Shown here one piece after another: positions 1 to 64,000 of a stretch of DNA of 64,000 nucleotides. The notes under the pieces were generated by a model. The model was given only the letters and a program-made list of their open reading frames with translations, did no database searches and was not told where the DNA came from. Where the stretch lies: the IMG/VR virus record IMGVR_UViG_3300044911_003846. The stretch is one strand, 5' to 3'. Position 1 is the first letter of the stretch. The number at the start of each line of letters is the position of its first letter. The stretch is from an uncultured virus (IMG/VR IMGVR_UViG_3300044911_003846) (taxonomy: Duplodnaviria > Heunggongvirae > Uroviricota > Caudoviricetes). A program made the translations under genes and the position numbers.

Positions 1-1667
1 GCAGCCATCGGTAAATTCGGTTGCTGCGGATGTGGTGTCCGCATTTCTAGATTTACGAGATCTATAAATGCGGAGTAGGCCCTCTGTACTTCCCCTACCA
101 TTCGGAATGGGAAACCGGAGAGCATGCTCGCGATTTCGTCATCCGTTTTTGAAGGGAATAAATACTTCAGTGCTTCAATGCTATCAACCCCTAATTCCTG
201 TAGGTTTCGGGTAAAGATAGATTGGTTGAGTTTATCCTGGGCCGTATCTTCATAAACAGGACCCATCCAGCGCCAGTTTACAGTGCGATCCCCGTCCGGA
301 GCCAAACCAAGAACACCATCAGGTACTTCCTTGGTTTCAACAGCTTGCTCAATTGCTTTTTGTAATTTTTTCTCGTAATTAACTTTTTGTTTTTCGTACT
401 TAGCTTGGGCAGCTTCGTCGCTCGGGTCTTCTGGTGGGGTTGGATATTTAATTCCCGATGCGTACGCCAGGGATTTCCGGAAGATCTGCTCTTCCTGGAA
501 AATCATTAATTCGAAGCACTTACAAACACCATAGGTGTACAGCATCAGACACTTCTTCTTTGCTGTAGCACTAACACGTCCGTAAGCGGATTTAATCTCA
601 GTGGCGGTCACATTAGTGATACTGAGATCATCAATACCACCTAATGCCAGGCGAATCTCACTGCGGAGCTGCTCAGAGTAACGAGCTTGATCAGTACTGA
701 CCGCATTCGGCGTAATAAAACCGACACGATCGGTTGGCTCCAGGTTGGCAATGACTCTTGGAACGCGCATACCGCTTCCAGGACGACCAATGTAGCCAGG
801 TGGCTGTCGCGTAACGTTGTCTTGCTTGAACGTTGAACTAGACAGGAAGAATTCTGATTGAAAGCCAGACTGGCTCGAAATACTGGGGCGCTGAGCCGGA
901 TCGGTTTCGCTGCTCTCAACAATATCTTGCTTGGGTCGAGATGAGAGCAGTGTCGGGTTACCGAAGAAAGAAAGGTTGGCGCGAATATTTTTGACCATCT
1001 CATCGTGTGCCACGATTTGATTGGCCAACCATTCAAATTCACCGCTGCCTTCAGTTCCAAAGGCATCCGGATTGTTAAAAACTTCAACACAAGGGATGAA
1101 CTCCATTGTGTTTACGACTGTCTTTTTATCAAAAATGCCGTACTCCAACGACGGCATATCAAAGGTAATTTCTTGTTCGCTGTGGAACTCTTCAATTTCA
1201 GTTGCGGTGATGCGCAGACGCATATACCGCTTATCAGTATTTAAGCCAACACCCTGGAAGCCCTTATTGGATTTGACTTTATACGGATAAATGATGATGA
1301 CCTCTTCCAAGTCACCTTCGGTTGAATAATAGGTTCGATATGAATCTTTATCGAACCAGTACAGGCGATAAGTCTTCTTGGTGGGCCGGATGTAAAAAAG
1401 GCCTTTACCGTACGTTAAAAATCGATCCCAAATGGAGTCGAGTCGTGCATCTAATTTATTGAATTTAATGACTTGCTGAATGAAGTCAAATCGCTGCGTA
1501 CCAAAATTATCTTGAGCCGGATAGAATTCGACACCCTGCCGAATCCCAAACATTTTCATTTGGGACAAGTGGGCATTCACCAGCATGGTATCTGCTGGGC
1601 CAGTACCATCCCTTGTGACGACCGCTTTGAGGATGGCGTCGAGGGTGGATTTGGTACTATCGCTCAT
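1..1667 (-). CDS. Probable portal protein (partial, >555 aa, runs off left edge)
   Basis: Absent from the ORF track. Read manually from ATG at 1667 (MSDSTKSTLDAILKAVVTRDGTGPADTMLVNAHLSQMKMFGIRQGVEFYP...), and the same frame is open at the left edge (...EMRTPHPQQPNLPMA). Portal call rests on size and position downstream of terL. Confidence 0.6.
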   Translation of the reverse strand, partial: MSDSTKSTLDAILKAVVTRDGTGPADTMLVNAHLSQMKMFGIRQGVEFYPAQDNFGTQRFDFIQQVIKFNKLDARLDSIWDRFLTYGKGLFYIRPTKKTYRLYWFDKDSYRTYYSTEGDLEEVIIIYPYKVKSNKGFQGVGLNTDKRYMRLRITATEIEEFHSEQEITFDMPSLEYGIFDKKTVVNTMEFIPCVEVFNNPDAFGTEGSGEFEWLANQIVAHDEMVKNIRANLSFFGNPTLLSSRPKQDIVESSETDPAQRPSISSQSGFQSEFFLSSSTFKQDNVTRQPPGYIGRPGSGMRVPRVIANLEPTDRVGFITPNAVSTDQARYSEQLRSEIRLALGGIDDLSITNVTATEIKSAYGRVSATAKKKCLMLYTYGVCKCFELMIFQEEQIFRKSLAYASGIKYPTPPEDPSDEAAQAKYEKQKVNYEKKLQKAIEQAVETKEVPDGVLGLAPDGDRTVNWRWMGPVYEDTAQDKLNQSIFTRNLQELGVDSIEALKYLFPSKTDDEIASMLSGFPFRMVGEVQRAYSAFIDLVNLEMRTPHPQQPNLPMA

Positions 1668-1687
1668 CGGTTTTACTGGATCTCAGT

Positions 1688-1870
1688 TTATTCTTCAATA
1701 TCGTAGCCAGCGGCAATCCGTTTGAGTGTGATTGTGTCATCCTCAACTTCAACGTCAAAACGTTCGTTCGGTTGAAGAGCCATATCATGGCACAGTTCGT
1801 CAGGCAGAGGGATTACTGCGGAACCGTAGGCGTCCTGCTCAAGCTCAATAGTGTAATAGCTGGTGGACAT
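1688..1870 (-). CDS. AbrB/MazE/SpoVT-like DNA-binding protein
   Basis: Pattern 'AVIPLPDELCHDMALQPNERFDVEVEDDTITLKR' fits the swapped-hairpin AbrB fold. Confidence 0.65.
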   Translation of the reverse strand: MSTSYYTIELEQDAYGSAVIPLPDELCHDMALQPNERFDVEVEDDTITLKRIAAGYDIEE

Positions 1871-1928
1871 TGGAAATGGATTCTCCTAGTTTAGGTCCAA
1901 AATACTTTATCCCTATTTACTCCTAAAT

Positions 1929-3452
1929 TTAAAATTCGAGCTCCAGCTTGCCCCTGGTCATTAGGCCATTACAGAGCCAGACGAGAGCGTCGACGCAGTC
2001 GTCGTGCGAGCTAACACCAAAGTTAACGATCTCGTCGGTGAGTGGTCCGAATCTCCGATACTTGTTAAAAATAATTTTCCGCTGCTCAAACAAACCCATA
2101 ATTCCTCGGAAACGAGCGACTTTGTCCCCACGGAATCCTTTGATTGCGTGCCAGTTCATGTTGTACAGTCCGTGGTCTCCCAGACAAATACGTTTAAAAT
2201 CCGCCTCCAAGGATGCCTGATATGCAACTGCTTCAGACCAGATGTCGATATTTGATCCGGTGGGGAAATACCTGTTGTTGTCTTTATGTACAACGCCCCA
2301 CTCTTCCATCATTTCCATGAGGGCTTCTAGTTTCTCCAGGTTGCCCATAATCCGGATTCGTTTGCAGTCGATGATGTGTATCTTCTGCCCCACACGTCCA
2401 CCCATCACGAAGACGGTATAGTCATTCTGTTCACGGATGCCTGCAGATAGGTCAACCCCAACACCCAAAGAATCAAACTGAGTTGCGATTGCACCTTTAA
2501 CAATCAAATCCGGAGACAGAGAAAGCTCACTGGTTTGGACAATTTGATTTTGATACTGGAAACTAAATGCAATTGGCGCTTGTCGACGCCGATCCTGTAG
2601 GTACTCCAGGGACCAGAGGGCTGGCCAATATGATATTTCTTCACCCTCTGAATCAACAGTAATTGCCGATTGGACGATTTGGATCCAGTCATTTGTGGGT
2701 GTGAAGGTAGTGTTGTGGATATCATCATGTCGGAACCGAGTTCCTAGGCAGATGGCTCTCCCACCCTCGAACATAGTCGGAACAATAACTGAGTTCCAGT
2801 TATCTTCCATGGCTGCACGGATGTCCCGATTTTTAATATCATCTGCGGATTTAATTGCGTCATCGATGATACAAAGATGAGATCGCTTGGATGTCACTGC
2901 ACCCTTCAAACCCGCACAACAAACAGTAAACTCTTCTTCACCAGTAGATTTAATACCTGCAAATTTCCAATCGATGCTCCAGTATTCGTTGGAGTTGATT
3001 CCCTTGGCAATCTTTACACTTGGGAAGACTTCCGAGTAAGTCTTACTCTCTTCAATAATTCTTTTAATGGCAGCACTCTTAGGTCGCGCCACATCTACGG
3101 TGTAAGAAATATAAAGGATTTTGAGCGGTTTTTTGGCTAGAGCGTGGATACCAATTGCCCAAGCTGTAAACAAACCCAACACAGTTGATTTTGCTGAACC
3201 CCGTGGAGCCAGAATATCCACATTGGGTCCGGCAATTCCAACCAGACATTCGCTGTCGTCACCGGTGCATAAGTATTGGTGCCACTCTTTGTGGTGAGTC
3301 GCCGGTGGTTTATCTCCAACGACTTCACAAAAATATCCAAAATCTTTTCGAGCCCGCCCTACATCTACAGTTGACGATTGTTTAACAACTCGTTTCTGAG
3401 CCGCAGCCCTAGCGGTGCGACGATAAACGCTGTAGATACTAGTGCCTGCCAT
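1929..3452 (-). CDS. terL: Terminase large subunit
   Basis: Walker A APRGSAKST, Walker B CIIDD, motif III GTRF, nuclease motifs GVDLS, DYTV and HDDCVDA. Confidence 0.93.
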   Translation of the reverse strand: MAGTSIYSVYRRTARAAAQKRVVKQSSTVDVGRARKDFGYFCEVVGDKPPATHHKEWHQYLCTGDDSECLVGIAGPNVDILAPRGSAKSTVLGLFTAWAIGIHALAKKPLKILYISYTVDVARPKSAAIKRIIEESKTYSEVFPSVKIAKGINSNEYWSIDWKFAGIKSTGEEEFTVCCAGLKGAVTSKRSHLCIIDDAIKSADDIKNRDIRAAMEDNWNSVIVPTMFEGGRAICLGTRFRHDDIHNTTFTPTNDWIQIVQSAITVDSEGEEISYWPALWSLEYLQDRRRQAPIAFSFQYQNQIVQTSELSLSPDLIVKGAIATQFDSLGVGVDLSAGIREQNDYTVFVMGGRVGQKIHIIDCKRIRIMGNLEKLEALMEMMEEWGVVHKDNNRYFPTGSNIDIWSEAVAYQASLEADFKRICLGDHGLYNMNWHAIKGFRGDKVARFRGIMGLFEQRKIIFNKYRRFGPLTDEIVNFGVSSHDDCVDALVWLCNGLMTRGKLELEF

Positions 3453-3476
3453 GCCCGTAGCATAGCGTACTAATTT

Positions 3477-3962
3477 TTAAGATTCTTCCTGCAGGATCTT
3501 TGTCCACACACCCATCGAAGCCTCTTGGAGTGGACCTTCAATCGGATCATCTCGGAAAATAGACAACATCTCCCGCAACGCCCGGTCTGCACCAGCAAGG
3601 ATCAAACCCTGTTTGTCGAGGAGGATCTTCTCATCGTTAAGTTGCTTGATTGAGCCTCTAAGTTCTTTCTGCATCATCGCAATGCGAGACGTGCCCATAT
3701 CTTGTTTAACCATCCCCATATCAATTGCCTCACGCAGCTTAAAAATATCCTGCTGCATGGAGTCAATTTCCATTTCTAGAAGACTATTAAAATCCCGTTT
3801 TTTGTATTCTTTTTTAGACCACTCATCACATTCCACGATGCTGCCCGTAAACCCGAGAAATCGGGAATACAGGTACATCTGGATTGGGGAGTTAGTCCGT
3901 TTGCAGAATGTAAGGAAGGATTCTCGGTCTTTGTCTGTTAAACCTTGAATCCAGTCCTTCAT
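3477..3962 (-). CDS. Hypothetical helical protein, possibly terminase small subunit
   Basis: 161 aa, immediately upstream of terL; positional inference only. Confidence 0.4.
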   Translation of the reverse strand: MKDWIQGLTDKDRESFLTFCKRTNSPIQMYLYSRFLGFTGSIVECDEWSKKEYKKRDFNSLLEMEIDSMQQDIFKLREAIDMGMVKQDMGTSRIAMMQKELRGSIKQLNDEKILLDKQGLILAGADRALREMLSIFRDDPIEGPLQEASMGVWTKILQEES

Positions 3963-4777
3963 GATCGATACTGCTGTTGAGCTTGCTCGTAGTCCCTTTG
4001 CTCTTTATAGCGCCGGAACATCTCTTGCTGCAAGTCGGTTAACCGTTGTTCCTGAGCGGTGCGGCCAACAGTTTCGCGCTGTTGCTCACCGGTCGTGACA
4101 ATACCCCGGCGTTCTTCTTCACCACGTACGCGGGTAAGTCCGGTTTCACCAGTGAAGCGTTCGGCCTGAGTCAGACGCTCTTGAGTGCCGGTTGCGGCGA
4201 TCCCTAAGCGCTGCTGCTCACCAGTAAGACCAATTTGCCGCTCTTGACCAGCCAAAAGCTGAGCTTGCGTCAGGCGGGCTTGTTCACCGGTAGCACCAAT
4301 ACCGAGCCGTTCTTGTTCACCACGAGTAATGGCGGTTTGGCGTTCCTGGGCTCCGGTGGCTGCAATGCCTAGACGTTGTTGTTCACCAGTGGCACTGATG
4401 CCAAGACGCTCTTGAGCACCTGCGGTTTCCAGGCCTGCACGATATTGGGAACCGTAAGTGATCATACCCAGCCGCTCCTGTTCACCGCGAGTGAGGGCGG
4501 TTGCACGTTCCTGCTCACCGGTTGCAGCAATCGTCAAACGTTGTTCACCACCAGCAGCCTGAGTCCTTCGGATATCCTGGCCGGCAAAGAACTCGGCATT
4601 CGTGCGGTCCAACTGAGCACCCAACTCCATGTTGAGTCGTTGCTGCGCACCACTAACTTCATTCAGCGCAGTCTGCGTCTGCAGCGATTGAGTCGGCACC
4701 TGGGTAGGGGCCGGCGGCGGGGGCGGCGGGGGCGAATAAACAATTGTCGGAGGAGGAGGTGGTGGTGATCCGCCCAT
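3959..4777 (-). CDS. Putative virion protein with MGG-polyPro N-terminus and 11-aa tandem repeats
   Basis: Repeated GEQ(E/Q)RLxIxAT units; lies in the structural operon. Confidence 0.6.
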   Translation of the reverse strand: MGGSPPPPPPTIVYSPPPPPPPAPTQVPTQSLQTQTALNEVSGAQQRLNMELGAQLDRTNAEFFAGQDIRRTQAAGGEQRLTIAATGEQERATALTRGEQERLGMITYGSQYRAGLETAGAQERLGISATGEQQRLGIAATGAQERQTAITRGEQERLGIGATGEQARLTQAQLLAGQERQIGLTGEQQRLGIAATGTQERLTQAERFTGETGLTRVRGEEERRGIVTTGEQQRETVGRTAQEQRLTDLQQEMFRRYKEQRDYEQAQQQYRS

Positions 4778-4816
4778 GGTTAACGACTCGCTGTTTTCAG
4801 TTTAACGCGGTTTATT

Positions 4817-5425
4817 TCAGGCAACCTGAATGTATTGGCCAGCAAAGCTACCCGCAAAACGCTTGGCGGCTTCTTGTTGAGCTGCGGTAGCCAGCTGACG
4901 CTGTGCTTCGGCACCAGCAGCCGTGGCCATCTGGTTTTGTTTGGATGCCATAATCGCCTGAACATTGCTCGGCATCTGCTCTTTGGTCGCCAGGAAAGAT
5001 TTGCTAGCAGCTAAATTCCTGGCAGTGGATTCAGCGCCAGCAGCGCTCAGGTAAGGATATAAGGAGGCGAGCTGTTCACGAGTTAAGTCTGAAGAAAGTT
5101 TTGCAGCTTCACTCATTTCAGCCATCCGCATCGGACTGATGGCTTTGTAAAAATCCAAGTATTTCTGAACCTCCTGATCCATAGGAGGAATAGCCGATCC
5201 AACCTGACCTTGAAGATCTACATCACGGGAACCCGTGGAGAAATCAGTTCCAATCACTGGGAACGGAATTTTAGAAAAGTCCGTTGTTGGAATCGTTACT
5301 TGTGGTAATTTTTGCGTTTTTTCCTTACCAAAAGCTGGAGCGGGTTCCCGGAAAGGGGCACCCACTGCAAAGCCAGGAATTTTCTGGTAAAAGGGTGACG
5401 CGGGATCGCTCCAGATGGCGGCCAT
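4817..5425 (-). CDS. Putative virion/ejection protein
   Basis: Ala/Gln-rich helical C-terminus; in the structural cluster. Confidence 0.5.
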   Translation of the reverse strand: MAAIWSDPASPFYQKIPGFAVGAPFREPAPAFGKEKTQKLPQVTIPTTDFSKIPFPVIGTDFSTGSRDVDLQGQVGSAIPPMDQEVQKYLDFYKAISPMRMAEMSEAAKLSSDLTREQLASLYPYLSAAGAESTARNLAASKSFLATKEQMPSNVQAIMASKQNQMATAAGAEAQRQLATAAQQEAAKRFAGSFAGQYIQVA

Positions 5426-5426
5426 A

Positions 5427-6260
5427 TCAGCTGTACTGGTATTGTTGGGTTAAAGCTTGACCAGCCTGAGAGGCTGCGGTGAGACCCATCTGCTGGGCAG
5501 CTTGCTGGCTACGCTCAAGCATGTTGGCGGCGGTCATGATGTTCTGGCGAACACCGGCTGCAGCAAGTTGACGCTGGAATTCAGCTTTTTTAGAAGCTTC
5601 ACCAGCTTTCATAACTTCTGGTAGTAATAGCCGCATGGCATCACGTTGTGCCTCTGCGCTCTTCAAGGTTTCTAAACGCTGCGCCATGCCGACGCGGCCA
5701 AGCACATTCAGGGGATCGCTCAAGGTTCCACCAGCACCAAAGGTTCCAACTGGAGGAACGGCGCCACCACCTAACCCCGAGTAATCCACTTCACCCGGTG
5801 CTTGGTAACCAGCGGTTCCGGCACCTAATTGAGCGGCCGTACGCGCAGGGGGAGCAACATTGGACGCAAGGGCGCCAGCCAAGGCAGGCGCACCTAAAAG
5901 GACACCGGTGCCAGCGGCCAATCCACCAATTGCAGCGGGACTAGTTAAGTTGCCGGCGAGAGTACGCATCCCACCGGCACCAGCAGCGGCGGCGGCCCTG
6001 GCGGCTCCTTCTAGCCCCTGTTTACCCAATCCGGATGCGGCACCTGTTAAGCCTCTTGCACCACTCCTTAAAGCTTCAGCACCACTCATCCCTAGGCGCG
6101 AGGCCAAACCGGTTCCACCCAAAGCGGTACCAGCCATTCTTAAACCACCGGGCACGGCAGCACCAAGCCCAGCACCAAGCAGAGTAGCGCCGATATCGCC
6201 GCCGGTTCTACGATACGCTTCAAGACCGCCTAAACCGGCGCCAATAACAGGGAGCAACAT
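5427..6260 (-). CDS. Gly/Ala-rich putative DNA-ejection (pilot-like) protein
   Basis: Glycine-zipper hydrophobic segments followed by an Ala/Gln coiled coil. Confidence 0.55.
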   Translation of the reverse strand: MLLPVIGAGLGGLEAYRRTGGDIGATLLGAGLGAAVPGGLRMAGTALGGTGLASRLGMSGAEALRSGARGLTGAASGLGKQGLEGAARAAAAAGAGGMRTLAGNLTSPAAIGGLAAGTGVLLGAPALAGALASNVAPPARTAAQLGAGTAGYQAPGEVDYSGLGGGAVPPVGTFGAGGTLSDPLNVLGRVGMAQRLETLKSAEAQRDAMRLLLPEVMKAGEASKKAEFQRQLAAAGVRQNIMTAANMLERSQQAAQQMGLTAASQAGQALTQQYQYS

Positions 6261-6300
6261 AATTTGAATCTCTCTTGATTGTTATTTTAGCGGTTGCAAA

Positions 6301-6770
6301 TCAATCAAATAAAGCGCCACCAAGGCCTCCGCCAAGTTGCGAACCTAGTGATGCACCGGCTAAGCCAACACCTGGAATAAATCCGCTGGCAGCCCCAAGT
6401 AAAGCACCACCAATTTGTCCCCATTGAGATTTCTTACCTTCTTGACCTGGCAGGAAAACAGGGCTTAATTGCTGCGGATAAACAACGCCTAAATTCTCTA
6501 ATACTTGACCCCCTCCTCCTTTACTCCATTCACCACCATAGGCACCAAAACCTCTACCAAAACCACCATATTCACCCTGTCGCCGATACTTCGACTCAGG
6601 ATCCATGCCAAGACCAGACGCAAAAGATTTTAAGAAATCTTTTGCTCCAAAACCGCCTGATGCCGGGGATCCAGAAAAACCACCTTCAGACGAAATTGGT
6701 TCGGAAACATTTTTCCAACTTGTATTTGGCATCCTGCTACCAGCAGATCCAAAAAAAGAAGAGCTAGCCA
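6301..6770 (-). CDS. Gly-rich putative virion protein
   Basis: Likely start MASSSFF; C-terminal glycine zipper. Confidence 0.5.
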
Positions 6771-6775
6771 TTAAT

Positions 6776-7315
6776 TCAATATTGAACGGGCGCAAATACT
6801 TGCTTTGATAATCCCATTATATCTAAACCATCGCCGGTTGTTCTTCCAGCAATACCAACCCCCTCCTGGGCCGATTGGCGAGCATTAATCAATTGTAATT
6901 GATGTTGAAATCGCTGTTGATCTAACATTGACTTGGCAACAGACTGATTTGTCATTGGCGAAACCCCGGGTATGTACTGTTGGTTTGCAAATGAAACTTG
7001 TGATCCTTGTCCCCTAAGCGGAAGCGCATATTGAGATTGACCATACATTTCACTAATTAAGCCGGCACCAGCAGCAATGCCTCCTGCCGCCAGGGCCGGA
7101 GCCGCTGCGCCAGCAAGTTTGGCAACCGTTTCGGGATTTCGCCCAGCCAAACTGGCTATTTTTCCGGCAATTCCGGGGGCATCTACAAATTCACGACTGT
7201 TAGTTAAAGCCCCTAAAACCCGTCTTTCAGCAACCTCAGACCCAGTAAGCATTGCGACTTTTAAAAAGTCCCCCAAAGCCTTACCCGCTAATCGTGTGGT
7301 AGTACTAGTAATCAT
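6776..7315 (-). CDS. Putative virion protein
   Basis: 179-aa ORF translationally coupled to its upstream neighbour. Confidence 0.5.
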   Translation of the reverse strand: MITSTTTRLAGKALGDFLKVAMLTGSEVAERRVLGALTNSREFVDAPGIAGKIASLAGRNPETVAKLAGAAAPALAAGGIAAGAGLISEMYGQSQYALPLRGQGSQVSFANQQYIPGVSPMTNQSVAKSMLDQQRFQHQLQLINARQSAQEGVGIAGRTTGDGLDIMGLSKQVFAPVQY

Positions 7316-7776
7316 CCTACTTTTACTCCTTGGCTCGGGAATTTACCAACCGTATCTTCCATTTTACTGTTAGTACCAGTTGTAGCTGGTTGTGTCATCA
7401 GTACTGAAAGCCTCTCTTTTGTAATTGCATCTTCAGGTTTAACCAACCCCCTTTCAATTGCCCCACCAGGTCCACTATATTTGTAGGCAAAATCTCTGGC
7501 AAACCGCGTCGCGTTGTCAGGTAAATCAGTGGCTCCAGCCACATTAATTTTTTGCTGGGAAGCGGCAGCAGTTTCAGCGGAAAAAATATCCGTGTCATAC
7601 ATAGACCCGGCATCGGGATTGTTTTTAATCTGACCTGCAAAGAATCGAGCAAAATCTCTCGGATCAGAAATACGCTCCGCCTCGGGACCCTGCTGAGCTC
7701 CATCTCCAGGTCGACGACCTTCGCGGAACGCTAAATCGTCAAGACCGTAACGTTTGTTGAAAAATGGAGCAACCAT
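7312..7776 (-). CDS. Hypothetical protein (structural cluster)
   Basis: 154-aa ORF, co-oriented and tightly packed. Confidence 0.5.
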   Translation of the reverse strand: MVAPFFNKRYGLDDLAFREGRRPGDGAQQGPEAERISDPRDFARFFAGQIKNNPDAGSMYDTDIFSAETAAASQQKINVAGATDLPDNATRFARDFAYKYSGPGGAIERGLVKPEDAITKERLSVLMTQPATTGTNSKMEDTVGKFPSQGVKVG

Positions 7777-7782
7777 TACGAA

Positions 7783-7995
7783 TTACTTTCCTTTTTTCTT
7801 GCGCAGCTTAGTTAAGGTTTTGGCCAGGTTGGCCTGTTTAACTGTCTTCGGATCGTATTCGTCGGGGTTGGAGGTGACTTTGGCTGCATATTCAGCTGTA
7901 GTCATCCCAGCCTCCTGGGCTTTTTTAGAGAACGCGCCAGGGTGCTTGCTTGTAGCCTCCTGAATCCACTTACCGCCTTCTGCCATGATCCGCAA
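7783..7995 (-). CDS. Small basic phage protein (KHPGAF...RQANLAKTL type)
   Basis: WIQ.A..KHPGAF and QANLAKTL motifs are typical of small basic virion-associated phage proteins; true start may be 7986. Confidence 0.55.
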   Translation of the reverse strand: MRIMAEGGKWIQEATSKHPGAFSKKAQEAGMTTAEYAAKVTSNPDEYDPKTVKQANLAKTLTKLRKKKGK

Positions 7996-8010
7996 ATAAA
8001 AACTATTTTA

Positions 8011-8394
8011 TCAGGAGACAGCGTCTACCTTGGCTGCAATCAGGTGTGCTGCGTGTAACTCAGGGGCAGACGCCTCGAAAGCCCGGACTTTATCGGCAGC
8101 AACTTGAGGCAGCCAATTCTTCGCCATGTCCAGAGCCAGTTTCTTGATCTCGGGACCAGTCAGTTGACCATCTGCAACCGATTCGATTGCCAATTCAAAA
8201 GCCTTGTCCACCTTAGAACCATCCCAACGGGCAAGGTTCTGATCCAGAACGGGGTCGATAATGTCGTAAGCTTTTTTGACAATCGGACCGTATTTTAAAA
8301 GGCGGCTTGCAGTTAAATTTTTGCGAATCAAAGAAGCGGCAGCGGCGGCACCAACACCAAGCAGCATGGCCAAAATCGGCTCGAGAAAAGACAT
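8011..8394 (-). CDS. Hypothetical membrane-anchored protein
   Basis: N-terminal hydrophobic helix. Confidence 0.55.
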   Translation of the reverse strand: MSFLEPILAMLLGVGAAAAASLIRKNLTASRLLKYGPIVKKAYDIIDPVLDQNLARWDGSKVDKAFELAIESVADGQLTGPEIKKLALDMAKNWLPQVAADKVRAFEASAPELHAAHLIAAKVDAVS

Positions 8395-8432
8395 AATCTG
8401 TACCTCAATAAATTAAATCTAACACTCTTGGA

Positions 8433-9908
8433 TTACTGAAGTAGCCCCATGCTGCGACCAGCATTGATAAAGCCGCCGGCGGAATCCTGGCCCTTCACAA
8501 AGGTGCCGCGTTGAATCCGATCAACAAGTTCGTTTACATATTTGGGATCGGCGTCGAAGTTATAAGTTTGCGCTCCAGACTTGGTTTTGTATGTGACCGC
8601 AACTTCATTGGCCGGAGAAACACTAATGTTGTGGATTGGACCCGCAGGGATATCTTGTGAAATCATGCCGCCCGCTTCTTCGCGTGAAGTCCGCATGGCC
8701 TTGGCCTGGCGCAGAAGCTTGGCAGTTGTATCACTAATATCTTCCGATACACGGACTGATTCCGGCTGGCTCGTGACAATCGCCTCTGGTTGTTTTGCTT
8801 TCAGCAGAGCGGTGCCCTGACTCTTCGGCATCAAGCCCAGTGCTTTACGCGCAAACGCTTCTGCTTCCTCACTTTCTGCGGTGCGACGAACTGGTGCAGA
8901 CGCAACGGGAGCGGTGGGGGCCGAAACCACAGAAGCAGGGGCTTCCACCTTGGGGCTCACCATTGCCGTGATCGGGCTCTCAACTGTTGCAGGTTCGGCA
9001 CCAGTGAGACGGGTTTCCGGGGTTGGGCGAACCTTGGTGAAGCTGACAGGTTGGCGAGCACCACCAATTAATTCCTCTGGTTCCATCGAAGCGCCAGCAG
9101 AGCGCATCATCTCAGTGTATTGGGGAGTCTGGCGGAAGCTCTCAGCAGCACGAACAGCACCAACCCCAACAGGGCTAATCCCCTCTTGACGACCTTCTTT
9201 TAAAACATCTTTAAGAGCGCGTTCGCCGCGACCGGCAACCCCGGCAGCGTACTCAGCCACGGACTTCTCAACGCGAGCCTGTTGGCGTTGTTCAGACGCA
9301 ACATTACCGAGAAACTCAGCAATCAAGTCATCCGCACGATCACGGACTGGGGTGTGCGGTGTAGCAGCTTTTGAAAGTTGTTCAACTTCATTGCCAGGGG
9401 TAAAAGTTTGGCTAGAAGTAATGACATGACTCTGAGTAGCGGGCTTCTCTTCGGAATCAACTACGGTTGGCTTTGCTGGAGAAACCCCGCGCATTTCCTG
9501 CATCGTTTGGGTTTGATGCGGAACAATATCTTGACCGTAACGATCAGAAGTGGTCGGCGGAGTTACATCCATCGACGCGGTAACGGCTTGCCCCATGGGG
9601 TTTGAGGCTGGAGGCTGAGCCGGAGGAACTGCGGGCTCGTCATCTAATTGCAGCTTCTTAAATCCTTCACCACCCAAATAAGCCGCGCCAGCAATTAAGC
9701 CTGCACCAAGAGCAGCTTTACCAATAACATCGACAGCCTTGCGCACAGGGCTCATGCCGTAGCCACCGCGACGGCCAATGCCTTTGGTGAACTGATAAAC
9801 CTCTGGCGCGAGCGCCATCCGCTCAGCCGGGGTTTGAGGATATGGATTGCCTGTGAGGTCGGACCAGATTGCAAAGTCCTGCGGAGAAACAGGCATTTTT
9901 ATAAACAC
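8433..9908 (-). CDS. Low-complexity Pro/Ala-rich protein with one TM segment, putative virion protein
   Basis: 491 aa; first gene of the leftward operon; TAAAAT -10-like box near 9925-9930 on the minus strand. Confidence 0.55.
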   Translation of the reverse strand: MFIKMPVSPQDFAIWSDLTGNPYPQTPAERMALAPEVYQFTKGIGRRGGYGMSPVRKAVDVIGKAALGAGLIAGAAYLGGEGFKKLQLDDEPAVPPAQPPASNPMGQAVTASMDVTPPTTSDRYGQDIVPHQTQTMQEMRGVSPAKPTVVDSEEKPATQSHVITSSQTFTPGNEVEQLSKAATPHTPVRDRADDLIAEFLGNVASEQRQQARVEKSVAEYAAGVAGRGERALKDVLKEGRQEGISPVGVGAVRAAESFRQTPQYTEMMRSAGASMEPEELIGGARQPVSFTKVRPTPETRLTGAEPATVESPITAMVSPKVEAPASVVSAPTAPVASAPVRRTAESEEAEAFARKALGLMPKSQGTALLKAKQPEAIVTSQPESVRVSEDISDTTAKLLRQAKAMRTSREEAGGMISQDIPAGPIHNISVSPANEVAVTYKTKSGAQTYNFDADPKYVNELVDRIQRGTFVKGQDSAGGFINAGRSMGLLQ

Positions 9909-10160
9909 ATTATCTAGATATAAGTGATTTTAGATCGAGTAAATACGCTATATTTCTTCCCCCTACCGGCCCTATAAAAACCTCGTTTTTGGGGAAATTT
10001 TCCGGCAGCTATCTGGCCCGCCTGTCACAAAACTTTACATACCAGGAAAAAAAGAAAGGTATGTGACGAGTTGTGACAGAACCCCCGTAACGGTTGGCGA
10101 TGGGCTACAGTGAGGGGACCGAATCGAAAGGTTCGGCGCATCCACCTAGCAAGGAGCAAC

Positions 10161-10454
10161 ATGAGCGCAACCGTGATCGATCCCACCGCGATCCCCGTGG
10201 TCTTCGAGGGCTGGCACCGGGACGGCAGCGACGTGACCCTGTACGCGGTGCAGGTTCTGACGGCCTACCGGATGCTGCCCCTGGCCTCCAAGGGGCTTAA
10301 GTTCCGGGGCGGCGGCCCTGTTCAGTTCTTGAACAAGGCCTTCGGTCGCCGGCAGCCGGCTCACATCTGGGAGGCCCGGCTCAAGCCAGTGGTTGAGCAG
10401 ATCCACCTGGGGCCGCAGCACACTGCTGAGGGTTCCCGCCGCTTCTACGATTGA
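10161..10454 (+). CDS. Early hypothetical protein
   Basis: ATG at 10161 follows the leader repeat (MSATVIDP...). Confidence 0.7.
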   Translation: MSATVIDPTAIPVVFEGWHRDGSDVTLYAVQVLTAYRMLPLASKGLKFRGGGPVQFLNKAFGRRQPAHIWEARLKPVVEQIHLGPQHTAEGSRRFYD

Positions 10455-10504
10455 TCAACCGGGGGCCTTCGGGCCCCTCCACCATCCACCTAGCAAGGAT
10501 CACC

Positions 10505-10657
10505 ATGTACAACATCGTTCGCTTCTACGCTCCCCACGTTGGGCGGCCCAACCGGATCATCCAACGGGGCCTGACCCTGGAGCAAGCCCAGGCCCACTGC
10601 AAGGATCCCCAAACCCGCAAGGAAGGGGAGTGGTTTGACGGTTACACTGAGGCCTGA
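10505..10657 (+). CDS. Early hypothetical protein (GLTLEQAQAHC...WFDGY type)
   Basis: ATG follows the leader repeat; motif common among small phage early proteins. Confidence 0.7.
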   Translation: MYNIVRFYAPHVGRPNRIIQRGLTLEQAQAHCKDPQTRKEGEWFDGYTEA

Positions 10658-10661
10658 TCAA

Positions 10662-10684
10662 CCGGGGGCTCCGGCCCCCTTTTA
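10662..10684 (+). terminator. Rho-independent terminator-like hairpin
   Basis: GGGGGC-TCCG-GCCCCC followed by TTTT. Confidence 0.55.
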
Positions 10685-10830
10685 CAATTTTTTACAAAGT
10701 TGATAGTTGATAGTACTTAATGAAGAAGTGCTACATGTGACGAGTTGTGACAAAACCGCTGAACTGCTGGCCGATGGTCTAGGATTGATGCATCGGGATC
10801 GAACCCGATTCACTTCGCACTTAGCAAGCG

Positions 10831-11505
10831 ATGAACACTGCACTGACGCTTAAGTCTGGCAACGACAAGACTGGTCCCATCCCGGTCAGCACCACGGCCC
10901 GAGGTAGCTGCCCAGAGGGCTGCCCCGCCAAGGCATTCTGCTATGCCGATGCAGGCTACTACACCCGTCTCCACTGGGATGCTGTGACTGCCGGCACCCG
11001 TGGCCTGCCCGAGCTGGACTTCATTGCGGCCGTCCGCAACCTGAAGCCGGGCTCCCGGTTCCGCCACAACGTGGCTGGCGACCTGTGGCACGTTGGCGGA
11101 GCGATCCGTGGCGATCTGCTGCGGATGCTGGCTGAGGCGGCCTCTCACCTGAAGGGCTGGACCTACACCCATCACCTGCGCACCGGGGCCAACCTGGCTG
11201 CCATCCGCTCCGCCATCCGCCGGGGTTTTACGGTCAATCTGAGCACTGAGGTGCGCAGCGAGGCCGCCCGGTTCGCCAAGCGTGGCCTGCCGGTGGTCTG
11301 CATCGTGCCCGAGGGCTCCCCCGCCAAGTTCGAGCACGATGGGGTCACCTTCCGGCAGTGCCCCGCCACGTTCGATGGCTCCCCCACACAATGCAGCAGC
11401 TGCGGGGGTGGCATCCCGTTCTGCGCCAGGGCTGACCGCAACTTCGTGGTCACCTTCCCGGTGCATGGGGGCCGCGCCAAGCTTGCCGCCACCGCCTGCG
11501 GCTGA
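10831..11505 (+). CDS. Cys-rich phage protein (Gp88/DUF7227-like, possible Fe-S binding)
   Basis: SGNDKTGPIP, CPxxCPxxxxCYA, FRHNVAGD, WTYTH, CPA and CxxC...CA motifs. Confidence 0.6.
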   Translation: MNTALTLKSGNDKTGPIPVSTTARGSCPEGCPAKAFCYADAGYYTRLHWDAVTAGTRGLPELDFIAAVRNLKPGSRFRHNVAGDLWHVGGAIRGDLLRMLAEAASHLKGWTYTHHLRTGANLAAIRSAIRRGFTVNLSTEVRSEAARFAKRGLPVVCIVPEGSPAKFEHDGVTFRQCPATFDGSPTQCSSCGGGIPFCARADRNFVVTFPVHGGRAKLAATACG

Positions 11506-11544
11506 TCAACCGGGGCCTTCGGGCCCCTCTACCCTTTTAACACC

Positions 11545-11673
11545 ATGGAATCACCTTACTTCGGTTGGATTGTGCCCTACGAGTGGCAGGAACCCGATTA
11601 CGGGGACGATCTAGAAGGCGAACAGCCCGAGGATTACAGCGATTTTGACGATGAGGGCGCTTTTACGCTCTGA
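11545..11673 (+). CDS. Small, highly acidic early peptide (42 aa)
   Basis: Read manually: MESPYFGWIVPYEWQEPDYGDDLEGEQPEDYSDFDDEGAFTL; lies between a cassette hairpin and a terminator. Confidence 0.55.
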   Translation: MESPYFGWIVPYEWQEPDYGDDLEGEQPEDYSDFDDEGAFTL

Positions 11674-11677
11674 AATC

Positions 11678-11699
11678 AGGCCCGAAAGGGCCTTTTTTT
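11678..11699 (+). terminator. Rho-independent terminator
   Basis: AGGCCC-GAAA-GGGCCT followed by a T run. Confidence 0.85.
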
Positions 11700-11966
11700 A
11701 CAAGTTGATAGTTGATAGTACGCAATATTACGTAATTTTTACGCAAAGTTGATAGTTGATAGTGCGCAACGGGGAGAAATACACAATTTGATGCATTACA
11801 ACTGATTTTTAAGCGATTTGGCGGTTCGCTAGGATGACTGCAGGCGACCAAAGCAGTCGCTTTTATGTGTTTCCCGCGTTTCCTGCGTACCTGTCACACA
11901 GGCAGATACTCTGGACACGGGGGAACGCCCCCTACAACTGGCACAGTGTGACAGTGACCCTGTTTT

Positions 11967-11982
11967 TGTAACAAATGTTACA
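11967..11982. promoter_or_regulatory. NtcA-type palindrome TGTA-N8-TACA
   Basis: TGTAACAAATGTTACA with T-rich flanks in non-coding DNA. Confidence 0.45.
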
Positions 11983-12332
11983 TTTTTTATACTTTTTTAA
12001 TAAGTATTGCCCCCTTGTACGCCCCTTGAGACCCATTGCGCCGCAAGGGATCACAGGAGAAACGCCTGATGATTCGTCGAGGGGGCAAAATGTCTCAGGA
12101 TTTTTGCTGTGGAAAACTTTTTCAACATTTCGAGGCTGTCCACCGGTTCATGCCTGTCCATGGCTGGACACGCTCTCCGATTCGGTACAATGGTTTGCAG
12201 CGCATCTCTTGCACTTAATAGGGAACGGGGTGCGGTTATTAACATCTGTGAAGATCCGGCTCAACCGGTCACCGATGGTCTACATTTGATTCCAGGGGGC
12301 AACCCCAGCATCCACTTAGTACGGAGCACACC

Positions 12333-12482
12333 ATGCTTACCTTTCATCTGATCCTCGAGCACTGGCAGACACGCCAGCTAAAGTTCGTGACGATTGAGGA
12401 GTGCGTCGATCTCGACGATTGTCTCGATCACATCCACCAGAATGAGCCTGGCTTTGAGATCATGCAGGTTCGCCCGGCCTGA
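12333..12482 (+). CDS. Early hypothetical protein (49 aa)
   Basis: Manual ORF MLTFHLILEHWQ... after the leader repeat. Confidence 0.65.
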   Translation: MLTFHLILEHWQTRQLKFVTIEECVDLDDCLDHIHQNEPGFEIMQVRPA

Positions 12483-12513
12483 TCCAGCACATCCACCTAG
12501 TACGGAGCACACC

Positions 12514-12684
12514 ATGACCAGATACGATGTTGTCTGCCCTTCGGCAGCCTGGGAGAATACCAGCACCGACGAGGATCAGGTTTCTGATCTTTGCCTGAGC
12601 CTCTCTCAGGACCATGGCTACGTTCAGGTACGCTACAACGGCGTCATCATCGAGGAGTACGTAGACGGAGCGATTCGCTACTGA
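12514..12684 (+). CDS. Early hypothetical protein
   Basis: MTRYDVVCPS... after the leader repeat. Confidence 0.7.
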   Translation: MTRYDVVCPSAAWENTSTDEDQVSDLCLSLSQDHGYVQVRYNGVIIEEYVDGAIRY

Positions 12685-12744
12685 TCTCTGCCCAACCCCG
12701 GCCTGGGCCAGGATGCCGGTTCACCACTTAGTACGGAGCACACC

Positions 12745-12924
12745 ATGACCGACCGCACCATCACCCTGTTCGATCGCATCAACCTTGCCAATTGTGCAGC
12801 GATGCGAGCCGGGAGCCTCTTTCGGGATGAGAATCGCTTCCACGGGGAGTATGAAACTGCCCGGGCCTGGATAAAGTACCGGGTCTACAACAGCCCCAAC
12901 TGCCATTTCGTGGAGATCGACTGA
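12745..12924 (+). CDS. Early hypothetical protein (59 aa)
   Basis: Manual ORF MTDRTITLFDRINLANC... between two ~51-bp direct repeats. Confidence 0.65.
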   Translation: MTDRTITLFDRINLANCAAMRAGSLFRDENRFHGEYETARAWIKYRVYNSPNCHFVEID

Positions 12925-12982
12925 TCATCGCCCAACCCCGGCCTGGGCCAGAATGCCGGTTCACCACCTAGCACGGAGCATC

Positions 12983-13207
12983 ATGGATCACTGCATCAAC
13001 ATCACCATCTGCGTCGACAATGCTGCATTTGGTGATACCTATGAAGATCAGGCAGCTGAGCTGTCTCGAATCCTTCGCCACGCAGCGAAGCGCATTCAAG
13101 AGAACCCCAGCTACATCAATCCCTACGATGGGATCGACCTCTGCCTGAATGACATCAACGGAAACCGGGTGGGCATTGTGTCCCCCACGGTTCTCCCCCT
13201 TTCCTGA
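12983..13207 (+). CDS. Early hypothetical protein (DNAAF...ELSRIL...DINGNRVG type)
   Basis: Follows the leader repeat; motif common in phage early proteins. Confidence 0.7.
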   Translation: MDHCINITICVDNAAFGDTYEDQAAELSRILRHAAKRIQENPSYINPYDGIDLCLNDINGNRVGIVSPTVLPLS

Positions 13208-13234
13208 TCAATCCACCTAGCACGGAGCATCACA

Positions 13235-13786
13235 ATGGACATCAACAAACTCGCAGCACAACTCGAGGAGCAGCTCGACTCTGAGTCTCTGCCCTGCCGG
13301 AAGTGCAATGGCAGCAAGCTGACAATCATGGAAGCCTGGACAACGGTCGACGGTCGCGAATTCTCCCGCCGTGAGCAACCTTGCATCTGGTGTGACGGCG
13401 TTGGCCACTTCACCAAGCCCGACCTGGTTGAACTGGTCGCGGCAGTCAAGGGCCGGAAGCCAGGGACGCTGCGCTCGAAGCGGCCTGACGACACACGCGC
13501 CTATTTCATCTGGCGCATGGCTCGGTTCCACACTGGAGCTGACGTGACGCTGCCGATGACAGCTCAGATGGACATTGCCCCTGATCCCTACCGGGAGCTG
13601 CTCGATTTCTGGGCTGAGAAGGTGGCTGAGCGCCTGTCAGGTCACAAGTCTGCAGGCCGAGCCCGCTGGCGTTCAGCGATGTATGGCGAAGCTCCCCAGG
13701 AGCGCTACCTGCCTGAGTCTGCCTTCCCTGGCGGCCCTGTTGCTGACGCCAACAAACCAGACGAGGAGCTCCTCGAGCTGCTCTGA
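13235..13786 (+). CDS. Protein with DnaJ-type zinc finger (CxxCxGxK...CxxCxGxG)
   Basis: CRKCNGSK and CIWCDGVG motifs. Confidence 0.65.
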   Translation: MDINKLAAQLEEQLDSESLPCRKCNGSKLTIMEAWTTVDGREFSRREQPCIWCDGVGHFTKPDLVELVAAVKGRKPGTLRSKRPDDTRAYFIWRMARFHTGADVTLPMTAQMDIAPDPYRELLDFWAEKVAERLSGHKSAGRARWRSAMYGEAPQERYLPESAFPGGPVADANKPDEELLELL

Positions 13787-13813
13787 CTTAACTAAACCTT
13801 AACCTGCCCCCGC

Positions 13814-14020
13814 ATGCCCGACTCTCGCCACGACTTCAAGCCCCGCAAGATCCGATTCAAGATCACCGGCGGGGCTGAAGATCTCAAAGATGCTGAAGAT
13901 CTCCTCAAAGAAGAGTATTCAGCAACTGGATGGGAAGTTAATTTCTACGAATTCAAACCGCGTGGAGATTATGGTCCCTTGCACGATCTCAGCCTCGGCT
14001 TTATTCAATCCATCAATTGA
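13814..14020 (+). CDS. Hypothetical protein
   Basis: Co-oriented early ORF. Confidence 0.5.
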   Translation: MPDSRHDFKPRKIRFKITGGAEDLKDAEDLLKEEYSATGWEVNFYEFKPRGDYGPLHDLSLGFIQSIN

Positions 14021-14206
14021 TCATCATGACCATCACTCACTTCCTCGTCGAGATTGAACACTCTGAAGATCTCGATCCTCAACTTCTCATTGCACGATTC
14101 GAAACTGGCAAGAACCTCAAGTCTCTGGAAGTTCTAGAGATCAACACACCACCAGAACCGAATCGAGTTCCATACATCGCCTACTGATTCATCGCACACA
14201 CCAACC

Positions 14207-14503
14207 ATGAAACTAATCACCAAGACCATCGCCAAGAAGATCCCCCCGCTGTACGGGCAGGAGAAGCTGAGCGCCGAGATGACCCTGGCCTACGTGAAGC
14301 TGTTCACCCCAGACAGCAACTGGACCTGGTACATCACCGAGATGGATCAGGAGACGGGTGAATGCTTCGGTGTTGTTTGTGGCCACGAGCGTGAGCTGGG
14401 CTACTTCGACATCAACGAGCTCGAGCAGCTGCGTGGACCCCTGGGGCTCCCTGTGGAGCGGGATAGGTTCTTCGACCCAACTCCCGTAAACCTTTGCAAA
14501 TAG
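14207..14503 (+). CDS. DUF2958-like protein
   Basis: VKLFTPDSNWTWYITE, FGVVCG, ELGYF and VERDRFF motifs. Confidence 0.8.
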   Translation: MKLITKTIAKKIPPLYGQEKLSAEMTLAYVKLFTPDSNWTWYITEMDQETGECFGVVCGHERELGYFDINELEQLRGPLGLPVERDRFFDPTPVNLCK

Positions 14504-14595
14504 GGTAGTCTCAGATACACCCAATTCCCTGAGGCTACGCTAGAACTTCACCAGGTCAGTCAGGCCTGAACCGCACCAACACCCACACCACCACA

Positions 14596-15003
14596 ATGGC
14601 AACCACCACCAGCAAGACCCGGAACATCCCTGGCATCATCAACGTCGGCCAGCGGATTGTAACCAGGGAATCGACCAGGACCGCAGCAGCCCGCAATCAA
14701 ACGGAGCTCGACATCGAAGCCTTCCGGGAGCTGAGTTCGACCATGAAAGATCTCAAGGAAGAACTGGAAGGGATTCGCGGTCGCCTCCTGCACACCATGC
14801 AGGCCACGAAGCAGCATCGGCTCCTCTCCAGTGATGGGGCCTTCGCGATCACCCTCAAGGAGCGCAGCAACTGGACCTACAGCGATGAGCTGGAGGACAA
14901 GCTGACCATGCTCAAGGCTGAACAGCAGAATGAGCAGCGCAAGGGCGTCGCGATCAACAACCCCACCCTCTTCATCGACGGGCGCACCGTTGCAGTCAAA
15001 TGA
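14596..15003 (+). CDS. Hypothetical coiled-coil protein
   Basis: 135 aa, CA-rich leader, phage-like codon usage. Confidence 0.6.
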   Translation: MATTTSKTRNIPGIINVGQRIVTRESTRTAAARNQTELDIEAFRELSSTMKDLKEELEGIRGRLLHTMQATKQHRLLSSDGAFAITLKERSNWTYSDELEDKLTMLKAEQQNEQRKGVAINNPTLFIDGRTVAVK

Positions 15004-15795
15004 GCTTCGACATCCCCGACCAGATCCTCGAATACTACGAGGAGAAGAAGCGCGACCTGCCGAAGGCTACCAACAGTCTTGTGAGCACGCTCCTTCACCA
15101 GCTGGATTGCGCGATCATTGCCCGCGACAATCACGGAGGACCGCAAGAAGCTGTTGATAGAGCCTTCCAGACCGTCCTTGACCATCCCGAGAATCGCTAC
15201 ACCAGCGAGGTTCTCTCCTATCGAATTCGCCAAGTGCATTACCACTGATGACCACCCTTCCAACCATCCACCTAAACGGCTCTGGCGCCGAGAACCTCCG
15301 TGAGGAGTACACTGCAGCGCTGAATGCTCTTCATCACGCCAGGAATGCACTGGTGCATGCCACCCTCAACATGCGGGACTTCTACCCCCAGGGGGATGAG
15401 GCCTACATCAATGCCAGAGAGGAGCGCACGAATGCCTTCCTCAAGCTCCAGGAAGTCGAAGAGTATTTGACTGACTGGGTAATCCACTGCCACGACCACA
15501 TCGATCGGAGGAACGCAGCATGATCTCCAAGAAAGTTCCCACCTTTCAGCAGAAAGTTCTCCTTAAGTGCATCGATGCATTCGAGGTAATCGGTCAAAAC
15601 ATCAATGTTGTGGCTGCTGTCGGCATCACCTGCCTGGCTCTGGTCATCAACCAGAAGGTTCTCAACTCCAGGACATTCGAGAACTGCCCCACGTCCATCA
15701 ACGCGCTGGTGACGCACAGAACCGTCCTTGGTGACGCCGTCGTGTGTGTTTCCCGCGTTGAGTTGTACGGTCCACGCGCACCCCTTCCGGACTGA
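15000..15795 (+). CDS. Three coupled small hypothetical genes (15000-15248, 15248-15523, 15520-15795)
   Basis: Overlapping stop/start codons (ATGA, TGATG). Confidence 0.6.
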
Positions 15796-15891
15796 AATGA
15801 GACACCTTCTGACGACCGCAGCAGTCGTGGCGATCATGCTCTTCCTCTGTCTTTAATTTAATTATTTCTTTAGATTCCCCCGCTGTTCATC

Positions 15892-17093
15892 TTGTCCCGC
15901 CACCACTACGCTGCCCACGCTTTCTGGTCTAAGCCTCCCGCTCTACCGGAAAACATTTTCCCCCTGTCACCACACCTACCACCTGACCAGCGTGATGCTG
16001 ATTCTCATGGAAACATTCTCTTCTATTCTCCGCATCATGGATGGATTGTCGCGAGCTACGAAGAGGTTCAAGATGTTATTCGAGAGAACAAATGCACACA
16101 CTGGACATTCACACCGCCTGAACCACCCAATGCACTCCATCGTCCTCATCGAAAGTTTGAAGCTCCAATCCGACGGTCACCTCCATGTGATAGCAATCCT
16201 GGAGAATGAACGGAGAGACGTGAGAGGAACCTACCTCTTCACCTCTCCTGAAGTTGCTCCAATCCGAGCAACAACCACCATCCCCTCCGAAGCTTTACCC
16301 CCAGATAAAACCTTCAGTGGTAAAAGCACCACAGAGCTCGCCAACATGATCGACCGCCACCAGCTGTTCCTCCACCAGGAATGGAAGGCACTTGACGCCG
16401 AGGAGGCCGAACCTCAACGCGACGACTACCCAGGCGGTCGCCTCTTCTTCTAACCCACACGCACACACCGAAGGATCCACCATGAAACTAATGAGCTGCA
16501 GCCACGTCGACATTAGCGTCCTCGTCGGCTCCTTGATTGTCAATCCAGGGGGAGCTGGATTCATCATCACCGGGATCTCATTTTCCCTCGATGATCTAAG
16601 TCCTTGGATTCACATCAAAGATCCAGATATCGAAGAGAGTGATCAAGCTATTCCGTTCAATGAAACTCTCGAAGATTGGTCTATTCAAATAGGGAATAGT
16701 TTGTATGGCTGACTTCCCCTGGGCAGTCGTACTTCTCCTCACCACCTGTTTGTTTGGCGTCGCCTGGATCATCACTTACATCTTGGTTCTCGCCGCCAAA
16801 GAGTAAACCCGCACGCACACACCACCAACACCACAACCATGGAATACGCAATCTCAATCAAACTCACAGAGAAGCAGTATCACGTTCTCAAGAACATGGC
16901 CAAAGATGAATATCGCACTATTGGCAATACTGTAGCGATGCTGATGGCAACCGGTTTTGGTTGGTACATCGAGGATCGAGACGTCTACATCGATAAAACA
17001 CCGGAAGATCGATTGCCTGAAGCTGGTGAGTACCAGCGCTACACCGATAAAGAATTGAAGGGCATCTTTGATTCGATTCCATTCAATCAATAG
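15892..17093 (+). CDS. Cluster of small hypothetical early genes (15892-16209, about 16130-16453, about 16482-16712, 16839-17093)
   Basis: Co-oriented ORFs; starts uncertain. Confidence 0.5.
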
Positions 17094-17119
17094 ATCCACC
17101 ACATACGCACACCACCACC

Positions 17120-17575
17120 ATGTCCACCACCAACACCCGATCCACCAAAGAAGAATTCGACGCCAGGTGCGAAGAAGCAGCCGATCTACTGGCCGAAGGC
17201 TATCCCGGTCGCGTCGTTGTCCGCAAGCTTGCAACCAGGTTCAACGTCTCAGCTCGCCAAGCCCGCAACTACGTTCGGGAAGGAGAGAAGCTGGCGAAGG
17301 AATCGGTTCCTGTCCACGATCGAGCGTTCCTGTTTGCCCAGACCTTTGCTGGTCTCCAGGCTGATCGGATTGACGCCAGGGAATCTGGGAACATCAATGC
17401 CCAGGTTGGTGCATCGAAGCAGCTGGTGCAGATGCTGAAGCTCATGTCCGACATCGATCCGATGCGGGACTTCGAGACGGCTTTCATGCATGCAGCCGCT
17501 GCTCAGTTGAACAACGGGAAAGGCTCGATCCCCAGGGTCAGCGTGAACTTCCAGGGAGACGAGCCTCCGTTCTGA
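17120..17575 (+). CDS. Helix-turn-helix protein
   Basis: LATRFNVSARQARNYV is an HTH-like segment. Confidence 0.6.
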   Translation: MSTTNTRSTKEEFDARCEEAADLLAEGYPGRVVVRKLATRFNVSARQARNYVREGEKLAKESVPVHDRAFLFAQTFAGLQADRIDARESGNINAQVGASKQLVQMLKLMSDIDPMRDFETAFMHAAAAQLNNGKGSIPRVSVNFQGDEPPF

Positions 17576-17612
17576 GAAATGGAACTAATTAGTTCCGCTT
17601 TTGGGTAAGGGG

Positions 17613-17753
17613 TCAGCGAGCGTTCACCAGAGCCGCTTCGTTCAGCTCCTTACCTTCTTTAGCAGTCTGAGCAACAGCGAGGATGTTCTGTCTCGCAGCC
17701 CGCTTCAGTTGCTTTTGGTTCGCAGTCACGTACGTGATGAATGCAGCCTTCAT
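17613..17753 (-). CDS. Small basic helical peptide (46 aa), antisense to the early operon
   Basis: Manual ORF MKAAFITYVTANQKQLKRAARQNILAVAQTAKEGKELNEAALVNAR; NtcA box and GATAAT -10 directly upstream. Confidence 0.55.
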   Translation of the reverse strand: MKAAFITYVTANQKQLKRAARQNILAVAQTAKEGKELNEAALVNAR

Positions 17754-17762
17754 GATCAATTC

Positions 17763-17778
17763 TGTAGTTTTTAATACA
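17763..17778. promoter_or_regulatory. NtcA box, repression geometry
   Basis: TGTAGTTTTTAATACA lies between a minus-strand -10-like GATAAT (17783-17778) and the ATG at 17753. Confidence 0.6.
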
Positions 17779-17882
17779 TTATCAGAATCGATGTGAGGCC
17801 GGAGTTCGCCGCGCTACAGTCCAAACAGTAAACCCGTACTACCGCCCCGTGTATTGGCGCATCAGCCAATACGTCACCAGTA

Positions 17883-19419
17883 TTGGCAACCTCACCAGCC
17901 CAGCCAATACATCAACCCGTCACCTCTACCACCGCCATGTCCGCCGTTACCGCTGCCACTTCCGCCGCGTCTGCTTTCTCCCACAAAGAGTTGCCATCTC
18001 GGGAAGTCTCGTTAACTTATTACCTGAACGGCAAACAGCAGGCCCTCTGTTTCAAAACAGAAGACCCTACCTTCCGCGAATTAATTTCAATCCTTCGCGA
18101 ACAGGATCGTCCGTTCCGCATTGTCTACATGTAACCAACATGACCATCCCGACCGACATGATGACCGAGGAATGGATGGATGAATTTGAACGTAACTTCG
18201 CGTCATTGAGAACGAATCGCAATAACGAACCTACCGTTGCATCGTCCTCCAATACTGATACAACAGACCAAGACAAAAGCAAAACACAAACCACTCCCCA
18301 ATCTCAACCTGAAACGGATTCATGCATCTGCTCCTAATTGCACTCCTCATTATTTTCACACCAACCTCAACATTCGCCTGTAGTCTTCACGACAACAATC
18401 CAAACCATGATCTTCCAAATCTTTCGTCACCACAACAAAGTACTCGTCGAACAATTCCTGGAGAATTTAAACGAATCCTTGGATTTAACAAAGAGTCTCA
18501 ATCACACTAAAGATCTCAGCTTGACTCAACTCAGAGCGATGCAATCCTTCGCACAAATGAGAGAGCTTGCTGATAGTAACGAGATGGGGTTTGTTGCATC
18601 ATTTATCGAACCCGACGGTTCGAACTACACAATCACAAACCTTCCCCACGCACAAAACGATTTCATCATCCAAAATCTACTCGTGGAGCCATTCATAGAT
18701 GAAAATGGTGGGGGTCGCGTACAACTGGTCGAAACCTACGAGGGTGTCCAGCTTCAGATAATTCCTGACGCAGAATAGAGAGAATCAAATCCATAGTTCT
18801 GTCGTGTCGTACAACATCTGGAACGCCATCGCGTATGAAATCACCAACCTGCTGATCAACCATGACGTCCGCTGGGAGCTCAACCAGTGGGTACAATTGA
18901 TCCGCAAACACTGCTTCCCCGACTGGGTAGAGTGGAAGACCGAGCGCACCATGAAGTCCGTCGACAAACAAATCGGCGAAATCAAAGAAATGATGAAGAA
19001 AGAAGATGACGCTAAGTACGTCACTCCGATCATCATCGAACACAAACCCGACGGCTCCAGGGCTCAAGACCTCTTAGGCGGAACTCTGGAAATCAAAGCA
19101 CCATGGTTTGACAATAGCCAACCAAAATGATCCGAGCTACACTGCAGTGAACCTTTACACCTACGCAGTCAAAACCATGGCGTCCGATTCTCTGGACAAA
19201 CATTGTGAGAAGATCCTGGAAAGGCTCGAAACAATCATTACTATGCTGGAGGATCTCCTGGAAGACCCCATCTTCCTGGATAACATCCATGGAGAGCAGG
19301 AGATGAGTCTCGATCTGGCACTGGAAGTCCTCGATGGGATCGCCGCTAAGTTCGAGCCAGAATCTGCATCCGTTCCAAGGGGACCGATCCCTGTCGACGA
19401 TAGCTACGACGCCAACTGA
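17883..19419 (+). CDS. Cluster of hypothetical genes (about 17937-18134, about 18407-18778, 18804-19130, about 19177-19419)
   Basis: Co-oriented ORFs; no recognisable motifs. Confidence 0.45.
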
Positions 19420-19626
19420 AACGGATGAAGGAGTTACCTTCCGCCCAGTATCAGGAGATCCTTTGGCGGGTGGCTGTTACCTCAGCGATTGAGACGACCG
19501 AACCCGCCTACGCGATCTTCGCCAGGCTTCTTCACAATTACCTAACAGAAAAGGAGTGGGTCGTCGACTTGGTTGACGATTTCACCTAGGAGCAGCGATA
19601 ATTCCAATGCACACACCACCCAACCG

Positions 19627-19977
19627 ATGTCCCACACTGTCGTTCCGCCTGCTGACCTACTGAAAAAGTGGGAGGATCAGTGGTTTAAGGATCTAGAGAA
19701 TACTGACGTCCTGCTGATCCAAGCCTTTCAAGCCGGTGCAGACCAGGAGCTCGAAGCGTGCTGTCAGGTCGCCCTGACTGATCCAGTCTGTGGAACCAAG
19801 CATCAACGCAACATGTTGGTGAGAAACATCCGTGAGCAGAGGCGACCAGACTTTGTAAGCTTGAAGAAGCGAGCCATGGGTGCTCTTTTTGCGATTGCTA
19901 CTGGTGATGATGGCGATAAGGATCTGTACCACAATGTCGCCACAATTCGTCAAGCTCTGGAGCAACTCCCAGGATGA
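19627..19977 (+). CDS. Cyanophage hypothetical protein (GADQELEACC...SLKKRA type)
   Basis: Motif typical of small cyanophage accessory genes. Confidence 0.6.
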   Translation: MSHTVVPPADLLKKWEDQWFKDLENTDVLLIQAFQAGADQELEACCQVALTDPVCGTKHQRNMLVRNIREQRRPDFVSLKKRAMGALFAIATGDDGDKDLYHNVATIRQALEQLPG

Positions 19978-20198
19978 CTGACCTCTCTCCCGAAGCGCGG
20001 GCAATCTTGGATGCCTACCAATTCGCACCAATCGAAGATGAACTGACGGCTGCTGCTGTCCTACGAGCTGCTGCAGAACAAATTGCTGTGCCAGATGGTC
20101 AACCAGAGGTAACACTTTGGGAGATTGGTTTTTGTGCTGGCATTAGAAGTGCTCAAAGCGGTCTCATCACCATCGCCGCCGAGCTTGAAGCTCGGTAA
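19974..20198 (+). CDS. Small hypothetical protein, MTDLSP family
   Basis: Paralogous to 20428-20619 (LSP.A....A, A..RAA.EQ, IA.ELEA). Confidence 0.65.
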   Translation: MTDLSPEARAILDAYQFAPIEDELTAAAVLRAAAEQIAVPDGQPEVTLWEIGFCAGIRSAQSGLITIAAELEAR

Positions 20199-20427
20199 CC
20201 CCACTCACTTTCCACCTTTACCAAGCCACCATGACCTATTACGAAATCAGCGCTCAAGACAACAACGAAGACGTGACCGAACTGGTCAAACACGCCGCCG
20301 AAAAGGTTGACGGCGTCATCGTCAAAACCAAGGAAGGCGGCAGCATCAAGATGACCGGCGATGTCAAGATCCAGATGACTGACGGGGCGATCAAGATTGG
20401 CTAGGCGTTGTAGTCACCTTCACTTCT

Positions 20428-20619
20428 ATGTCTAACCTTTCACCACAAGCCCAAGAAGTGTTCTGGGCGTTCAACCGAGCCGCAAGCGGCAAGCCTGATG
20501 ATTGGCACTATCTGCCAGCCATCGCCACTGCCGTTCGTGCCGCAGGTGAGCAATGCACCTATGTGACTCGCACTGAACTCAACCTCATTGCTGATGAGTT
20601 AGAAGCCTTTGCCCAGTAG
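20428..20619 (+). CDS. Small hypothetical protein, MSNLSP family, flanked by 14-bp direct repeats
   Basis: TAGTCACCTTCACT at 20411-20424 and 20617-20630. Confidence 0.65.
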   Translation: MSNLSPQAQEVFWAFNRAASGKPDDWHYLPAIATAVRAAGEQCTYVTRTELNLIADELEAFAQ

Positions 20620-20922
20620 TCACCTTCACTCCTGTATCCGGTACTTGACGGTTACTTGCTGTCATTCCCGCGTAGGACTACACTTCTATTGCCACATCTA
20701 GGTTTTAGTACTTGATGGGTACTTGATCAGCACACAACACCACACCACCATGAACCCGATCTACGTTCCGTTCATTGTCCAGGCAGTCTGTCAGCTCGGC
20801 GCCAGCGCTAGCCTCTGCCTGGGGAACCCACAATCTCAGCGTCCACCCAGCCTGCCGGATCTCATAGCAAATCCAATCGTTAGTCAGTATCAGTACAACT
20901 ACTACCCGTACATGTACAACCA

Positions 20923-21303
20923 ATGACTAAAAAGATCGTCAACTACAAACAACCAACAGAAGCACAACGCGATCGAATGATCGACGTTGTCATAGATGAA
21001 TTCGATTTCGAGAAAGTTCATCAAGCGATGGAAGCGCTCGATTGGATCTGGATGACAACCAGAAACGATGGATTCGAGATTCCGTCCATCCCCAGGCTTA
21101 AAGCCTCTGCTCGGGAGTTAATGCGGAGCGCATACCGCTGCTGGAACAAATTTGGCTACAGCCACGGGGAGGCAGCCAGCGGCGGGTTAATGGCCACGTT
21201 CATCGAAGCGGATGAAGAGGGTGATGCCACCTTTAATCTGTCCTTCGTGCTCGAGGAGCAACGGTCCTACGACTATTACCAGCCCAACTACCCGGAAAAG
21301 TAG
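20923..21303 (+). CDS. Hypothetical protein (FDFEKVH..M..LDW.W type)
   Basis: Recurrent phage motif. Confidence 0.6.
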   Translation: MTKKIVNYKQPTEAQRDRMIDVVIDEFDFEKVHQAMEALDWIWMTTRNDGFEIPSIPRLKASARELMRSAYRCWNKFGYSHGEAASGGLMATFIEADEEGDATFNLSFVLEEQRSYDYYQPNYPEK

Positions 21304-22248
21304 TACACTCTTAGCGTGGCAGCGGTGAGCCAACCATCGTGTAAGCCCACACCCTGTTCATCTGCACACACCAAACGATGTCCATGTTCATCCCGGAGAA
21401 CCAACTCCGCAACATGCTGCAAAACCAAGCAGCCCAGAGCATGATCAACAGCCCCGATCCGTTGACCCGCATGGTGGCCCTCAACAGCCTCATGCAGACC
21501 CAGCCTCAACGCCAGCAAAACGTGAACTGGCTGGAGGATAACTGGCTCGACGACAACAACCTTTTCGGTTGATTTAACGATTAGAAAAGCTTAACTTTTT
21601 CTTCTCTTCTCGACTGACGCACCACTGGTAGCTTGGGTAGCCAAAACCCAGTCATACCAGTGGTTTTTTCATGTTTTGCGGGCGGACAAAGTGTAGATTT
21701 ATACCCAGGAGAATGAAGTACGCGGATAGAAAATAACGCCATGGAAGCAACGACTGCAGCACCAAACAACGGCCGTCTGGCATGGGCCGTTTTGTGTAAA
21801 ACCCCATCGGGGAAGGGAGAGGTTGTCCGAGTGACAGACCATGAAGATGCGGATGCAGCGGTCAGGGAGAACCCGGAATTGTTCTGGAAGTCAGGCCCGT
21901 TCGTCCTCCCCTACTGAGCAAACTTTAACGTTCTGTTCGTGGCCAGGATGGACAAAGTCGGCTAAACTGGCTGGGCTTGAAACGCCTCATGAACTTGCCG
22001 ATCACGTCCTACGTTGTCTTCGTGTACAACGGTGACATAGGCGCCCACACCCCTGCATTTCCTGATCTGGATTCAGCTGAAGAGTTTGCCAATTCTCTCC
22101 GAGCTGTCGCCTCGAATCTGGTTGTGAGTGAGCCATGTCCTGTTGTTGCAACACAAGAAATTCAATTTAAAAACAGAATCAAAATCCAAAGTTAATTGTT
22201 GACAGCTGTGTTATCTTTGGGTGACACAGCTTTTTTGTAGATACACCA

Positions 22249-22500
22249 ATGGCCCGAGTTTTATCGGTAAGTGTGCCCGAGGCTCTGTATGACAAGTGGC
22301 AGGAATCTGACCTCGACCTGAGTCCGTCGGCAATGTTCCAGGCTGCACTTGAGACGGAACTGAATAAGACTAATCAATTCCTCAAGTATTGGAGTGAGCG
22401 AGCACTCAAAGCGGAAAAGAAGTTAAAGATTATTTCCGATCTGCTCCAGGCTAATGATAAGGATGTCAAAAAGTTTCTTGTTTTTGAAGCAGACAAGTAG
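22249..22500 (+). CDS. Ribbon-helix-helix, CcdA-like protein
   Basis: VLSVSVPEALY...LSPSAMFQAALETEL resembles RHH/CcdA antitoxins. Confidence 0.45.
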   Translation: MARVLSVSVPEALYDKWQESDLDLSPSAMFQAALETELNKTNQFLKYWSERALKAEKKLKIISDLLQANDKDVKKFLVFEADK

Positions 22501-22536
22501 GATTAAGAGAATAACAATTGCCTCCATGAGGTTTCA

Positions 22537-22734
22537 ATGCCACGCGAGTGGAACACTCCGAAGCGAGAGTGTTGGAACACACCAATCCACCAAATTCTGA
22601 AGGCAGTAGATAACCACACCCGATTGTATTTAGAGACGGGTGATGAGTGGCATGAGTGTAAGGCGCAAACATTAAGACAATATGTTGGAGAGCTTAAAAC
22701 GTGGATTCACAAACAAGAGGGCAGCGATACATGA
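22537..22734 (+). CDS. Conserved cyanophage hypothetical protein (MPREWNTP.RE.WN type)
   Basis: Recognisable small-gene motif. Confidence 0.6.
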   Translation: MPREWNTPKRECWNTPIHQILKAVDNHTRLYLETGDEWHECKAQTLRQYVGELKTWIHKQEGSDT

Positions 22735-23119
22735 CGATCATTTACCCAACGGTAGAATATTGTCATTCATGTGTATCAACATGGACCTTAACCAAGCGAC
22801 ACGACATTTTTACAGCGTGGAATTAACAAATGCTGAACGACTCGACGCTTCAGCGCTGATGGATTCGCTTCGTGACGCAGGTGTTGTCCCGATGAATACA
22901 AATCTGGGTCACTTCATCAAGGAGTGTTTCGCACGCGGATTAAATGATTATCGGAAAGATTTAGTGCGTCACGATTAAATATAATTTATCGTCAATTTTA
23001 ATTGTATAAATGTAGCAATGTGCTGCAACTGTACAATTAGAATCGATAAGAAATCAAAGATTAGCCGCGTCCACCGCCAGGGGTCTATATCTAGAATAGA
23101 TATAAGGTATTAAAGAAGA

Positions 23120-23344
23120 ATGGCTAGGGATTACAAAAAAGAGTACGAGTATCACGGCACTCCAGATCAGATTAAGCGCCGAGCTGCTCGTGTAAAAGCG
23201 CGTCGCTATATGGAGAAAACCGGCAAGGCCCGCAAAGGTGACGGCCGTGACGTCGATCATAAGAACGGAGATCCACTTGATTCCCGTCCGGAGAACTTAC
23301 AGATGCGGAACCGTAGCGAAAACCGCGCCGATAAGTCAAAATAG
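23120..23344 (+). CDS. Small HNH-motif protein
   Basis: MARDYKKEY...DVDHKNGDP...NL...NR. Confidence 0.75.
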   Translation: MARDYKKEYEYHGTPDQIKRRAARVKARRYMEKTGKARKGDGRDVDHKNGDPLDSRPENLQMRNRSENRADKSK

Positions 23345-23359
23345 GAAAAACTGAGCGAC

Positions 23360-23560
23360 TTGGAAGACTTCGACGAACTGATCACTCGCCAGGAGTGTCA
23401 GGAACTGATCGATGCTGCAATTCGGAAGCATAACCGGAATGCAGGGATCATCAGTAGCATCGTCGGATGGGTGATCCTGTCGTTATTTGCGGAGGGGTTG
23501 TTGCGATTGGTGGGGAGGATACCGCCGGTCCTGCCGTGGCTCAACGTAAGTCTTAATTAA
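23360..23560 (+). CDS. Small membrane protein of cyanobacterial/cyanophage type
   Basis: IDAAIRKHNRNA followed by a TM helix. Confidence 0.6.
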   Translation: MEDFDELITRQECQELIDAAIRKHNRNAGIISSIVGWVILSLFAEGLLRLVGRIPPVLPWLNVSLN

Positions 23561-23857
23561 GATAGGCGGAAGAGAAAAGGGTAGAGAACAGTCCACCGCC
23601 AGCGAAGCCCCATATATAAGGAGTAATAGAGGTCAACTCCAATATCCCAGGAATCATAAAGAAACCCTAAAGATCCATAGCCACAAAAGAAGGGCCGAGG
23701 ACACCACTCCCCGACCCCCTTTTGCACACACGCACGATGGGGGAACCCAACCATGCACCCACTGGGTCAATTCGCTTGACCCCTTGCAATCTATCGGGAT
23801 CCGTGTATTCTGGTCAAGCGTCGGATCCGTCCGATACGCACATTGCACCCAACAACC

Positions 23858-24319
23858 ATGAATTCCTTCCAATTTCAGGCTATGCAGGTCCTGAACCTGT
23901 CGGCCGAAGACCATCCCACCTGTCGCATTGAGGGTCATCAGCTGACACTCACTGCGACTCGCAACGGTGAGCAGATCATCATCACTGCACCAATCGCTAA
24001 CTCCAGTGAAGTGATGAAGCTCACACAGCAACAGCCAGCTATGAAGATGCCTTCCCCGGCTCGTCCTCAACTCCGGAAATCAACTCGTCGTCACACGGTG
24101 ACCCGTGATTATCCTCGGGGTGAGCAACATCCTAAAGCAAAACTGACGGAACAAGATATTAAAGATATGCGGGAGATTTTTGCCGATCCTGGTTACATCA
24201 AGAGCTTCCGTAGTACCTACGAAGCTTATATCGATCTGGCGAAAACTTACAAGATTCACTACACCACGGTTTACAAAATCGTTAACGGCCAATCCTGGAA
24301 GCATGTCGCCAATGTTTGA
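23858..24319 (+). CDS. DNA-binding protein with homing-endonuclease-type C-terminal HTH
   Basis: RGEQHPKAKLTEQDI...LAKTYKIHYTTVYKIVNGQSWKHV; no nuclease motif. Confidence 0.65.
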   Translation: MNSFQFQAMQVLNLSAEDHPTCRIEGHQLTLTATRNGEQIIITAPIANSSEVMKLTQQQPAMKMPSPARPQLRKSTRRHTVTRDYPRGEQHPKAKLTEQDIKDMREIFADPGYIKSFRSTYEAYIDLAKTYKIHYTTVYKIVNGQSWKHVANV

Positions 24320-24674
24320 GAAGTACTTCAAGGTGAAAGTATCGATGGGGGATGGCAATCCCATTGATGACATCATCCCAGCAAAAAACGGCTTAATTGC
24401 GCAAGATGTAGCCCGTGAGCGTCATCCCGGTGCTCGCTGCGTCCACATCTTAGGCATCTCTGAGATTCGTCCGATCCGTTCAACATCTGCTCCTCCCAAA
24501 AGGTATAAGCCTATGGAGGACATTCTGATTGGTGGAGAGACTACTCTCTGTCGAGATGATCGGATTCGGACCTGTCTAACGCTGCACAAAGCTGGCCACA
24601 GTCAAGAATTAATCGCCGATTTGATTGGTGTTGGTTCAACAACGGTGCGCCGGTGGTTGAAACAGTACGGCTGA
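24312..24674 (+). CDS. HTH DNA-binding protein
   Basis: C-terminal GHSQELIADLIGVGSTTVRRWL. Confidence 0.7.
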   Translation: MFEKYFKVKVSMGDGNPIDDIIPAKNGLIAQDVARERHPGARCVHILGISEIRPIRSTSAPPKRYKPMEDILIGGETTLCRDDRIRTCLTLHKAGHSQELIADLIGVGSTTVRRWLKQYG

Positions 24675-24704
24675 GCTAACCTACGGACAGATACTACTGT
24701 CCTC

Positions 24705-25372
24705 ATGGAATTCAGCGAAAACGATGGACTCCTTGTTTCATTCGACGAGGAGTCCAATACCTTCACCTTCGAATGGGATGAAGAAACTCATCCTGAATAC
24801 AGCTTCTTACGGCTTTTAACGCCGGAAGAGCTAATGAACAAACTGTCCGAGCGACTCCAAGACCTTATCGACAATGAAAATGGTTCAAACATTCAAGATC
24901 GGGGATCGAGTGGCGGAGAGGCCGAAATCGACGATCATCCCGAATCTGAGGAGTGAATCCCTCGAAAAAATTGCACGCTATCGCAGCCAACGTTTCGGCG
25001 TTGTGGTCGATGTGTTTGTTAAAAGTACTGTCTCTAGGGGGAATAAACAGGTTAAACAGAAGTTTCTGAAGATCCTCTGGGATGGTATGAAAACACCATC
25101 TGATCATGCACAAATGCGAATCTGCCACGAAAGTGATTTTGAGGCAGTGATGGACAATTACAGTAACTCAATCGGAGCCTGACATGCTGGACAAAGAAGG
25201 TATGATCCGTAACCTGCGCGGAGCGGTTTGTGAGTACCTAGATGAGAACAGATTTGATGAACTCATTGAGGACTTGCAAAATATAGCAACCGAAGAAGAA
25301 GCTGATTTCCTGAAAAAAGCTAAGTTTTACAGAAAACTTAAAAAAGCAGTAGAAGCACTCGCAGACAAATGA
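24705..25372 (+). CDS. Three small hypothetical genes (24705-24956 acidic, 24874-25182, 25184-25372)
   Basis: Co-oriented ORFs. Confidence 0.5.
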
Positions 25373-25689
25373 ACCGCGAATTGTACGGAGTGGCCGTTAG
25401 TAACGGATACGGTGACACTCGTCGAATCTCTCCAGAAGAACGCTGGTTGCGGTTGACGGGCCGACCTCAATCCATAAGAGGTGCCAGCAAATATAGAGGA
25501 GTCTCTATTTGCGACAAGACGCATGAAAAACCCTGGCAGGCAATGTTGGCCTTCAAAGGTAAGCGTTACCGAGCCGGTGTTTTCGCCACAGAGGAAGAAG
25601 CTGCTATCGCCTGGAACAAAATGGCACTTCGGATTATTGGACCTTTAGCCATTAGAAGGTTAAATGTGGTTCCAAATCGTGGTGAGTGA
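25369..25689 (+). CDS. AP2-domain DNA-binding protein
   Basis: SKYRGVS...WQAML.F.GKRY..G.F.TEEEAAIAWN; no HNH domain attached. Confidence 0.8.
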   Translation: MNRELYGVAVSNGYGDTRRISPEERWLRLTGRPQSIRGASKYRGVSICDKTHEKPWQAMLAFKGKRYRAGVFATEEEAAIAWNKMALRIIGPLAIRRLNVVPNRGE

Positions 25690-25726
25690 CTTGATTTAGA
25701 ATACAAAGACTGATGGTTTAGGTTCT

Positions 25727-27190
25727 GTGTCGTACATCGGAGTTCAACCGACTGCTGGTCAATATCGGAAGCTGGATAATATTTCTGCAAGCTTTAACGG
25801 TTCGACGACTAGTTTCACAACTAGCGTTGGTGGTACCAACGTAACGGCGGGTACAGCCCAGCAACTGCTGGTGTCTGTTGGAGGTGTGATTCAGGAGCCA
25901 AATTCTGATTACACCGTAAGTACTAATACGATTACGTTCACGACGGCACCAGCATCTGGCCTGGACTTCTTTGCCATTTTAATGGGGGATGCGTTAAACA
26001 CAGTCAGTGCCTCGGATGGGTCTATTACTACGGCAAAATTAGCGGGTAGTCTGTCCGTTGGTTTGGCGGCTGGTACCAACTCCGCACCGTCTCTATATTT
26101 CACCGGAGATTCAAATACCGGCATTTACAGCCCTGGTACCGATCAGGTTGGCATTACAACTGGCGGTTCGGTGCGTCTGACGACTAGCACCACTGCGTTC
26201 ACGGGCACGTTGCCTTGGCAGGGACAGAACGGAACTGCTGCTGCTCCTGCACTGTCCTTCTCGGGTGACCCAAATACAGGTATCTATAACGTCGGTGCCG
26301 ATCAACTTGGCATTAGCACCAACGGGACGTTGCGTTTTGATGTAAGCACTACAGCAACAACTTCAACGCTGCCAGTTGTGCATCCTCTTGGCGCAGTTGG
26401 AACGCCGTCGATCACATTTACTGGCGACCTAAACACCGGCATTTATAGCCCTGCAGCCGACACTATTGCGTTTGTTGAAGGCGGCGTAGAAGCCATGAGG
26501 ATTGCCAACGGCGGTGAAGTCCTTGTTGGAACCACAAGCACAGCAAGTGGCGGTTCAGGTGGCAACTTCGCCTTCATTGCCCAGTGCTTCACAAACGAAG
26601 AAAATCGTCCTATTGCTGCCTTCAGGAGGGCTGATCTGATTTCGGCGCAATTTTTCGGAAGCAATGGAGGCGATGGCAATGCTGCTAACTGCATTATGCG
26701 GATACGTGGTCATTCCTCAGGTAACCGCAGTATCAATGCTGGCGGTTCGGTCAATGCCACTGGCGCTGACTATGCCGAATACATGACCAAGGCTGGTAAT
26801 TTTGAAATCGCCAAAGGGGATGTATGTGGGGTGACCGCAGACGGGAAGCTGACTAACGTTTTTACTGCTGCTATTGGTTTTGTTGTTAAATCAACAGACC
26901 CCTCTTATGTCGGCAATGATGTTTGGGGAATAGACATTGAAAATGATGAACAACGGGAAGCTGCACGTGAAAAAGTAGACCGCATTGCCTTCGCTGGTCA
27001 GGTGCCCGTCAACGTGACCGGTGCAACCCCCGGCCAATACATCGTCCCCGTCTCTACTGAAGACGGTGGTATCACTGGTATCGCCAAGGACGAAGGCGAT
27101 CTGACCTTGGCTGAGTACATGCGAGCCGTGGGCAAGGTCATTGCCACCGAAGATGATGGACGCGCCCGCATCATCGTCAAAGTCGCGTAG
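25727..27190 (+). CDS. Tail fibre/spike protein 1, C-terminal peptidase-G2/IMC-like chaperone domain
   Basis: FNGSTTSF N-terminus, three PS(L/I)xFxGDxNTGIY repeats, ADYAEY...RIAFAGQVPV C-terminus. Confidence 0.8.
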   Translation: MSYIGVQPTAGQYRKLDNISASFNGSTTSFTTSVGGTNVTAGTAQQLLVSVGGVIQEPNSDYTVSTNTITFTTAPASGLDFFAILMGDALNTVSASDGSITTAKLAGSLSVGLAAGTNSAPSLYFTGDSNTGIYSPGTDQVGITTGGSVRLTTSTTAFTGTLPWQGQNGTAAAPALSFSGDPNTGIYNVGADQLGISTNGTLRFDVSTTATTSTLPVVHPLGAVGTPSITFTGDLNTGIYSPAADTIAFVEGGVEAMRIANGGEVLVGTTSTASGGSGGNFAFIAQCFTNEENRPIAAFRRADLISAQFFGSNGGDGNAANCIMRIRGHSSGNRSINAGGSVNATGADYAEYMTKAGNFEIAKGDVCGVTADGKLTNVFTAAIGFVVKSTDPSYVGNDVWGIDIENDEQREAAREKVDRIAFAGQVPVNVTGATPGQYIVPVSTEDGGITGIAKDEGDLTLAEYMRAVGKVIATEDDGRARIIVKVA

Positions 27191-27462
27191 TCCTACTCAC
27201 TACAACCTCTCAAATCCCTGCTAACGTAATTGGGCCTAGGTCAACCACCATGAGGCCCAATTACCGCGTAATTCTGCTGGAATGTATTGAGGCAGGTGTC
27301 CGTCGTGGATACCGTCGTGCATACAAACACACAGAATCTCCTCAAGAAGAGGCAATCTTCGAATCCATCGAAGATTGCATCATGAGTGAGATTGTAGAAC
27401 GGTTCTTTTTTGACTTTGAATAGGTAAAACCTGAATATACTTGTAGGGATTGCAACACAATA

Positions 27463-27786
27463 ATGCTTTCTACGAATACCAGGTTGCGCGTTGAATTCAT
27501 CTGTGAACGCATTTCTCAGAAAGCACCAGTTGAACTTAACGACATGGCCTGGATCCAGAAGCTAGCTTCTAGAAATCCCACCGTAGATAGCCAACTTAGA
27601 AAAGCTCGCCGCACTGCGATCCAGGGAGACGCAGGTCAAGACACATTGGATGGATTCTGTAACAAAATGGACCTCGGAGACCCAGATCCCAACGAGCATC
27701 TCACAGGTCCGCAAGATCCGTTGACGTTGGCTGAATGGTTTTCAAATAAACGCAAATGGTTCCGTGGACAGGTTGACAGCAATTGA
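27463..27786 (+). CDS. Conserved cyanophage protein (MLST..RLR.E.IC..I type)
   Basis: Recognisable motif; LDGF...MDLGDPDP. Confidence 0.65.
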   Translation: MLSTNTRLRVEFICERISQKAPVELNDMAWIQKLASRNPTVDSQLRKARRTAIQGDAGQDTLDGFCNKMDLGDPDPNEHLTGPQDPLTLAEWFSNKRKWFRGQVDSN

Positions 27787-27821
27787 TATTTCCTTAAAAT
27801 AGAGGACCCTTAACCAGGCCG

Positions 27822-28169
27822 ATGCTCTGCCGGAGCTGCTCCAGCAAAAACACGCGTGTAACCTGCACCGAAAAGCATGCGACGTATACCAAGCGGTATT
27901 GCCGCTGCCTCGACTGTGGTCACAGATTTAGAACCGTCGAAAAATATGAATTCCCTAAGCCAGGTCCACCGAAGAACTACAGCCGTCCAGGTCGAATTGC
28001 TCGGGGCAGTGATCATGGCCGCTCAATTCTTACCGAAGCTAATGTTCTGGAAATGCGCCAACTTTTTAGGAGTGGTTGGACGCTACAAGAATTAAAAGAT
28101 AAGTTTGGGATGAGCTCATCGTATATTTCAAAAATCGTCAACTATAAACAATGGAAGCACGTAGCGTAG
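27822..28169 (+). CDS. NrdR-like zinc ribbon fused to homing-endonuclease-type HTH
   Basis: CxxC...TRV...R.CxxCGHRF.T.E N-terminus; RGSDH..S.LTE...ISKIVNYKQWKHV C-terminus. Confidence 0.7.
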   Translation: MLCRSCSSKNTRVTCTEKHATYTKRYCRCLDCGHRFRTVEKYEFPKPGPPKNYSRPGRIARGSDHGRSILTEANVLEMRQLFRSGWTLQELKDKFGMSSSYISKIVNYKQWKHVA

Positions 28170-28340
28170 AACGGTCCCCAATCCAGACGACTGGGTACGT
28201 CGACATTTACACCGGTGAATACGCGTTCACCGTGTGCTCCGGCACCCTTGTGGTCACGTTCGAATTTCTAAAGGAAACAGATATTCGCGAGATGATCTCG
28301 TGTTTATCCTGTATGCTTGTGGACGACGAAAAATCGACGG

Positions 28341-28997
28341 ATGAGCAGCGTCAAACTGATCTGGATCACACCTGAAGCGGAAAACACAATTACGTATTGC
28401 GCCAGGGTTTCCTCTCCTCAGAATCAGGACAACTACGAGACAGCGCCCAAGCTACTCGGCTACTGTCTGAAGCAACGCCACTTCTCGATCTTCGAGATGG
28501 CCAACATGTGTGTTGAGATCAACACCACACGGTCGATTTCGGCTCAGTTCATCCGTCATCGTAGTATCGCGATTCAGGAGTTTTCTCAGCGATATTCCGA
28601 TACCACGAAGTTGGGGCCGCTCAAGATGCCTCACCTGCGTCGCCAAGACGTGAAGAATCGGCAAAATTCGATTGACGATCTTGATGCCGAGCAGGTGCAA
28701 GGTTTCTATCGTCGCATTGCCACCCAGTTTGAAGAAGCTGAACACCTCTACCAAGAGATGATCAGCAGCGGAATCGCAAAGGAGTGCGCCAGGGAGATTC
28801 TCCCGCTGGCTGCACCAACTCGGATCTACGCCAACGCTAACATCCGGAGTTGGATCACTTACATCGCGCTGCGGGAAAAGAGCGGAACGCAGATGGAGCA
28901 CATGAAGATCGCTAAAGACATTAAGGCAATCTTCTGCGGACAACTACCAAATATTGCCGAAGCACTGGGTGGTGCAGACGTTCCCTGGGAACTATAA
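28341..28997 (+). CDS. thyX: Flavin-dependent thymidylate synthase
   Basis: ARVS, H.SIFE, RHR-X7-SQRY, KECAR.ILP, N.RSW..YI.LR and TQ.EH motifs. Confidence 0.95.
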   Translation: MSSVKLIWITPEAENTITYCARVSSPQNQDNYETAPKLLGYCLKQRHFSIFEMANMCVEINTTRSISAQFIRHRSIAIQEFSQRYSDTTKLGPLKMPHLRRQDVKNRQNSIDDLDAEQVQGFYRRIATQFEEAEHLYQEMISSGIAKECAREILPLAAPTRIYANANIRSWITYIALREKSGTQMEHMKIAKDIKAIFCGQLPNIAEALGGADVPWEL

Positions 28998-29004
28998 TCA
29001 ACGG

Positions 29005-29535
29005 ATGCCAAATCCGCTTGATTGTTACGCGAAGCTGAAAAGTGAGGCAGATTACCTGCTTCACTACAGCAGCTGGATCATCAACCACGAAGATCGTTGG
29101 ACCGATCATTTCGGTTTTAAAGCAGTTGAGCTTGATCGAGATACCATCCTCGATGAGGAGCCAATCCTGGCGCTAGTTAATATGTATCACCCCATTGCGC
29201 GAATGGGGCTACTGCGTGTACCGCCGAAAAATTTTTACGATTGGCACGTCGATGAGTATCGGTTGAGCTGCATCAACTTACTCATCAGCAACGACCATCA
29301 CAGCCATACTCTGTTTGGACTCCAGCGAGATCACTTAAATAAGGAGATCGTGGAGCTGAAGTACGAGCCGAAACGTTATTACTTATTCAACAATCAGGTG
29401 CAGCATTGCGTTTGCAACCTCGACGAAGATCGATACCTGTTCTCGATCTACTTCCAGGAAGAGATGCGGTTCCAGGATGTCCGCAAGTTGCTCGAAGAGG
29501 CCGAGTTGCTTGCAGATCCCGAAGATTCACTTTAG
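29005..29535 (+). CDS. Putative 2OG-Fe(II) oxygenase/cupin
   Basis: WHVD...INL...NNQVQHCV.N...RY pattern (HxD...H triad). Confidence 0.6.
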   Translation: MPNPLDCYAKLKSEADYLLHYSSWIINHEDRWTDHFGFKAVELDRDTILDEEPILALVNMYHPIARMGLLRVPPKNFYDWHVDEYRLSCINLLISNDHHSHTLFGLQRDHLNKEIVELKYEPKRYYLFNNQVQHCVCNLDEDRYLFSIYFQEEMRFQDVRKLLEEAELLADPEDSL

Positions 29536-29557
29536 AATCTCACTGGTTCTGCAGACC

Positions 29558-29691
29558 CCTGTGCGCACAGGTGCCCATGATCCTCGTCACTCATGGGATT
29601 CCGTCGGTTCAGAGTGGAAGCTGAGCTGCGATGAAGCAAGACAAGGCTCGGGCCGCACCCGGTAAGGTTCCTAACGCGGAACACCCTTGTC
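29558..29691. ncRNA. Candidate structured RNA (multi-stem)
   Basis: Consecutive hairpins plus a three-way junction closed by GACAAGG/CCTTGTC, in intergenic DNA between convergent genes. Confidence 0.4.
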
Positions 29692-29696
29692 CTTCT

Positions 29697-29855
29697 TCAA
29701 CGACCTACAAGACCGCCAATTTGACTCGGGCGATACGCTAAACCGCGATATCGAAGCCAAAGGGTGGCGCGGTGAGCGAAGTTCCACCATTTACGGAAGT
29801 TTTCAGATTCAACTTCCTTGATATAGGGACAACCGCGATAAGTAAGAGTGGTCAT
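29697..29855 (-). CDS. DUF4278-family small protein (52 aa)
   Basis: Manual ORF MTTLTYRGCPY...LRYRGLAY; two LxYRGxxY motifs. Confidence 0.8.
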   Translation of the reverse strand: MTTLTYRGCPYIKEVESENFRKWWNFAHRATLWLRYRGLAYRPSQIGGLVGR

Positions 29856-29878
29856 GGTAATACCCACGTACCAACAAT

Positions 29879-29914
29879 AGTATAAACAAAAGCGGAAATG
29901 TAGTCGTTTATACA
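29879..29914 (-). promoter_or_regulatory. Promoter of the DUF4278 gene: -10 TATACT plus NtcA box
   Basis: TATACT at 29884-29879 (minus); TGTAGTCGTTTATACA at 29899-29914, core 15 nt from the -10. Confidence 0.7.
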
Positions 29915-30103
29915 GTAACAGAACTCGTTAAGTTAATATAAAGATTTGAGGGTGCGGCTCCTCCGTGGCCACGGGAAGAGCCGGTCAATTTCTAGCGCAG
30001 AGAAACGGTAAAAATCTGCGCTCCCTCGTAAAATGGCCCTGTCAATCCGTTCTTCTTCGGGCCCATCCTATAATAGGGTCTATGTGTCTAAATTTTGTAA
30101 CCC

Positions 30104-30585
30104 GTGGTAACCTTAACAAGACCAAAGTTAATCGGGACAGTAAGCTGTGATTCCGGCTGCGTCAGTGTCCTTGATACATCTCATCTCGAAGTCACTGAAG
30201 GTTCTGTACAGCTTCCTCCCTGGAATCTTTACACCTCTATTGACACGGGAATCGGCGATGACGAGTTCACCGTCTATGAACAACGCGACAAGCGTGGCAG
30301 ACTAAGGCGCATTATTATCGAACTTGAGTGAGCTACATTCGGCCCCAACAAGAACCCAACCGTTGGCTCCAGGCTGTGCTCCTGGATATGTTGGAACAAA
30401 ACACCGAAGATTCTCGCGCTGATCTAAAAGAAGGGATTACACGTCTGGCCGCATGGATTGAGCCAGGGCTAATAGATCAGCTATTCGCTGACTGGGTAGA
30501 TGAATACTTGAGTCTTTTGGCCGAATTAGAAAGCAATCGTAGTAGCGATCCGGCATTGTGTTTGCCAGAGGATCGTCCGGAGTAA
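30104..30585 (+). CDS. Two hypothetical genes (30104-30331, 30328-30585)
   Basis: Coupled GTGA overlap. Confidence 0.55.
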
Positions 30586-31048
30586 TCCCGATAATCTCAA
30601 ATTCATTCCGGATTACATCATCCGCATAAGGCGGACGGTACCAATAGAACTCCTGTTTGATCGTGTCGACGCACCACTCTGGGTGGTAGCGGCACCACCG
30701 GCTGAAGGCGCGGAACTGTTTATCCGGATCGCCTGAGGTCGAATCGATGACCAGAGCATCGCCGGGCTGAAGAACCCAGCGGAGGCGAAGGACTTCCTCG
30801 AAGCCGCGACGGATCGCTTTGATGCCGACACGACCGTTGAAATGATTGTCTAGAGAGCGGCGTCGTTTATTTTTGCGGCGCCAATACCAATCGTTCAGTT
30901 GCCGACGGGATTTACCAATCGCAAATCCGGTATTCCAAAGGTAATAACCAGGAGCGTATTCCCGTACGGGCTCCAAAAATATTTTGCACAGGTGCCCCTC
31001 GACAGTAAATGTAGAAGAGATAAACTTGCGGCGTATTCGATACGTCAT
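30437..31048 (-). CDS. Hypothetical protein, antisense within the replication operon
   Basis: Likely start MTYRIRRKF at 31048; the upstream part of the 304-aa ORF shadows a plus-strand gene. Confidence 0.55.
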   Translation of the reverse strand: MTYRIRRKFISSTFTVEGHLCKIFLEPVREYAPGYYLWNTGFAIGKSRRQLNDWYWRRKNKRRRSLDNHFNGRVGIKAIRRGFEEVLRLRWVLQPGDALVIDSTSGDPDKQFRAFSRWCRYHPEWCVDTIKQEFYWYRPPYADDVIRNEFEIIGITPDDPLANTMPDRYYDCFLIRPKDSSIHLPSQRIADLLALAQSMRPDV

Positions 31049-31049
31049 T

Positions 31050-31570
31050 GTGGAAGATCTTCTTCGCTTAATCCAGAATGACCCAACACTTTGGGAAATT
31101 CTAGAGCAATTAAAGCACCAAGATGAGAGTCCGGAAGACTTTCTCCTGAGTGTTGCCCAAATGCTCTCCATTGAATTTGAGGAGCTGCACCGCACCGATC
31201 TTAGCGACAAACTGGCCGCTCTCTTCGGTGGTTTGCCTGAAAAAGCTTTTGTAATGGTGCCTCTGCTGCTGCACATCGCACTGGACATCTTCCTTTTGAG
31301 GGCAATTCCTAACCGCGACGCAATTCGGGATTGATCATGCAGACCGGACACGTTTTAGTTTCACACGATCTAGCCAAGGTTTTGTGTCTGACTGGTGACA
31401 AGAAAGGGGTGCGACTTGTCGCGATTGAGTCGACTAAAGAGCTGAATCAGTCCATCTGCTTGGCGGACCTGACGGAAGCCAAGAATATTCATGAAAGGCT
31501 TAAGGATGCTGGGTTGATCGGCAGCCTAGAAATCGTTAATGTGGCTAGGCTTTACAAGAAATTTTACTGA
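31050..31570 (+). CDS. Two hypothetical genes (31050-31334, about 31337-31570)
   Basis: Co-oriented with the DNA polymerase. Confidence 0.55.
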
Positions 31571-31573
31571 TCC

Positions 31574-33418
31574 GTGCGCCTGGTACTTGATGTGGAATCA
31601 AATGGTCTGCTCCATGAGCTAGATCGGATTCACTCGCTCGTGCTGCGGGATGTGGACAGTGGTGAAATTTATAGTTGCGCGGATCAAGAAGGGTACCTTT
31701 CGATACAACACGGCCTGGATTTAATCGCCGAGGCAGAGCAACTTGTAACACATAACGGGATCAACTTCGACTACCGCGCACTAAGAAAGGTCTATCCCGG
31801 TCTCGTTATGAGACCGAATTGCGATCATGTAGACACGTTGATCCTGAGTCGGGTTCTGTGGCCAGAGCTTGAGCCGGTGGACGATCAAAAATTCTCTCAT
31901 ATCGCCAACAAGTATCGAGGTCGACACTCTCTTGCGGCCTGGGGCGAGAGACTGGGTGTAGAAAAGATTAAGTTCCAAGAGGAGCAGAAAAAAGATCCAG
32001 ATGTGGACAATGTCTGGGACAAATGGACGCCGCAGATGCAGGATTACTGCGTCGGAGATACGCTGGTCACACTGAAGCTCTATGAGTATCTTTCCTTGCA
32101 ACCGCTAGACCCCAGGTGCCATGAACTGGAGCATGCATTTGCGACAATTATGTCGCTTCAGGAGGAATTCGGTTTCCCCTTCAATGAGAAGGCGGCATTC
32201 GCTTTGGTTAACACGCTTAAAGCTCGTCGAGCTGAACTCGATGATGAGCTCCAAGAAGTATTCCCTCCAATCATCAAGGAGCGTATTTCACCTAAAACCG
32301 GAAAGAAACTCAAAACACACATCACTACGTTTAACCCCGGTTCGCGTCAACAAACTGCCGATCGGTTACGTGAACGTTACCCTGAAATTACGTTCGAAAA
32401 AACAGAAAAGGGTAATACCAAGGTTGATGACGATGTTCTGGAAGTCCTTGGCGAAAAATATCCAGAAGCTAAGATCCTGGCAGAATACCAACTACTGAAC
32501 AAACGGTTGGGTCAGATCGCTGACGGGAAAGAGGCGTGGCTTCACCATTGTCAAAAGTACGGTGACGGACGCATCCATGGCGGCGTAAAGACAAATGCCT
32601 GTGTGAGCGGTCGATGTTCTCATGTGAGTCCCAACATGAGCCAAGTACCGGCCGTTGGTTCTCCTTATGGATCGGAGTGCCGAGCCCTGTTTACAGCTCC
32701 AAAAGGTTGGATGTTGGTAGGGACAGACGCTGCAGCGCTAGAACTTCGGGCTTTAGGGGCGTGGTTGGCTCACTTTGATGGCGGCGAATACGCAAAGCTG
32801 GTTAGTACTGAAGGTTTTGATATTCATAGTTACAATGCCAAGCTGTTTGGTATTTGGAATGGAGAGGGGCAAATTGAAAAAATGCAGCGTAACCTGGCAA
32901 AGTCTTGCATCTTTGCTGTCTGCTACGGGGCCGGCTCGAGGAAGGTTGGCTCGTTATTTTACCCGAAAGGATCTGAACAGCAAATGATGGTAAAGGGCAA
33001 AGAGGTAATCGATACTTTTTATAAACGACTTCCAGCTATTAAACAGTTGAAGGATAAAATTACCGAGAGGATCAACAATCGTGGTTACTTGGTTGGTATT
33101 GACGGTAGGCATCTTCAGATTAGATCTGCTCACTCAGCGTTGAATCAATTATTGCAATCAACCGGGGCAGTTTTAATGAAAAAGGCATCCTGTATTTTGC
33201 ATCAGGATTTAACTGAATCCGGGCTTGAATACGCAATTGATTATGGATTTTGTGGACACTTTCACGATGAAATACAGGCGGCTGTTAAGCCAGAGTATGT
33301 AAATCTGATGATGGAAACTTCTATTAAAGCAATTGAAAAATCGGGTAAATACTTTAATTTATTGTGCCCATTTACGGGCGAATCTAGGACTGGCGCCAAC
33401 TGGAAAGAGACACACTGA
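31574..33418 (+). CDS. DNA polymerase family A, T7-like, with 3'-5' exonuclease
   Basis: ExoI DVESNG, ExoII HNGINFD, ExoIII YC..D, motif A DAAALELR, motif B R..AKSCIFAVCYG, motif C HDE. Confidence 0.95.
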   Translation: MRLVLDVESNGLLHELDRIHSLVLRDVDSGEIYSCADQEGYLSIQHGLDLIAEAEQLVTHNGINFDYRALRKVYPGLVMRPNCDHVDTLILSRVLWPELEPVDDQKFSHIANKYRGRHSLAAWGERLGVEKIKFQEEQKKDPDVDNVWDKWTPQMQDYCVGDTLVTLKLYEYLSLQPLDPRCHELEHAFATIMSLQEEFGFPFNEKAAFALVNTLKARRAELDDELQEVFPPIIKERISPKTGKKLKTHITTFNPGSRQQTADRLRERYPEITFEKTEKGNTKVDDDVLEVLGEKYPEAKILAEYQLLNKRLGQIADGKEAWLHHCQKYGDGRIHGGVKTNACVSGRCSHVSPNMSQVPAVGSPYGSECRALFTAPKGWMLVGTDAAALELRALGAWLAHFDGGEYAKLVSTEGFDIHSYNAKLFGIWNGEGQIEKMQRNLAKSCIFAVCYGAGSRKVGSLFYPKGSEQQMMVKGKEVIDTFYKRLPAIKQLKDKITERINNRGYLVGIDGRHLQIRSAHSALNQLLQSTGAVLMKKASCILHQDLTESGLEYAIDYGFCGHFHDEIQAAVKPEYVNLMMETSIKAIEKSGKYFNLLCPFTGESRTGANWKETH

Positions 33419-33452
33419 CGAACCTTTAATAAGGGAAATCCTTATTAAAACT

Positions 33453-34757
33453 TTAGCGGCTTATTTCCTCCCAATCTAACGAAGCGTAGATATCGGCTCC
33501 GTTAGTGTCCGCTGCTGCTGCTAACGTCAACTCAAAGGGTGTGGAGGTAAAAGCATTTCTTTCAAGCTGGAACGAGAATAAAGCCTCTTTCAAGATGTCA
33601 ACCGGCGTTGATCCTTGGTTGGAGCCATTAAGAAAACCAGATGCCAATATCCGTCCACCCGTAAAACTTGTGCCAGTAATGTTATATTCAACGGAGGAAT
33701 CAGCTGCAGCACTTGTCCATGTGCCACCAGTAGTCGTTCCAGACGCTACAACCCGCCAAGAATAGTTAGCGTTGTTGGTAATACCTAAAATAGACAAGGC
33801 TGTCAAAATAATAATTGCGTCTAAACGATTCGGTGACGCTTTTAGCCGAATAGATGCCACGGGATAATAAGTAATTGCTGTAGTTAAATCGCGTGGACTA
33901 CCAATAGGCGTTTCAATTGACTGCTGAGCACCACGAAGTTCATACCCACCTTCGGAAAGAACAGACGAACAAACTTGCTTCAAGGTACTGTTACTGGCTG
34001 TTGTTCCAGTATTTTCAATTTCATACCTAAGGGGAAGCGAAGCAGTACTGATATAAGTAGAAGAAATTAAGTTAGCGTGATGAAAAACATGACACGGAAT
34101 AAATTTCCCATCAATCACGAATCCCATGCGGACAGAACCAAGCCCAAGCCACTCAACATCCATCCAGAGAATTTGGGCTTTGGTAATATTTAAAACAATC
34201 TCAGATGGACCGGTTCCATCCATCTTGTCGATATTCCAGTTTGCTTGAGCGACTCGTGTTTCTGAAAAACTACCAGAAGAAATACTGCGCTCAACAAATG
34301 ATAAGGTTGAATTATTCAGCTCAATGTACATACCATTGTCGGCACCAAAATAACCGACACGTTGTCGTAATCCGGTCTTGGCCGGTGCCATGACAAAGGT
34401 GTTAAGAACTAATAAAGATTTTCCAGGTTGATAAGAAAATACCTTGGTTGTTTCACGGTAAACCAGGGAACCGGATGTCGTTGTAACAGCAAGATCAACT
34501 AAGCCCTCACTGACTTGGAACGTAACAGTGCCACCAGTAGCGGTACTACTGTTCCACAGACCATTGTCCCTGTAACGGTGGCTGGAATCAAAAAGAGTAA
34601 ATGGATTCGAGACACGTAGACGACCAAATGCATCAGTAGCAGGACTCGGCTCCCCTGTTATCGGAGCGGTGACGGATACATTAAGAACCTGGTCGTCGGG
34701 ATTTAAAACCTTAACAACTTCGTAACGGTTCTTATCGCGCTCTAGAACAGTTGCCAC
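33453..34757 (-). CDS. Putative virion structural protein (DAFGRLRVS type)
   Basis: DAFGRLRVSNPFTLFDS, YQPGKS and LPLRYEI motifs; beta-rich. Confidence 0.65.
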   Translation of the reverse strand: MATVLERDKNRYEVVKVLNPDDQVLNVSVTAPITGEPSPATDAFGRLRVSNPFTLFDSSHRYRDNGLWNSSTATGGTVTFQVSEGLVDLAVTTTSGSLVYRETTKVFSYQPGKSLLVLNTFVMAPAKTGLRQRVGYFGADNGMYIELNNSTLSFVERSISSGSFSETRVAQANWNIDKMDGTGPSEIVLNITKAQILWMDVEWLGLGSVRMGFVIDGKFIPCHVFHHANLISSTYISTASLPLRYEIENTGTTASNSTLKQVCSSVLSEGGYELRGAQQSIETPIGSPRDLTTAITYYPVASIRLKASPNRLDAIIILTALSILGITNNANYSWRVVASGTTTGGTWTSAAADSSVEYNITGTSFTGGRILASGFLNGSNQGSTPVDILKEALFSFQLERNAFTSTPFELTLAAAADTNGADIYASLDWEEISR

Positions 34758-34807
34758 AATCTAAAATTTGCTATGCTTGGTCTAAGGCTAGCACTGAATC
34801 AATTTTT

Positions 34808-35539
34808 ATGGATAAACAGCGCTTCCATTACGTTTATTACAGCTATGAAAGCTGGGGCAGAGGATACATTGGTGTCCGGTCCTGCTACGTGAAGCCTGAA
34901 AGCGACAAAAAATACCTTGGAAGTTTTAAAGATAAAAGCTTCAAGCCAACAGAAAAAATTATATTGTGCGAATTCGAAACAAGAGAAGAGGCGGAGCAGG
35001 CCGAAATAAAGTTGCACCAATTTTTCCAAGTAGCGGCCAATCCCGACTTTGCAAATAGAATAAATAGTTCAACCGAGGGGTTCAATCGCCTAGGCGCAAA
35101 AAATAGTCTGCATGTGAGGCAAAAAGTATCAGAATCAAACAAAAATAATAAGTATTGTGTTGGGAGGAAGTTGTCCAATCAAACCAAACAGTTAATCTCA
35201 GAAAACAATAAGGGTAAGCATGACGGGGAAAAGAATCCCATGTTTGGAAAAACGCACACAGATGAAGTAAAAGATTTTCTACGAAAGAACACTAGAAAGT
35301 GGATCGAAGAAAAGGGTCATCCAATGAAGGGAAAGCGGCATACAGAAGAGAGCCGAAGAAAAATATCAGAACAGCAAAAAAAGATTAAAGTAAAACTGCA
35401 AAACATAGAGACTGGTGAAATATATGAATTTTCTTCTCAACTGGAGGCCGCTAGGGCTTTGGGGATTTATCAGGGCTCAGTGTCAAGCTTGTGTAAGGGT
35501 AAATTAAAGACCACCGGGGGATGGAAGCTCGCTGTGTAA
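34808..35539 (+). mobile_element. Free-standing GIY-YIG homing endonuclease with NUMOD3 repeats and C-terminal HTH
   Basis: YVYYSYE..GRGYIG.R, Y.GS, NPMFGKTHTDE, HTEESRRKISE, F.SQLEAARALG; AT-rich. Confidence 0.85.
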
Positions 35540-35784
35540 TCGAATACAGGCCTTAAGCATTTTTTCTCTTGCCATTCTACGGAAAAGAATTACACTGCTT
35601 AGGCTTCCGCGCACCCCATGGAACCTCAACGGATTCGAGACATCAAAAAAGCCCTCAACGATATGAGCATGGAGGAGCTGCAGGAGATGTCAGACAATCT
35701 CAGTGATCTCATTTCTGTCTTAATGACGCGCCAGGTGGCGGTCGAAGACGAAATCCTCGACCGGTTGGAGGCCGCCTTCGTTAA

Positions 35785-36237
35785 GTGACACCCGACGAAG
35801 AGAAGTGGCACCTGAGATTTTTGAATTTAGCCATTCAAATCTCGACATTTAGTAAGGACCCTTCAACCCAAGTTGGTTGTGTCCTGGTACGAAACCGGAG
35901 GGTCGTGAGTACCGGGTACAACGGCTTCCCAAAGAACATCAGCGACAATTTTGAGCGGCTGATGGATCGGGAAAAGAAGTACGAAATCACCGTCCATGCA
36001 GAGGTGAATGCAGTTACAACCGCTGCACTCCACGGTGTCAGTACGGAAGGCTGCAATGCCTACGTGACCTTCAGCCCCTGCAGCCATTGTGCTGCTGTCC
36101 TGATTAACGCTGGCATCCAAGAGGTGTACGTCGTCGGAGGGAGCATCATCCCTGACCGATGGTTGTCCAATTTCATCACTGCCAGTAATCTGCTGGCGGA
36201 GGCTGGCGTCCTCTACAAAGTCCTAGACCCGTCTTAA
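35785..36237 (+). CDS. dCMP deaminase
   Basis: SKDPSTQVG, GYNG, HAEVNA, PCSHC. Confidence 0.92.
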   Translation: MTPDEEKWHLRFLNLAIQISTFSKDPSTQVGCVLVRNRRVVSTGYNGFPKNISDNFERLMDREKKYEITVHAEVNAVTTAALHGVSTEGCNAYVTFSPCSHCAAVLINAGIQEVYVVGGSIIPDRWLSNFITASNLLAEAGVLYKVLDPS

Positions 36238-36243
36238 CCCCAA

Positions 36244-36957
36244 ATGAACCTGATCATCGCCTCGGCCAACTATGCCGGTGAAGTTTTCACCGATAGCGGG
36301 CTCCGCTTTATGCAGCTCAACATCCCTGCGAGCGGAAAGAACAACGCCCCTGTACCTCTGCTTGTGATTCCGAACAAGGCCGGTGGTGACAGCTTTGATG
36401 TTTTCTCGCCAGGTTGTCAGATCCTGATTAGCGGTCGGGTTTACCCAAACCGTAATGACTACAAAATGTACGTGGTGCCAACGCAGCCGCTGCAGGTGGT
36501 CCCGAAAGAAGTCAATCTGAACCAGGTAAATCTGGCAGGCGGTGTCGGTTTTATTCAGGAAAAGAAGCTGGAGGACCTCTTTGCCTTCAGCATGATGTGC
36601 AAAGCGCCGAGCCAACAGCTGCTCGGTCATAACTGGCAGGACAGCCTCGGTTTCCGCATCGAGAGCTGGGGTGATGACGCCAAGCGTCTGGAGGCACTGC
36701 TGTATGTCGGTCGGCAGATGGCCCTGACTGGAGCTCTGCGCTACAACACCTGGACGGCTCAGGATGGTTCCCAACGCGGCACCTACCAGGTGAGAGTACG
36801 GGCATCACAGTATTCCGTTTTCGGGAAAAATCAACCAAAGGTGGACGCTGGTCAAGGTGAAGCAACCGTCGTCAAGGCGGCAGTTCCGGTGCCAACCCCC
36901 CAGATGCAACAGGATTTGGCACCCTGCTCAGTAGAAGAGGATCAAATCCCTTTCTGA
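36244..36957 (+). CDS. ssb: Single-stranded DNA-binding protein (probably two OB folds)
   Basis: G.L.Y.TW...DG..R pattern; acidic C-terminal EEDQIPF tail. Confidence 0.7.
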   Translation: MNLIIASANYAGEVFTDSGLRFMQLNIPASGKNNAPVPLLVIPNKAGGDSFDVFSPGCQILISGRVYPNRNDYKMYVVPTQPLQVVPKEVNLNQVNLAGGVGFIQEKKLEDLFAFSMMCKAPSQQLLGHNWQDSLGFRIESWGDDAKRLEALLYVGRQMALTGALRYNTWTAQDGSQRGTYQVRVRASQYSVFGKNQPKVDAGQGEATVVKAAVPVPTPQMQQDLAPCSVEEDQIPF

Positions 36958-37059
36958 TCGAAAGATAGCTTCAGCTTATCTTCCCCTCTGCCCTCTTCCA
37001 TTTCGGTGGACGGGGGCTATTCTGATTTTTGCACCCACAAGGTGCGCTAACCCATTGCA

Positions 37060-37992
37060 ATGACTGAAATGTCCGTATTGGACCGTTACCTAAATACTGA
37101 AAAGTATCAAGGTGAGATGCGGGAGCTGGTGAATGCCCAGATCCTCAACGACAAATCCCAGTGTGGCCTCTTCCTGAAGGACACCGCCCTTGCTCGCATT
37201 GGCTGGTCCGGCAACGTGAAGGACTTCCCCAAAGCGGAAGAGTACGTCCACACCTACAACAATGGTGACAAAAACGAGGGCATCTTCTTCAAGACCCCTC
37301 GGATGGTCATCCTCCACTGCGGCTTCCGTAAGGACGTCACCTTCATCGAGAACTCCGACAAGGGTGGCATCGACGGAATCTACCCCAGGGATTCGTACCT
37401 TTACGACGACTTCGAGGCTGCTAACCCCGGTAAGCCCTCGCCTTACAAACGTCGTCGCCTGATGTTGATGTTCCTGGTGAACAAAGATGGCCTGGCTGTC
37501 CACAAGAAGCCGGTGATCCTGTCGGTCCATGGCGGTGCCTCGAACCTCTTCTGCGACGCCTACGCCACCTTCATCGAACAACTGGAATCAGCCTTCGCAG
37601 ATCGCATGGGCCTCAAGTCCGCTGCAGGTTTCGACCCCAAGCAGGCAGCTGCTGCTATCTTCACCCCAACCTTCGGCGCTCAGCTGTACGGTGGTGAGAA
37701 AGCCAAGAGCTGGATCGCTTACCCCGAGAAGTGGGTGGTGCCAACCGCTGAAACCGTGGAAGACTTCTTCCCGAAAGACGCTGAGGACATCGATTTTATC
37801 GAAAACGTCTGGGAGACCTGCCCTCCTACCGTCTATGCCGCTACCTTCTTCAAGCAGTGTGAGAAGGAGATCGGCTACCACGCGATCAAGCCTGGTCTGG
37901 ACTTCACCCTGCCTCCCGTGGAAGGTGGTCGCGGTTCCAAAGCCCTGTTCGGTGCTCGCGATGAAGAGACCGGCGAGGTTGTCCTCGACTGA
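37060..37992 (+). CDS. Conserved replication-region protein (possible SSB/annealing protein)
   Basis: 310 aa, strongly biased codon usage, C-terminal DEETGEV tail, followed by a terminator. Confidence 0.55.
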   Translation: MTEMSVLDRYLNTEKYQGEMRELVNAQILNDKSQCGLFLKDTALARIGWSGNVKDFPKAEEYVHTYNNGDKNEGIFFKTPRMVILHCGFRKDVTFIENSDKGGIDGIYPRDSYLYDDFEAANPGKPSPYKRRRLMLMFLVNKDGLAVHKKPVILSVHGGASNLFCDAYATFIEQLESAFADRMGLKSAAGFDPKQAAAAIFTPTFGAQLYGGEKAKSWIAYPEKWVVPTAETVEDFFPKDAEDIDFIENVWETCPPTVYAATFFKQCEKEIGYHAIKPGLDFTLPPVEGGRGSKALFGARDEETGEVVLD

Positions 37993-38019
37993 TCCTGTAG
38001 ACTAGACCTGGACGGACTG

Positions 38020-38046
38020 AGCCACTCCTTCGGGGGTGGCTTTTTT
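38020..38046 (+). terminator. Rho-independent terminator
   Basis: AGCCACTCC-TTCG-GGGGTGGCT followed by a T run. Confidence 0.85.
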
Positions 38047-38290
38047 AGTCTGGATAATATTTACGGATAGCGTCAGCTTCCAGGTTGGCCAATCGCTTGA
38101 CAAGGTTACGAATAATAGCTTGTCGTTGAACGGCTAGTTGAAGTAATTTTTTAGCACCTTCACGAAGACTGGCTGGATCCGTCGCTTTGTCTAACTCAGT
38201 AGATAATCGTGTTATTTGAAATTCATCTTCCAGACTGAGGCTGAAATCGTCTTCTTCAAATGCGAACTCAACAATCTCGAAGCTGGACAT
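38045..38290 (-). CDS. nblA: NblA-like phycobilisome degradation protein (copy 1)
   Basis: LSLEDEFQI....ELD...D...LRE....LLQ....RQAIIRNLV matches the NblA helix-loop-helix LSLEQxF pattern. Confidence 0.6.
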   Translation of the reverse strand: MSSFEIVEFAFEEDDFSLSLEDEFQITRLSTELDKATDPASLREGAKKLLQLAVQRQAIIRNLVKRLANLEADAIRKYYPD

Positions 38291-38310
38291 AGAATCCGAG
38301 CATGATTTTT

Positions 38311-38351
38311 AGTCTAACGAGATACAATTTTGGATAGGTAGTAGATAATAC
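38311..38351 (-). promoter_or_regulatory. NtcA-activated-type promoter for the nblA-like gene
   Basis: GTA-N8-TAC (38338-38351), 21-nt spacer, then TAGACT -10 (38316-38311, minus). Confidence 0.55.
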
Positions 38352-38373
38352 AAATACAATCTTAAGAATTGGG

Positions 38374-38401
38374 TTGACAAATCCCAAAAAGACCGTAAAA
38401 T
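38374..38401 (+). promoter_or_regulatory. Sigma70-type promoter
   Basis: TTGACA-N16-TAAAAT upstream of GTG at 38426. Confidence 0.65.
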
Positions 38402-38425
38402 CCAGTCGCCCACTTAATTCCCACC

Positions 38426-38566
38426 GTGGCAAAGAAAGCTGCTACCGCTACCGTCATCCACAAGGAGCCCGTCAAGAAGCGCACATCCATCGGTCATGGC
38501 CTGCGCAAGCGCAGCTCATTTAAGAGGCACGGCGAGAAACCATATGGCGGTCAGGGTAAAGGTTAA
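38426..38566 (+). CDS. Small basic cyanophage peptide (KKRTSIG...YGGQG type)
   Basis: Manual ORF MAKKAATATVIHKEPVKKRTSIGHGLRKRSSFKRHGEKPYGGQGKG. Confidence 0.65.
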   Translation: MAKKAATATVIHKEPVKKRTSIGHGLRKRSSFKRHGEKPYGGQGKG

Positions 38567-38741
38567 TTCATTTAAGATTGTTCGGTAGTCGTCAGGCAGA
38601 CAGCCTGGAAAGACGCTGGGAGTTTAGGGGGATGTTGCTGTTAGGCACTTGATTCCCCCACTCGCCACCTGTTTTGGTTCCATGACAGCCCTGGCCTAAC
38701 CGCCGGGGCTTGTTATTATTGAGTGCCCAACGGACCACGCA

Positions 38742-39062
38742 ATGTCCGACTACTGCACCGAAGACTTCGAGACTTACTCAAGACTCTTTGAGCTCAAAGC
38801 CGAAAAAACGGTCGAGTTGATGCGAATCCTCGACGAAAAGATTTGTAATGAGCTTCAAATGCCGACCATGCGGCCAAAAGACCTGTTCCGCATGGTTATG
38901 GACATGGGTTATGAAGTCGATCGTATGTATAAAAAAGAGAAAAATATCGAAGAGCAATCTACTTTTTTAGACACTTTCGTAACCAAAGATGAAACCATTT
39001 CTAAGATGCGCACCATGCTCCAAGATGAATTTAAACGTTACCTTGGTGAGGGAGATGAATGA
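38742..39062 (+). CDS. Hypothetical protein
   Basis: 106-aa ORF. Confidence 0.55.
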   Translation: MSDYCTEDFETYSRLFELKAEKTVELMRILDEKICNELQMPTMRPKDLFRMVMDMGYEVDRMYKKEKNIEEQSTFLDTFVTKDETISKMRTMLQDEFKRYLGEGDE

Positions 39063-39255
39063 AGAAGCCACTGAAGCCAACACCTGGAACTTACTTGTTG
39101 ATGAGGACGGTGTTCTCACCCTCCCTGATGAGGTTTGGCAAACCCTTGGATGGATGGAAGGTGACAGCCTTGAATTCATCGAAAACGATGATGGTTCGTT
39201 CCAAATTGTGAAAGCCGATGAAACTCCCAGTGATTCGCGAGAGGTTAGTTCGTAG
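39055..39255 (+). CDS. AbrB/MazE-like protein
   Basis: VDEDGVLTLPDEVWQTLGWMEGDSLEFIENDDGSF. Confidence 0.7.
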   Translation: MNEEATEANTWNLLVDEDGVLTLPDEVWQTLGWMEGDSLEFIENDDGSFQIVKADETPSDSREVSS

Positions 39256-39593
39256 GCTGTGTGTAAACTACATCGCCTACATGGGCCAAAAAGACTGCAA
39301 CCAAGATTGGTTAGCCGGTTACTTCCAGGCCAAAAAAGAGGCTGAAGAATTTCTTCGTCAACAAGAAATCTATGAACCCTACGATGGATGAAATGATCCG
39401 CAATGCCAAGCTCCTACAAGAGGAGGAATTGGCCTGGGTTAGTAATTTGTACCGCCAACGGCTGCAGTACCTTCAGGAAACTGAGGTTCTTCGCCAGGAA
39501 TGGCTCAAAGAACAAGAGAACCAAATTAAAGATTAAACATCTTGTCAGAGGGTTGACACTCGGTAAGCTGACATCGTTGTTTCTGCTTCACCA

Positions 39594-39830
39594 ATGAAGC
39601 CCCGCAAAGTCAATTACCGAGGCACCGCTTCGGAGATCCTCGAACCCATCGAATTTGAGGGTTACCAGATTCAGAGCCTGAAACACGGTAATACCAAACA
39701 CGTTCTGTACCGCTTCCCAAGTGAAGCCCATGACTGGGAGCCTTGTTGGTCTACGGATATTGAGACCGCCAAAAAAGGGGTTACCAAATACAATCAGCAT
39801 CTTAAGGAGAAGGGTTCGGTACCAGAGTGA
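39594..39830 (+). CDS. Hypothetical protein
   Basis: 78-aa ORF. Confidence 0.5.
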   Translation: MKPRKVNYRGTASEILEPIEFEGYQIQSLKHGNTKHVLYRFPSEAHDWEPCWSTDIETAKKGVTKYNQHLKEKGSVPE

Positions 39831-39873
39831 GGTACCCGTAGAATCAGCTTTGTATTATTGACAGGCGTAGACA

Positions 39874-40140
39874 GTGGTTCGGCCCGCGTTTCGACATAGC
39901 GATTTGATGGATGACCTGGCGATGGATATCCACGCCTATCTCCTTGAAATTTCTACTGAATTTGATGGGAATCGGTTCGTGCTGATCCCCATCACGGACG
40001 TGGTGAAGAAGTTCGAACGCAATCACCGAACCATTCAGCGCCGTCTGAGTGCGCTTAAAGATGAAGGTATCTTGGTTCCGGTAATCAAGAAAAACACCAT
40101 CACCCTTTACAACGTTAAGGATCTCGGGGATGAGCCATGA
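39874..40140 (+). CDS. Winged-HTH DNA-binding protein
   Basis: ITDVVKKFERNHRTIQRRLSALKDEGIL. Confidence 0.65.
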   Translation: MVRPAFRHSDLMDDLAMDIHAYLLEISTEFDGNRFVLIPITDVVKKFERNHRTIQRRLSALKDEGILVPVIKKNTITLYNVKDLGDEP

Positions 40141-40448
40141 CAGACGACAAAGCCACTGGTCACCTTGAGGCACTGGCGTTTCTCGTCAGCTCATTCACCG
40201 ACAATGGCCGGAGCCTGAGGGCATTCACTTCGAACCCACAAGAGTTGGCCATTACAATCCTGACCGCTGGCCTGCTGTCGAACAGCAAGCTGATGCTGCA
40301 ACCGGAAGAAGCAGTAAAAGCGGCATTTGACATCCACGCCAGGATTCAAAAGCACGTTGGCAATTTTCAGCAGATGACCTTCGCGTCAAATATTGAGAAT
40401 TGCTTTAACCAGCAACACCCTGAAGTTGGGGAAGTTGAGGGTGATTGA
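40137..40448 (+). CDS. Hypothetical protein
   Basis: Coupled ATGA overlap. Confidence 0.55.
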   Translation: MTDDKATGHLEALAFLVSSFTDNGRSLRAFTSNPQELAITILTAGLLSNSKLMLQPEEAVKAAFDIHARIQKHVGNFQQMTFASNIENCFNQQHPEVGEVEGD

Positions 40449-40809
40449 AGGCCGGGCCTTCTCTCCTCAGCAGCCGAATTGATCCGTGGGTCGCTTCGAA
40501 GGCGTACTTCAGACTGTGGCACGCAGATTCTGGATCAGTGTGGTCACCACAGGTGAACGCATCAATCGATGCATATCCGTATTCCGGCCAGGAATGGAAG
40601 CTAAGGTGAGATTCCGAGAGAAGGGCAACTGCAGTTACCCCCTGGGGTTGAAATTTATGGGTGATCAGCCCCAACAAGGTTGCGCCAGTGGCTTCTGCGG
40701 CAGCGGTCAGTGCTTCTTTAACGAAGTCTTCATCATCTAAAAGGTGGGGATTTCCCCCTAGTAACTCGTATATCGCGTGTTTTCCTACAACCTTGGGGAC
40801 CTCATACAC
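40405..40809 (-). CDS. speD: S-adenosylmethionine decarboxylase proenzyme
   Basis: GKH, HKFQPQGVT, LLSESHLSFHSWPE (pyruvoyl cleavage site E/S) and D.FTCG. Confidence 0.95.
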   Translation of the reverse strand: MYEVPKVVGKHAIYELLGGNPHLLDDEDFVKEALTAAAEATGATLLGLITHKFQPQGVTAVALLSESHLSFHSWPEYGYASIDAFTCGDHTDPESACHSLKYAFEATHGSIRLLRREGPAFNHPQLPQLQGVAG

Positions 40810-40914
40810 AGCAACGGACCATTAGTTTTCACCCATTGTACGTAGGGTCTACACGCTAAGAACCTAGACAGCAGCAGGGAAATTCGATACTTTGCCGGAA
40901 ATCGTGTTCCCCTC

Positions 40915-41838
40915 ATGCCCCCTGCAGTGCTTGAAAAAGGTGCAAAAATTCTGGCGGGAGAAGAACTAGGGAGCAAAATTCATACAAAGTATGCTGCCGA
41001 CAAAGATTATCGGCAGTTCGTGGATTACAGATCTGAAGGCCCTACCAGGATTGAAAAGTACGGTCATCGGCACTACCGTACACCGTTCGGAGATCTTCCG
41101 TCGACCACGTCCATTCTCGGGGAAACATCGGGAAATAAAGCATCTTTGGAACGTTGGGCTGCTAAAAATCCCGGCGGTCGTGAAGCTGCAGCAGCACGTG
41201 GCACGCGGCTTCATAAAATGATGGAAGATTTTTTGACCGGTGAAAATAAAAATCCGATAATTGATGACCAAGAAATTGCCGAGTTCTGGGAGGGTCTTCC
41301 AGAGAATTTAAGCAAGCTTGGTCGCGTAATCTGGGCGGAAAACCCCCTAGGTGGAGCATACCCTTGGACCATAGGAGAAGATGGTATATCTAGGGTTTGG
41401 CATCCAGGGGTACATGAAACGGAGACATGGGGTTTTGTAGGCGCTCCGGACATTGTGGCCGAATATAAAGGCAAAATTGTACTTGGCGACCTGAAGAGCT
41501 CAACTGGCCGCTATTTCGCAAAACACCCAGGCCCCGATTGCCCTAAAAATGAATACGGCATGCGTCGCGCAGGTTTTTGGAAATATACCAAGTGCATGTT
41601 GCAGCTAGGATCATATTCTTTGGCCCTGGAATATACGTGCAATTTAAAGCCTGATATATTTATGATTTTTTGTCAAACCCGAGAACATTCTCAAGTTTTT
41701 GCAGTACAAGGTGGGACGATTAAAAAATATCAAGAAAAGTGGCTTCAAGCGGTGGAAAAATATTATACGGAATGCCTACCAAAACTTAAAGAAGGTTGCT
41801 TAGGTTTGGAAACCGAGGGGGAAAAAGAAAGCCAGTGA
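40915..41838 (+). CDS. PD-(D/E)xK exonuclease
   Basis: PSTTSIL, RGT.LH, G.PDIVA...LGDLKSS, QLGSY. Confidence 0.8.
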   Translation: MPPAVLEKGAKILAGEELGSKIHTKYAADKDYRQFVDYRSEGPTRIEKYGHRHYRTPFGDLPSTTSILGETSGNKASLERWAAKNPGGREAAAARGTRLHKMMEDFLTGENKNPIIDDQEIAEFWEGLPENLSKLGRVIWAENPLGGAYPWTIGEDGISRVWHPGVHETETWGFVGAPDIVAEYKGKIVLGDLKSSTGRYFAKHPGPDCPKNEYGMRRAGFWKYTKCMLQLGSYSLALEYTCNLKPDIFMIFCQTREHSQVFAVQGGTIKKYQEKWLQAVEKYYTECLPKLKEGCLGLETEGEKESQ

Positions 41839-42734
41839 ATCACTATATTTACTATAGCTATGAAGAAAATGGTAGGGGTTATATCGGCTCGAGATCATGT
41901 GCATGTTCCCCAGAAGATGACGATTACTTCGGATCGTATAAGGATAAAACATTTAAGCCTAATAAAAAAATAATCCTCGCTACATGTGAGTCAAAAGAAC
42001 AAAGATATCAAATGGAATATTTTTATCAGAAGCTGCATAATGTAGTTGAAAACCCTCACTTTGCAAATAGAGCATTTCAGACAACGACGGGTTTTAGTAG
42101 GCTCGGGTTGAAAAATTCCGAAGAAAGTAGGAAAAAAATGAGTCAATCTAGACGAGGGCGGCCGAGCGGAATGCTGGGTAAAAAACACAGCAAGGAAACT
42201 AAAAAACGTATAGCTGAGTCAACGAGAGGAGTTCCATGCCCATCCAGAGGTCGTAAATGGACACAAGAACGTAAGCAGAAGCACTCGGAAAACTTAAAGG
42301 GCAAAAAAGGTGTAGTACATACAGAGGCAACAAAACAGATTATTCGGGAAAAGCTATCTACGGTAACATGTTTGAAAAATATAGTCACGGGTGAATTTAA
42401 AATATTTCCATCGCAAACAGCTGCGGCCAAATTTATAGGAGTACCACAAGGTGCAATTTCAAGTTTAATTACTGGTAGAGCAAACAGGATAAAAGAATGG
42501 GCAGCTGCTGATCAAAACGGGGATTTGATCGTAAGAGATGTAACAATGGATAGAAAAACAAAGCCAATAAAATTATTGAACGTTGAAACGGGTGAAATCC
42601 GGGAATTTAAATCGGTAAAAGAAGCTGCCCAAGCGTTAAATGTATGGGATTCCACAATCTCTAAAATCATTCGAGGACGGCAACTGGTTGGACATGTTGT
42701 TGCCCCAGAGTCAGACCCAACGGACTCGAACTAA
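41835..42734 (+). mobile_element. Second free-standing GIY-YIG homing endonuclease (NUMOD3 plus two HTH modules)
   Basis: HYIYYSYEENGRGYIGSR, paralogous to 34808; GTG start overlaps the exonuclease stop; AT-rich. Confidence 0.85.
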
Positions 42735-42864
42735 GACCGGTTCAGCGTAGATGTATCCGCTATACGGTTGAAAGACAGGAAGACTACAGGATTGAGGCTG
42801 GGCAGATTTCGATTTGACCGCTACCTTACCCCTGGCGTCCCAAAACGCTTGAAATAACAGGAAA

Positions 42865-45453
42865 GTGACGACTGCCACCCCGGAACCACAACGACCCAGA
42901 AAGCACCTGAGAGCGGGACAGATCGACCTTGATCTGATCCCGATCGACTGGGCGTTGACCCCTCTGAACGGCAAGCGTGCATATGTCGCAGGTTGGACTC
43001 AATCTCCGTATTCGATTGAGCAGATTCAACGGGAACTTGAGGAAGGAAGAGCAACCGGTATTGGCCTGCTGACAGGACAATGGAGTAATGAAGGCGGTCT
43101 GATTTGGGCAGATATTGATGGTCCTGAGGCGATTCCGGCTTTGGAAGAGCTGGCCGGTGGACCGATTGATGTTGTCTTCCCACCGACGCTGACGATCTCA
43201 TCCGGTAAGGAAGGTCGCATGCGGATGCTGTATAGCGTCCCTGCGGCGAAAATGTCGTTGCTGCCGGACAAGGCGACGATCAAAATTGGGATTCCGTCGT
43301 TTGAAATCCTGTTCCGCTCCAGGCAGGGGGCGATCATGGGCTCCCACCCGGAAACCGAGGGCTATTTCACAACTGCCCATGGTGGATTTGAGTACGCCAA
43401 AAACCCACCGGAGATGCCGGATTGGCTTTACCAAGCCATCGCCAAAGCCTTTCCGACCAACAAATACCGTAAACCTGTGACCGGTGGGATTATCACCCAA
43501 CAGGTCAACATCAGCTACGAAGAGGGGTCTAAATTCCAGGTTGAAGAGATCCTAAACGAGGCTCGGGTCTACTTAGCCCACCTTGATCTTGAGCGGGCTG
43601 TCGATTACGAAGAGTGGCTGGCCATCGGTATGGCCCTCCATCAGGTTGACGACTCTCTCCTTCCGGATTGGGTGGAGTGGTCTGCGCAGGCTCCCAACTT
43701 CCAGTCTGGTGTTTGTGAGGACAAGTGGCGGACATTTGAGCGTCTGCCTGGTGGCCCCAGCCCCGAAGGTGCTCGTGGCCTGCAAACACTGCGGGCAAAG
43801 GCCAAAGAGGACGGCTTCCTTGAGCTTGGTGGCTTTGTCGTGGAGTCACCAGAAGTCCTGGCGCAGCGGGCTGCTCAACTCTTTTCGGACGATAACGAGA
43901 TGCCTCCCATTAACCGGGGGATGTCCGTTCAAGATGTGGTCCGCCAGCTCGTCGGTGAACCTGACGAAGAGGATCGCCGCGAAATTCAGCAGCGGGCAGG
44001 TGGTAAAGGACAACCGAAGACCCCGCCAGCGTCCTACTTGGCCGAGCAGGTCACCGGGATGATGATGGAATGGGGTTGGCTGTATGACCCCAAATTCGAC
44101 ACCTTCATGTTCTACCAAGATAAGAAGGGGACTTGGCGAAAGGAAGATCACTCAAGTGAGTATCGTCATGCCGTGCAGGACCTTTTTGTCACCGAACGTG
44201 GGATCCAGACTCCAGGGGGCTTCACCTCTCACTTGATCGCTGACGTCACCAATCTGACTAAGGCTTACCTCTGCCACAGCTATTGGGATGATGACACGGA
44301 TCGCCTGGCCTTCCGTAACGGCGTACTGGAAGTCAGCACTGGTGAATTCCTGGAGCACGACAAGGAGTACTACATCACCTGGGGTCTGGACTTTGAGTAC
44401 GATCCCAGCGCTGATCCTGGTCCGATCATCGATTGGTTAAACCGTACCCAGTATGGTGACCATGAGAGGGTTCAGGTGTTGCGGGCGTGGCTCCGGGCCT
44501 GTCTCTTGGCTCAAGGTCATGAACTCCAGCGGTTCCTCGAGGTGATTGGCCCCGGCGGTCGGGGTAAGTCCACCTTCGCCAACCTGTGCTGCGCCATGGT
44601 CGGCAGTGGGAACTACGCCAGCACCACCCTCAATCAGCTCGAACAGAGTCGGTTTGAAGTGGCCTCCATCAAAGGTAAGCGTCTGACGCTGATCAACGAT
44701 TCGGAGCGTTACGGCGGTTCCGCTCAGATCTTCAAGGCCCTGACCGGTGGTGACAATCTCCGCTTTGAGGAGAAAAACAAGAATGTCGGTGAACCGTTCG
44801 TGTACACCGGCATGGTCATGGTCTGTGCTAACGAGCCGATTCAGACTACGGACAACACCTCCGGGTTGAGCCGCCGTCGCCTTACCCTCGAATTTAATCG
44901 CCCGCTTTACGACAAGAGCTCGGACGCCAAGGAGATGATTAAGCTCGATCAGGGCATCGTAAAGGGCTTATGGAAGAATTATTTACCCGGCTTGGTGAAC
45001 TGGGTACTGCAGATGAGCGAGCAGGAAATGCGCGAATACCTGCTGGATACTTACGAAAAGGTGCCGTCGCTTAAGCGGGTGCGTAATGAAATCTTGCTGA
45101 ACAGCAACAACCTGGTCGAATGGCTGCAGTCGGAGATCGTTCTCGACGATAAAGCCGTGACCGCTGTCGGTAAGAAGATTCCCGCTGCTAAAGATGCTCA
45201 AGAACGGTACTGCAACAGCAAGTATCACCTCTATGCCAGCTACTGCTCCTATTGTGAGGACACTGGTTCGAAGCCAGTGGGTCAGAAGCGGTTCATAGCG
45301 CTGGTGATGGATTGCTGTAAAAACCAGTTGCAGCTTGAAGGTGTTCGTAGCTTCTCGAAAGGAGGGCGACCGTTTGTTAAAGGTCTTGCGATCCGGGCTT
45401 CTGATGCGAAGTACGAGAAGTATCCGACGGTGCTCCCAGAGGGGGCAGATTAG
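42865..45453 (+). CDS. Primase-helicase (Prim-Pol, PriCT-2, D5-like SF3 helicase)
   Basis: GIGLLTG...DIDG, YEEWLAIGMALH, F.NG, GPGGRGKST, KALTGGD and RR motifs. Confidence 0.92.
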   Translation: MTTATPEPQRPRKHLRAGQIDLDLIPIDWALTPLNGKRAYVAGWTQSPYSIEQIQRELEEGRATGIGLLTGQWSNEGGLIWADIDGPEAIPALEELAGGPIDVVFPPTLTISSGKEGRMRMLYSVPAAKMSLLPDKATIKIGIPSFEILFRSRQGAIMGSHPETEGYFTTAHGGFEYAKNPPEMPDWLYQAIAKAFPTNKYRKPVTGGIITQQVNISYEEGSKFQVEEILNEARVYLAHLDLERAVDYEEWLAIGMALHQVDDSLLPDWVEWSAQAPNFQSGVCEDKWRTFERLPGGPSPEGARGLQTLRAKAKEDGFLELGGFVVESPEVLAQRAAQLFSDDNEMPPINRGMSVQDVVRQLVGEPDEEDRREIQQRAGGKGQPKTPPASYLAEQVTGMMMEWGWLYDPKFDTFMFYQDKKGTWRKEDHSSEYRHAVQDLFVTERGIQTPGGFTSHLIADVTNLTKAYLCHSYWDDDTDRLAFRNGVLEVSTGEFLEHDKEYYITWGLDFEYDPSADPGPIIDWLNRTQYGDHERVQVLRAWLRACLLAQGHELQRFLEVIGPGGRGKSTFANLCCAMVGSGNYASTTLNQLEQSRFEVASIKGKRLTLINDSERYGGSAQIFKALTGGDNLRFEEKNKNVGEPFVYTGMVMVCANEPIQTTDNTSGLSRRRLTLEFNRPLYDKSSDAKEMIKLDQGIVKGLWKNYLPGLVNWVLQMSEQEMREYLLDTYEKVPSLKRVRNEILLNSNNLVEWLQSEIVLDDKAVTAVGKKIPAAKDAQERYCNSKYHLYASYCSYCEDTGSKPVGQKRFIALVMDCCKNQLQLEGVRSFSKGGRPFVKGLAIRASDAKYEKYPTVLPEGAD

Positions 45454-45592
45454 GTCCCGGATCTCGACCTGTTTTCAGGATTGTTTCCGCTCTGTGATAA
45501 AAGGGTGAGTCAGTTTTACCGGCGCTTTTGAGGGCGTCTCTGACTTTCACCCAATTATCGTAAGTATGTGCGTCGATCTGACGTCACCGTAT

Positions 45593-45639
45593 AACAACTC
45601 TATAAATTTAAATCAATATTTTTAATTTATAGAGTTGTT
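45593..45639. repeat. AT-rich perfect 16-bp inverted repeat
   Basis: AACAACTCTATAAATT-N15-AATTTATAGAGTTGTT between convergent genes. Confidence 0.85.
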
Positions 45640-45660
45640 GATACCTTTGTCAGGATTAAC

Positions 45661-45837
45661 TCACTCGGCCAACTCTTCAACCTCTTCTTTGGCTTCAGGA
45701 TCAGGTGCGAATTCCAGACTGTCAACTGCAGCTTGAACCAGCTGGGCGGACATGCCGATCAGGTTGCCGTCGCCGGTAGCACGGGCAGCAGCAAAAGAGT
45801 TGATGGCTTCAACGAGTTCGCGTTTGGTGCAGGGCAT
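45661..45837 (-). CDS. Small protein downstream of a tail fibre (58 aa)
   Basis: Manual ORF MPCTKRELVEAINSFAAARATGDGNLI... Confidence 0.65.
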   Translation of the reverse strand: MPCTKRELVEAINSFAAARATGDGNLIGMSAQLVQAAVDSLEFAPDPEAKEEVEELAE

Positions 45838-45923
45838 TGCTCTATTTGATTTACACCAAAGTTAGCATATTTACTGCCCAACACAATTACGGTCAACCGT
45901 TCAAACTGGATTAGTGAGTAGGA

Positions 45924-47420
45924 CTACGACGCCTTGAGGGAGGCAACTTCAGCTTTCAGAGCCTGCAGTTCAGCAATCGTTTCTTGCAGAGCAGCGGTCA
46001 GCAGCGGCACCAGCTTCGACTGATCAATGCCTTGGTAGACGGGGCTACCATCAGCATCTATTTGATCTTTGAACCCCCCTGCCGCCTCTGGAACGACTTG
46101 TTGAACTTCATGAGCCAGGAAACCATCGACATCCGGCGCTTTTTTGGCATCTACAATCCAGCTAAAGCGAACAGGGTTGAGCTGGGATAAACGCTCAATG
46201 GCGTTTTGAAAAGGCGTTATGTTTTCTTTTAACCTGTAATCAGACGTTGTGTCATAAGCGATTGAAGTTGAGGATGCTCGCCTTACTTGACCTACCCTGG
46301 TACCAGTAGAGCTGCCAAAATCAATGTAAATGGCGTTATTGCTGTTATCCGTTGTGCTTAAAGCGAGACCACTTGCACCATTGAAAAAGTCTCCATGAAT
46401 ACGAATCCTTCCGCTTGAAGACATGATGGCGCCAGAAGTGCCTATACCTATAACACCACCGTCTGGTAACGAACAAATACCATTACTCGCAATCCTCATC
46501 CGCTCCGTCGGGCTGCTCGCTCCATCGGCGGTAGTGGAGAACACTAGGCGGCCTGGATAATCATTCGTTCCAGCGTTTGCATCTGCCTCGCAACCGATTA
46601 AACCAAACGTATTTCCAGCATTGTCATTCCAGCTAATGTTTCCAATTCCTTCTCCAGAGGTGATGTTGCCGCCAGCAGCAGCTTCTCCTCTTTGAATTGA
46701 AAAGTTACCGCCAGCTGTTGCATCAGCAGGCTGACCTTGAACTACGAGTTTTGCATATTGACCAAAGCCGCTACTAGGACTCGTAGACGTGCCAACTAAC
46801 AGGCGTCCCGACGTGTCGATTCGTGCTCTTTCGTTGCTATTTGTAATGAACTTAAGCGGATGATTTGTGCTGGTACCTAAATCCATCCGACCATCGCCAA
46901 AAGCAGCAACAAATCCGGTTACAGACGCATCCGAGTTACGAAGATAGACAACGCCACCATTGCCAGTTCCGCTACCTCGAATATCTAAAGCCGTGCCGTA
47001 GCCCAATCCATCAGCAGGACTAGTAGTGCCAATCCCTACGTTGCCTCCGACAGGATTAAGAATTAAGGATTGGGTGGCGTTGCTTGAAGTGTTTTGTGCT
47101 TGAATCCACGGTGAGCCACCGGTGGAGCCAATACCAAACATTAAACGATTATTGGTATCCGTAGCTGCTTCAACTGTGATTCCAGCATTGTTTAGCGTTG
47201 TGGAGCCAGTAGCGCTGGCGTTTGCAAAGTTGACTCTGTTAACCGTTAACCGAGATCCAGGGCTACTAGTCCCCAGACCTACCCTGTTATTGGCAGCATC
47301 AACGTAGAGCGTATTGCTGTCTAAATTAATATTTCCACTTGCATCAATCTGCAACGCCGTTGCGGGTGCAGAAGGGTTGAGATTTAAACCAGAAACTAAT
47401 TGTGCCTTCGTCTGAGACAT
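45924..47420 (-). CDS. Tail fibre protein 2 with C-terminal peptidase S74 intramolecular chaperone
   Basis: NRVGLGTSSP, GNVGIGTTSP, GRLVFSTTADG; SDYRLKENI...GFLAHEVQ...IDQSKLVPLL. Confidence 0.88.
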   Translation of the reverse strand: MSQTKAQLVSGLNLNPSAPATALQIDASGNINLDSNTLYVDAANNRVGLGTSSPGSRLTVNRVNFANASATGSTTLNNAGITVEAATDTNNRLMFGIGSTGGSPWIQAQNTSSNATQSLILNPVGGNVGIGTTSPADGLGYGTALDIRGSGTGNGGVVYLRNSDASVTGFVAAFGDGRMDLGTSTNHPLKFITNSNERARIDTSGRLLVGTSTSPSSGFGQYAKLVVQGQPADATAGGNFSIQRGEAAAGGNITSGEGIGNISWNDNAGNTFGLIGCEADANAGTNDYPGRLVFSTTADGASSPTERMRIASNGICSLPDGGVIGIGTSGAIMSSSGRIRIHGDFFNGASGLALSTTDNSNNAIYIDFGSSTGTRVGQVRRASSTSIAYDTTSDYRLKENITPFQNAIERLSQLNPVRFSWIVDAKKAPDVDGFLAHEVQQVVPEAAGGFKDQIDADGSPVYQGIDQSKLVPLLTAALQETIAELQALKAEVASLKAS

Positions 47421-47614
47421 TTAAATGCCTTTCTACTTGCTCTTATCACTCATTTTACAAGAGCAAGACTCACACTGACCGCACGATTTTTTTGCCCACG
47501 TTTTATCCCCTCTGATTGGTTCGGTACCATATTCAAAATCATCATATTCAGGTAGATTACGCAACCAACGAGCAAATTCCTCGAGATGTTTGCGAATCAA
47601 CTGTGTAGGCATTG

Positions 47615-49008
47615 TTACACGAACCCGTAACGTTCCCGTATCCTACGCATTCTATCCTGCATTGCAGGGGAAGACGGGATGTACTGATGGTTCCGTTTAT
47701 CCATCTGACCACGAACCCAATCCTGGAACTGATCCTGATCCATCGGTAGGTTGGGATCCTGGCCAACAGGGATGCCCTGGGCAACTAACGGACCACCTGC
47801 CTGCTGCGCGTAATTCGTCTGCATACCAAAATCGGGGACGTCAGTACCAGCTTGCTGATAACGGTTCACCCCAGCAATGAATTCCTGGAGGTAACCAAGA
47901 CCAGCAGCATTCTTCACCGGACCCTCTTGTTCAGGTTCCTGCGGCTGCTGTGGATACTTCGGCTTTGCCCAGTCTGGTGCTTTGTAAACATCGTAAGGGC
48001 TCCGAGGATTCGAAGTCTCCTTAGAAATCATCGGGAAGTCATTGTCCATCATCATGATCAGAACATCCCGCGATCACGTTTGACGGTGCTGATCAGTTCC
48101 TCGGCCCGCTGATTGAGAGTGGTCGGAAGCGAAGGCATACCTTCGCCGGTAGTCTTGGCAAACTGGAAAGGCATAACACCAGCAAATACACCGGACACCT
48201 TGTTGCCCTGCGTAGTCCAAGGAGCGGGAACAGAATTAGCAGCCACGGAGAAACTCTCGTCTCCAGGGGGCTGAGGTGCCGCACCTGCATAGGTAACACC
48301 AGGGGTGGCTTGACCTGCAGCTTCCCGCTTACCCATTTCCTTTGCGTAGAGACGCTGGGCAAGCATCGGGTTAGCTTCAGCCCACTTGGCCAGATCAGAA
48401 CCCTCCTTATAACCAAGGGCTTGCTGGATCTGCGGCATCTGGGCACGACCCATGGCGCTCTCAGCGCGGTAGAAAGCGGACAGCTCTTCAGGGGTCTTAC
48501 CAGGTGCTGCGGTTTGTCCCGCTAACGCCTTCATCGCTTCGACGTCCTTCGGGGCAGCAGCACCACGAGAGGCAGTACCAAAGTACTGATCCATCTCAGG
48601 GGTCTTGAAGTAGCGCTCGAACTGACCTTCGGGAGTGAAAGCAAATGGTTTCGGAGCGTATTGGGAAGCAAGGGCACGCGCTTCATCGCTGCGACCATCA
48701 CCACCGATGTCGGCTGCTGCGATTTGCGACTGCATAAACCCAGGTGAGTAACGACCGGTCAGATCCCCTTGAAGAGGATTAGGACCCAAGGTTCCAGCGG
48801 CAGCAGGACGACCAATTCGGGAAAATAATTGACCTAATTGCTGCATCCCATACTGCAATCCAGTTTTCGGGGCACCGGTGGCTCCAGCGGCTCTACGCAG
48901 CTGTGACAACCCGTACTGAAAACCACTTTGTTGAGTTGGATCTGGACGAGCACCTAAAACGCTTAATCCATATTCAAGCCCGGTTTGAGGGACGTATTTA
49001 GGAGCCAC
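47615..49008 (-). CDS. Two putative virion proteins (47615-48055, 48058-49008)
   Basis: Ala/Gly/Gln/Pro-rich and co-oriented with the tail fibre; 48058 has three G(L/F)(E/Q)YG repeats. Confidence 0.5.
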
Positions 49009-49057
49009 TTAATTACAACATTCCTTTCTTACAATATTAATAGAGCTAAATAGAGCA

Positions 49058-49246
49058 ATGGAAGTTATTCAAACGTTTCCGAAAGGTACGACGATTGAAT
49101 TAGGAATCGATAGCCACGGGAACCAGGTGCATCGGGTCTGTACAGCAGGCGGGTCCCTCTGCCGCTACGTAGAACCGATCCACGTCGCCTTCGTTTACGC
49201 CGAGCAGTTCGAGGAGTTGTACGCGATTAAACCGGAATCAGTATGA
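49058..49246 (+). CDS. Small hypothetical protein
   Basis: 62-aa ORF. Confidence 0.5.
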   Translation: MEVIQTFPKGTTIELGIDSHGNQVHRVCTAGGSLCRYVEPIHVAFVYAEQFEELYAIKPESV

Positions 49247-49263
49247 GTCTCATTGAGAATGAG

Positions 49264-49544
49264 TGAGGGGATTGAAGCTAAATCGGGATTAAGGGTTGAG
49301 ATCCGTTGCGAGAGCTGGGTTGTGAATGGACAACCAATCAAGACCGGTGGTAGCCGCTAGACATTAATCCCTTGTAAGTTTGGGTTAGTAATTGGTAGTA
49401 CATAAAATATACACCCATTTAGTAACCCAAACTCATAAGAAAGTTATTAAAAGGCGGGTAAACCGGTTGTGATTGGTCGTACATCAATTCCCTTGACAGC
49501 ACTTGGATGTTAGCGTAATCTTCTAAAACCGTTCGATCCCCTCA
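49264..49544. repeat. Long imperfect inverted repeat (~280 bp)
   Basis: Paired segments include TGAGGGGATTGAA/TTCGATCCCCTCA, ACCAATCA/TGATTGGT, ACCGGT/ACCGGT, CCGC/GCGG and AGTTTGGGTTA/TAACCCAAACT; loop near 49400-49410. Confidence 0.85.
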
Positions 49545-50692
49545 TGGACATCGAAACCCTCTTCGCTGATCTGAGCCTCCTTCCGTCAGACCAGATTGCT
49601 TTTGTCAGAGCGTTTCAAGTTGGTCTCAAGCTGTATGGAGAGGACAAGTGTTGGCAGCTGGACCGGACTAGCCACATCGCTTTCGATGGCTTCAATACGG
49701 CCCATCCAGGCAGCCTCTTCTATCGCGGTGTCGATGCCAGACCGTTGATCTTGGCTCTGTCTGGGCGCTTCCAGGGGGATGGAGAGGTGGCTGTCCGTCG
49801 ATCCATCTGTCAGTCCCCTCACTGCCTTAACCCATTGCACTACTTCTGGGGGACCAGGAGCCAGGTGATGTTGGAGAAGCAGAAGGCGCGGACAAAGAAC
49901 AGCCTGTCTGTGGATTTGATCGAGAAGTTGCGGCGGGGGCGGCAGGAAGGGAAGCGGGTATTGGATCTATCGCGTCAATACAAGGTGCCGTATCACACGG
50001 CGAGGCGAATCTGTGCGGGTGAGACTTATGAGAATCTAAATGAGATTAAAGAGGAGGTGCCGGCCGAGCTGATGTGGGAGCTCACTCATGAAATTTGCAA
50101 GCAATTGACAGCTCGCTACCCTGAAGAATCAAAGGAATTCAACCTGGCAATTCAAGTGTCCGAATCCCTCGAATGTCCCTGGCACCGCAAAGGCCTCCCC
50201 GGTCACAAAGGCAACTTTGGACTCATGGGAGAATGTCTGGACTGCATGGAAGAGATTAAAAACGGTCGCTGCTCTGTCGATGTCACCAACTTCGACATGA
50301 ATTGGTACTGGAACGTCAAGCGATTTTGGGAACAGGTCGATATTCGTGGTGAAGACGAGTGCTGGCCTTGGCTCGGCGCCAGTCGGAAGGACGGTACCGA
50401 ATCGACCGCTTACTTCCCAAGTCCATTTCACTCAGGAAAAGTTCATTCCGCATCCAGGGTGGCCTTTTGGTTAAGTCGTGGCTATACCGGGAAGTACAGG
50501 GTTTTTGCTCGCCCAGAGTGCGAAAAGTTTTGTTGTAACCCAAAACATTTACACATTCGTGAGATTAAGGATCTAGCTGAACCCGCTAGTATGGGGGAAA
50601 TAAAGCTGACCCATGGAAACATCTTCGAGTCCTATCGAAAAAATCTGTCAGAAAAACAGTCAAGTCCTCCCAACAAATTACCATCTTCCTGA
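49544..50692 (+). CDS. Protein with two His-Me/HNH zinc-binding-loop domains and a central HTH
   Basis: CW...CQSPHCLNPLH; LSRQYKVPYHTARRIC; FWEQVD...ECWPWLG...ASRVAFWL...CEKFCCNPKHL. Confidence 0.75.
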   Translation: MDIETLFADLSLLPSDQIAFVRAFQVGLKLYGEDKCWQLDRTSHIAFDGFNTAHPGSLFYRGVDARPLILALSGRFQGDGEVAVRRSICQSPHCLNPLHYFWGTRSQVMLEKQKARTKNSLSVDLIEKLRRGRQEGKRVLDLSRQYKVPYHTARRICAGETYENLNEIKEEVPAELMWELTHEICKQLTARYPEESKEFNLAIQVSESLECPWHRKGLPGHKGNFGLMGECLDCMEEIKNGRCSVDVTNFDMNWYWNVKRFWEQVDIRGEDECWPWLGASRKDGTESTAYFPSPFHSGKVHSASRVAFWLSRGYTGKYRVFARPECEKFCCNPKHLHIREIKDLAEPASMGEIKLTHGNIFESYRKNLSEKQSSPPNKLPSS

Positions 50693-50924
50693 GCGGTCCT
50701 ATTATGGTTGTGTGAAGCTCGGAAGTGACAACCACTACACGCCTTTCTACGATACGTTTGAAGAAGCACTCCTTGAGCTGCGTTGCCTGGAAAAGCGACT
50801 CAGCTATGAGACGGTCGAAACCATTGAAATGGAAGGGTATTATCCTCAGCGGGCAATCCTGATCGAGGAAAAATACCAAGCATCTGGGCGCACCAATGGG
50901 CTGTATAGCGGTTTAGTAGACTAA
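50613..50924 (+). CDS. Hypothetical protein
   Basis: 103-aa ORF overlapping the upstream gene. Confidence 0.45.
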   Translation: METSSSPIEKICQKNSQVLPTNYHLPERSYYGCVKLGSDNHYTPFYDTFEEALLELRCLEKRLSYETVETIEMEGYYPQRAILIEEKYQASGRTNGLYSGLVD

Positions 50925-50947
50925 TCTTTACAGTCTACTGAGTTGAC

Positions 50948-51619
50948 GTGGCGAGATTTTTAACTACAATTCCATCAAACCTAGGCTACTACAATCTTGG
51001 TACCGTTGAAAGCTACCCTGTTGGCGGTACTGGTCCTACTTCATACGGTCCCACTTCATACTTTGGAAGTGATCCGCTGCCTGCAACTCCTGGAGATAGC
51101 GTTAATAACCCTATCGATCTGGGGGATTTTTCAAGTGTATTCAAATCGATCACGATAAGCAATACTCACGGTGGTTTATCTCGCCGTCAAAGTACGTTTT
51201 ATCGGATCAAATTAACTCGCCCCAGGTCCATCCAATTTGTACAAAATTTTAGCCAGTTTGCATATACCGAAAACACAAATCGCAACACCTTATTAGCTTT
51301 TTACAGGGTTGAAGAAGGTACCAAGCGGGTTGAGTTGCCGATTAACGACAGTGGGTACGTGTTTAGTTCCACTGGAGTCGATGACGACGAATATGAGACA
51401 ACAAACGGCGATTACCCTAGCACCAAATTAGATCCAGGGGACTACATGTTCCTGATCACAAATGATATTCGTTATTTAGAAACAACCTACTCCATCACCG
51501 TCGGCGTCTCAATTACCGACTGGCGATTTGTTGCAGAAGCAGTTGAAGACGCATTGAATTTTGACCTTGTGACGGAAGGCGTAGAGGAGGTTATCGATTT
51601 CGGCTCCCTTGCAGCCTAA
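50948..51619 (+). CDS. Putative virion protein (beta-sandwich, PPC-like)
   Basis: PIDLGD...FYRIKL...LDPGDY.F.I pattern. Confidence 0.5.
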   Translation: MARFLTTIPSNLGYYNLGTVESYPVGGTGPTSYGPTSYFGSDPLPATPGDSVNNPIDLGDFSSVFKSITISNTHGGLSRRQSTFYRIKLTRPRSIQFVQNFSQFAYTENTNRNTLLAFYRVEEGTKRVELPINDSGYVFSSTGVDDDEYETTNGDYPSTKLDPGDYMFLITNDIRYLETTYSITVGVSITDWRFVAEAVEDALNFDLVTEGVEEVIDFGSLAA

Positions 51620-51658
51620 TAAGTTAGCTGCTAACCTATTGATACCGTTTAAATAACC

Positions 51659-51898
51659 ATGAAAGTCATCACCCTACAGCAATTGATGGATGATTTTGAC
51701 AACATCATGGATGACGTTGGAGACAACAAACAGTATTACCGAATTCAATCTGATCAGGGTGATTGCATCCTGATGCCTCACGATGAATTTGATGTTCTAC
51801 GTGATACCTACCAGGAATGGGTAGAGGAACCACAAATCGACCCCTTTCCTCTCCCGGTTGAATACGTCGGAGACGCCGAACCGGAGCCGCTTCAGTAA
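51659..51898 (+). CDS. Phd/YefM antitoxin-like protein
   Basis: MKVITLQQLMDDFDNIMDDV....YYRI......ILMP.DEFD matches the Phd fold pattern. Confidence 0.6.
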   Translation: MKVITLQQLMDDFDNIMDDVGDNKQYYRIQSDQGDCILMPHDEFDVLRDTYQEWVEEPQIDPFPLPVEYVGDAEPEPLQ

Positions 51899-51916
51899 TT
51901 TATTTTCTGGAGCGTA

Positions 51917-52357
51917 TCAGCTCACATTGGTAATGGTCCGCTGAGCCCAAGACGGAGTTTCATCAATCGTCGGAGTCGGTCTTTCACCGATTTTCTTAAG
52001 GGCTTCAGCGTATTCTTTTTGTGCTTCGCTCAGTTGCTGCTCAGCAGCTTTTTTCAGCGGCTCAAACTGATCTTTCCTACCGGTCGATTCTTCGACGTAT
52101 TTATCACCAAGAGGGACAGTCGCTAAATAAGAAGCAGCTTCAAGTTGACGGCGGGCAGCCTGGCGAGCACCAAGTTCAGCAGGTGTACCAACCTCTTGAT
52201 ACCGCTGCTCTGCGATCTTTCCGGTCTCTTCTTGAATACTGCGCAACTGACCGGCAAGATCTTGGTAGCTCTCCAGTGGGGTCGTCGATTGATACGTGGT
52301 CGGTGCCGTCGGTGATGGCATGATCACACTTGGAGGAGAAGGCCTGCTACCACCCAT
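51917..52357 (-). CDS. Putative virion protein, MGG-Pro-rich N-terminus
   Basis: N-terminus resembles that of 3959-4777. Confidence 0.5.
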   Translation of the reverse strand: MGGSRPSPPSVIMPSPTAPTTYQSTTPLESYQDLAGQLRSIQEETGKIAEQRYQEVGTPAELGARQAARRQLEAASYLATVPLGDKYVEESTGRKDQFEPLKKAAEQQLSEAQKEYAEALKKIGERPTPTIDETPSWAQRTITNVS

Positions 52358-52412
52358 TGTCTTACTTAAATTTTACTTCTACACTGATTCTATCCGTGAC
52401 AAACCCGTACAA

Positions 52413-53840
52413 ATGTTGAGCTCCGATCCAACCCAGGGGTCCGAGAATGAGAATCAAGAAAAGTTCGGCATACGTAAGAGTACGCTTCATGGTCAAAAAT
52501 ATCCCTATATCGAAGAGTTTAGCGAGTTCTTAGCCAGTGTGTCCACTAAAGCGCTCAAATACCAACTGATGACCTCCCAACAGCGTTTAATGGCTAAGGC
52601 CCTTTGGGAGGCTACCAATTTCGGCGGCTCTAAAGAGAAGTGCATAGAGCATCTTACCAAGATATACGGACCACGGTGGCGTCAGGTCACCACGTTCGAA
52701 GAACACATGGAAGAAGAACGCGCTTACTGCGAGTATGTGCTGATTCTGGATCACATGAGGCAGTGGGACAAGCATCAAAAATTAGCTACACTTTGCGAAA
52801 GGCAGCCTAATCAATGACGGAGAACAGGGTCGAAGACTGGCTCGACATTCTTGACAAAACTGAATTTGAGCTAGACGCAGACGCTGGGAATACCTACCAG
52901 AGCTACCGGTTCGCTTCTCTGGACATCAATGAGGTGACTGTCGACAATTATAAAGACAAGCTGGTTAATTCCCTGGCGGAACAGGTTGAGATCTTTCTAC
53001 CACCCTCCGGTAGCTTTGAAACACTGGATCTTCGGCGGTACCTTGAGCTCGTCTCCAGTTATGAAACCAGTACAACGGACCTGATGATGGGCCTGTCGCT
53101 GGCTGATCAAATCCGACTGACGTTCAGCGATATGAAAACCAGCACCATCTGCGACCGCTACCCGGACATTGGCTTGGCTGAGAAACGGAGGTATCGTTGC
53201 GTAGCCGAATATCTTATCCGCCAGGGGGAACTGACGAAGCTACGGGATGAGCACGGGAAACTGATTAAAAAAATTGGTAATATGCAGAAAGCTGTGGTTT
53301 TATACAAACCACTACCCAAGTTATTGGAGACTCTCAAGCGCTCTGGATTGGGACATCTCGTAAAAAAGAGTCAGGAAACCCAACCAAGCGAATCACAACA
53401 AGCGCAGTAAACTTAAACAACCGGAGAAAACCATGACTGAACGCCGTAACAAGATGATTAGCAGGCTCATGTTGTCTGCACCCAATGAAACTGAGCAAAC
53501 CATGATGAAGCTTGTGGTGGAACGAATTTGCATCGACATGTGTGAATTTTTTTCCAAATTTTACGCTTTACAAGGTCCTGGCGCAGTAATTTATATTCCG
53601 GATGCTGAGGATCCCAAAGATTCGATGTTTTATCTGCCCCTTGAAGCGTTAATGAACGCACTTAATGACTTCAATAGTCGAGATATGGAGGGGCCTGCAG
53701 ACGTGATGAAGAAGGCTATTGTCCGAGCAGAAACAGTTGATCCCAGTAAGGAATCCTTGTTTATCATCCAGGACAAGGACCAAATGTCACTAATTCACTA
53801 TAAACACGAAAACCCGGACAATTCGTTTCTTCGGATGTGA
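52413..53840 (+). CDS. Three hypothetical genes (about 52413-52817, 52814-53410, 53433-53840)
   Basis: Co-oriented, partly coupled ORFs; first start uncertain. Confidence 0.55.
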
Positions 53841-54463
53841 ATACACCTCAGCAGCGGTTTTTAGTACGCGAAAAGTACTTCAGCCGAATTCGTCATATCC
53901 GTGACGATTGGGTGACTCCAGTTGAATACGTACCTTATATTGATGCCCTGCTGGGTGATATCGATTTAGATCCCTGCTCGACCCATCGGGCCAATAGCGA
54001 GTTCATCAGAGCAAAGCGGATCTATACGCTGGATGATGATGGGCTCAATATCGAGGAGCCATGGAAGGGAGTCACCTACCTGTTCCCACCAACCTACGGG
54101 CGCTGCTCTTTTAATAAGGAGCGTGGGACCTGGCGGTGGAGCCTGAAGGCTGGTCACGGCGCCAAAGCCCCGTCCGTGATCTGGTTCCGACGCCTTTATA
54201 AAGAGTGGAAGCTGCGCAATATCCCCGAGGCTTTGTTCTTCACGATTTATCCGGAAATGATGAGGGTTTGCCCGGAAATTTGGGATCTACCGATGTGTAT
54301 TCCTACGGATCGGGCCAACTTGATCCATGGCGCCAGGTTTTACCGTCTGGATACACCAATTCACTGGGGGTATTTTATTTACCTACCTCCCCTTACATTT
54401 GATTTAGACCCTGTCGAAAAATTTAGAACTATTTTTTCGAATCTTGGTCGAATTATTGTGTAG
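53837..54463 (+). CDS. Phage Dam-like N6-adenine methyltransferase homolog with altered motif IV
   Basis: DWVTP, IDLDPCS, DDGL...W.G; FPPTY where NPPY is expected. Confidence 0.65.
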   Translation: MNTPQQRFLVREKYFSRIRHIRDDWVTPVEYVPYIDALLGDIDLDPCSTHRANSEFIRAKRIYTLDDDGLNIEEPWKGVTYLFPPTYGRCSFNKERGTWRWSLKAGHGAKAPSVIWFRRLYKEWKLRNIPEALFFTIYPEMMRVCPEIWDLPMCIPTDRANLIHGARFYRLDTPIHWGYFIYLPPLTFDLDPVEKFRTIFSNLGRIIV

Positions 54464-54737
54464 CTCGGAAGGCGTTACGGAAGCTATAGCTAGCACTGCC
54501 TGGTCCGTTCACAATAAATTTATCTTCATTCCCAAGATCAGAACCATAACCAGGCTTTTGCTCCTCGCGCATTCGGCTGATGTAGCTATTTAAAAATGCT
54601 TTACCGGCTGAATTATCGAGTGCTCCTTTGCCAGCCGTGTAGCGGGCATCAACATCGTAAGTTTGGCTAAACTGTGGTTTCATGTAGGTATTCTGACAGC
54701 CCTGAACATGACTCAGTTCTTCAACACGCAAGCCCAC
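54453..54737 (-). CDS. Small hypothetical protein (likely start about 54683)
   Basis: MKPQFSQTYDVD...AGKAFLNSYI. Confidence 0.45.
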   Translation of the reverse strand: MGLRVEELSHVQGCQNTYMKPQFSQTYDVDARYTAGKGALDNSAGKAFLNSYISRMREEQKPGYGSDLGNEDKFIVNGPGSASYSFRNAFRATQ

Positions 54738-55019
54738 ATCGCGGTAATCTGTGACGAGGTGAAAGAGCTTCTAATTGAGAAGAATAAGAAATATGGTGAT
54801 TCGGCTTTAAATCCATCACGAATCTTTAGTAAGGCAAATGCTGTCGAGCAGATCCTTGTTCGGATTGATGATAAACTAAGCAGAATAAAGTCCGGGGCTG
54901 GTCTTCTCGCTAATGACGAAGACGTGATAATGGATCTTATGGGCTACTTAGTGCTCCTTAAGATCGCCCTGAAACGAGAATCAACAACAGAAGTCGAATG
55001 CAATACGACGAATTTATAG
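54708..55019 (+). CDS. Nucleotide-modification-associated domain 1 (DUF1599-like) protein
   Basis: KNKKYGDS...VRIDDKLSRI...D...DLMGY. Confidence 0.75.
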   Translation: MTQFFNTQAHIAVICDEVKELLIEKNKKYGDSALNPSRIFSKANAVEQILVRIDDKLSRIKSGAGLLANDEDVIMDLMGYLVLLKIALKRESTTEVECNTTNL

Positions 55020-55064
55020 ATAACTACTCGCTGGAGCTCCAGTTGATCGACGCGCTAGATCAGA

Positions 55065-55835
55065 TCAAGTATCTATCCCCGGACGCGGCGGAGATCCTAG
55101 ACCGGTGGGTTTCTCATTCCAAAGACGGAAAAAGTGCTTCAGAGCATGTCCAGACGGATCCCAGCTCAGTATCTTTCCTTCCAGATACTCAATCGCCTTG
55201 ATCTGATTATGGACTCCCGTGTAAGTCTCGGGTAGGTTCAACAGGCAAACTTTGAGTTTGCAATTGTGTTCTGTAAAGGTAGGGATCTCCTTGTCTGGAG
55301 CTAAAAACGTATCCAGCTCTGCTCGCCTTCGGTTGATAATCGATTCACCACCAGAACGCCACATTCCATTGATGTATGGGCTCCACTCACGGATGATGTC
55401 TTTTTTGCTGGCGTGAGAGTTGATCAGCCTCAGCAGACGTGATTCCTTGAAGCCCGTCACCCCTAGGTTGTGGGCAAATGACAGGATGGCCGCCTTTCGG
55501 TTCTTGTTTAGAGGCACAAAAATATACGGTTCGATCTGTTTGGTAAATTCTTTTAGATCCTCGATTAGCTGCTCTTCAATCTGCTTTTGAGTCGCGACTT
55601 CGTGGTATCCAACCCAGTGCTTGTTTATTTTCTTGCTACCGTATCCAATGCGCCAGATGTCCTCTCCGTATTCTTTGTATGAACCAAAACGCCCCATACC
55701 TAAATTGGTACGGGGCTGCGTGTGGCGTTTAATTAGTTCAACTCCTTTCGGAGTGAGCAGCGGGTACTCACTCCAATCTTCAGTATTCTTAAGGGACGAC
55801 GACGCTGCCAGTGTAGGAAACTTCAGAATAGCCAT
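55065..55835 (-). CDS. GH24 lysozyme-like protein lacking the catalytic Glu
   Basis: G.ELIK, W.IGYG, VPLN.N...AILSF..NLG...F..S.LL...N, RRRAE. Confidence 0.7.
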   Translation of the reverse strand: MAILKFPTLAASSSLKNTEDWSEYPLLTPKGVELIKRHTQPRTNLGMGRFGSYKEYGEDIWRIGYGSKKINKHWVGYHEVATQKQIEEQLIEDLKEFTKQIEPYIFVPLNKNRKAAILSFAHNLGVTGFKESRLLRLINSHASKKDIIREWSPYINGMWRSGGESIINRRRAELDTFLAPDKEIPTFTEHNCKLKVCLLNLPETYTGVHNQIKAIEYLEGKILSWDPSGHALKHFFRLWNEKPTGLGSPPRPGIDT

Positions 55836-56175
55836 CCAAAGTTAGCAGCACCACGTAGTCTTTGGCAGCGTTGGTCACGGTCACGGCCACAGCGCCCTTA
55901 CCAGAACCGTTCTTCGCAATATTGCTGTACTTGGTGTAGCCAGTCGGAGCATTACCAGCGGTGTACGCGTCCTCTTGGAAGATCTCCATGGTGTTAACAC
56001 CGCTGGTCGTGTCCAGTTTGACGATGATGTCACCAGTGGTGCCAGGGTTCACCCGGAATCCACGGATGTTCAGACCACCAGTGGAACCGGCAGAGGTGTT
56101 GCCCAGATAGGTGACGTCGGAACCGCTGTCAACCTGGAACGTGTCGAGGGTACCTTTGATCGTGCGGGTGGCCAT
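55789..56175 (-). CDS. Putative virion protein
   Basis: Thr/Gly-rich, beta-strand composition, strongly biased codons. Confidence 0.55.
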   Translation of the reverse strand: MATRTIKGTLDTFQVDSGSDVTYLGNTSAGSTGGLNIRGFRVNPGTTGDIIVKLDTTSGVNTMEIFQEDAYTAGNAPTGYTKYSNIAKNGSGKGAVAVTVTNAAKDYVVLLTLDGYSEVSYTGSVVVP

Positions 56176-56180
56176 GGTGG

Positions 56181-56396
56181 TTAGGAAATCTGTCCGAGCG
56201 TGGAGTAGTTGAAATTGATATCGGCGTCGATGCCGTGGTCTTTCAAGATGCCCAGGAACATTTGACGGTCCAGGGCTTTCTGGTGGAGCATCTCGATGAA
56301 AGCCTCTTCCAATTCGTCCCGGTCCAGGTTTTGAATGGCTAGGGCGGCAGCGTGGATTGAAAACTCCACGTCCATCGGAAGATCTACGGCATCCAT
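56181..56396 (-). CDS. nblA: NblA-like protein (copy 2)
   Basis: LPMDVEFSI......IQNLDRDELEEAFIEMLHQKALDRQMFLGILK aligns by eye to NblA (LxxExxF...xQxMxREQ...L..Q). Confidence 0.6.
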   Translation of the reverse strand: MDAVDLPMDVEFSIHAAALAIQNLDRDELEEAFIEMLHQKALDRQMFLGILKDHGIDADINFNYSTLGQIS

Positions 56397-56737
56397 GGGT
56401 GATCTAAACCTTACAGATATCCTAACAGCGCTGAATTAATCGTCAATCACACGCGGTACGGGGGTTCATCCAGGGGTTTGGTGCGTTGATCCGTCGTAAA
56501 TGACGGCAGGTCAACACCCTCCTCAAAAACGGCCGGAACCAGCTCTGCCAAATGCTCGGTGACGTAATTTTTTAAGTGTTCGTGGGGAGTTGGATTCATG
56601 GCTCTCGATCTCTTGTCCCAAAATAACCGTCGTTAAGCTGTAGATGCTTCCAAAAACCAAGCCAAAAGTTAAGATAACAACTTCCACTTGAAAAACAATG
56701 GCTTAACTAATACATTGTACAGACGACAAACCGACCA

Positions 56738-57532
56738 ATGATCAGCAACCAACTCGTCGCGGAATTTATGAAATCAGCGGTTGGTGGCGTGAGTAGGACG
56801 CAACTGATTAGGACCATGAGGGAGCGCCATGGACTGGGGGATGGCGAAATTGATCAGGTCATCCACCTGTGCTCATTTAGAAGCCGGCCGTCCAATATTA
56901 ATTACAAAGATTTTCACGGCGCCAAGATCACCAAAACGGGGAATCGGATCTTTTATCCGTTTACTCAAATTTATACTTACGACAACATTTTAACCAAAGA
57001 TGAATGTGAGGCCTTGATAAGGCTCATTGATACTCGCTTGAGACCTTCAACTGTCTCCGATGACGCAGATTCATGCTTGGTTTCAGACTACAGAACTAGC
57101 CAAACCTCAGACCTGCACTACTTTGACGACCCTCTTTACCTGGAGCTAGACAGGAGAATTGTAGACACTTTAGGGCTCTATAGTTTTCTCGGTGAGATTA
57201 TGCAAGCACAAAAATATGAGCCTGGTCAATACTATAAAGAGCACTGGGACTTCTTCATGCCCACCACAAAGGAATACAAAATTTACTGCGAATGGATGGG
57301 GCAGCGAACTTGGACCACTATGGTCTATCTCAATGATGTTGAAGAGGGTGGTGAAACGTATTTCAAGCACCTAAATCTTCATGTAAAGCCCAAACAGGGA
57401 ATGCTGGTCGTCTGGAATAATCTCTATAAAAATGGACTACCCAATCTAAAAACTATGCATGAGGCGTGCCCGCCCCTCAGTGGAAACAAATATGTAATTA
57501 CTAAGTGGTTCCGCAGCTGGAGCTTGATTTAG
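56738..57532 (+). CDS. Prolyl 4-hydroxylase-like 2OG-Fe(II) oxygenase
   Basis: RTS, YEPGQYYKEHWD, R..T.MVYLNDVEEGGET.F, HEACP...G.KY.ITKW. Confidence 0.9.
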   Translation: MISNQLVAEFMKSAVGGVSRTQLIRTMRERHGLGDGEIDQVIHLCSFRSRPSNINYKDFHGAKITKTGNRIFYPFTQIYTYDNILTKDECEALIRLIDTRLRPSTVSDDADSCLVSDYRTSQTSDLHYFDDPLYLELDRRIVDTLGLYSFLGEIMQAQKYEPGQYYKEHWDFFMPTTKEYKIYCEWMGQRTWTTMVYLNDVEEGGETYFKHLNLHVKPKQGMLVVWNNLYKNGLPNLKTMHEACPPLSGNKYVITKWFRSWSLI

Positions 57533-57873
57533 TTGGCTGCAATACTAAATTTAACGACGGCATCAGTGCCGCCGGTTTCGTGATAAAAATTAGCGCGTAA
57601 ATGACCAACCGGAAATCCGTTAACGTAATAGAGATAAGTTCCGTTCTCAATAATTGTGTTTGAGATTAGCGGACCATAATTAATACCATCAATGCTGCCA
57701 TCAAGGCGTACCACAACAGAGGTGTTGATGTTGGTTACGGTCGCACTCAGCGTGTAGTTGCGGGTCGACAGGTAATTGGCCACCAATACGTCGATTGTAT
57801 CGGTCAAACCGGGGGCTGTAAGCTCAGGAAAGTTCTGTACCAGCGTCTGCTGGTAACCCTCAAAGAAACCCAT
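57529..57873 (-). CDS. Putative virion protein
   Basis: V.LDGSIDG.NY beta-sandwich motif. Confidence 0.5.
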   Translation of the reverse strand: MGFFEGYQQTLVQNFPELTAPGLTDTIDVLVANYLSTRNYTLSATVTNINTSVVVRLDGSIDGINYGPLISNTIIENGTYLYYVNGFPVGHLRANFYHETGGTDAVVKFSIAAN

Positions 57874-57896
57874 GGGCTAAACCAATTTTGCTTATT

Positions 57897-58361
57897 CTAG
57901 GCGTCCAGGTTGGCTTTGAGAAGCCACTGGAACTTCTTGTGGACCCGCCCACGCTCAACAGCTAAGTCAAGCGTCAGTTGATCGCCAAGGGTCTCAGCCA
58001 TGGCTGCTAAATCCTGGAAGCGGTCAGCCAGTGCGTTTTGATTGGCTGCCAACTGGCTGATGATCACCTCTTGCTTGAAGCAGTCTTCCAGAGGGACGGA
58101 GGGGAGGTTGGAATAGGTCAGGTCTTCGACGGTCTTGGGCGTCGCAATGTCCAGAGAGCGGATATGTTCCGCGATTACGTCGAGAGCTTCCTGCATCTCT
58201 TCGTAAATCATTTGAGTCAGCGTATGGATTTGGTAAAACTTGCTACCCATCAAACCCCAATGGACAAGCAGGGTTTGCTGATACAGGTGCATCGAATCAC
58301 GCAGGCACTGAACCAGGTGGGAGTAGCAGGCGCTTGTCTTGTTTGTTTGGGGTTTTGCCAT
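57897..58361 (-). CDS. dps: Dps (ferritin-like DNA protection protein)
   Basis: HW...G..F..IH......Y......D.IAE.IR.L; D..T.DL...H.K..WLL. Confidence 0.9.
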   Translation of the reverse strand: MAKPQTNKTSACYSHLVQCLRDSMHLYQQTLLVHWGLMGSKFYQIHTLTQMIYEEMQEALDVIAEHIRSLDIATPKTVEDLTYSNLPSVPLEDCFKQEVIISQLAANQNALADRFQDLAAMAETLGDQLTLDLAVERGRVHKKFQWLLKANLDA

Positions 58362-58366
58362 GGGTT

Positions 58367-58666
58367 TTACCACTTAACTTTGTCGGCCCAATATGCGGCT
58401 GAGCCTTTACCTTTTGCGATATTTTTTGCGTGCCTAGCTTTAAAACTAGCACGTTTTTTCTTCATTCTTTCCGATTCACCTTCTTTAGGTTTACCAGCCG
58501 TTTCAGCTCCTTGTTCACCGAATCTAATTATCTTTTCTCCTCCAGGTACATCATCACCACACGCTCGAACAACGTGTGATTTTGTCGGATGATCTGGTGT
58601 TCGTACGGGCTTGTTACATTTCAGCCGTTCAACAGCCAGCCGCTTGGCCTTCGCTCGGTCAGACAT
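58367..58666 (-). CDS. Small basic phage protein (SFKARH, DUF6321-like)
   Basis: KSHVV.A...KIIRFG...RASFKARH...AYWA...W. Confidence 0.65.
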   Translation of the reverse strand: MSDRAKAKRLAVERLKCNKPVRTPDHPTKSHVVRACGDDVPGGEKIIRFGEQGAETAGKPKEGESERMKKKRASFKARHAKNIAKGKGSAAYWADKVKW

Positions 58667-58668
58667 GA

Positions 58669-58848
58669 TCAAACGATAATCTCTCGATTCATCGCTTTAG
58701 TTTTAATATCAGTTGCCTCTTCTCCTTGCGCCAAGCGCTGGAAACCTGAAGGGATTCGCGCCCGCTGAAGCTCCTGAATGGCTTTTTCTACGTAGCCATC
58801 CAGAAACTCTTTGCCGTTAGGTCGCGACCCAGCCGATGTAGAAATCAT
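58669..58848 (-). CDS. Small hypothetical protein (59 aa)
   Basis: Manual ORF MISTSAGSRPNGKEFLDGYVEKAI...; fills the gap between neighbours. Confidence 0.45.
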   Translation of the reverse strand: MISTSAGSRPNGKEFLDGYVEKAIQELQRARIPSGFQRLAQGEEATDIKTKAMNREIIV

Positions 58849-59227
58849 TGGAGATGTAAGGAACCGCCTGTTCCGTCGATGGGAGCTTGATGGAACAAGG
58901 TTTTTGCTCCATCCATTTATTTAGTTTATCAAGTCTTTTCTCGCAATAGATTGGTAAATCTGGAGTAAACCAAACGTTGACTAACGTACTGGCTTTGGAT
59001 CGATTGCAGTTTGAACAGGCTGCAGCCATGTTCCAGCGAACATTTTGACCGCCCTTGTGTTTAGGGATAATGTGATCGATTGTGGCAGTATGTTCACTGA
59101 GTTGTTTATCGCAATAAGCACAGCGCCATCCCCAGGCTTCAAAGATGTGCTGCCTAAATTTGCGACGCGCAAGTTTCGGAGTTAAAACAACGAGATTGAC
59201 CAGGAGATCATCTTCGCAGTTGAACAT
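58817..59227 (-). CDS. HNH endonuclease (McrA-like)
   Basis: CAYC...TIDHIIPK.KGG....N...C..CN..K. Confidence 0.88.
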   Translation of the reverse strand: MFNCEDDLLVNLVVLTPKLARRKFRQHIFEAWGWRCAYCDKQLSEHTATIDHIIPKHKGGQNVRWNMAAACSNCNRSKASTLVNVWFTPDLPIYCEKRLDKLNKWMEQKPCSIKLPSTEQAVPYISNDFYIGWVAT

Positions 59228-59298
59228 GGATTGTCACGAACCCATGACAGAAATGTAGAGTGCAAACATCTACATTTTGAGCTATTGTGGCCGGGTAA

Positions 59299-59384
59299 GG
59301 GAACGTGGCGGAATCGGGATACGCTGCGCACTTAAAATGCGTTGGTCTTTGACCTTGTGGGTTCAAGTCCCACCGTTCCTACCA
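59299..59384 (+). tRNA. tRNA-Leu(TAA) with encoded CCA
   Basis: Acceptor GGGAACG/CGTTCCT, anticodon arm GCGCA-CTTAAAA-TGCGT, long variable arm, GTTCAAGTC T-loop, ACCA end. Confidence 0.92.
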
Positions 59385-59459
59385 CGGGGTGTAGCTCAGC
59401 TTGATTAGAGCGGTCGCTTTGGGAGCGACAGGCCGAAGGTTTGAATCCTTCCACTCCGA
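59385..59459 (+). tRNA. tRNA-Pro(TGG), no encoded CCA, atypical T-loop
   Basis: CGGGGTG/CACTCCG acceptor, GTCGC-TTTGGGA-GCGAC anticodon arm, T-loop TTTGAAT. Confidence 0.85.
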
Positions 59460-59831
59460 TTATGAGGCGTGTTCAATTGCGTGGCAGTTGGCGCATAGAA
59501 CGATACACTTCGCGGCCTCTTTCTGGATCGTATCGATTCCAGCTCCGTTTGAGACCAGGTCAGCAATGTTGGCTTCTTTATTGCCGTCATGGTGATGGAA
59601 GTGGAGGGCGCGGTGGTCGTCAAAGCCGCACTTGGAGCAGGTTAACGTTTTCTTCCACTCAACAAAGATGGCGCGAATAACCAGCCGCCTCTCATTAACG
59701 TTCTTTCCGTGACAGGTGCGACAAATATGGCGGTAATACGCCTTCCCTCCCTTCACTCCAGCATTGGCGAAATTCTTGATGTCGAAGGTCTCTAAACAGC
59801 TTTTACACTGTCGCGTATGGCTATTAGACAC
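59460..59831 (-). CDS. HNH endonuclease with zinc fingers
   Basis: CxxC...CxxC; CSKCG...L.FHH...K...I...EAAKCIVLCANCH..EH. Confidence 0.85.
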   Translation of the reverse strand: MSNSHTRQCKSCLETFDIKNFANAGVKGGKAYYRHICRTCHGKNVNERRLVIRAIFVEWKKTLTCSKCGFDDHRALHFHHHDGNKEANIADLVSNGAGIDTIQKEAAKCIVLCANCHAIEHAS

Positions 59832-59882
59832 CGATGCCGTTAATTTTGTTGCAATGTATCAGCTACACACCGATCTGCAACA

Positions 59883-60327
59883 TCAGTCGGTCAGACCAAT
59901 GTTTCGAAGGAAGGCTTCCTCCTCATCCTCGGCCGGATCATAGTCAGCATCCTCGAGAAGGCGGAGAGTGAAGTGATGCATCCGATCCGAAACCCAACGG
60001 AGGTCCTCGTCGGAAACATTGCAGACAATGGCGTTTAAGCGTAACTCACGGGACGGTTCACGCAAATAATCAGCGATCAGCTCAAGGGCTCGATATCGTC
60101 CTCGGTTCAGTTCGCCCAACATGTCAATCCATCACTGCTGCCAAACTGGCTGCATCATCCTGTTCGATTTTTTTCTTAAGGATATCTAAAATTTCAAGGG
60201 CGCCTTGGACTTTGAGGTACCCCTCTTTTGTAGTAATGAGCGCGGACTCAGCGGCGCGAATGTCTTTGGCCAAGCTTTCCTGCTGAGCCCGCAGACCCTT
60301 TTCGAGTTCAGTGATTGAGTCGATCAT
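59883..60327 (-). CDS. Two small hypothetical genes (59883-60122; 60124-60327 coiled coil)
   Basis: Co-oriented downstream of the endolysin. Confidence 0.55.
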
Positions 60328-60364
60328 GTGTCTTTAAATCTGAATCCAAAGTATACAAGCAGCT

Positions 60365-61612
60365 TCACTTTAAGCGTTTAAAGTCGTACCAGCACCAGCC
60401 AGAGCCGCCCCCACCAACAAAGAATCGAGGGTTTAAGTTCTTGAAGCTGTAGCGAACATTGCGACCGGCGACGGCACCGGTTGAAGCCCAACCACCGTTG
60501 ACCAGGTCCTGTTCACCGTAGGGGTCTTGGACTAGCCAATAATCCCGGCCATAACCAGTAATAACCACAAAGTGGCCGCCACCAGAAGGGTCAGAAACAG
60601 TTCCATGATGAAGAATGCCGGCAACAACAGGGAGGCCCGAGTCAATTTGTTTTTTAACGTCATCCGAGTCTGCAGTTTGAGTAAACTTAGCGGATACACC
60701 TAACTCTGCCAAGGCTTTAAAATGAGGGTTGCGATAAATGGTGTCTCCGTACTTATTAACGATCTTCAAGTAGTCAGTATCGTCGTTAATACCGGGCGTA
60801 TCTAAGTACTTCAGACACATTGCAATACTGCTCGTCTGACACTGGCGCCAGCCTTCAGGGCCGTTATCCTTTTGATGAAAGTATGGGAAGTTACGGAGAT
60901 AACGGAGATCACCGTCAATCGCGTAAGGATGGATCGTTGTCTTAGTGACAAGTCCGTCCCAGTGATCGTCGTAGATCCACCACTTACCAAGCCCGAAGCC
61001 CATTTCTACGTAGCTATGCTTGTCCTTACGATCAATAACAAAGCAATTTCGAATTGTTCTGCCTTTGTAAATATTGGCTTTTTCGTCACGACCTAACTCG
61101 ACGGAAGGAACGAGTCGTTTTTTGAGCCAGGTATTAAATTTAGAAGTTATATCAATTAATCCAACCTTTACTTTCGGGGCTTCGCTGCAAAATAATTCAA
61201 CCTCTGCGGAACGGCGGCGGCTCAAGCCCTCAAGGACTTTTCCGTCACCTTTATTCCACCTTGGCAGCTCTTCGGCAGCGACAATATTAGGGTTTTCTCC
61301 ATTATTAAGACGTTTAACTAACGTTGAACCCTTAAAAGCCTGGGTTCCGACGTTAAAACAGAAGGAGACAAGTGCATCAAATTGATTTTGATTTAAATCA
61401 ATGGTGACGTAATTTAATACTGCTTGCTCGAATTTAATGAGATCTTGCTTGAGAAGTGCGTCGGCTTCTTTCTCGGTGATTTTTGTTCCAGCAAGCACGT
61501 TTCCGGTGTGACCGTAGCCAATGGTAAGTACACCGACAGGACAGAGGTAGCTGGTGAGGCTTAGTCCCTCGAAAGATTTAATTAATTTGATGCCAGTGGG
61601 CGAAATTTTCAC
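60365..61612 (-). CDS. Endolysin: GH24 lysozyme fused to a C39-like cysteine peptidase
   Basis: IKSFEG...TIGYGH, NQNQFDALVSF.FN.G, GL.RRR.AE; C-terminal QCQTSSIAM...GHFVVITGY...VQDPYG. Confidence 0.9.
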   Translation of the reverse strand: MKISPTGIKLIKSFEGLSLTSYLCPVGVLTIGYGHTGNVLAGTKITEKEADALLKQDLIKFEQAVLNYVTIDLNQNQFDALVSFCFNVGTQAFKGSTLVKRLNNGENPNIVAAEELPRWNKGDGKVLEGLSRRRSAEVELFCSEAPKVKVGLIDITSKFNTWLKKRLVPSVELGRDEKANIYKGRTIRNCFVIDRKDKHSYVEMGFGLGKWWIYDDHWDGLVTKTTIHPYAIDGDLRYLRNFPYFHQKDNGPEGWRQCQTSSIAMCLKYLDTPGINDDTDYLKIVNKYGDTIYRNPHFKALAELGVSAKFTQTADSDDVKKQIDSGLPVVAGILHHGTVSDPSGGGHFVVITGYGRDYWLVQDPYGEQDLVNGGWASTGAVAGRNVRYSFKNLNPRFFVGGGGSGWCWYDFKRLK

Positions 61613-61646
61613 AATACTGATACCTGCTTACACTAAAGTAGCAGAT

Positions 61647-61901
61647 CTATTCAGCGTTGCGAGATAAACTGATTAACGTCGTTAAGACACCCATCATTAC
61701 AGCAATAGTTCGCGAATCGACGTCGGTGCAGCCCATTGGAGCCGGATCTATTTTGTCGCCTTCTGGAGTGCCTACGTACCTTGCGTACCAAGGCCAGATT
61801 GTAGGCAGCACGTAAAATCTACAGGCTGCCCACTGGAAAGTTGATACAACCATGATGGCTGCAGCGGTCCCGACAATTGATCGCCAGAGCCAGTTGGTCA
61901 T
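61647..61901 (-). CDS. Small two-TM protein, possible holin
   Basis: Two hydrophobic segments; directly upstream of the endolysin. Confidence 0.4.
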   Translation of the reverse strand: MTNWLWRSIVGTAAAIMVVSTFQWAACRFYVLPTIWPWYARYVGTPEGDKIDPAPMGCTDVDSRTIAVMMGVLTTLISLSRNAE

Positions 61902-61920
61902 CGATGGTTAGTGAGTAGGA

Positions 61921-62399
61921 CTAATCAAGCCCGAGCGCAGCCTTGATCTCGTCAGGGCTTTGTGCTGCATCAATGTCGCTTTGGATGGCCGCGTATTTAT
62001 CCCGGATTTCTTGGCGCTTGGCCTCCGCCTCAGCGGCATCTCCACCAGGAATCTGTTTCATGATCACCTCGTCGTAAGGCTTGAACTCCTCTGCCCGCAT
62101 GGCGCGACGCTTGTCGTGGCCAATGGCTTTAGCTTTATCCAGGTTGATGGTAATCATTGGGCTGCCTCCTTGGCGGCGAAGTAAGCGTCGGCACCGATGC
62201 CGTAACCGTCAGGGTTGCTGAAGTCAGCCTCCCAAGCGTTACGGAAGGTGCGGTCAGATGGCACACTGTCAGCAGGAATAAACAGGTAAGGGACGCCAGC
62301 AGGGACATCTTTTTGAGCAACTTCTTCGATGCTCAGCTCACCCGTGGGAATGACGACAGAGATGCCGCCGGTTTCGTTTGGATAGATGATTTTTGTCAT
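61921..62399 (-). CDS. Two tail-fibre assembly/accessory proteins (62154-62399, 61921-62157)
   Basis: A.KDVPAG.PY...DRTFRNAW and I.INLDKAK.IGH..RR..R..EF motifs; follow fibre gene 3. Confidence 0.7.
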
Positions 62400-62408
62400 G
62401 GAGACACC

Positions 62409-63917
62409 TCAACGGAAGACGGAGACGGATATGTTTGCAATATCCGCAGCGGTGCTAATTGCAGTAACCTGAAACGTGCCAACTTCTACTTGCGTGGTGG
62501 TACTCGGCTGACAAGATACAAGAGCAAATGCAACACCGGTATTGATTCCCGTGGCAGCGACTGAATAATTAGTATCCGGCATAGCATTTGAAAGATTAAC
62601 TCCGTATGCTCCAACGGCAGCATCCGTAATGCTACTTACATTGCCACTAGCCCGTACAGCAGGTGTTCCTGTTCCGTTAAAATTAACCCAAGCTCTTGCA
62701 AAGAAAGCAGGGTATAAAGTGGCGTTACCAGGAACAACGGCAGACAGTTGACCATTGCTCGCAATGCGTAGACGCTCTGTTGGGCTGCTTGCACCATCGG
62801 CGGTAGTGGAGAACACTAACCTGCCCGGCATGTCGTTAGCACCGGGTGTGCCGTCTACTACCGCTACAATATTTGCTGCAGAAACAAGATCAGTACCATC
62901 CGCACCCTGGAAGTGAATGCTTCCGATCGTATCTCCATCTGCAACAACAGTAACAGCTCCGTTAGTTGTGCCACGAGAGCGCGCTAAAACTAAATTTGTA
63001 TTTGCTCCAGTTGCATTACAAGTGACCGAAAGCATTGATGTTGAAAAATCTGTACCTTCGACTTGAAAGCGTGGCGCAAATGTTGTGGCATTAAAAAAAT
63101 CGCTACGCGCAGAAGACGTGCCAACTAAAAAACGACCACTTGAATCACACCTGAATCTTTCGCTACCACTGTTAGCAAAGACGAGCTGAGTTGCATCTAG
63201 TTGAAGTGCCTCTCGGGAACCTGCACCCGTTAAAGATCGAAGAATGTTTGCAGTGCCACCTACCGGGTCAAATTGGAAATAGGCGGTTCCATCCGATACA
63301 GCTAGCTTGCCACCAGGCGAAGTAGTGCCAATCCCTACGTTGCCTGAACTATTAACAAACAACCGCCCCTGGCTATTAGTTGAGATAGCTACATTATTTG
63401 CCGAAGGAAGATAAACCCCGTTAGTGGGGACAGTACTGCTGGTGGGAATAAAACTCGGCGCCGTTAAAGAAGTAGTTGCTAATATTGCAGCCTGAACCGA
63501 ATTACTTGAGAACGAAACAACACCAGATCCGCTGCGATAGAATCCAGTGTCCGTATCCTGGTCAAAAGTAATGCTGGGAACTGCAGCACTACCATCTGGA
63601 TATGTAGCACCTGCATTGACGTAATCAGCGCCAGCAAGAATTACACCAAAAAAATCAGCACCAGTTGCTGGAGCCGAACTAAAAACAATATTGCCGCCAC
63701 TAAGACGAAAACCTTCAGCACCGGTATCGTCAGGTCGTTGAAGAACACCTGCAACGGAAATAAGACACTGTTGCGAGTTTAACGGCAGCGGTACAGGAGC
63801 TGCACCACGAACAAGGAGAGCGAAGGATGTGGTAGAACCATTGAAGGACCCACTGATGTCGTCAATGTTGACATAAGTGGGATAGGCAACCTTTAGGTCA
63901 TTACCAAGATAGGCCAC
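62409..63917 (-). CDS. Tail fibre protein 3
   Basis: DDISGSFNGSTTSF N-terminus paralogous to fibre 1; GNVGIGTTSP, GRLVFSTTADG; C-terminal RAWVNFNG...NVSSITD domain. Confidence 0.85.
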   Translation of the reverse strand: MAYLGNDLKVAYPTYVNIDDISGSFNGSTTSFALLVRGAAPVPLPLNSQQCLISVAGVLQRPDDTGAEGFRLSGGNIVFSSAPATGADFFGVILAGADYVNAGATYPDGSAAVPSITFDQDTDTGFYRSGSGVVSFSSNSVQAAILATTSLTAPSFIPTSSTVPTNGVYLPSANNVAISTNSQGRLFVNSSGNVGIGTTSPGGKLAVSDGTAYFQFDPVGGTANILRSLTGAGSREALQLDATQLVFANSGSERFRCDSSGRFLVGTSSARSDFFNATTFAPRFQVEGTDFSTSMLSVTCNATGANTNLVLARSRGTTNGAVTVVADGDTIGSIHFQGADGTDLVSAANIVAVVDGTPGANDMPGRLVFSTTADGASSPTERLRIASNGQLSAVVPGNATLYPAFFARAWVNFNGTGTPAVRASGNVSSITDAAVGAYGVNLSNAMPDTNYSVAATGINTGVAFALVSCQPSTTTQVEVGTFQVTAISTAADIANISVSVFR

Positions 63918-64000
63918 AGCGTCTCTTTATTAACTCAATTATGTTTATTCTACTGGAGTGCTGTTTGGACCGTCAGTAGATGGTTGTTTTGGCCAGACCA

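Follow-up and report, generated by a model that had tools for sequence, protein, structure and literature searches.

A Conserved Non-Coding 15-mer as the Probable Right-Hand Joint of Exchangeable Tail-Fibre Cassettes in Synechococcus Phages

A 15-mer, TAGTCCTACTCACTA (referred to below as the word), begins with a stop codon at three dispersed fibre loci of an uncultured virus and recurs behind fibre genes in other viral genomes. We consider it probable, from the sequence comparisons reported here, that the word is a conserved non-coding linker at which recombination joins the right-hand side of exchangeable fibre cassettes in lake and estuary phages of Synechococcus. The host range of cyanophages is set by their fibre tips, and these phages control the picocyanobacteria of lakes and estuaries. 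The word is an exact right-hand seam common to podoviruses and S-EIV1-type phages as well as to two cultured phages of one host. It provides a handle for mapping natural fibre swaps in metagenomes, and a handle on the minimal homology for module exchange and on function versus hitch-hiking as the cause of its conservation. The TAG-N9-CTA boxes inside fibre genes may have a non-coding counterpart in it.

The Window and Its Fibre Loci

The window is the whole stretch of DNA that was analysed, 64,000 nucleotides of IMG/VR record IMGVR_UViG_3300044911_003846. Its large terminase and the corresponding protein of Synechococcus phage S-EIVl share 66% identity, with matches in two records only. The window fibre end matches 27 phage records, all 27 of them of Synechococcus phages, and window DNA is present in public lake-water metagenome runs. 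The terminase match, the Synechococcus-only fibre matches and the lake-water runs together show that the window is a Synechococcus phage from fresh water and belongs to the S-EIV1 lineage. Its genes include those for terminase, DNA polymerase, a primase-polymerase, ThyX and two lysozymes, the three dispersed fibre loci and at least nine HNH or homing-endonuclease genes. A PHROGs scan of 80 window ORFs gave no integrase, invertase or recombinase, and a PF00940 RNA polymerase was likewise absent from the window ORFs scanned. The tRNA scan of the window returned tRNA-Leu and tRNA-Pro only, both away from the 15-mer sites, and no suppressor tRNA.

Tail-fibre gene 1 (25727..27190, + strand, 487 aa) matches phrog_18673 at its N-terminus (E 1.1e-26) and phrog_34132. 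Its tip has no assigned Pfam family. The peptidase-G2-like label that the initial annotation gave to this gene could not be upheld: no Pfam family was matched at E values up to 10 except for a stray SH3 match, and a PDB sequence search was without match. Tail-fibre gene 2 (45924..47420, − strand, 498 aa) matches phrog_18345 (E 3.7e-69) and carries the expected S74 domain, a C-terminal Peptidase_S74 chaperone domain (PF13884, residues 393-446, E 3.9e-12). Tail-fibre gene 3 (62409..63917, − strand, 502 aa) matches phrog_9942 (E 7.7e-50) and phrog_18345. It is followed by two small accessory genes of 81 and 78 aa (61921..62399, − strand) that make up one cassette together with the 15-mer. The gene ending at the word, which had been described as a small accessory gene, indeed belongs to such a family (phrog_20196, E 3.2e-7). 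The block downstream (60365..61901, − strand) codes for an 84-aa membrane protein and an endolysin composed of a lysozyme plus a C39-like peptidase. Short conserved boxes with the pattern TAG-N9-CTA lie inside the fibre genes: one coding LVFSTT in gene 2 (46532..46546, − strand) and one coding VGIGTT in gene 3 (63323..63337, − strand), the latter gene having also an internal LVFSTT box (62804..62818, − strand).

The Three Copies of the Word

The window has three exact copies of the word where 0.02 are expected by chance, and none of 100 shuffles gave three or more. No further site was found in the window at up to two mismatches. At copy 1 (27188..27202, + strand) the TAG that opens the word is the stop codon of the fibre ORF 25727-27190; at copy 2 (45912..45926, − strand) it ends the S74-type fibre ORF 45924-47420; and at copy 3 (61909..61923, − strand) it closes the accessory ORF 61921-62157 of 78 aa. 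Exact matches and ORF ends at all three sites bear out the earlier observation of three dispersed 15-mers at the stops of unrelated genes. The word, whose core is AGTCCTACTCACTA, is non-coding apart from its stop codon. The bases immediately 5′ and 3′ of it are different in each of the three copies, as had been noticed before, so that neither longer homology nor simple duplication accounts for the identity. A partial fourth copy, the 11-mer GTCCTACTCAC at 56789-56799 (− strand), lies antisense within ORF 56738-57532 and is probably a chance occurrence.

Placement of the Word in Other Viruses

An exact-match scan of IMG/VR returned at least 120 loci, a raw count that carries no evidence because the reversed control word yields 115 IMG/VR matches by itself; only the context of the matches counts. 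Loci of this set were chosen by the exact word, and events that destroy the word are invisible in it. Gene-end placement was scored on the 60 nt upstream, as an open frame whose stop ends between positions −7 and +3 of the word. Of 114 contexts scored for each word, 111 had such a placement with the real word and 0 with the reversed control. At least 120 viral contigs of IMG/VR have the word directly after fibre genes. The upstream genes were tallied over 123 contexts (the 120 IMG/VR loci listed and the three window copies). An S74-type fibre precedes the word in 71 contexts, and fibres with nine further types of C-terminal tip account for another 34. Eight contexts have a small ORF upstream, four run into the end of the contig, and the last six are ambiguous or likely chance occurrences. 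Thirteen genes were taken to represent the non-S74 upstream types; ten of them match the fibre-shaft families phrog_18345/9942, the other three being small ORFs. The association with fibre-gene ends that the initial annotation had put forward as open to refutation by searching other genomes was thus found there.

The TAG of the word itself is the stop codon in about 75 contexts; otherwise the true stop ends 0-7 nt ahead of the word, which is therefore a unit placed directly behind the fibre locus rather than a stop codon per se. It is always on the coding strand of the fibre. Information content is high at word positions 2-6, 10-11 and 13-15 and drops directly outside positions 1-15. Neighbouring genes were clustered for 66 loci of at least 3 kb, taking genes within 2.5 kb of the word and the 14 commonest clusters. 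The commonest order is fibre (65 of 66 loci), word, DUF7936 (52 of 66) and lysozyme (34 of 66). A sample unbiased by the word was assembled from the 80 best relatives of the S74 domain, picked regardless of its presence. The exact word occurs in three of these 80, and a version with up to four mismatches is present at the stop in 30 of 80, against 2 of 5000 in the null.

The carriers belong to very different phages, with one to three copies of the word per genome record. Two records of 80-86 kb rated 100% complete (G002 and G003) have the word and no PF00940 polymerase. This family gave no match in G002, G003 and G004-G006; the search itself works, since it matches G007 and G008 at E 1e-67 or better. 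The latter two are complete genomes of 45-46 kb that encode a T7-type RNA polymerase and have one copy of the word each. A further complete genome, of 40 kb (G009), has the word and lacks a T7-type RNA polymerase. Between the window and the T7-like podovirus record G008, the accessory proteins are 75.9% (81 aa) and 92.3% (78 aa) identical in amino acid sequence, while the DNA polymerases are just 33% identical. Their DNA alignment (82.6% over 489 bp, 62390 to 61908) ends 1 nt past the word.

Two cultured phages of Synechococcus CB0101 carry the word as well. The annotated fibre CDS of S-CBP1 (Autographiviridae) ends with the TAG of the word, and in S-CBP4 the second fibre gene ends with TAA, followed by six bases and then by the exact word. 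Degraded or partial versions are found in S-RIP1, S-CBP42 and S-EIVl. The phylogeny of the fibre genes is described as incongruent in the available part of the S-CBP genome paper (PMC4646655), and neither the word nor the term “promoter” occurs in that portion of its text. Literature matches to the string CCTACTCACTA are, judging by their titles, unrelated primers.

Mosaic Flanks and Seams at the Word

Flanks of 200 nt on either side of the word were compared among 89 distinct contexts (3916 pairs). Twenty-eight pairs are alike over at least 100 nt upstream and unlike downstream; their similarity stops at the edge of the word in 23 pairs, one base beyond it in four and two bases beyond it in one. 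Twenty-two pairs are alike downstream only, with similarity stopping 0 nt (18 pairs) or 1-7 nt (4) beyond the word edge. Similarity reaches 29-61 nt beyond the word in a few additional pairs, and only one pair of the 3916 is alike on both sides. No pair alike on both sides was found among the 38 motif-bearing loci of the unbiased sample. Breakpoints thus lie at both edges of a short sequence common to unrelated neighbours, which is what characterizes a linker of modular evolution. The possibility that the word is embedded in longer homology produced by simple duplication was looked for specifically; similarity stops at the word edges.

Each window copy has relatives that are joined differently at the word. 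Copy 1 and locus L103 are 26% identical upstream and 97.2% identical over 250 nt downstream. The corresponding values are 23% upstream and 85.6% (ungapped) downstream for copy 2 and L050, and 26% upstream and 98.8% downstream for copy 3 and L018. Copy 3 displays the reverse pattern with L011, L058 and L059 (86-89% upstream, 23-26% downstream). Lake-metagenome contigs of run X12 part from the window exactly at 45926 and 61923, and the loose ends of these diverging contigs are reverse complements of two other IMG/VR fibre ends. The proposal of a fixed right-hand junction for exchangeable C-terminal fibre cassettes is supported in this way at the level of populations and evolution, relatives differing upstream and matching downstream at the word.

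The left edge of the replaced segment can be located in two of the relatives. The window and L018 share 99.4% identity from 64000 to 63321, that is, to two bases past the VGIGTT box of fibre gene 3, the left crossover of the cassette. L018 is divergent between this box and the word except for two short patches, and 97.5% identical over 2515 bp from the first base of the word (61923) onwards. L050 is 100% identical to the window over the 57 bp from 46546 to 46490, which begin with the LVFSTT box of fibre gene 2, the left edge of the replaced tip. It then has another fibre tip from 46490 to the word, behind which the match resumes at 95.8% (BLAST) over 2519 bp, starting exactly at 45926. Read from their sequences, L018 and L050 are cassette replacements by double crossover, from an internal box to the word.

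Sister Forms and Internal Boxes

The ends of the word, TAGT and ACTA, form an inverted repeat with 4-bp arms around 7 bp, and these ends are better conserved than the centre. Sister forms with kept ends (TAGTC...CACTA) and an altered centre exist (TAGTCACCTTCACTA, TAGTCCCCTTCACTA and TAGTCAACGCCACTA). The first of them, TAGTCACCTTCACTA, is found at gene ends in 97 of 116 contexts and has a wider range of upstream genes than the word, with the same downstream modules. The pattern TAGT-N7-ACTA occurs five times in the window (0.31 expected), namely in the three 15-mer copies and the two LVFSTT boxes. The more relaxed TAG-N9-CTA occurs 16 times (6.8 expected), ten of these occurrences being in or at fibre genes. 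Among 53 DNA versions of the LVFSTT box, 39 use CTA or TTA for Leu and 38 use ACT for Thr, a bias that is not clean evidence for a lock at the DNA level because adjacent codons are similarly conserved. The TAG start and the CTA end of all boxes give stop codons on both strands.

The terminal 15-mer may be the same kind of joint as the internal boxes, read in another frame. A bolder version, to which we give little credence, takes the terminal 15-mer and the internal boxes as one signal class, a portable “standard joint” that an enzyme of phage or host, for instance an HNH nuclease, would actively recognise. One frame of such a joint would code for a strand linking fibre modules and another would close the gene. 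Fibre cassettes would then be inserted by cyanophages into the genomes of other families, in a manner resembling the handling of gene cassettes by integrons.

Proposed Explanation

We suggest that the exchange takes place when one cell is co-infected by related or unrelated phages. The 15-mer would supply a short homology on the right-hand side, and the left-hand homology would come from the TAG-N9-CTA boxes coding LVFSTT or VGIGTT, or from the N-terminal anchor, within or ahead of the fibre gene. The fibre tip, or the fibre with its accessory genes, would be swapped as one unit. The crossover inside the word could proceed by homology or microhomology through general recombination functions of phage or host, with no dedicated enzyme. 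The word would persist by hitch-hiking with selected fibre swaps, because each successful exchange is expected to regenerate it. The genomes display the products of recombination, from which we infer the act of crossing over, the enzymes involved and the reason for conservation. No sign of a programmed switch within one genome was seen, and no joints between the three window copies are present among the joints listed.

Some features fit a passive linker poorly. A stretch of 15 bp is short by the standards of classical homologous recombination, the near-perfect conservation in different phage families is hard to account for, and the variants with fixed ends and a varying centre resemble a recognised site. 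Since these fixed-end variants fit a recognised site too, they leave room for a cis-acting function or a dedicated enzyme.

Alternative Explanations

The word could be primarily a cis-acting signal, either a 3′-UTR element or a binding site for a host or phage protein, with recombination as a by-product because the word is the only sequence shared there. We regard this as unlikely, even if such a signal would be in keeping with a non-coding word strictly conserved on unrelated backbones, with variants that retain TAGTC and CACTA while the centre changes, with the excess of the TAGT-N7-ACTA inverted repeat in the window and with a constant position 0-7 nt after the stop, on the strand that codes for the fibre. 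Beyond the fibre module itself, however, no regulator is common to the 80-kb and the T7-like phages. Moreover, what follows the word varies: among 94 distinct downstream contexts there are 14 with a terminator-like hairpin, 23 with a start codon within 25 nt and 57 others. No Rfam family was matched at the 15-mer sites, and the word contains no stable hairpin. A function as general terminator, ribosome-binding or start signal was rejected because of the heterogeneity of these downstream contexts. An intrinsic terminator was discarded as well, there being no G+C-rich hairpin with a T run in the word; the hairpins are separate modules in a minority of loci. A general promoter does not agree with an element present in few copies, only behind fibre loci, and also in the absence of a polymerase. 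There is a resemblance to one particular promoter class: 12 of 15 positions are identical, in register, to the T7 promoter from −17 to −3, including the core CTCACTA. That the word is a promoter of a T7-type single-subunit RNA polymerase, active or as a podovirus relic, is nevertheless extremely improbable. Some carriers are T7-like phages with their own polymerase (G007, G008) and S-CBP1 belongs to the Autographiviridae, but PF00940 is absent from the two 80-86 kb records rated 100% complete and from the window ORFs scanned. The polymerase-bearing G007 and G008 have a single copy and no related repeated word, the positions after the word are variable with no conserved initiation region, and a terminator often follows directly. 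The T7-promoter resemblance is now regarded as a coincidence, at most a relic.

A dedicated nuclease or site-specific recombinase that targets the word, and possibly the TAG-N9-CTA boxes within the fibre genes as well, might instead drive the exchange. The site-like architecture of conserved ends and variable centre, the HNH and homing-endonuclease genes of the window and the enrichment of TAG-N9-CTA in or at fibre genes are compatible with such an enzyme. We nonetheless hold it to be very unlikely: at the 66 loci, the 14 commonest clusters of genes lying up to 2.5 kb from the word include neither a recombinase nor a nuclease, the 80 window ORFs scanned include no integrase or invertase, a site behind a stop codon is unable alone to alter a protein, and the joints listed comprise none between the three window copies. 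A diversity-generating retroelement was rejected: the PHROGs scan of 80 window ORFs turned up no reverse transcriptase, and the three upstream tips, being unrelated, do not form a pair of template and variable repeat. A linker used by general recombination continues to be the reading that we prefer.

Comparison with Known Systems

The promoters of the T7 group are present in many copies before gene clusters and have a conserved initiation region, unlike the 15-mer with its one to three copies and variable downstream sequence. The word also differs from the sfx sites of shufflons, the gix and hix sites of invertases and the attC sites of integrons, in that no cognate recombinase is encoded by the window ORFs scanned or by the 14 commonest neighbour clusters of the 66 loci. 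Podoviruses of the SP6/K1-5/K1E type have a tail-protein cassette with conserved flanking intergenic DNA. The arrangement described here is similar in that a host-range gene lies beside conserved non-coding DNA that permits cassette replacement. The flanks of the SP6/K1-5/K1E cassette, however, contain the promoter of the phage and more extended homology among members of a single group, whereas a bare 15-mer joins podoviruses and S-EIV1-type phages. In T-even phages the host-range parts of the distal fibre and adhesin genes are exchanged at the His boxes of gp37 and the glycine-rich motifs of gp38. Exchange at short conserved stretches is shared with this system, and the internal LVFSTT and VGIGTT boxes appear to act alike. 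The T-even motifs are coding and partly kept by protein constraint, while the 15-mer is non-coding bar its stop and closes the cassette on the 3′ side.

PeSL cassettes of T4-type phages, to go by the portion of the report available (Arbiol et al. 2010, PMC2839356), combine a strong sigma-70-like promoter with a terminator stem-loop, are regulatory and lie in hyperplastic regions rich in small non-essential genes. Like PeSLs, the word is a short conserved intergenic element repeated at gene boundaries (111 of 114 contexts at gene ends). In the same part of that report, close relatives differ by insertions, deletions and replacements that have PeSL copies at their borders and are ascribed to recombination between copies; replacements are bounded by the 15-mer here. 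The word differs in being only 15 bp long and in holding neither promoter nor hairpin, a hairpin following it in 14 of 94 downstream contexts. It also differs in being present one to three times per genome, specifically behind fibre loci, and in crossing phage families. The fibre-cassette joint is a variation on the known principle represented by PeSL cassettes and T-even fibre boxes and not a new kind of system; its surprising part is that a non-coding 15-mer should be so strictly conserved in different phage families.

DNA flanking the 15-mer behind tail-fibre genes

Downstream of copy 1 of the conserved 15-mer, the plus strand has an inverted repeat of 12 bp (27224-27262; GTAATTGGGCCT ... 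AGGCCCAATTAC) whose loop contains the ATG of a 57-aa ORF (27250-27423), an arrangement that could hide this start codon. Copy 2 is followed on the minus strand by a putative sigma-70-like promoter read from the sequence (45881-45909; TTGACC and TAAATA spaced by 17 nt), and comparable TTGACA-17-TACCAT sites are found 3' of the 15-mer in three IMG/VR loci (L048, L115 and L117).

One small insert can be bracketed by the 15-mer and its sister form TAGTCACCTTCACTA, as found in the complete-rated record G003 (59478-59613; locus L036/L371) and in loci L013, L040, L063 and L076. The insert is a short Cys-rich ORF in some of these loci, while in others it has two to four units of CTTGCTCGGTA in tandem and then GTGAGTAG, a sequence complementary to the centre of the 15-mer. 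A gene coding a DUF7936 (phrog_7802) protein of ~105 amino acids and unknown function lies downstream of the 15-mer in 52 of 66 loci (e.g., L002, 2579-2890); DUF7936/phrog_7802 was not found in the window.

TAG-N9-CTA boxes

Boxes of 15 bp with the same outline as the 15-mer (TAG-N9-CTA) are also present inside two fibre genes of the window, four in gene 2 (46532-46546, 46784-46798, 47024-47038, 47267-47281) and three in gene 3 (62804-62818, 63323-63337, 63377-63391). These seven boxes encode strands of the LVFSTT, LVGTST, VGIGTT or VGLGTS type. The whole window has 16 TAG-N9-CTA occurrences versus 6.8 expected. Among the listed joints, where lake-metagenome contigs diverge from the window, a box edge lies at most 3 nt from a joint end in 10 of 15.

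tRNA, endonuclease and lysozyme genes

Adjoining genes for tRNA-Leu (anticodon TAA) and tRNA-Pro (TGG) are found at 59299-59459 (plus strand), flanked by HNH genes. The tRNA-Leu reads TTA which, together with CTA, is the prevailing Leu codon at the fibre LVFSTT box. The window codes at least nine HNH or homing endonucleases (among them 25369-25689, 27822-28169, 34751-35539, 41796-42734, 49544-50692, 58817-59227 and 59460-59831) and two lysozyme-type proteins (55065-55835, 60365-61612).

Short three-copy repeats

Three short sequences are each present in three copies. Those of TGATCAACCGGGG (10452-10464, 10655-10667, 11503-11515) all open at the TGA stop codon of an ORF (10110-10454, 10451-10657 and 10831-11505, respectively). 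AAGTTGATAGTTGATAGT (10697-10714, 11702-11719 and 11746-11763, plus strand) may be an iteron or operator. The 19-mer TAGTACGGAGCACACCATG (12317-12335, 12498-12516 and 12729-12747, plus strand) starts with TAG, contains GGAG and ends with ATG; from this composition, it looks like a fixed stop/ribosome-site/start junction joining small early genes.

Follow-up and report, generated by a model that had tools for sequence, protein, structure and literature searches.

The 15-nt words of the form TAG-N9-CTA that recur in the tail-fibre genes of this phage had been described, in a sequence-only reading of the DNA, as a single candidate site-specific shuffling system. That observation was partly confirmed and its interpretation partly supported. 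The earlier finding probably merges two elements, namely coding words lying in DNA islands that serve homologous exchange and a portable gene-end linker. Each coding word forms the core of a short DNA island (~24–66 nt); lake cyanophages keep these islands almost letter-perfect while the intervening DNA diverges. The fifth site, TAGTCCTACTCACTA, which had been placed in the same series, is a separate invariant 15-nt gene-end linker. Parts of the fibres are most likely swapped by ordinary recombination between identical stretches.

A small set of letter-perfect module-start words and one invariant cassette-end tag are common to fibre genes from unrelated cyanophages. Mosaicism sets in exactly at these positions, and fibre mosaicism becomes measurable through a defined set of crossover points. 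Since tail fibres decide which cyanobacteria can be infected, fibre diversification shapes phage–host dynamics in lakes and estuaries.

Source phage and tail-fibre genes

The window (the whole stretch of 64,000 nt that was analysed) is DNA of a lake cyanophage of the S-EIV1 lineage and contains three tail-fibre genes (Table 1). A further sequence, G001, is an identical 20-kb fragment. A search of the whole window against Rfam at gathering scores returned two tRNAs only.

Fibre 2 consists of four ~80-aa shaft repeat units followed by a C-terminal Peptidase_S74 intramolecular-chaperone domain (aa 393–446, PF13884, E = 3.9e-12, above the curated Pfam cut-off) and a coiled-coil tail. It matches PHROG tail-fibre families (e.g. 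phrog_18345, E = 3.7e-69); a sequence search against the PDB gave no match. The Peptidase_S74 domain was not found by Pfam in fibres 1 and 3. The small ORFs behind fibre 3 match phrog_20196, and an alignment of the DNA preceding the three fibre genes showed no common 5' motif. The segments between the sites of fibres 2 and 3 had been taken as largely unrelated, but the two proteins align with 39% identity over 228 columns (E = 1e-21). At the nucleotide level the identity is 0.70 within islands and 0.40 between them.

Table 1. Positions of fibre genes, coding words, islands and linker copies in the window
Feature	Position	Strand	Description
Fibre 1	25727..27190	+	Tail-fibre gene, 487 aa; PHROG matches
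Linker copy, fibre 1	27188..27202	+	Exact copy; TAG is the fibre 1 stop
Fibre 2	45924..47420	-	Tail-fibre gene, 498 aa
Linker copy, fibre 2	45912..45926	-	TAGTCCTACTCACTA; TAG is the fibre 2 stop codon
Class 4 word	47267..47281	-	Coding strand TAGGTCTGGGGACTA; VGLGTS codons; start of repeat unit 1
Class 1 word	47024..47038	-	Coding strand TAGGGATTGGCACTA; VGIGTT codons; start of unit 2
Class 1 island	~47015-47046		Around the word 47024..47038
Class 2 word	46784..46798	-	Coding strand TAGTTGGCACGTCTA; LVGTST codons; start of unit 3
Class 2 island	~46784-46820		Includes the word 46784..46798
Class 3 word	46532-46546	-	Coding strand TAGTGTTCTCCACTA; LVFSTT; start of unit 4
Longest island	46491..46556	-	PGRLVFSTTADGASSPTERMRIASNG; contains the class 3 word
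Fibre 3	62409..63917	-	Tail-fibre gene, 502 aa; PHROG matches
Fibre 3 word, class 5	63377		VAISTN
Fibre 3 word, class 1	63323		
Fibre 3 word, class 2	63113		14/15
Fibre 3 word, class 3	62804		
Pair of small ORFs (81 and 78 aa)	61921..62399	-	Between fibre 3 and the linker of its cassette
Linker copy, fibre-3 cassette	61909..61923	-	Exact copy; TAG terminates the 78-aa ORF 61921-62157

Coding words in the fibre shaft

The five sites that the sequence-only reading listed for fibre 2 were all located at their places, and its claim of a single register held for the four coding sites, which are all in frame 1. The four repeat units align in register, each opening with its word; the word starts are spaced by 81, 80 and 84 codons, and in the repeat alignment the unit-3 word is placed one codon downstream of the column shared by the other words. 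The codons are GTA GGT CTG GGG ACT AGT (class 4), GTA GGG ATT GGC ACT ACT (class 1), TTA GTT GGC ACG TCT ACG (class 2) and CTA GTG TTC TCC ACT ACC (class 3). They encode h-[GVA]-h-[GST]-T-[TSN], the opening beta-strand-like motif of the shaft repeat unit and the most conserved peptide within each unit; their counterparts in fibre 3 mark the same motif. The TAG arm arises because a codon ending in TA is followed by one starting with G (xTA Gxx), and the CTA arm because ACT or TCT is followed by a codon starting with A (xCT Axx). Words within one gene have a single orientation and a single frame.

Fibre 3 had been credited with all of the same classes. The word at 63323 does belong to a class of fibre 2, being identical to that at 47024 and not to that at 47267, of which fibre 3 has no copy. 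The word at 63113 matches at 14 of 15 positions as reported, but reads AAG..CTA and hence is not a true TAG-N9-CTA, while that at 62804 has the same sequence as 46532, again as reported.

TAG-N9-CTA occurs 16 times in the window, compared with 6.77 ± 2.53 times in shuffled sequence, and each of 100 shuffles had fewer than 16. Fibre cassettes, their ends included, account for ten of the matches; the remaining six correspond to the chance level. On shuffling synonymous codons, fibre 2 has four matches against 0.64 expected (P = 0.0017) and fibre 3 has three against 0.75 (P = 0.028). Fibre 1 has no intragenic match, with 0.32 expected. The excess over chance claimed earlier is thus borne out for the window and for fibre 2. 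For 71 distinct fibre ORFs, which are related to each other, 186 matches were obtained versus 44.8 ± 6.2 after synonymous shuffling, a four-fold excess (maximum 65 in 300 shuffles). Frame 1 holds 181 of these 186, and TAG ranks first among the 64 possible arm triplets. In the same set of related ORFs the class 4, class 1 and class 2 words occur 23, 39 and 35 times, respectively. The word order 5-4-1-2-3 is kept in 39 of the 44 ORFs with at least two words.

Homologues keep the synonymous codons of the motifs. VGIGT is written GTA GGG ATT GGC ACT in 34 of 70 occurrences (expected fraction 0.0017) and VGLGT has one spelling in 13 of 17. A second VGIGT spelling, GTA GGT ATA GGT ACA, does not produce the CTA arm. 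Valine is encoded by GTA in 57 of 77 V-G pairs inside motifs versus 60 of 339 elsewhere (Fisher P = 5e-21). Among residues identical between fibres 2 and 3, the same codon is used for 32 of 50 in islands versus 21 of 76 between them (P = 9e-5). Peptide or codon selection acting alone (through folding, trimer register or translation speed) might keep the islands, with the breakpoints described below as alignment artefacts. The position of the words on the most conserved peptide of each unit speaks for it; the fixation of synonymous positions, far beyond codon usage, speaks against it.

DNA islands and breakpoints

The islands extend 9–41 nt beyond the 15-mers, and the conservation is asymmetric, running into the flanks. 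The region of the longest island is 93.5% identical over 77 nt to the fibre gene of S-CBP4, a phage of another family than the source phage, in a gene that is otherwise unalignable.

The depth of lake-community sequence was obtained in bins from Logan contigs of four lake runs. Spikes were found only in word-bearing bins, as for the longest island (51,687, with 49.9 and 485.4 in the bins on either side). Loose contig ends occur at island edges, e.g. at 46491, and are frequent at 47281 (the class 4 edge), although these contigs are short unitigs and their ends are therefore partly assembly breaks. Joints in the lake contigs skip 206–238 nt between islands. One contig follows the window for 549 nt at ~95% identity and diverges exactly from the island edge at 46491. 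Many breakpoints lie at island edges (such as 46491 and 46820) and not at the edges of the 15-mers.

For HSPs with a minimum of 120 nt and 90% identity, a sample of only 20 internal ends was available, from ORFs that are related to each other; nine of them fall within 10 nt of a word, compared with 9% at random. Since local alignments tend to end on conserved blocks, this clustering is inflated. The small sample and this property of local alignments, which holds by construction, fit selection alone. The S-CBP4 match and the contig that diverges exactly at 46491 weigh against it, and we regard selection alone as improbable. The three refutation tests that accompanied the shuffling hypothesis (fixed synonymous codons in homologues, mosaic breakpoints clustered at the sites and enrichment over a codon-shuffled null) all came out positive, so that the hypothesis survives them.

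The repeat architecture, the fixed codons, the community-wide islands and the clustered breakpoints are observed directly; that recombination, rather than peptide selection alone, keeps the islands identical is what we infer from them. The coding islands would offer just enough identity for homologous crossovers in register. With identity supplied by the islands, co-infecting phages would swap fibre modules much as the T-even phages do in their fibre and adhesin genes, and a dedicated recombinase would not be needed.

The gene-end linker

Each of the three fibre cassettes in the window has an exact copy of the linker at its 3' end, and the flanks of these copies are unrelated. The earlier listing gave the copies at 45912 and 61909 and missed the third, at 27188. 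The copy at 61909 is identical to that at 45912, as had been noted, but is not in fibre 3: it lies two genes downstream, at the stop of the 78-aa ORF, which is the last gene of the cassette. The next gene (61647–61901) starts 7 nt past the linker. The family of the 78-aa ORF has the linker at the gene end in other contigs as well (L014, L061 and L062).

At least 120 viral contigs carry the linker. They belong to two unrelated phage lineages and include S-CBP1 and S-CBP4, cultured phages of one host, Synechococcus CB0101, both of which have island words as well. S-EIV1 itself does not have it, showing only three-mismatch matches at the level of a reversed-pattern control. A search of 596 Gb of prokaryote genomes gave 47 exact matches scattered over phyla, one of them in a Nostocaceae MAG and none in a Synechococcus genome. 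Among the matches listed, an ORF of at least 80 codons ends 0–10 nt before the linker in 85 of 93 distinct contexts, and the TAG serves as the stop codon in 52 of 93. The number of copies per genome is 1–3, and orientation and gene-end position are strict.

Mosaicism starts exactly at both edges of the linker. Identity between pairs stops 0–2 nt (31 pairs) or 0–3 nt (80 pairs) past the 15-mer, and one lake contig stops aligning to the window exactly at 45926. When the 94 distinct contexts among the matches listed were clustered by their flanks, 35 upstream and 61 downstream clusters resulted, joined in 82 different combinations. In 514,512 nt, two one-mismatch and no two-mismatch variants were found, an estimate of variation that is biased low because most loci were ascertained by exact match. 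In a protein-based set of 18 fibre genes with a visible stop, five carry the exact 15-mer at the stop or directly behind it; among the other 13, one has a single change (stop TAA), one has a four-mismatch variant and 11 have none. The linker is portable and one-directional, and in the two unrelated lineages it forms the exact joint at which the blocks before and behind it re-assort freely. Its invariance, gene-end position and exact junctions are plain from the alignments. Most likely it has some role in cis where the fibre transcript or gene ends and is in addition used as a 15-nt crossover point, a mechanism and function deduced from these features.

That the linker is primarily a cis signal (a 3'-end, processing or antitermination element, a nick site or a T7-group promoter), its junction role being a by-product, is possible but the less probable view. 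The strict orientation and position and the invariance favour it, as does an intrinsic-terminator-like hairpin with a T run ~10–30 nt past the linker in a minority of contexts. Against a cis signal, the linker matches no Rfam family, and its complementarity to 16S rRNA is no better than that of shuffles: in the six cyanobacterial 16S loci examined, out of ten, the longest Watson–Crick run is 6–7 nt, with shuffle means of 6.6–6.9. The next start codon follows the linker after anything between 0 and ~300 nt, and a fixed spacing was rejected.

For a promoter, 12 of the 15 linker positions match the T7 promoter core, which counts in its favour. However, PF00940 was found in only two of five linker-bearing genomes and a T7-type RNA polymerase is absent from three; the linker occurs both in the polymerase-encoding podoviruses S-CBP1 and S-CBP4 and in S-EIV1-type phages without such an enzyme. 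The low copy number (1–3 per genome) also argues against a T7-group promoter, the start region after the 15-mer is unconserved, and the terminator, where present, is downstream of the linker.

The nick sites known from phiKMV-like and tf phages are localized single-strand interruptions, few per genome, at a strand-specific word of ~9–19 nt, with the phiKMV consensus CGACxxxxxCCTA/CTCCGG (PMC3517423, from the parts of that article used here). The linker resembles them in its few copies per genome, similar to nick counts, and in the seven letters CCTACTC common to both (PMC3517423, same parts). The strand relation to the genes differs, the phiKMV nicks being on the non-coding strand and the linker motif on the coding strand, and an association with gene ends or mosaic junctions is not described for nick sites in those parts of the source.

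Neither orientation of the 15-mer occurs in any paper of the searched literature, and two 11-mers of the linker were found there only in unrelated primer lists.

Recombinases and sequence-specific readers

Systems such as Cre/lox, att, Gin/Cin/Min and the R64 shufflon use short repeated sites at the joints of constant and variable parts of adhesin genes. These systems have arms of ~10 bp or more, inverted site pairs, alternatives in opposite orientation and an adjacent recombinase gene. The words in the window have none of these long arms, inverted pairs, opposite segments or adjacent recombinase. Diversity-generating retroelements diversify the receptor-binding proteins of phages.

As the sequence-only reading had stated, the window contains no recognizable recombinase: a Pfam scan of 72 window ORFs matched no recombinase of the tyrosine or serine family, no transposase and no reverse transcriptase. 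Among the five genomes, PF00589 is present only in the two podoviruses and PF00239 in none; PF00239 is also absent from the window, and both families are absent from the word-bearing complete relatives G002 and G004. A lox/att-type site is not supported, there being no cognate PF00589-type gene among the 72 ORFs; where such a site has arms of ~10 bp or more around a 6–8 bp spacer, the words have 3-nt arms flanking 9 nt or, in two classes, 4-nt arms flanking 7 nt. An invertible segment or shufflon does not fit for want of PF00239 and for the common orientation and frame of the words in a gene, nor does a diversity-generating retroelement, since no reverse-transcriptase family is among the 72 ORFs scanned against Pfam. 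What stands of the proposed shuffling system is a set of nucleotide-conserved, position-specific words at the starts of fibre modules, with clustered breakpoints. The lox/att-like part is not supported: the 3-nt arms are codon-derived, the islands reach up to 41 nt beyond the 15-mers, fibre 1 is without sites and there is no recombinase.

A dedicated sequence-specific enzyme that exchanges modules with the same core only, i.e. a recombinase or an interrupted-palindrome nuclease or nickase for TAG-N9-CTA or TAGT-N7-ACTA, is very unlikely in our view, but several features would suit it. Five recurrent coding classes and the intergenic linker are all framed by TAG...CTA; the non-coding linker even has the form TAGT-N7-ACTA. 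TAG leads the arm triplets, the unit-3 word attains the same form from a shifted codon position, the linker junctions are exact at both edges without flanking homology, and there are other linkers built in this way (TAGTCACCTTCACTA in five places and TAGTCATTCCCACTA in two). Against it stand, besides the missing enzyme families, the extension of the islands past the words with many breakpoints at island edges, the second VGIGT spelling without a CTA arm and the chance level of TAG-N9-CTA outside fibre cassettes.

Just as doubtful is the idea that the 15-nt words form an addressing system, with five position-specific coding classes and a linker family, all framed TAG-N9-CTA, read by a phage or host enzyme (for example an interrupted-palindrome nuclease or nickase leaving core-specific ends). 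If true, unrelated cyanophages of the same host would trade fibre modules and whole cassettes position by position and with the register preserved. The preferred reading of homologous exchange plus a gene-end linker has points against it as well: it does not fully explain the TAG/CTA frame shared by the five coding classes (with the unit-3 word one codon off and the linker of the same form), 15 nt is short for efficient homologous recombination, and a linker that hardly varies at all suggests that something reads it sequence-specifically.

Comparison with T-even fibres and PeSLs

In the T-even phages, fibre and adhesin genes mix conserved motifs with hyperplastic segments without a dedicated recombinase (Tetart et al., 1996, 1998, as cited in the parts of Trojet et al., 2011, PMC3157838, that we drew on). 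The fibre genes described here resemble the long-tail-fibre and gp38 adhesin genes in this mixture of motifs and variable segments in which no recombinase is involved (PMC3157838, same parts): motifs conserved at the DNA level flank divergent segments, and exchange junctions lie in or near them, as judged from the HSP ends with their alignment bias. Compared with that account of the T-even genes, the motifs here are the starts of a regular ~80-aa repeat, are framed by TAG...CTA and are spelled identically across unrelated cyanophage lineages and whole lake communities, and the exchange is read from the sequences.

The PeSLs (promoter-early stem-loop cassettes) of T4-type phages combine a sigma-70-like promoter with a terminator stem-loop, and both activities have been shown (Arbiol et al., 2010, PMC2839356, in the sections consulted). 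A unit of this type was rejected for the linker, which comprises 15 nt without a self-complementary stem; a consensus promoter and terminator scan of 45300–47700 gave nothing above shuffles and nothing at the linker. The linker further differs from the PeSLs described in those sections in that it begins with the stop codon of the upstream gene and is known from sequence. It resembles them as a short conserved intergenic unit that bounds gene modules at the joints of modular shuffling and would serve as a crossover point (PMC2839356, same sections).

Words in the fibre genes

Three dispersed tail-fibre genes were located in the window by PHROG and Pfam scans (see table). The 15-bp TAG-N9-CTA sequences (words) described for them are real: the window contains 16, compared with 6.8 ± 2.5 in shuffles, and the excess over chance reported by the sequence-only reading is confined to the fibre cassettes, within or at the ends of which ten of the 16 lie, the remainder being at chance level. 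Against synonymous-codon shuffles, fibre 2 has four (0.64 expected, P = 0.0017), fibre 3 three (0.75 expected, P = 0.028) and fibre 1 none within the gene. All five fibre-2 sites were recovered (47267, 47024, 46784, 46532 and, at the stop, 45912), and the four coding sites share one frame as claimed, encoding VGLGTS, VGIGTT, LVGTST and LVFSTT. The fibre-3 list required correction: its pairing with fibre 2 is shifted, the site at 63113 does match at 14/15 and is thus below a full word, and 61909 lies outside fibre 3, where it ends a 78-aa ORF located two genes further downstream. The segments between sites, described as largely unrelated, are diverged homologues (39% identical, E = 1e-21).

Fibre 2 consists of four tandem units of ~80 aa, aligned in register at 18-34% identity, with each word at a unit start (the unit-3 word one codon off). 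The unit consensus, anchored on peptides from 71 distinct related fibre ORFs, is ...TERLRIDSSG-x-VGIGTTSP...L.V. The TAG 'arm' arises where an nTA codon meets a codon with G in first position, and the CTA 'arm' where ACT or TCT precedes a codon with initial A. The proposed enrichment was found in the 71 ORFs, which hold 186 TAG-N9-CTA compared with 44.8 ± 6.2 in the codon-shuffled null; 181 of these are in one frame, and TAG is the top-ranked arm among 64 triplets. The excess is due to five recurrent exact words (23-39 occurrences each), whose order along the gene is kept in 39 of the 44 ORFs having at least two.

Synonymous codons are fixed, as had been proposed. The spelling GTA GGG ATT GGC ACT is used in 34 of 70 VGIGT (expected fraction 0.0017) and a single spelling in 13 of 17 VGLGT; the V of V-G pairs is written GTA in 57/77 cases inside the motifs versus 60/339 elsewhere (P = 5e-21). 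Identical residues of fibres 2 and 3 have the same codon at 32/50 positions in the islands (short conserved stretches around the words) versus 21/76 between them (P = 9e-5).

Features of the window discussed in the text
Feature	Coordinates	Strand	Remarks
TerL	1929-3452		66% identical to Synechococcus phage S-EIVl TerL
DUF7227	10831-11505		
HTH protein	24180-24674		
Fibre 1	25727-27190	+	PHROG/Pfam tail fibre
Homing-endonuclease-type genes (HNH, NUMOD)	27822-28169, 34751-35539, 41796-42734, 49544-50692, 58817-59227, 59460-59831		Six, free-standing
speD-like AdoMet decarboxylase	40405-40809	-	Auxiliary-type; strand opposite to neighbours
58-aa ORF	45661-45837	-	No family match
Fibre 2	45924-47420	-	PHROG/Pfam tail fibre; C-terminal Peptidase_S74 chaperone domain
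Lysozyme-family gene	55065-55835	-	
2OG-Fe(II) oxygenase	56738-57532	+	Auxiliary-type
Ferritin/Dps-like protein	57897-58373	-	Auxiliary-type
tRNA-Leu(TAA), tRNA-Pro(TGG)	59299-59459	+	Neighbouring genes
Lysozyme-family gene	60365-61612	-	Fused Peptidase_C39-like domain; preceded by 84-aa ORF
Fibre 3	62409-63917	-	PHROG/Pfam tail fibre; two small ORFs come next

Probable recombination between fibre genes

The predicted clustering of breakpoints at the words was observed in two measures, both partly inflated because alignments tend to stop at conserved blocks and Logan unitigs are short. When long HSPs of high identity among related viral contigs were compared, nine of their 20 internal ends lay within 10 nt of a word (9% at random). 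Lake contigs (at least 90% identical, four metagenomes) heaped up only on word-holding bins, with a depth in run X14 of 51,687 in a word bin versus 49.9 and 485.4 in the bins on either side. Lake contigs diverged at 46491, 46546, 46784, 46801-46820, 47015/16, 47046, 47258-60, 47281 and 47321, and their joints leap over 206-238 nt between successive islands. Shuffling of fibre modules by homologous recombination is supported.

A lox/att-like site-specific interpretation of the words, as put forward in the sequence-only reading, is unsupported. The 3-nt arms are too short to specify binding, and the conserved islands extend beyond the 15-mers (to 46491-46556 in the case of LVFSTT). The commonest breakpoints, 46491 and 46820, are 41 and 22 nt from words, and a second common VGIGT spelling has no CTA arm. 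As that reading had stated, no recombinase was found: a search of 72 window ORFs gave no integrase, invertase, transposase or reverse transcriptase. PF00589 and PF00239 are absent from the complete uncultured relatives G002 and G004. That a putative enzyme reads the words is very improbable; the TAG-N9-CTA form is common to the five coding classes and a noncoding element, and one coding class attains it from a shifted codon position, and repeat-unit paralogy accounts for most of this likeness but leaves a part unexplained.

For homologous recombination, general functions and DNA breaks are plausibly available in the phage, with no tie to the words, because a PD-(D/E)XK exonuclease, SSB and several homing endonucleases are encoded.

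The gene-end linker

The fifth site, TAGTCCTACTCACTA, is an element distinct from the coding words. The window has three copies in unrelated flanks, each coinciding with or lying at the stop codon of a fibre cassette's final gene; the fibre-2 copy noted earlier is real and a third copy, at the fibre-1 stop, had been overlooked. The 15-mer was present in at least 120 viral stretches (exact-match scan of viral contigs) and gave 47 matches, spread over phyla, in a 596-Gb prokaryote collection. Among the matches listed, 85 of 93 distinct contexts have an ORF of 80 codons or more that stops 0, 3, 4 or 8-10 nt short of the linker, the linker TAG is the stop codon in 52 of the 93, and most of these ORFs have the coiled coil of S74-type fibres at their C-terminus. 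The same listed matches comprise 94 distinct contexts, in which 35 clusters of upstream sequence and 61 of downstream sequence are paired in 82 different ways; in contexts that have one side in common, identity stops 0-3 nt past the 15-mer, and the contigs L067, L089 and L093 start 0-2 nt from it. The alignment of one lake contig to the window ends exactly at 45926. At the level of sequence, service as an exact mosaic joint is demonstrated.

The related loci, 514,512 nt in all, contained two one-mismatch and zero two-mismatch variants. Among 18 protein-ascertained fibre genes with a visible stop, five carry the 15-mer unchanged at the stop or directly behind it, one a one-change form (stop TAA), one a 4-mismatch variant and 11 nothing similar. 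The linker therefore behaves as a unit, either present or absent. Two further linkers, TAGTCACCTTCACTA and TAGTCATTCCCACTA, are built alike around different cores. In L016, L043, L066, L079 and L110 (viral contigs) and in G004 (59478-59613, 15249-15313), TAGTCACCTTCACTA stands 50-121 nt after the main linker. The 11-nt unit CTTGCTCGGTA is repeated in tandem between the two, and there is also a stretch that is the complement of part of the main linker. The sequence downstream of the fibre-2 linker also lies behind a different, Cys-rich fibre C-terminus in contigs L053 and L139; in the window, the 58-aa ORF is 74 nt downstream of this linker, before a convergent primase gene.

The linker matches no Rfam family, shows no complementarity to 16S rRNA, forms no hairpin itself and stands at variable distances from the following start codon; in a minority of contexts among the matches listed, a terminator-like hairpin comes after it. 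It resembles the core of T7-group promoters. A function as such a promoter is disfavoured, the linker being present in 1-3 copies per genome, with the RNAP missing in some carriers and the start region unconserved. Because these searches were null and a promoter is disfavoured, we call it a portable gene-end linker with a putative cis function. The 15-mer was not found in the published literature searched. Functionally the nearest known system is that of the PeSL cassettes (PMC2839356), which have a promoter and a stem-loop, whereas the linker has neither. In sequence, CCTACTC is common to the linker and the phiKMV nick consensus (PMC3517423).

The linker occurs in podoviruses encoding a T7-type RNAP (S-CBP1 and S-CBP4) and in S-EIV1-type phages without one; S-EIVl has no linker. 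S-CBP1 and S-CBP4, both cultured on Synechococcus sp. CB0101, carry it exactly, its TAG being the fibre stop in S-CBP1 and the linker lying 6 nt after TAA in S-CBP4. Partial or variant forms are found in S-CBP42 and S-RIP1; such forms are typical of the phages that infect marine WH7803 and WH8101. The linker may mark a shared host gene pool. It is the most interesting part of the finding and is open to testing in cultured phages.

Other features of the window

The window TerL shares 67% identity with that of G002 (80 kb) and 52% with that of G004 (86 kb), and G001 is a 20-kb fragment identical to window DNA. The ~16 kb at 9908-25700 hold small ORFs only (100-225 aa), nearly all without a Pfam match; DUF7227 and the HTH protein are the exceptions. 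One homing-endonuclease-type gene follows the fibre-1 linker at a distance of ~630 nt, and no link of the six to the words was seen. The 84-aa ORF starts 7 nt beyond the linker copy at 61909-61923. The tRNA-Leu(TAA) decodes TTA, the Leu codon in two conserved fibre words.
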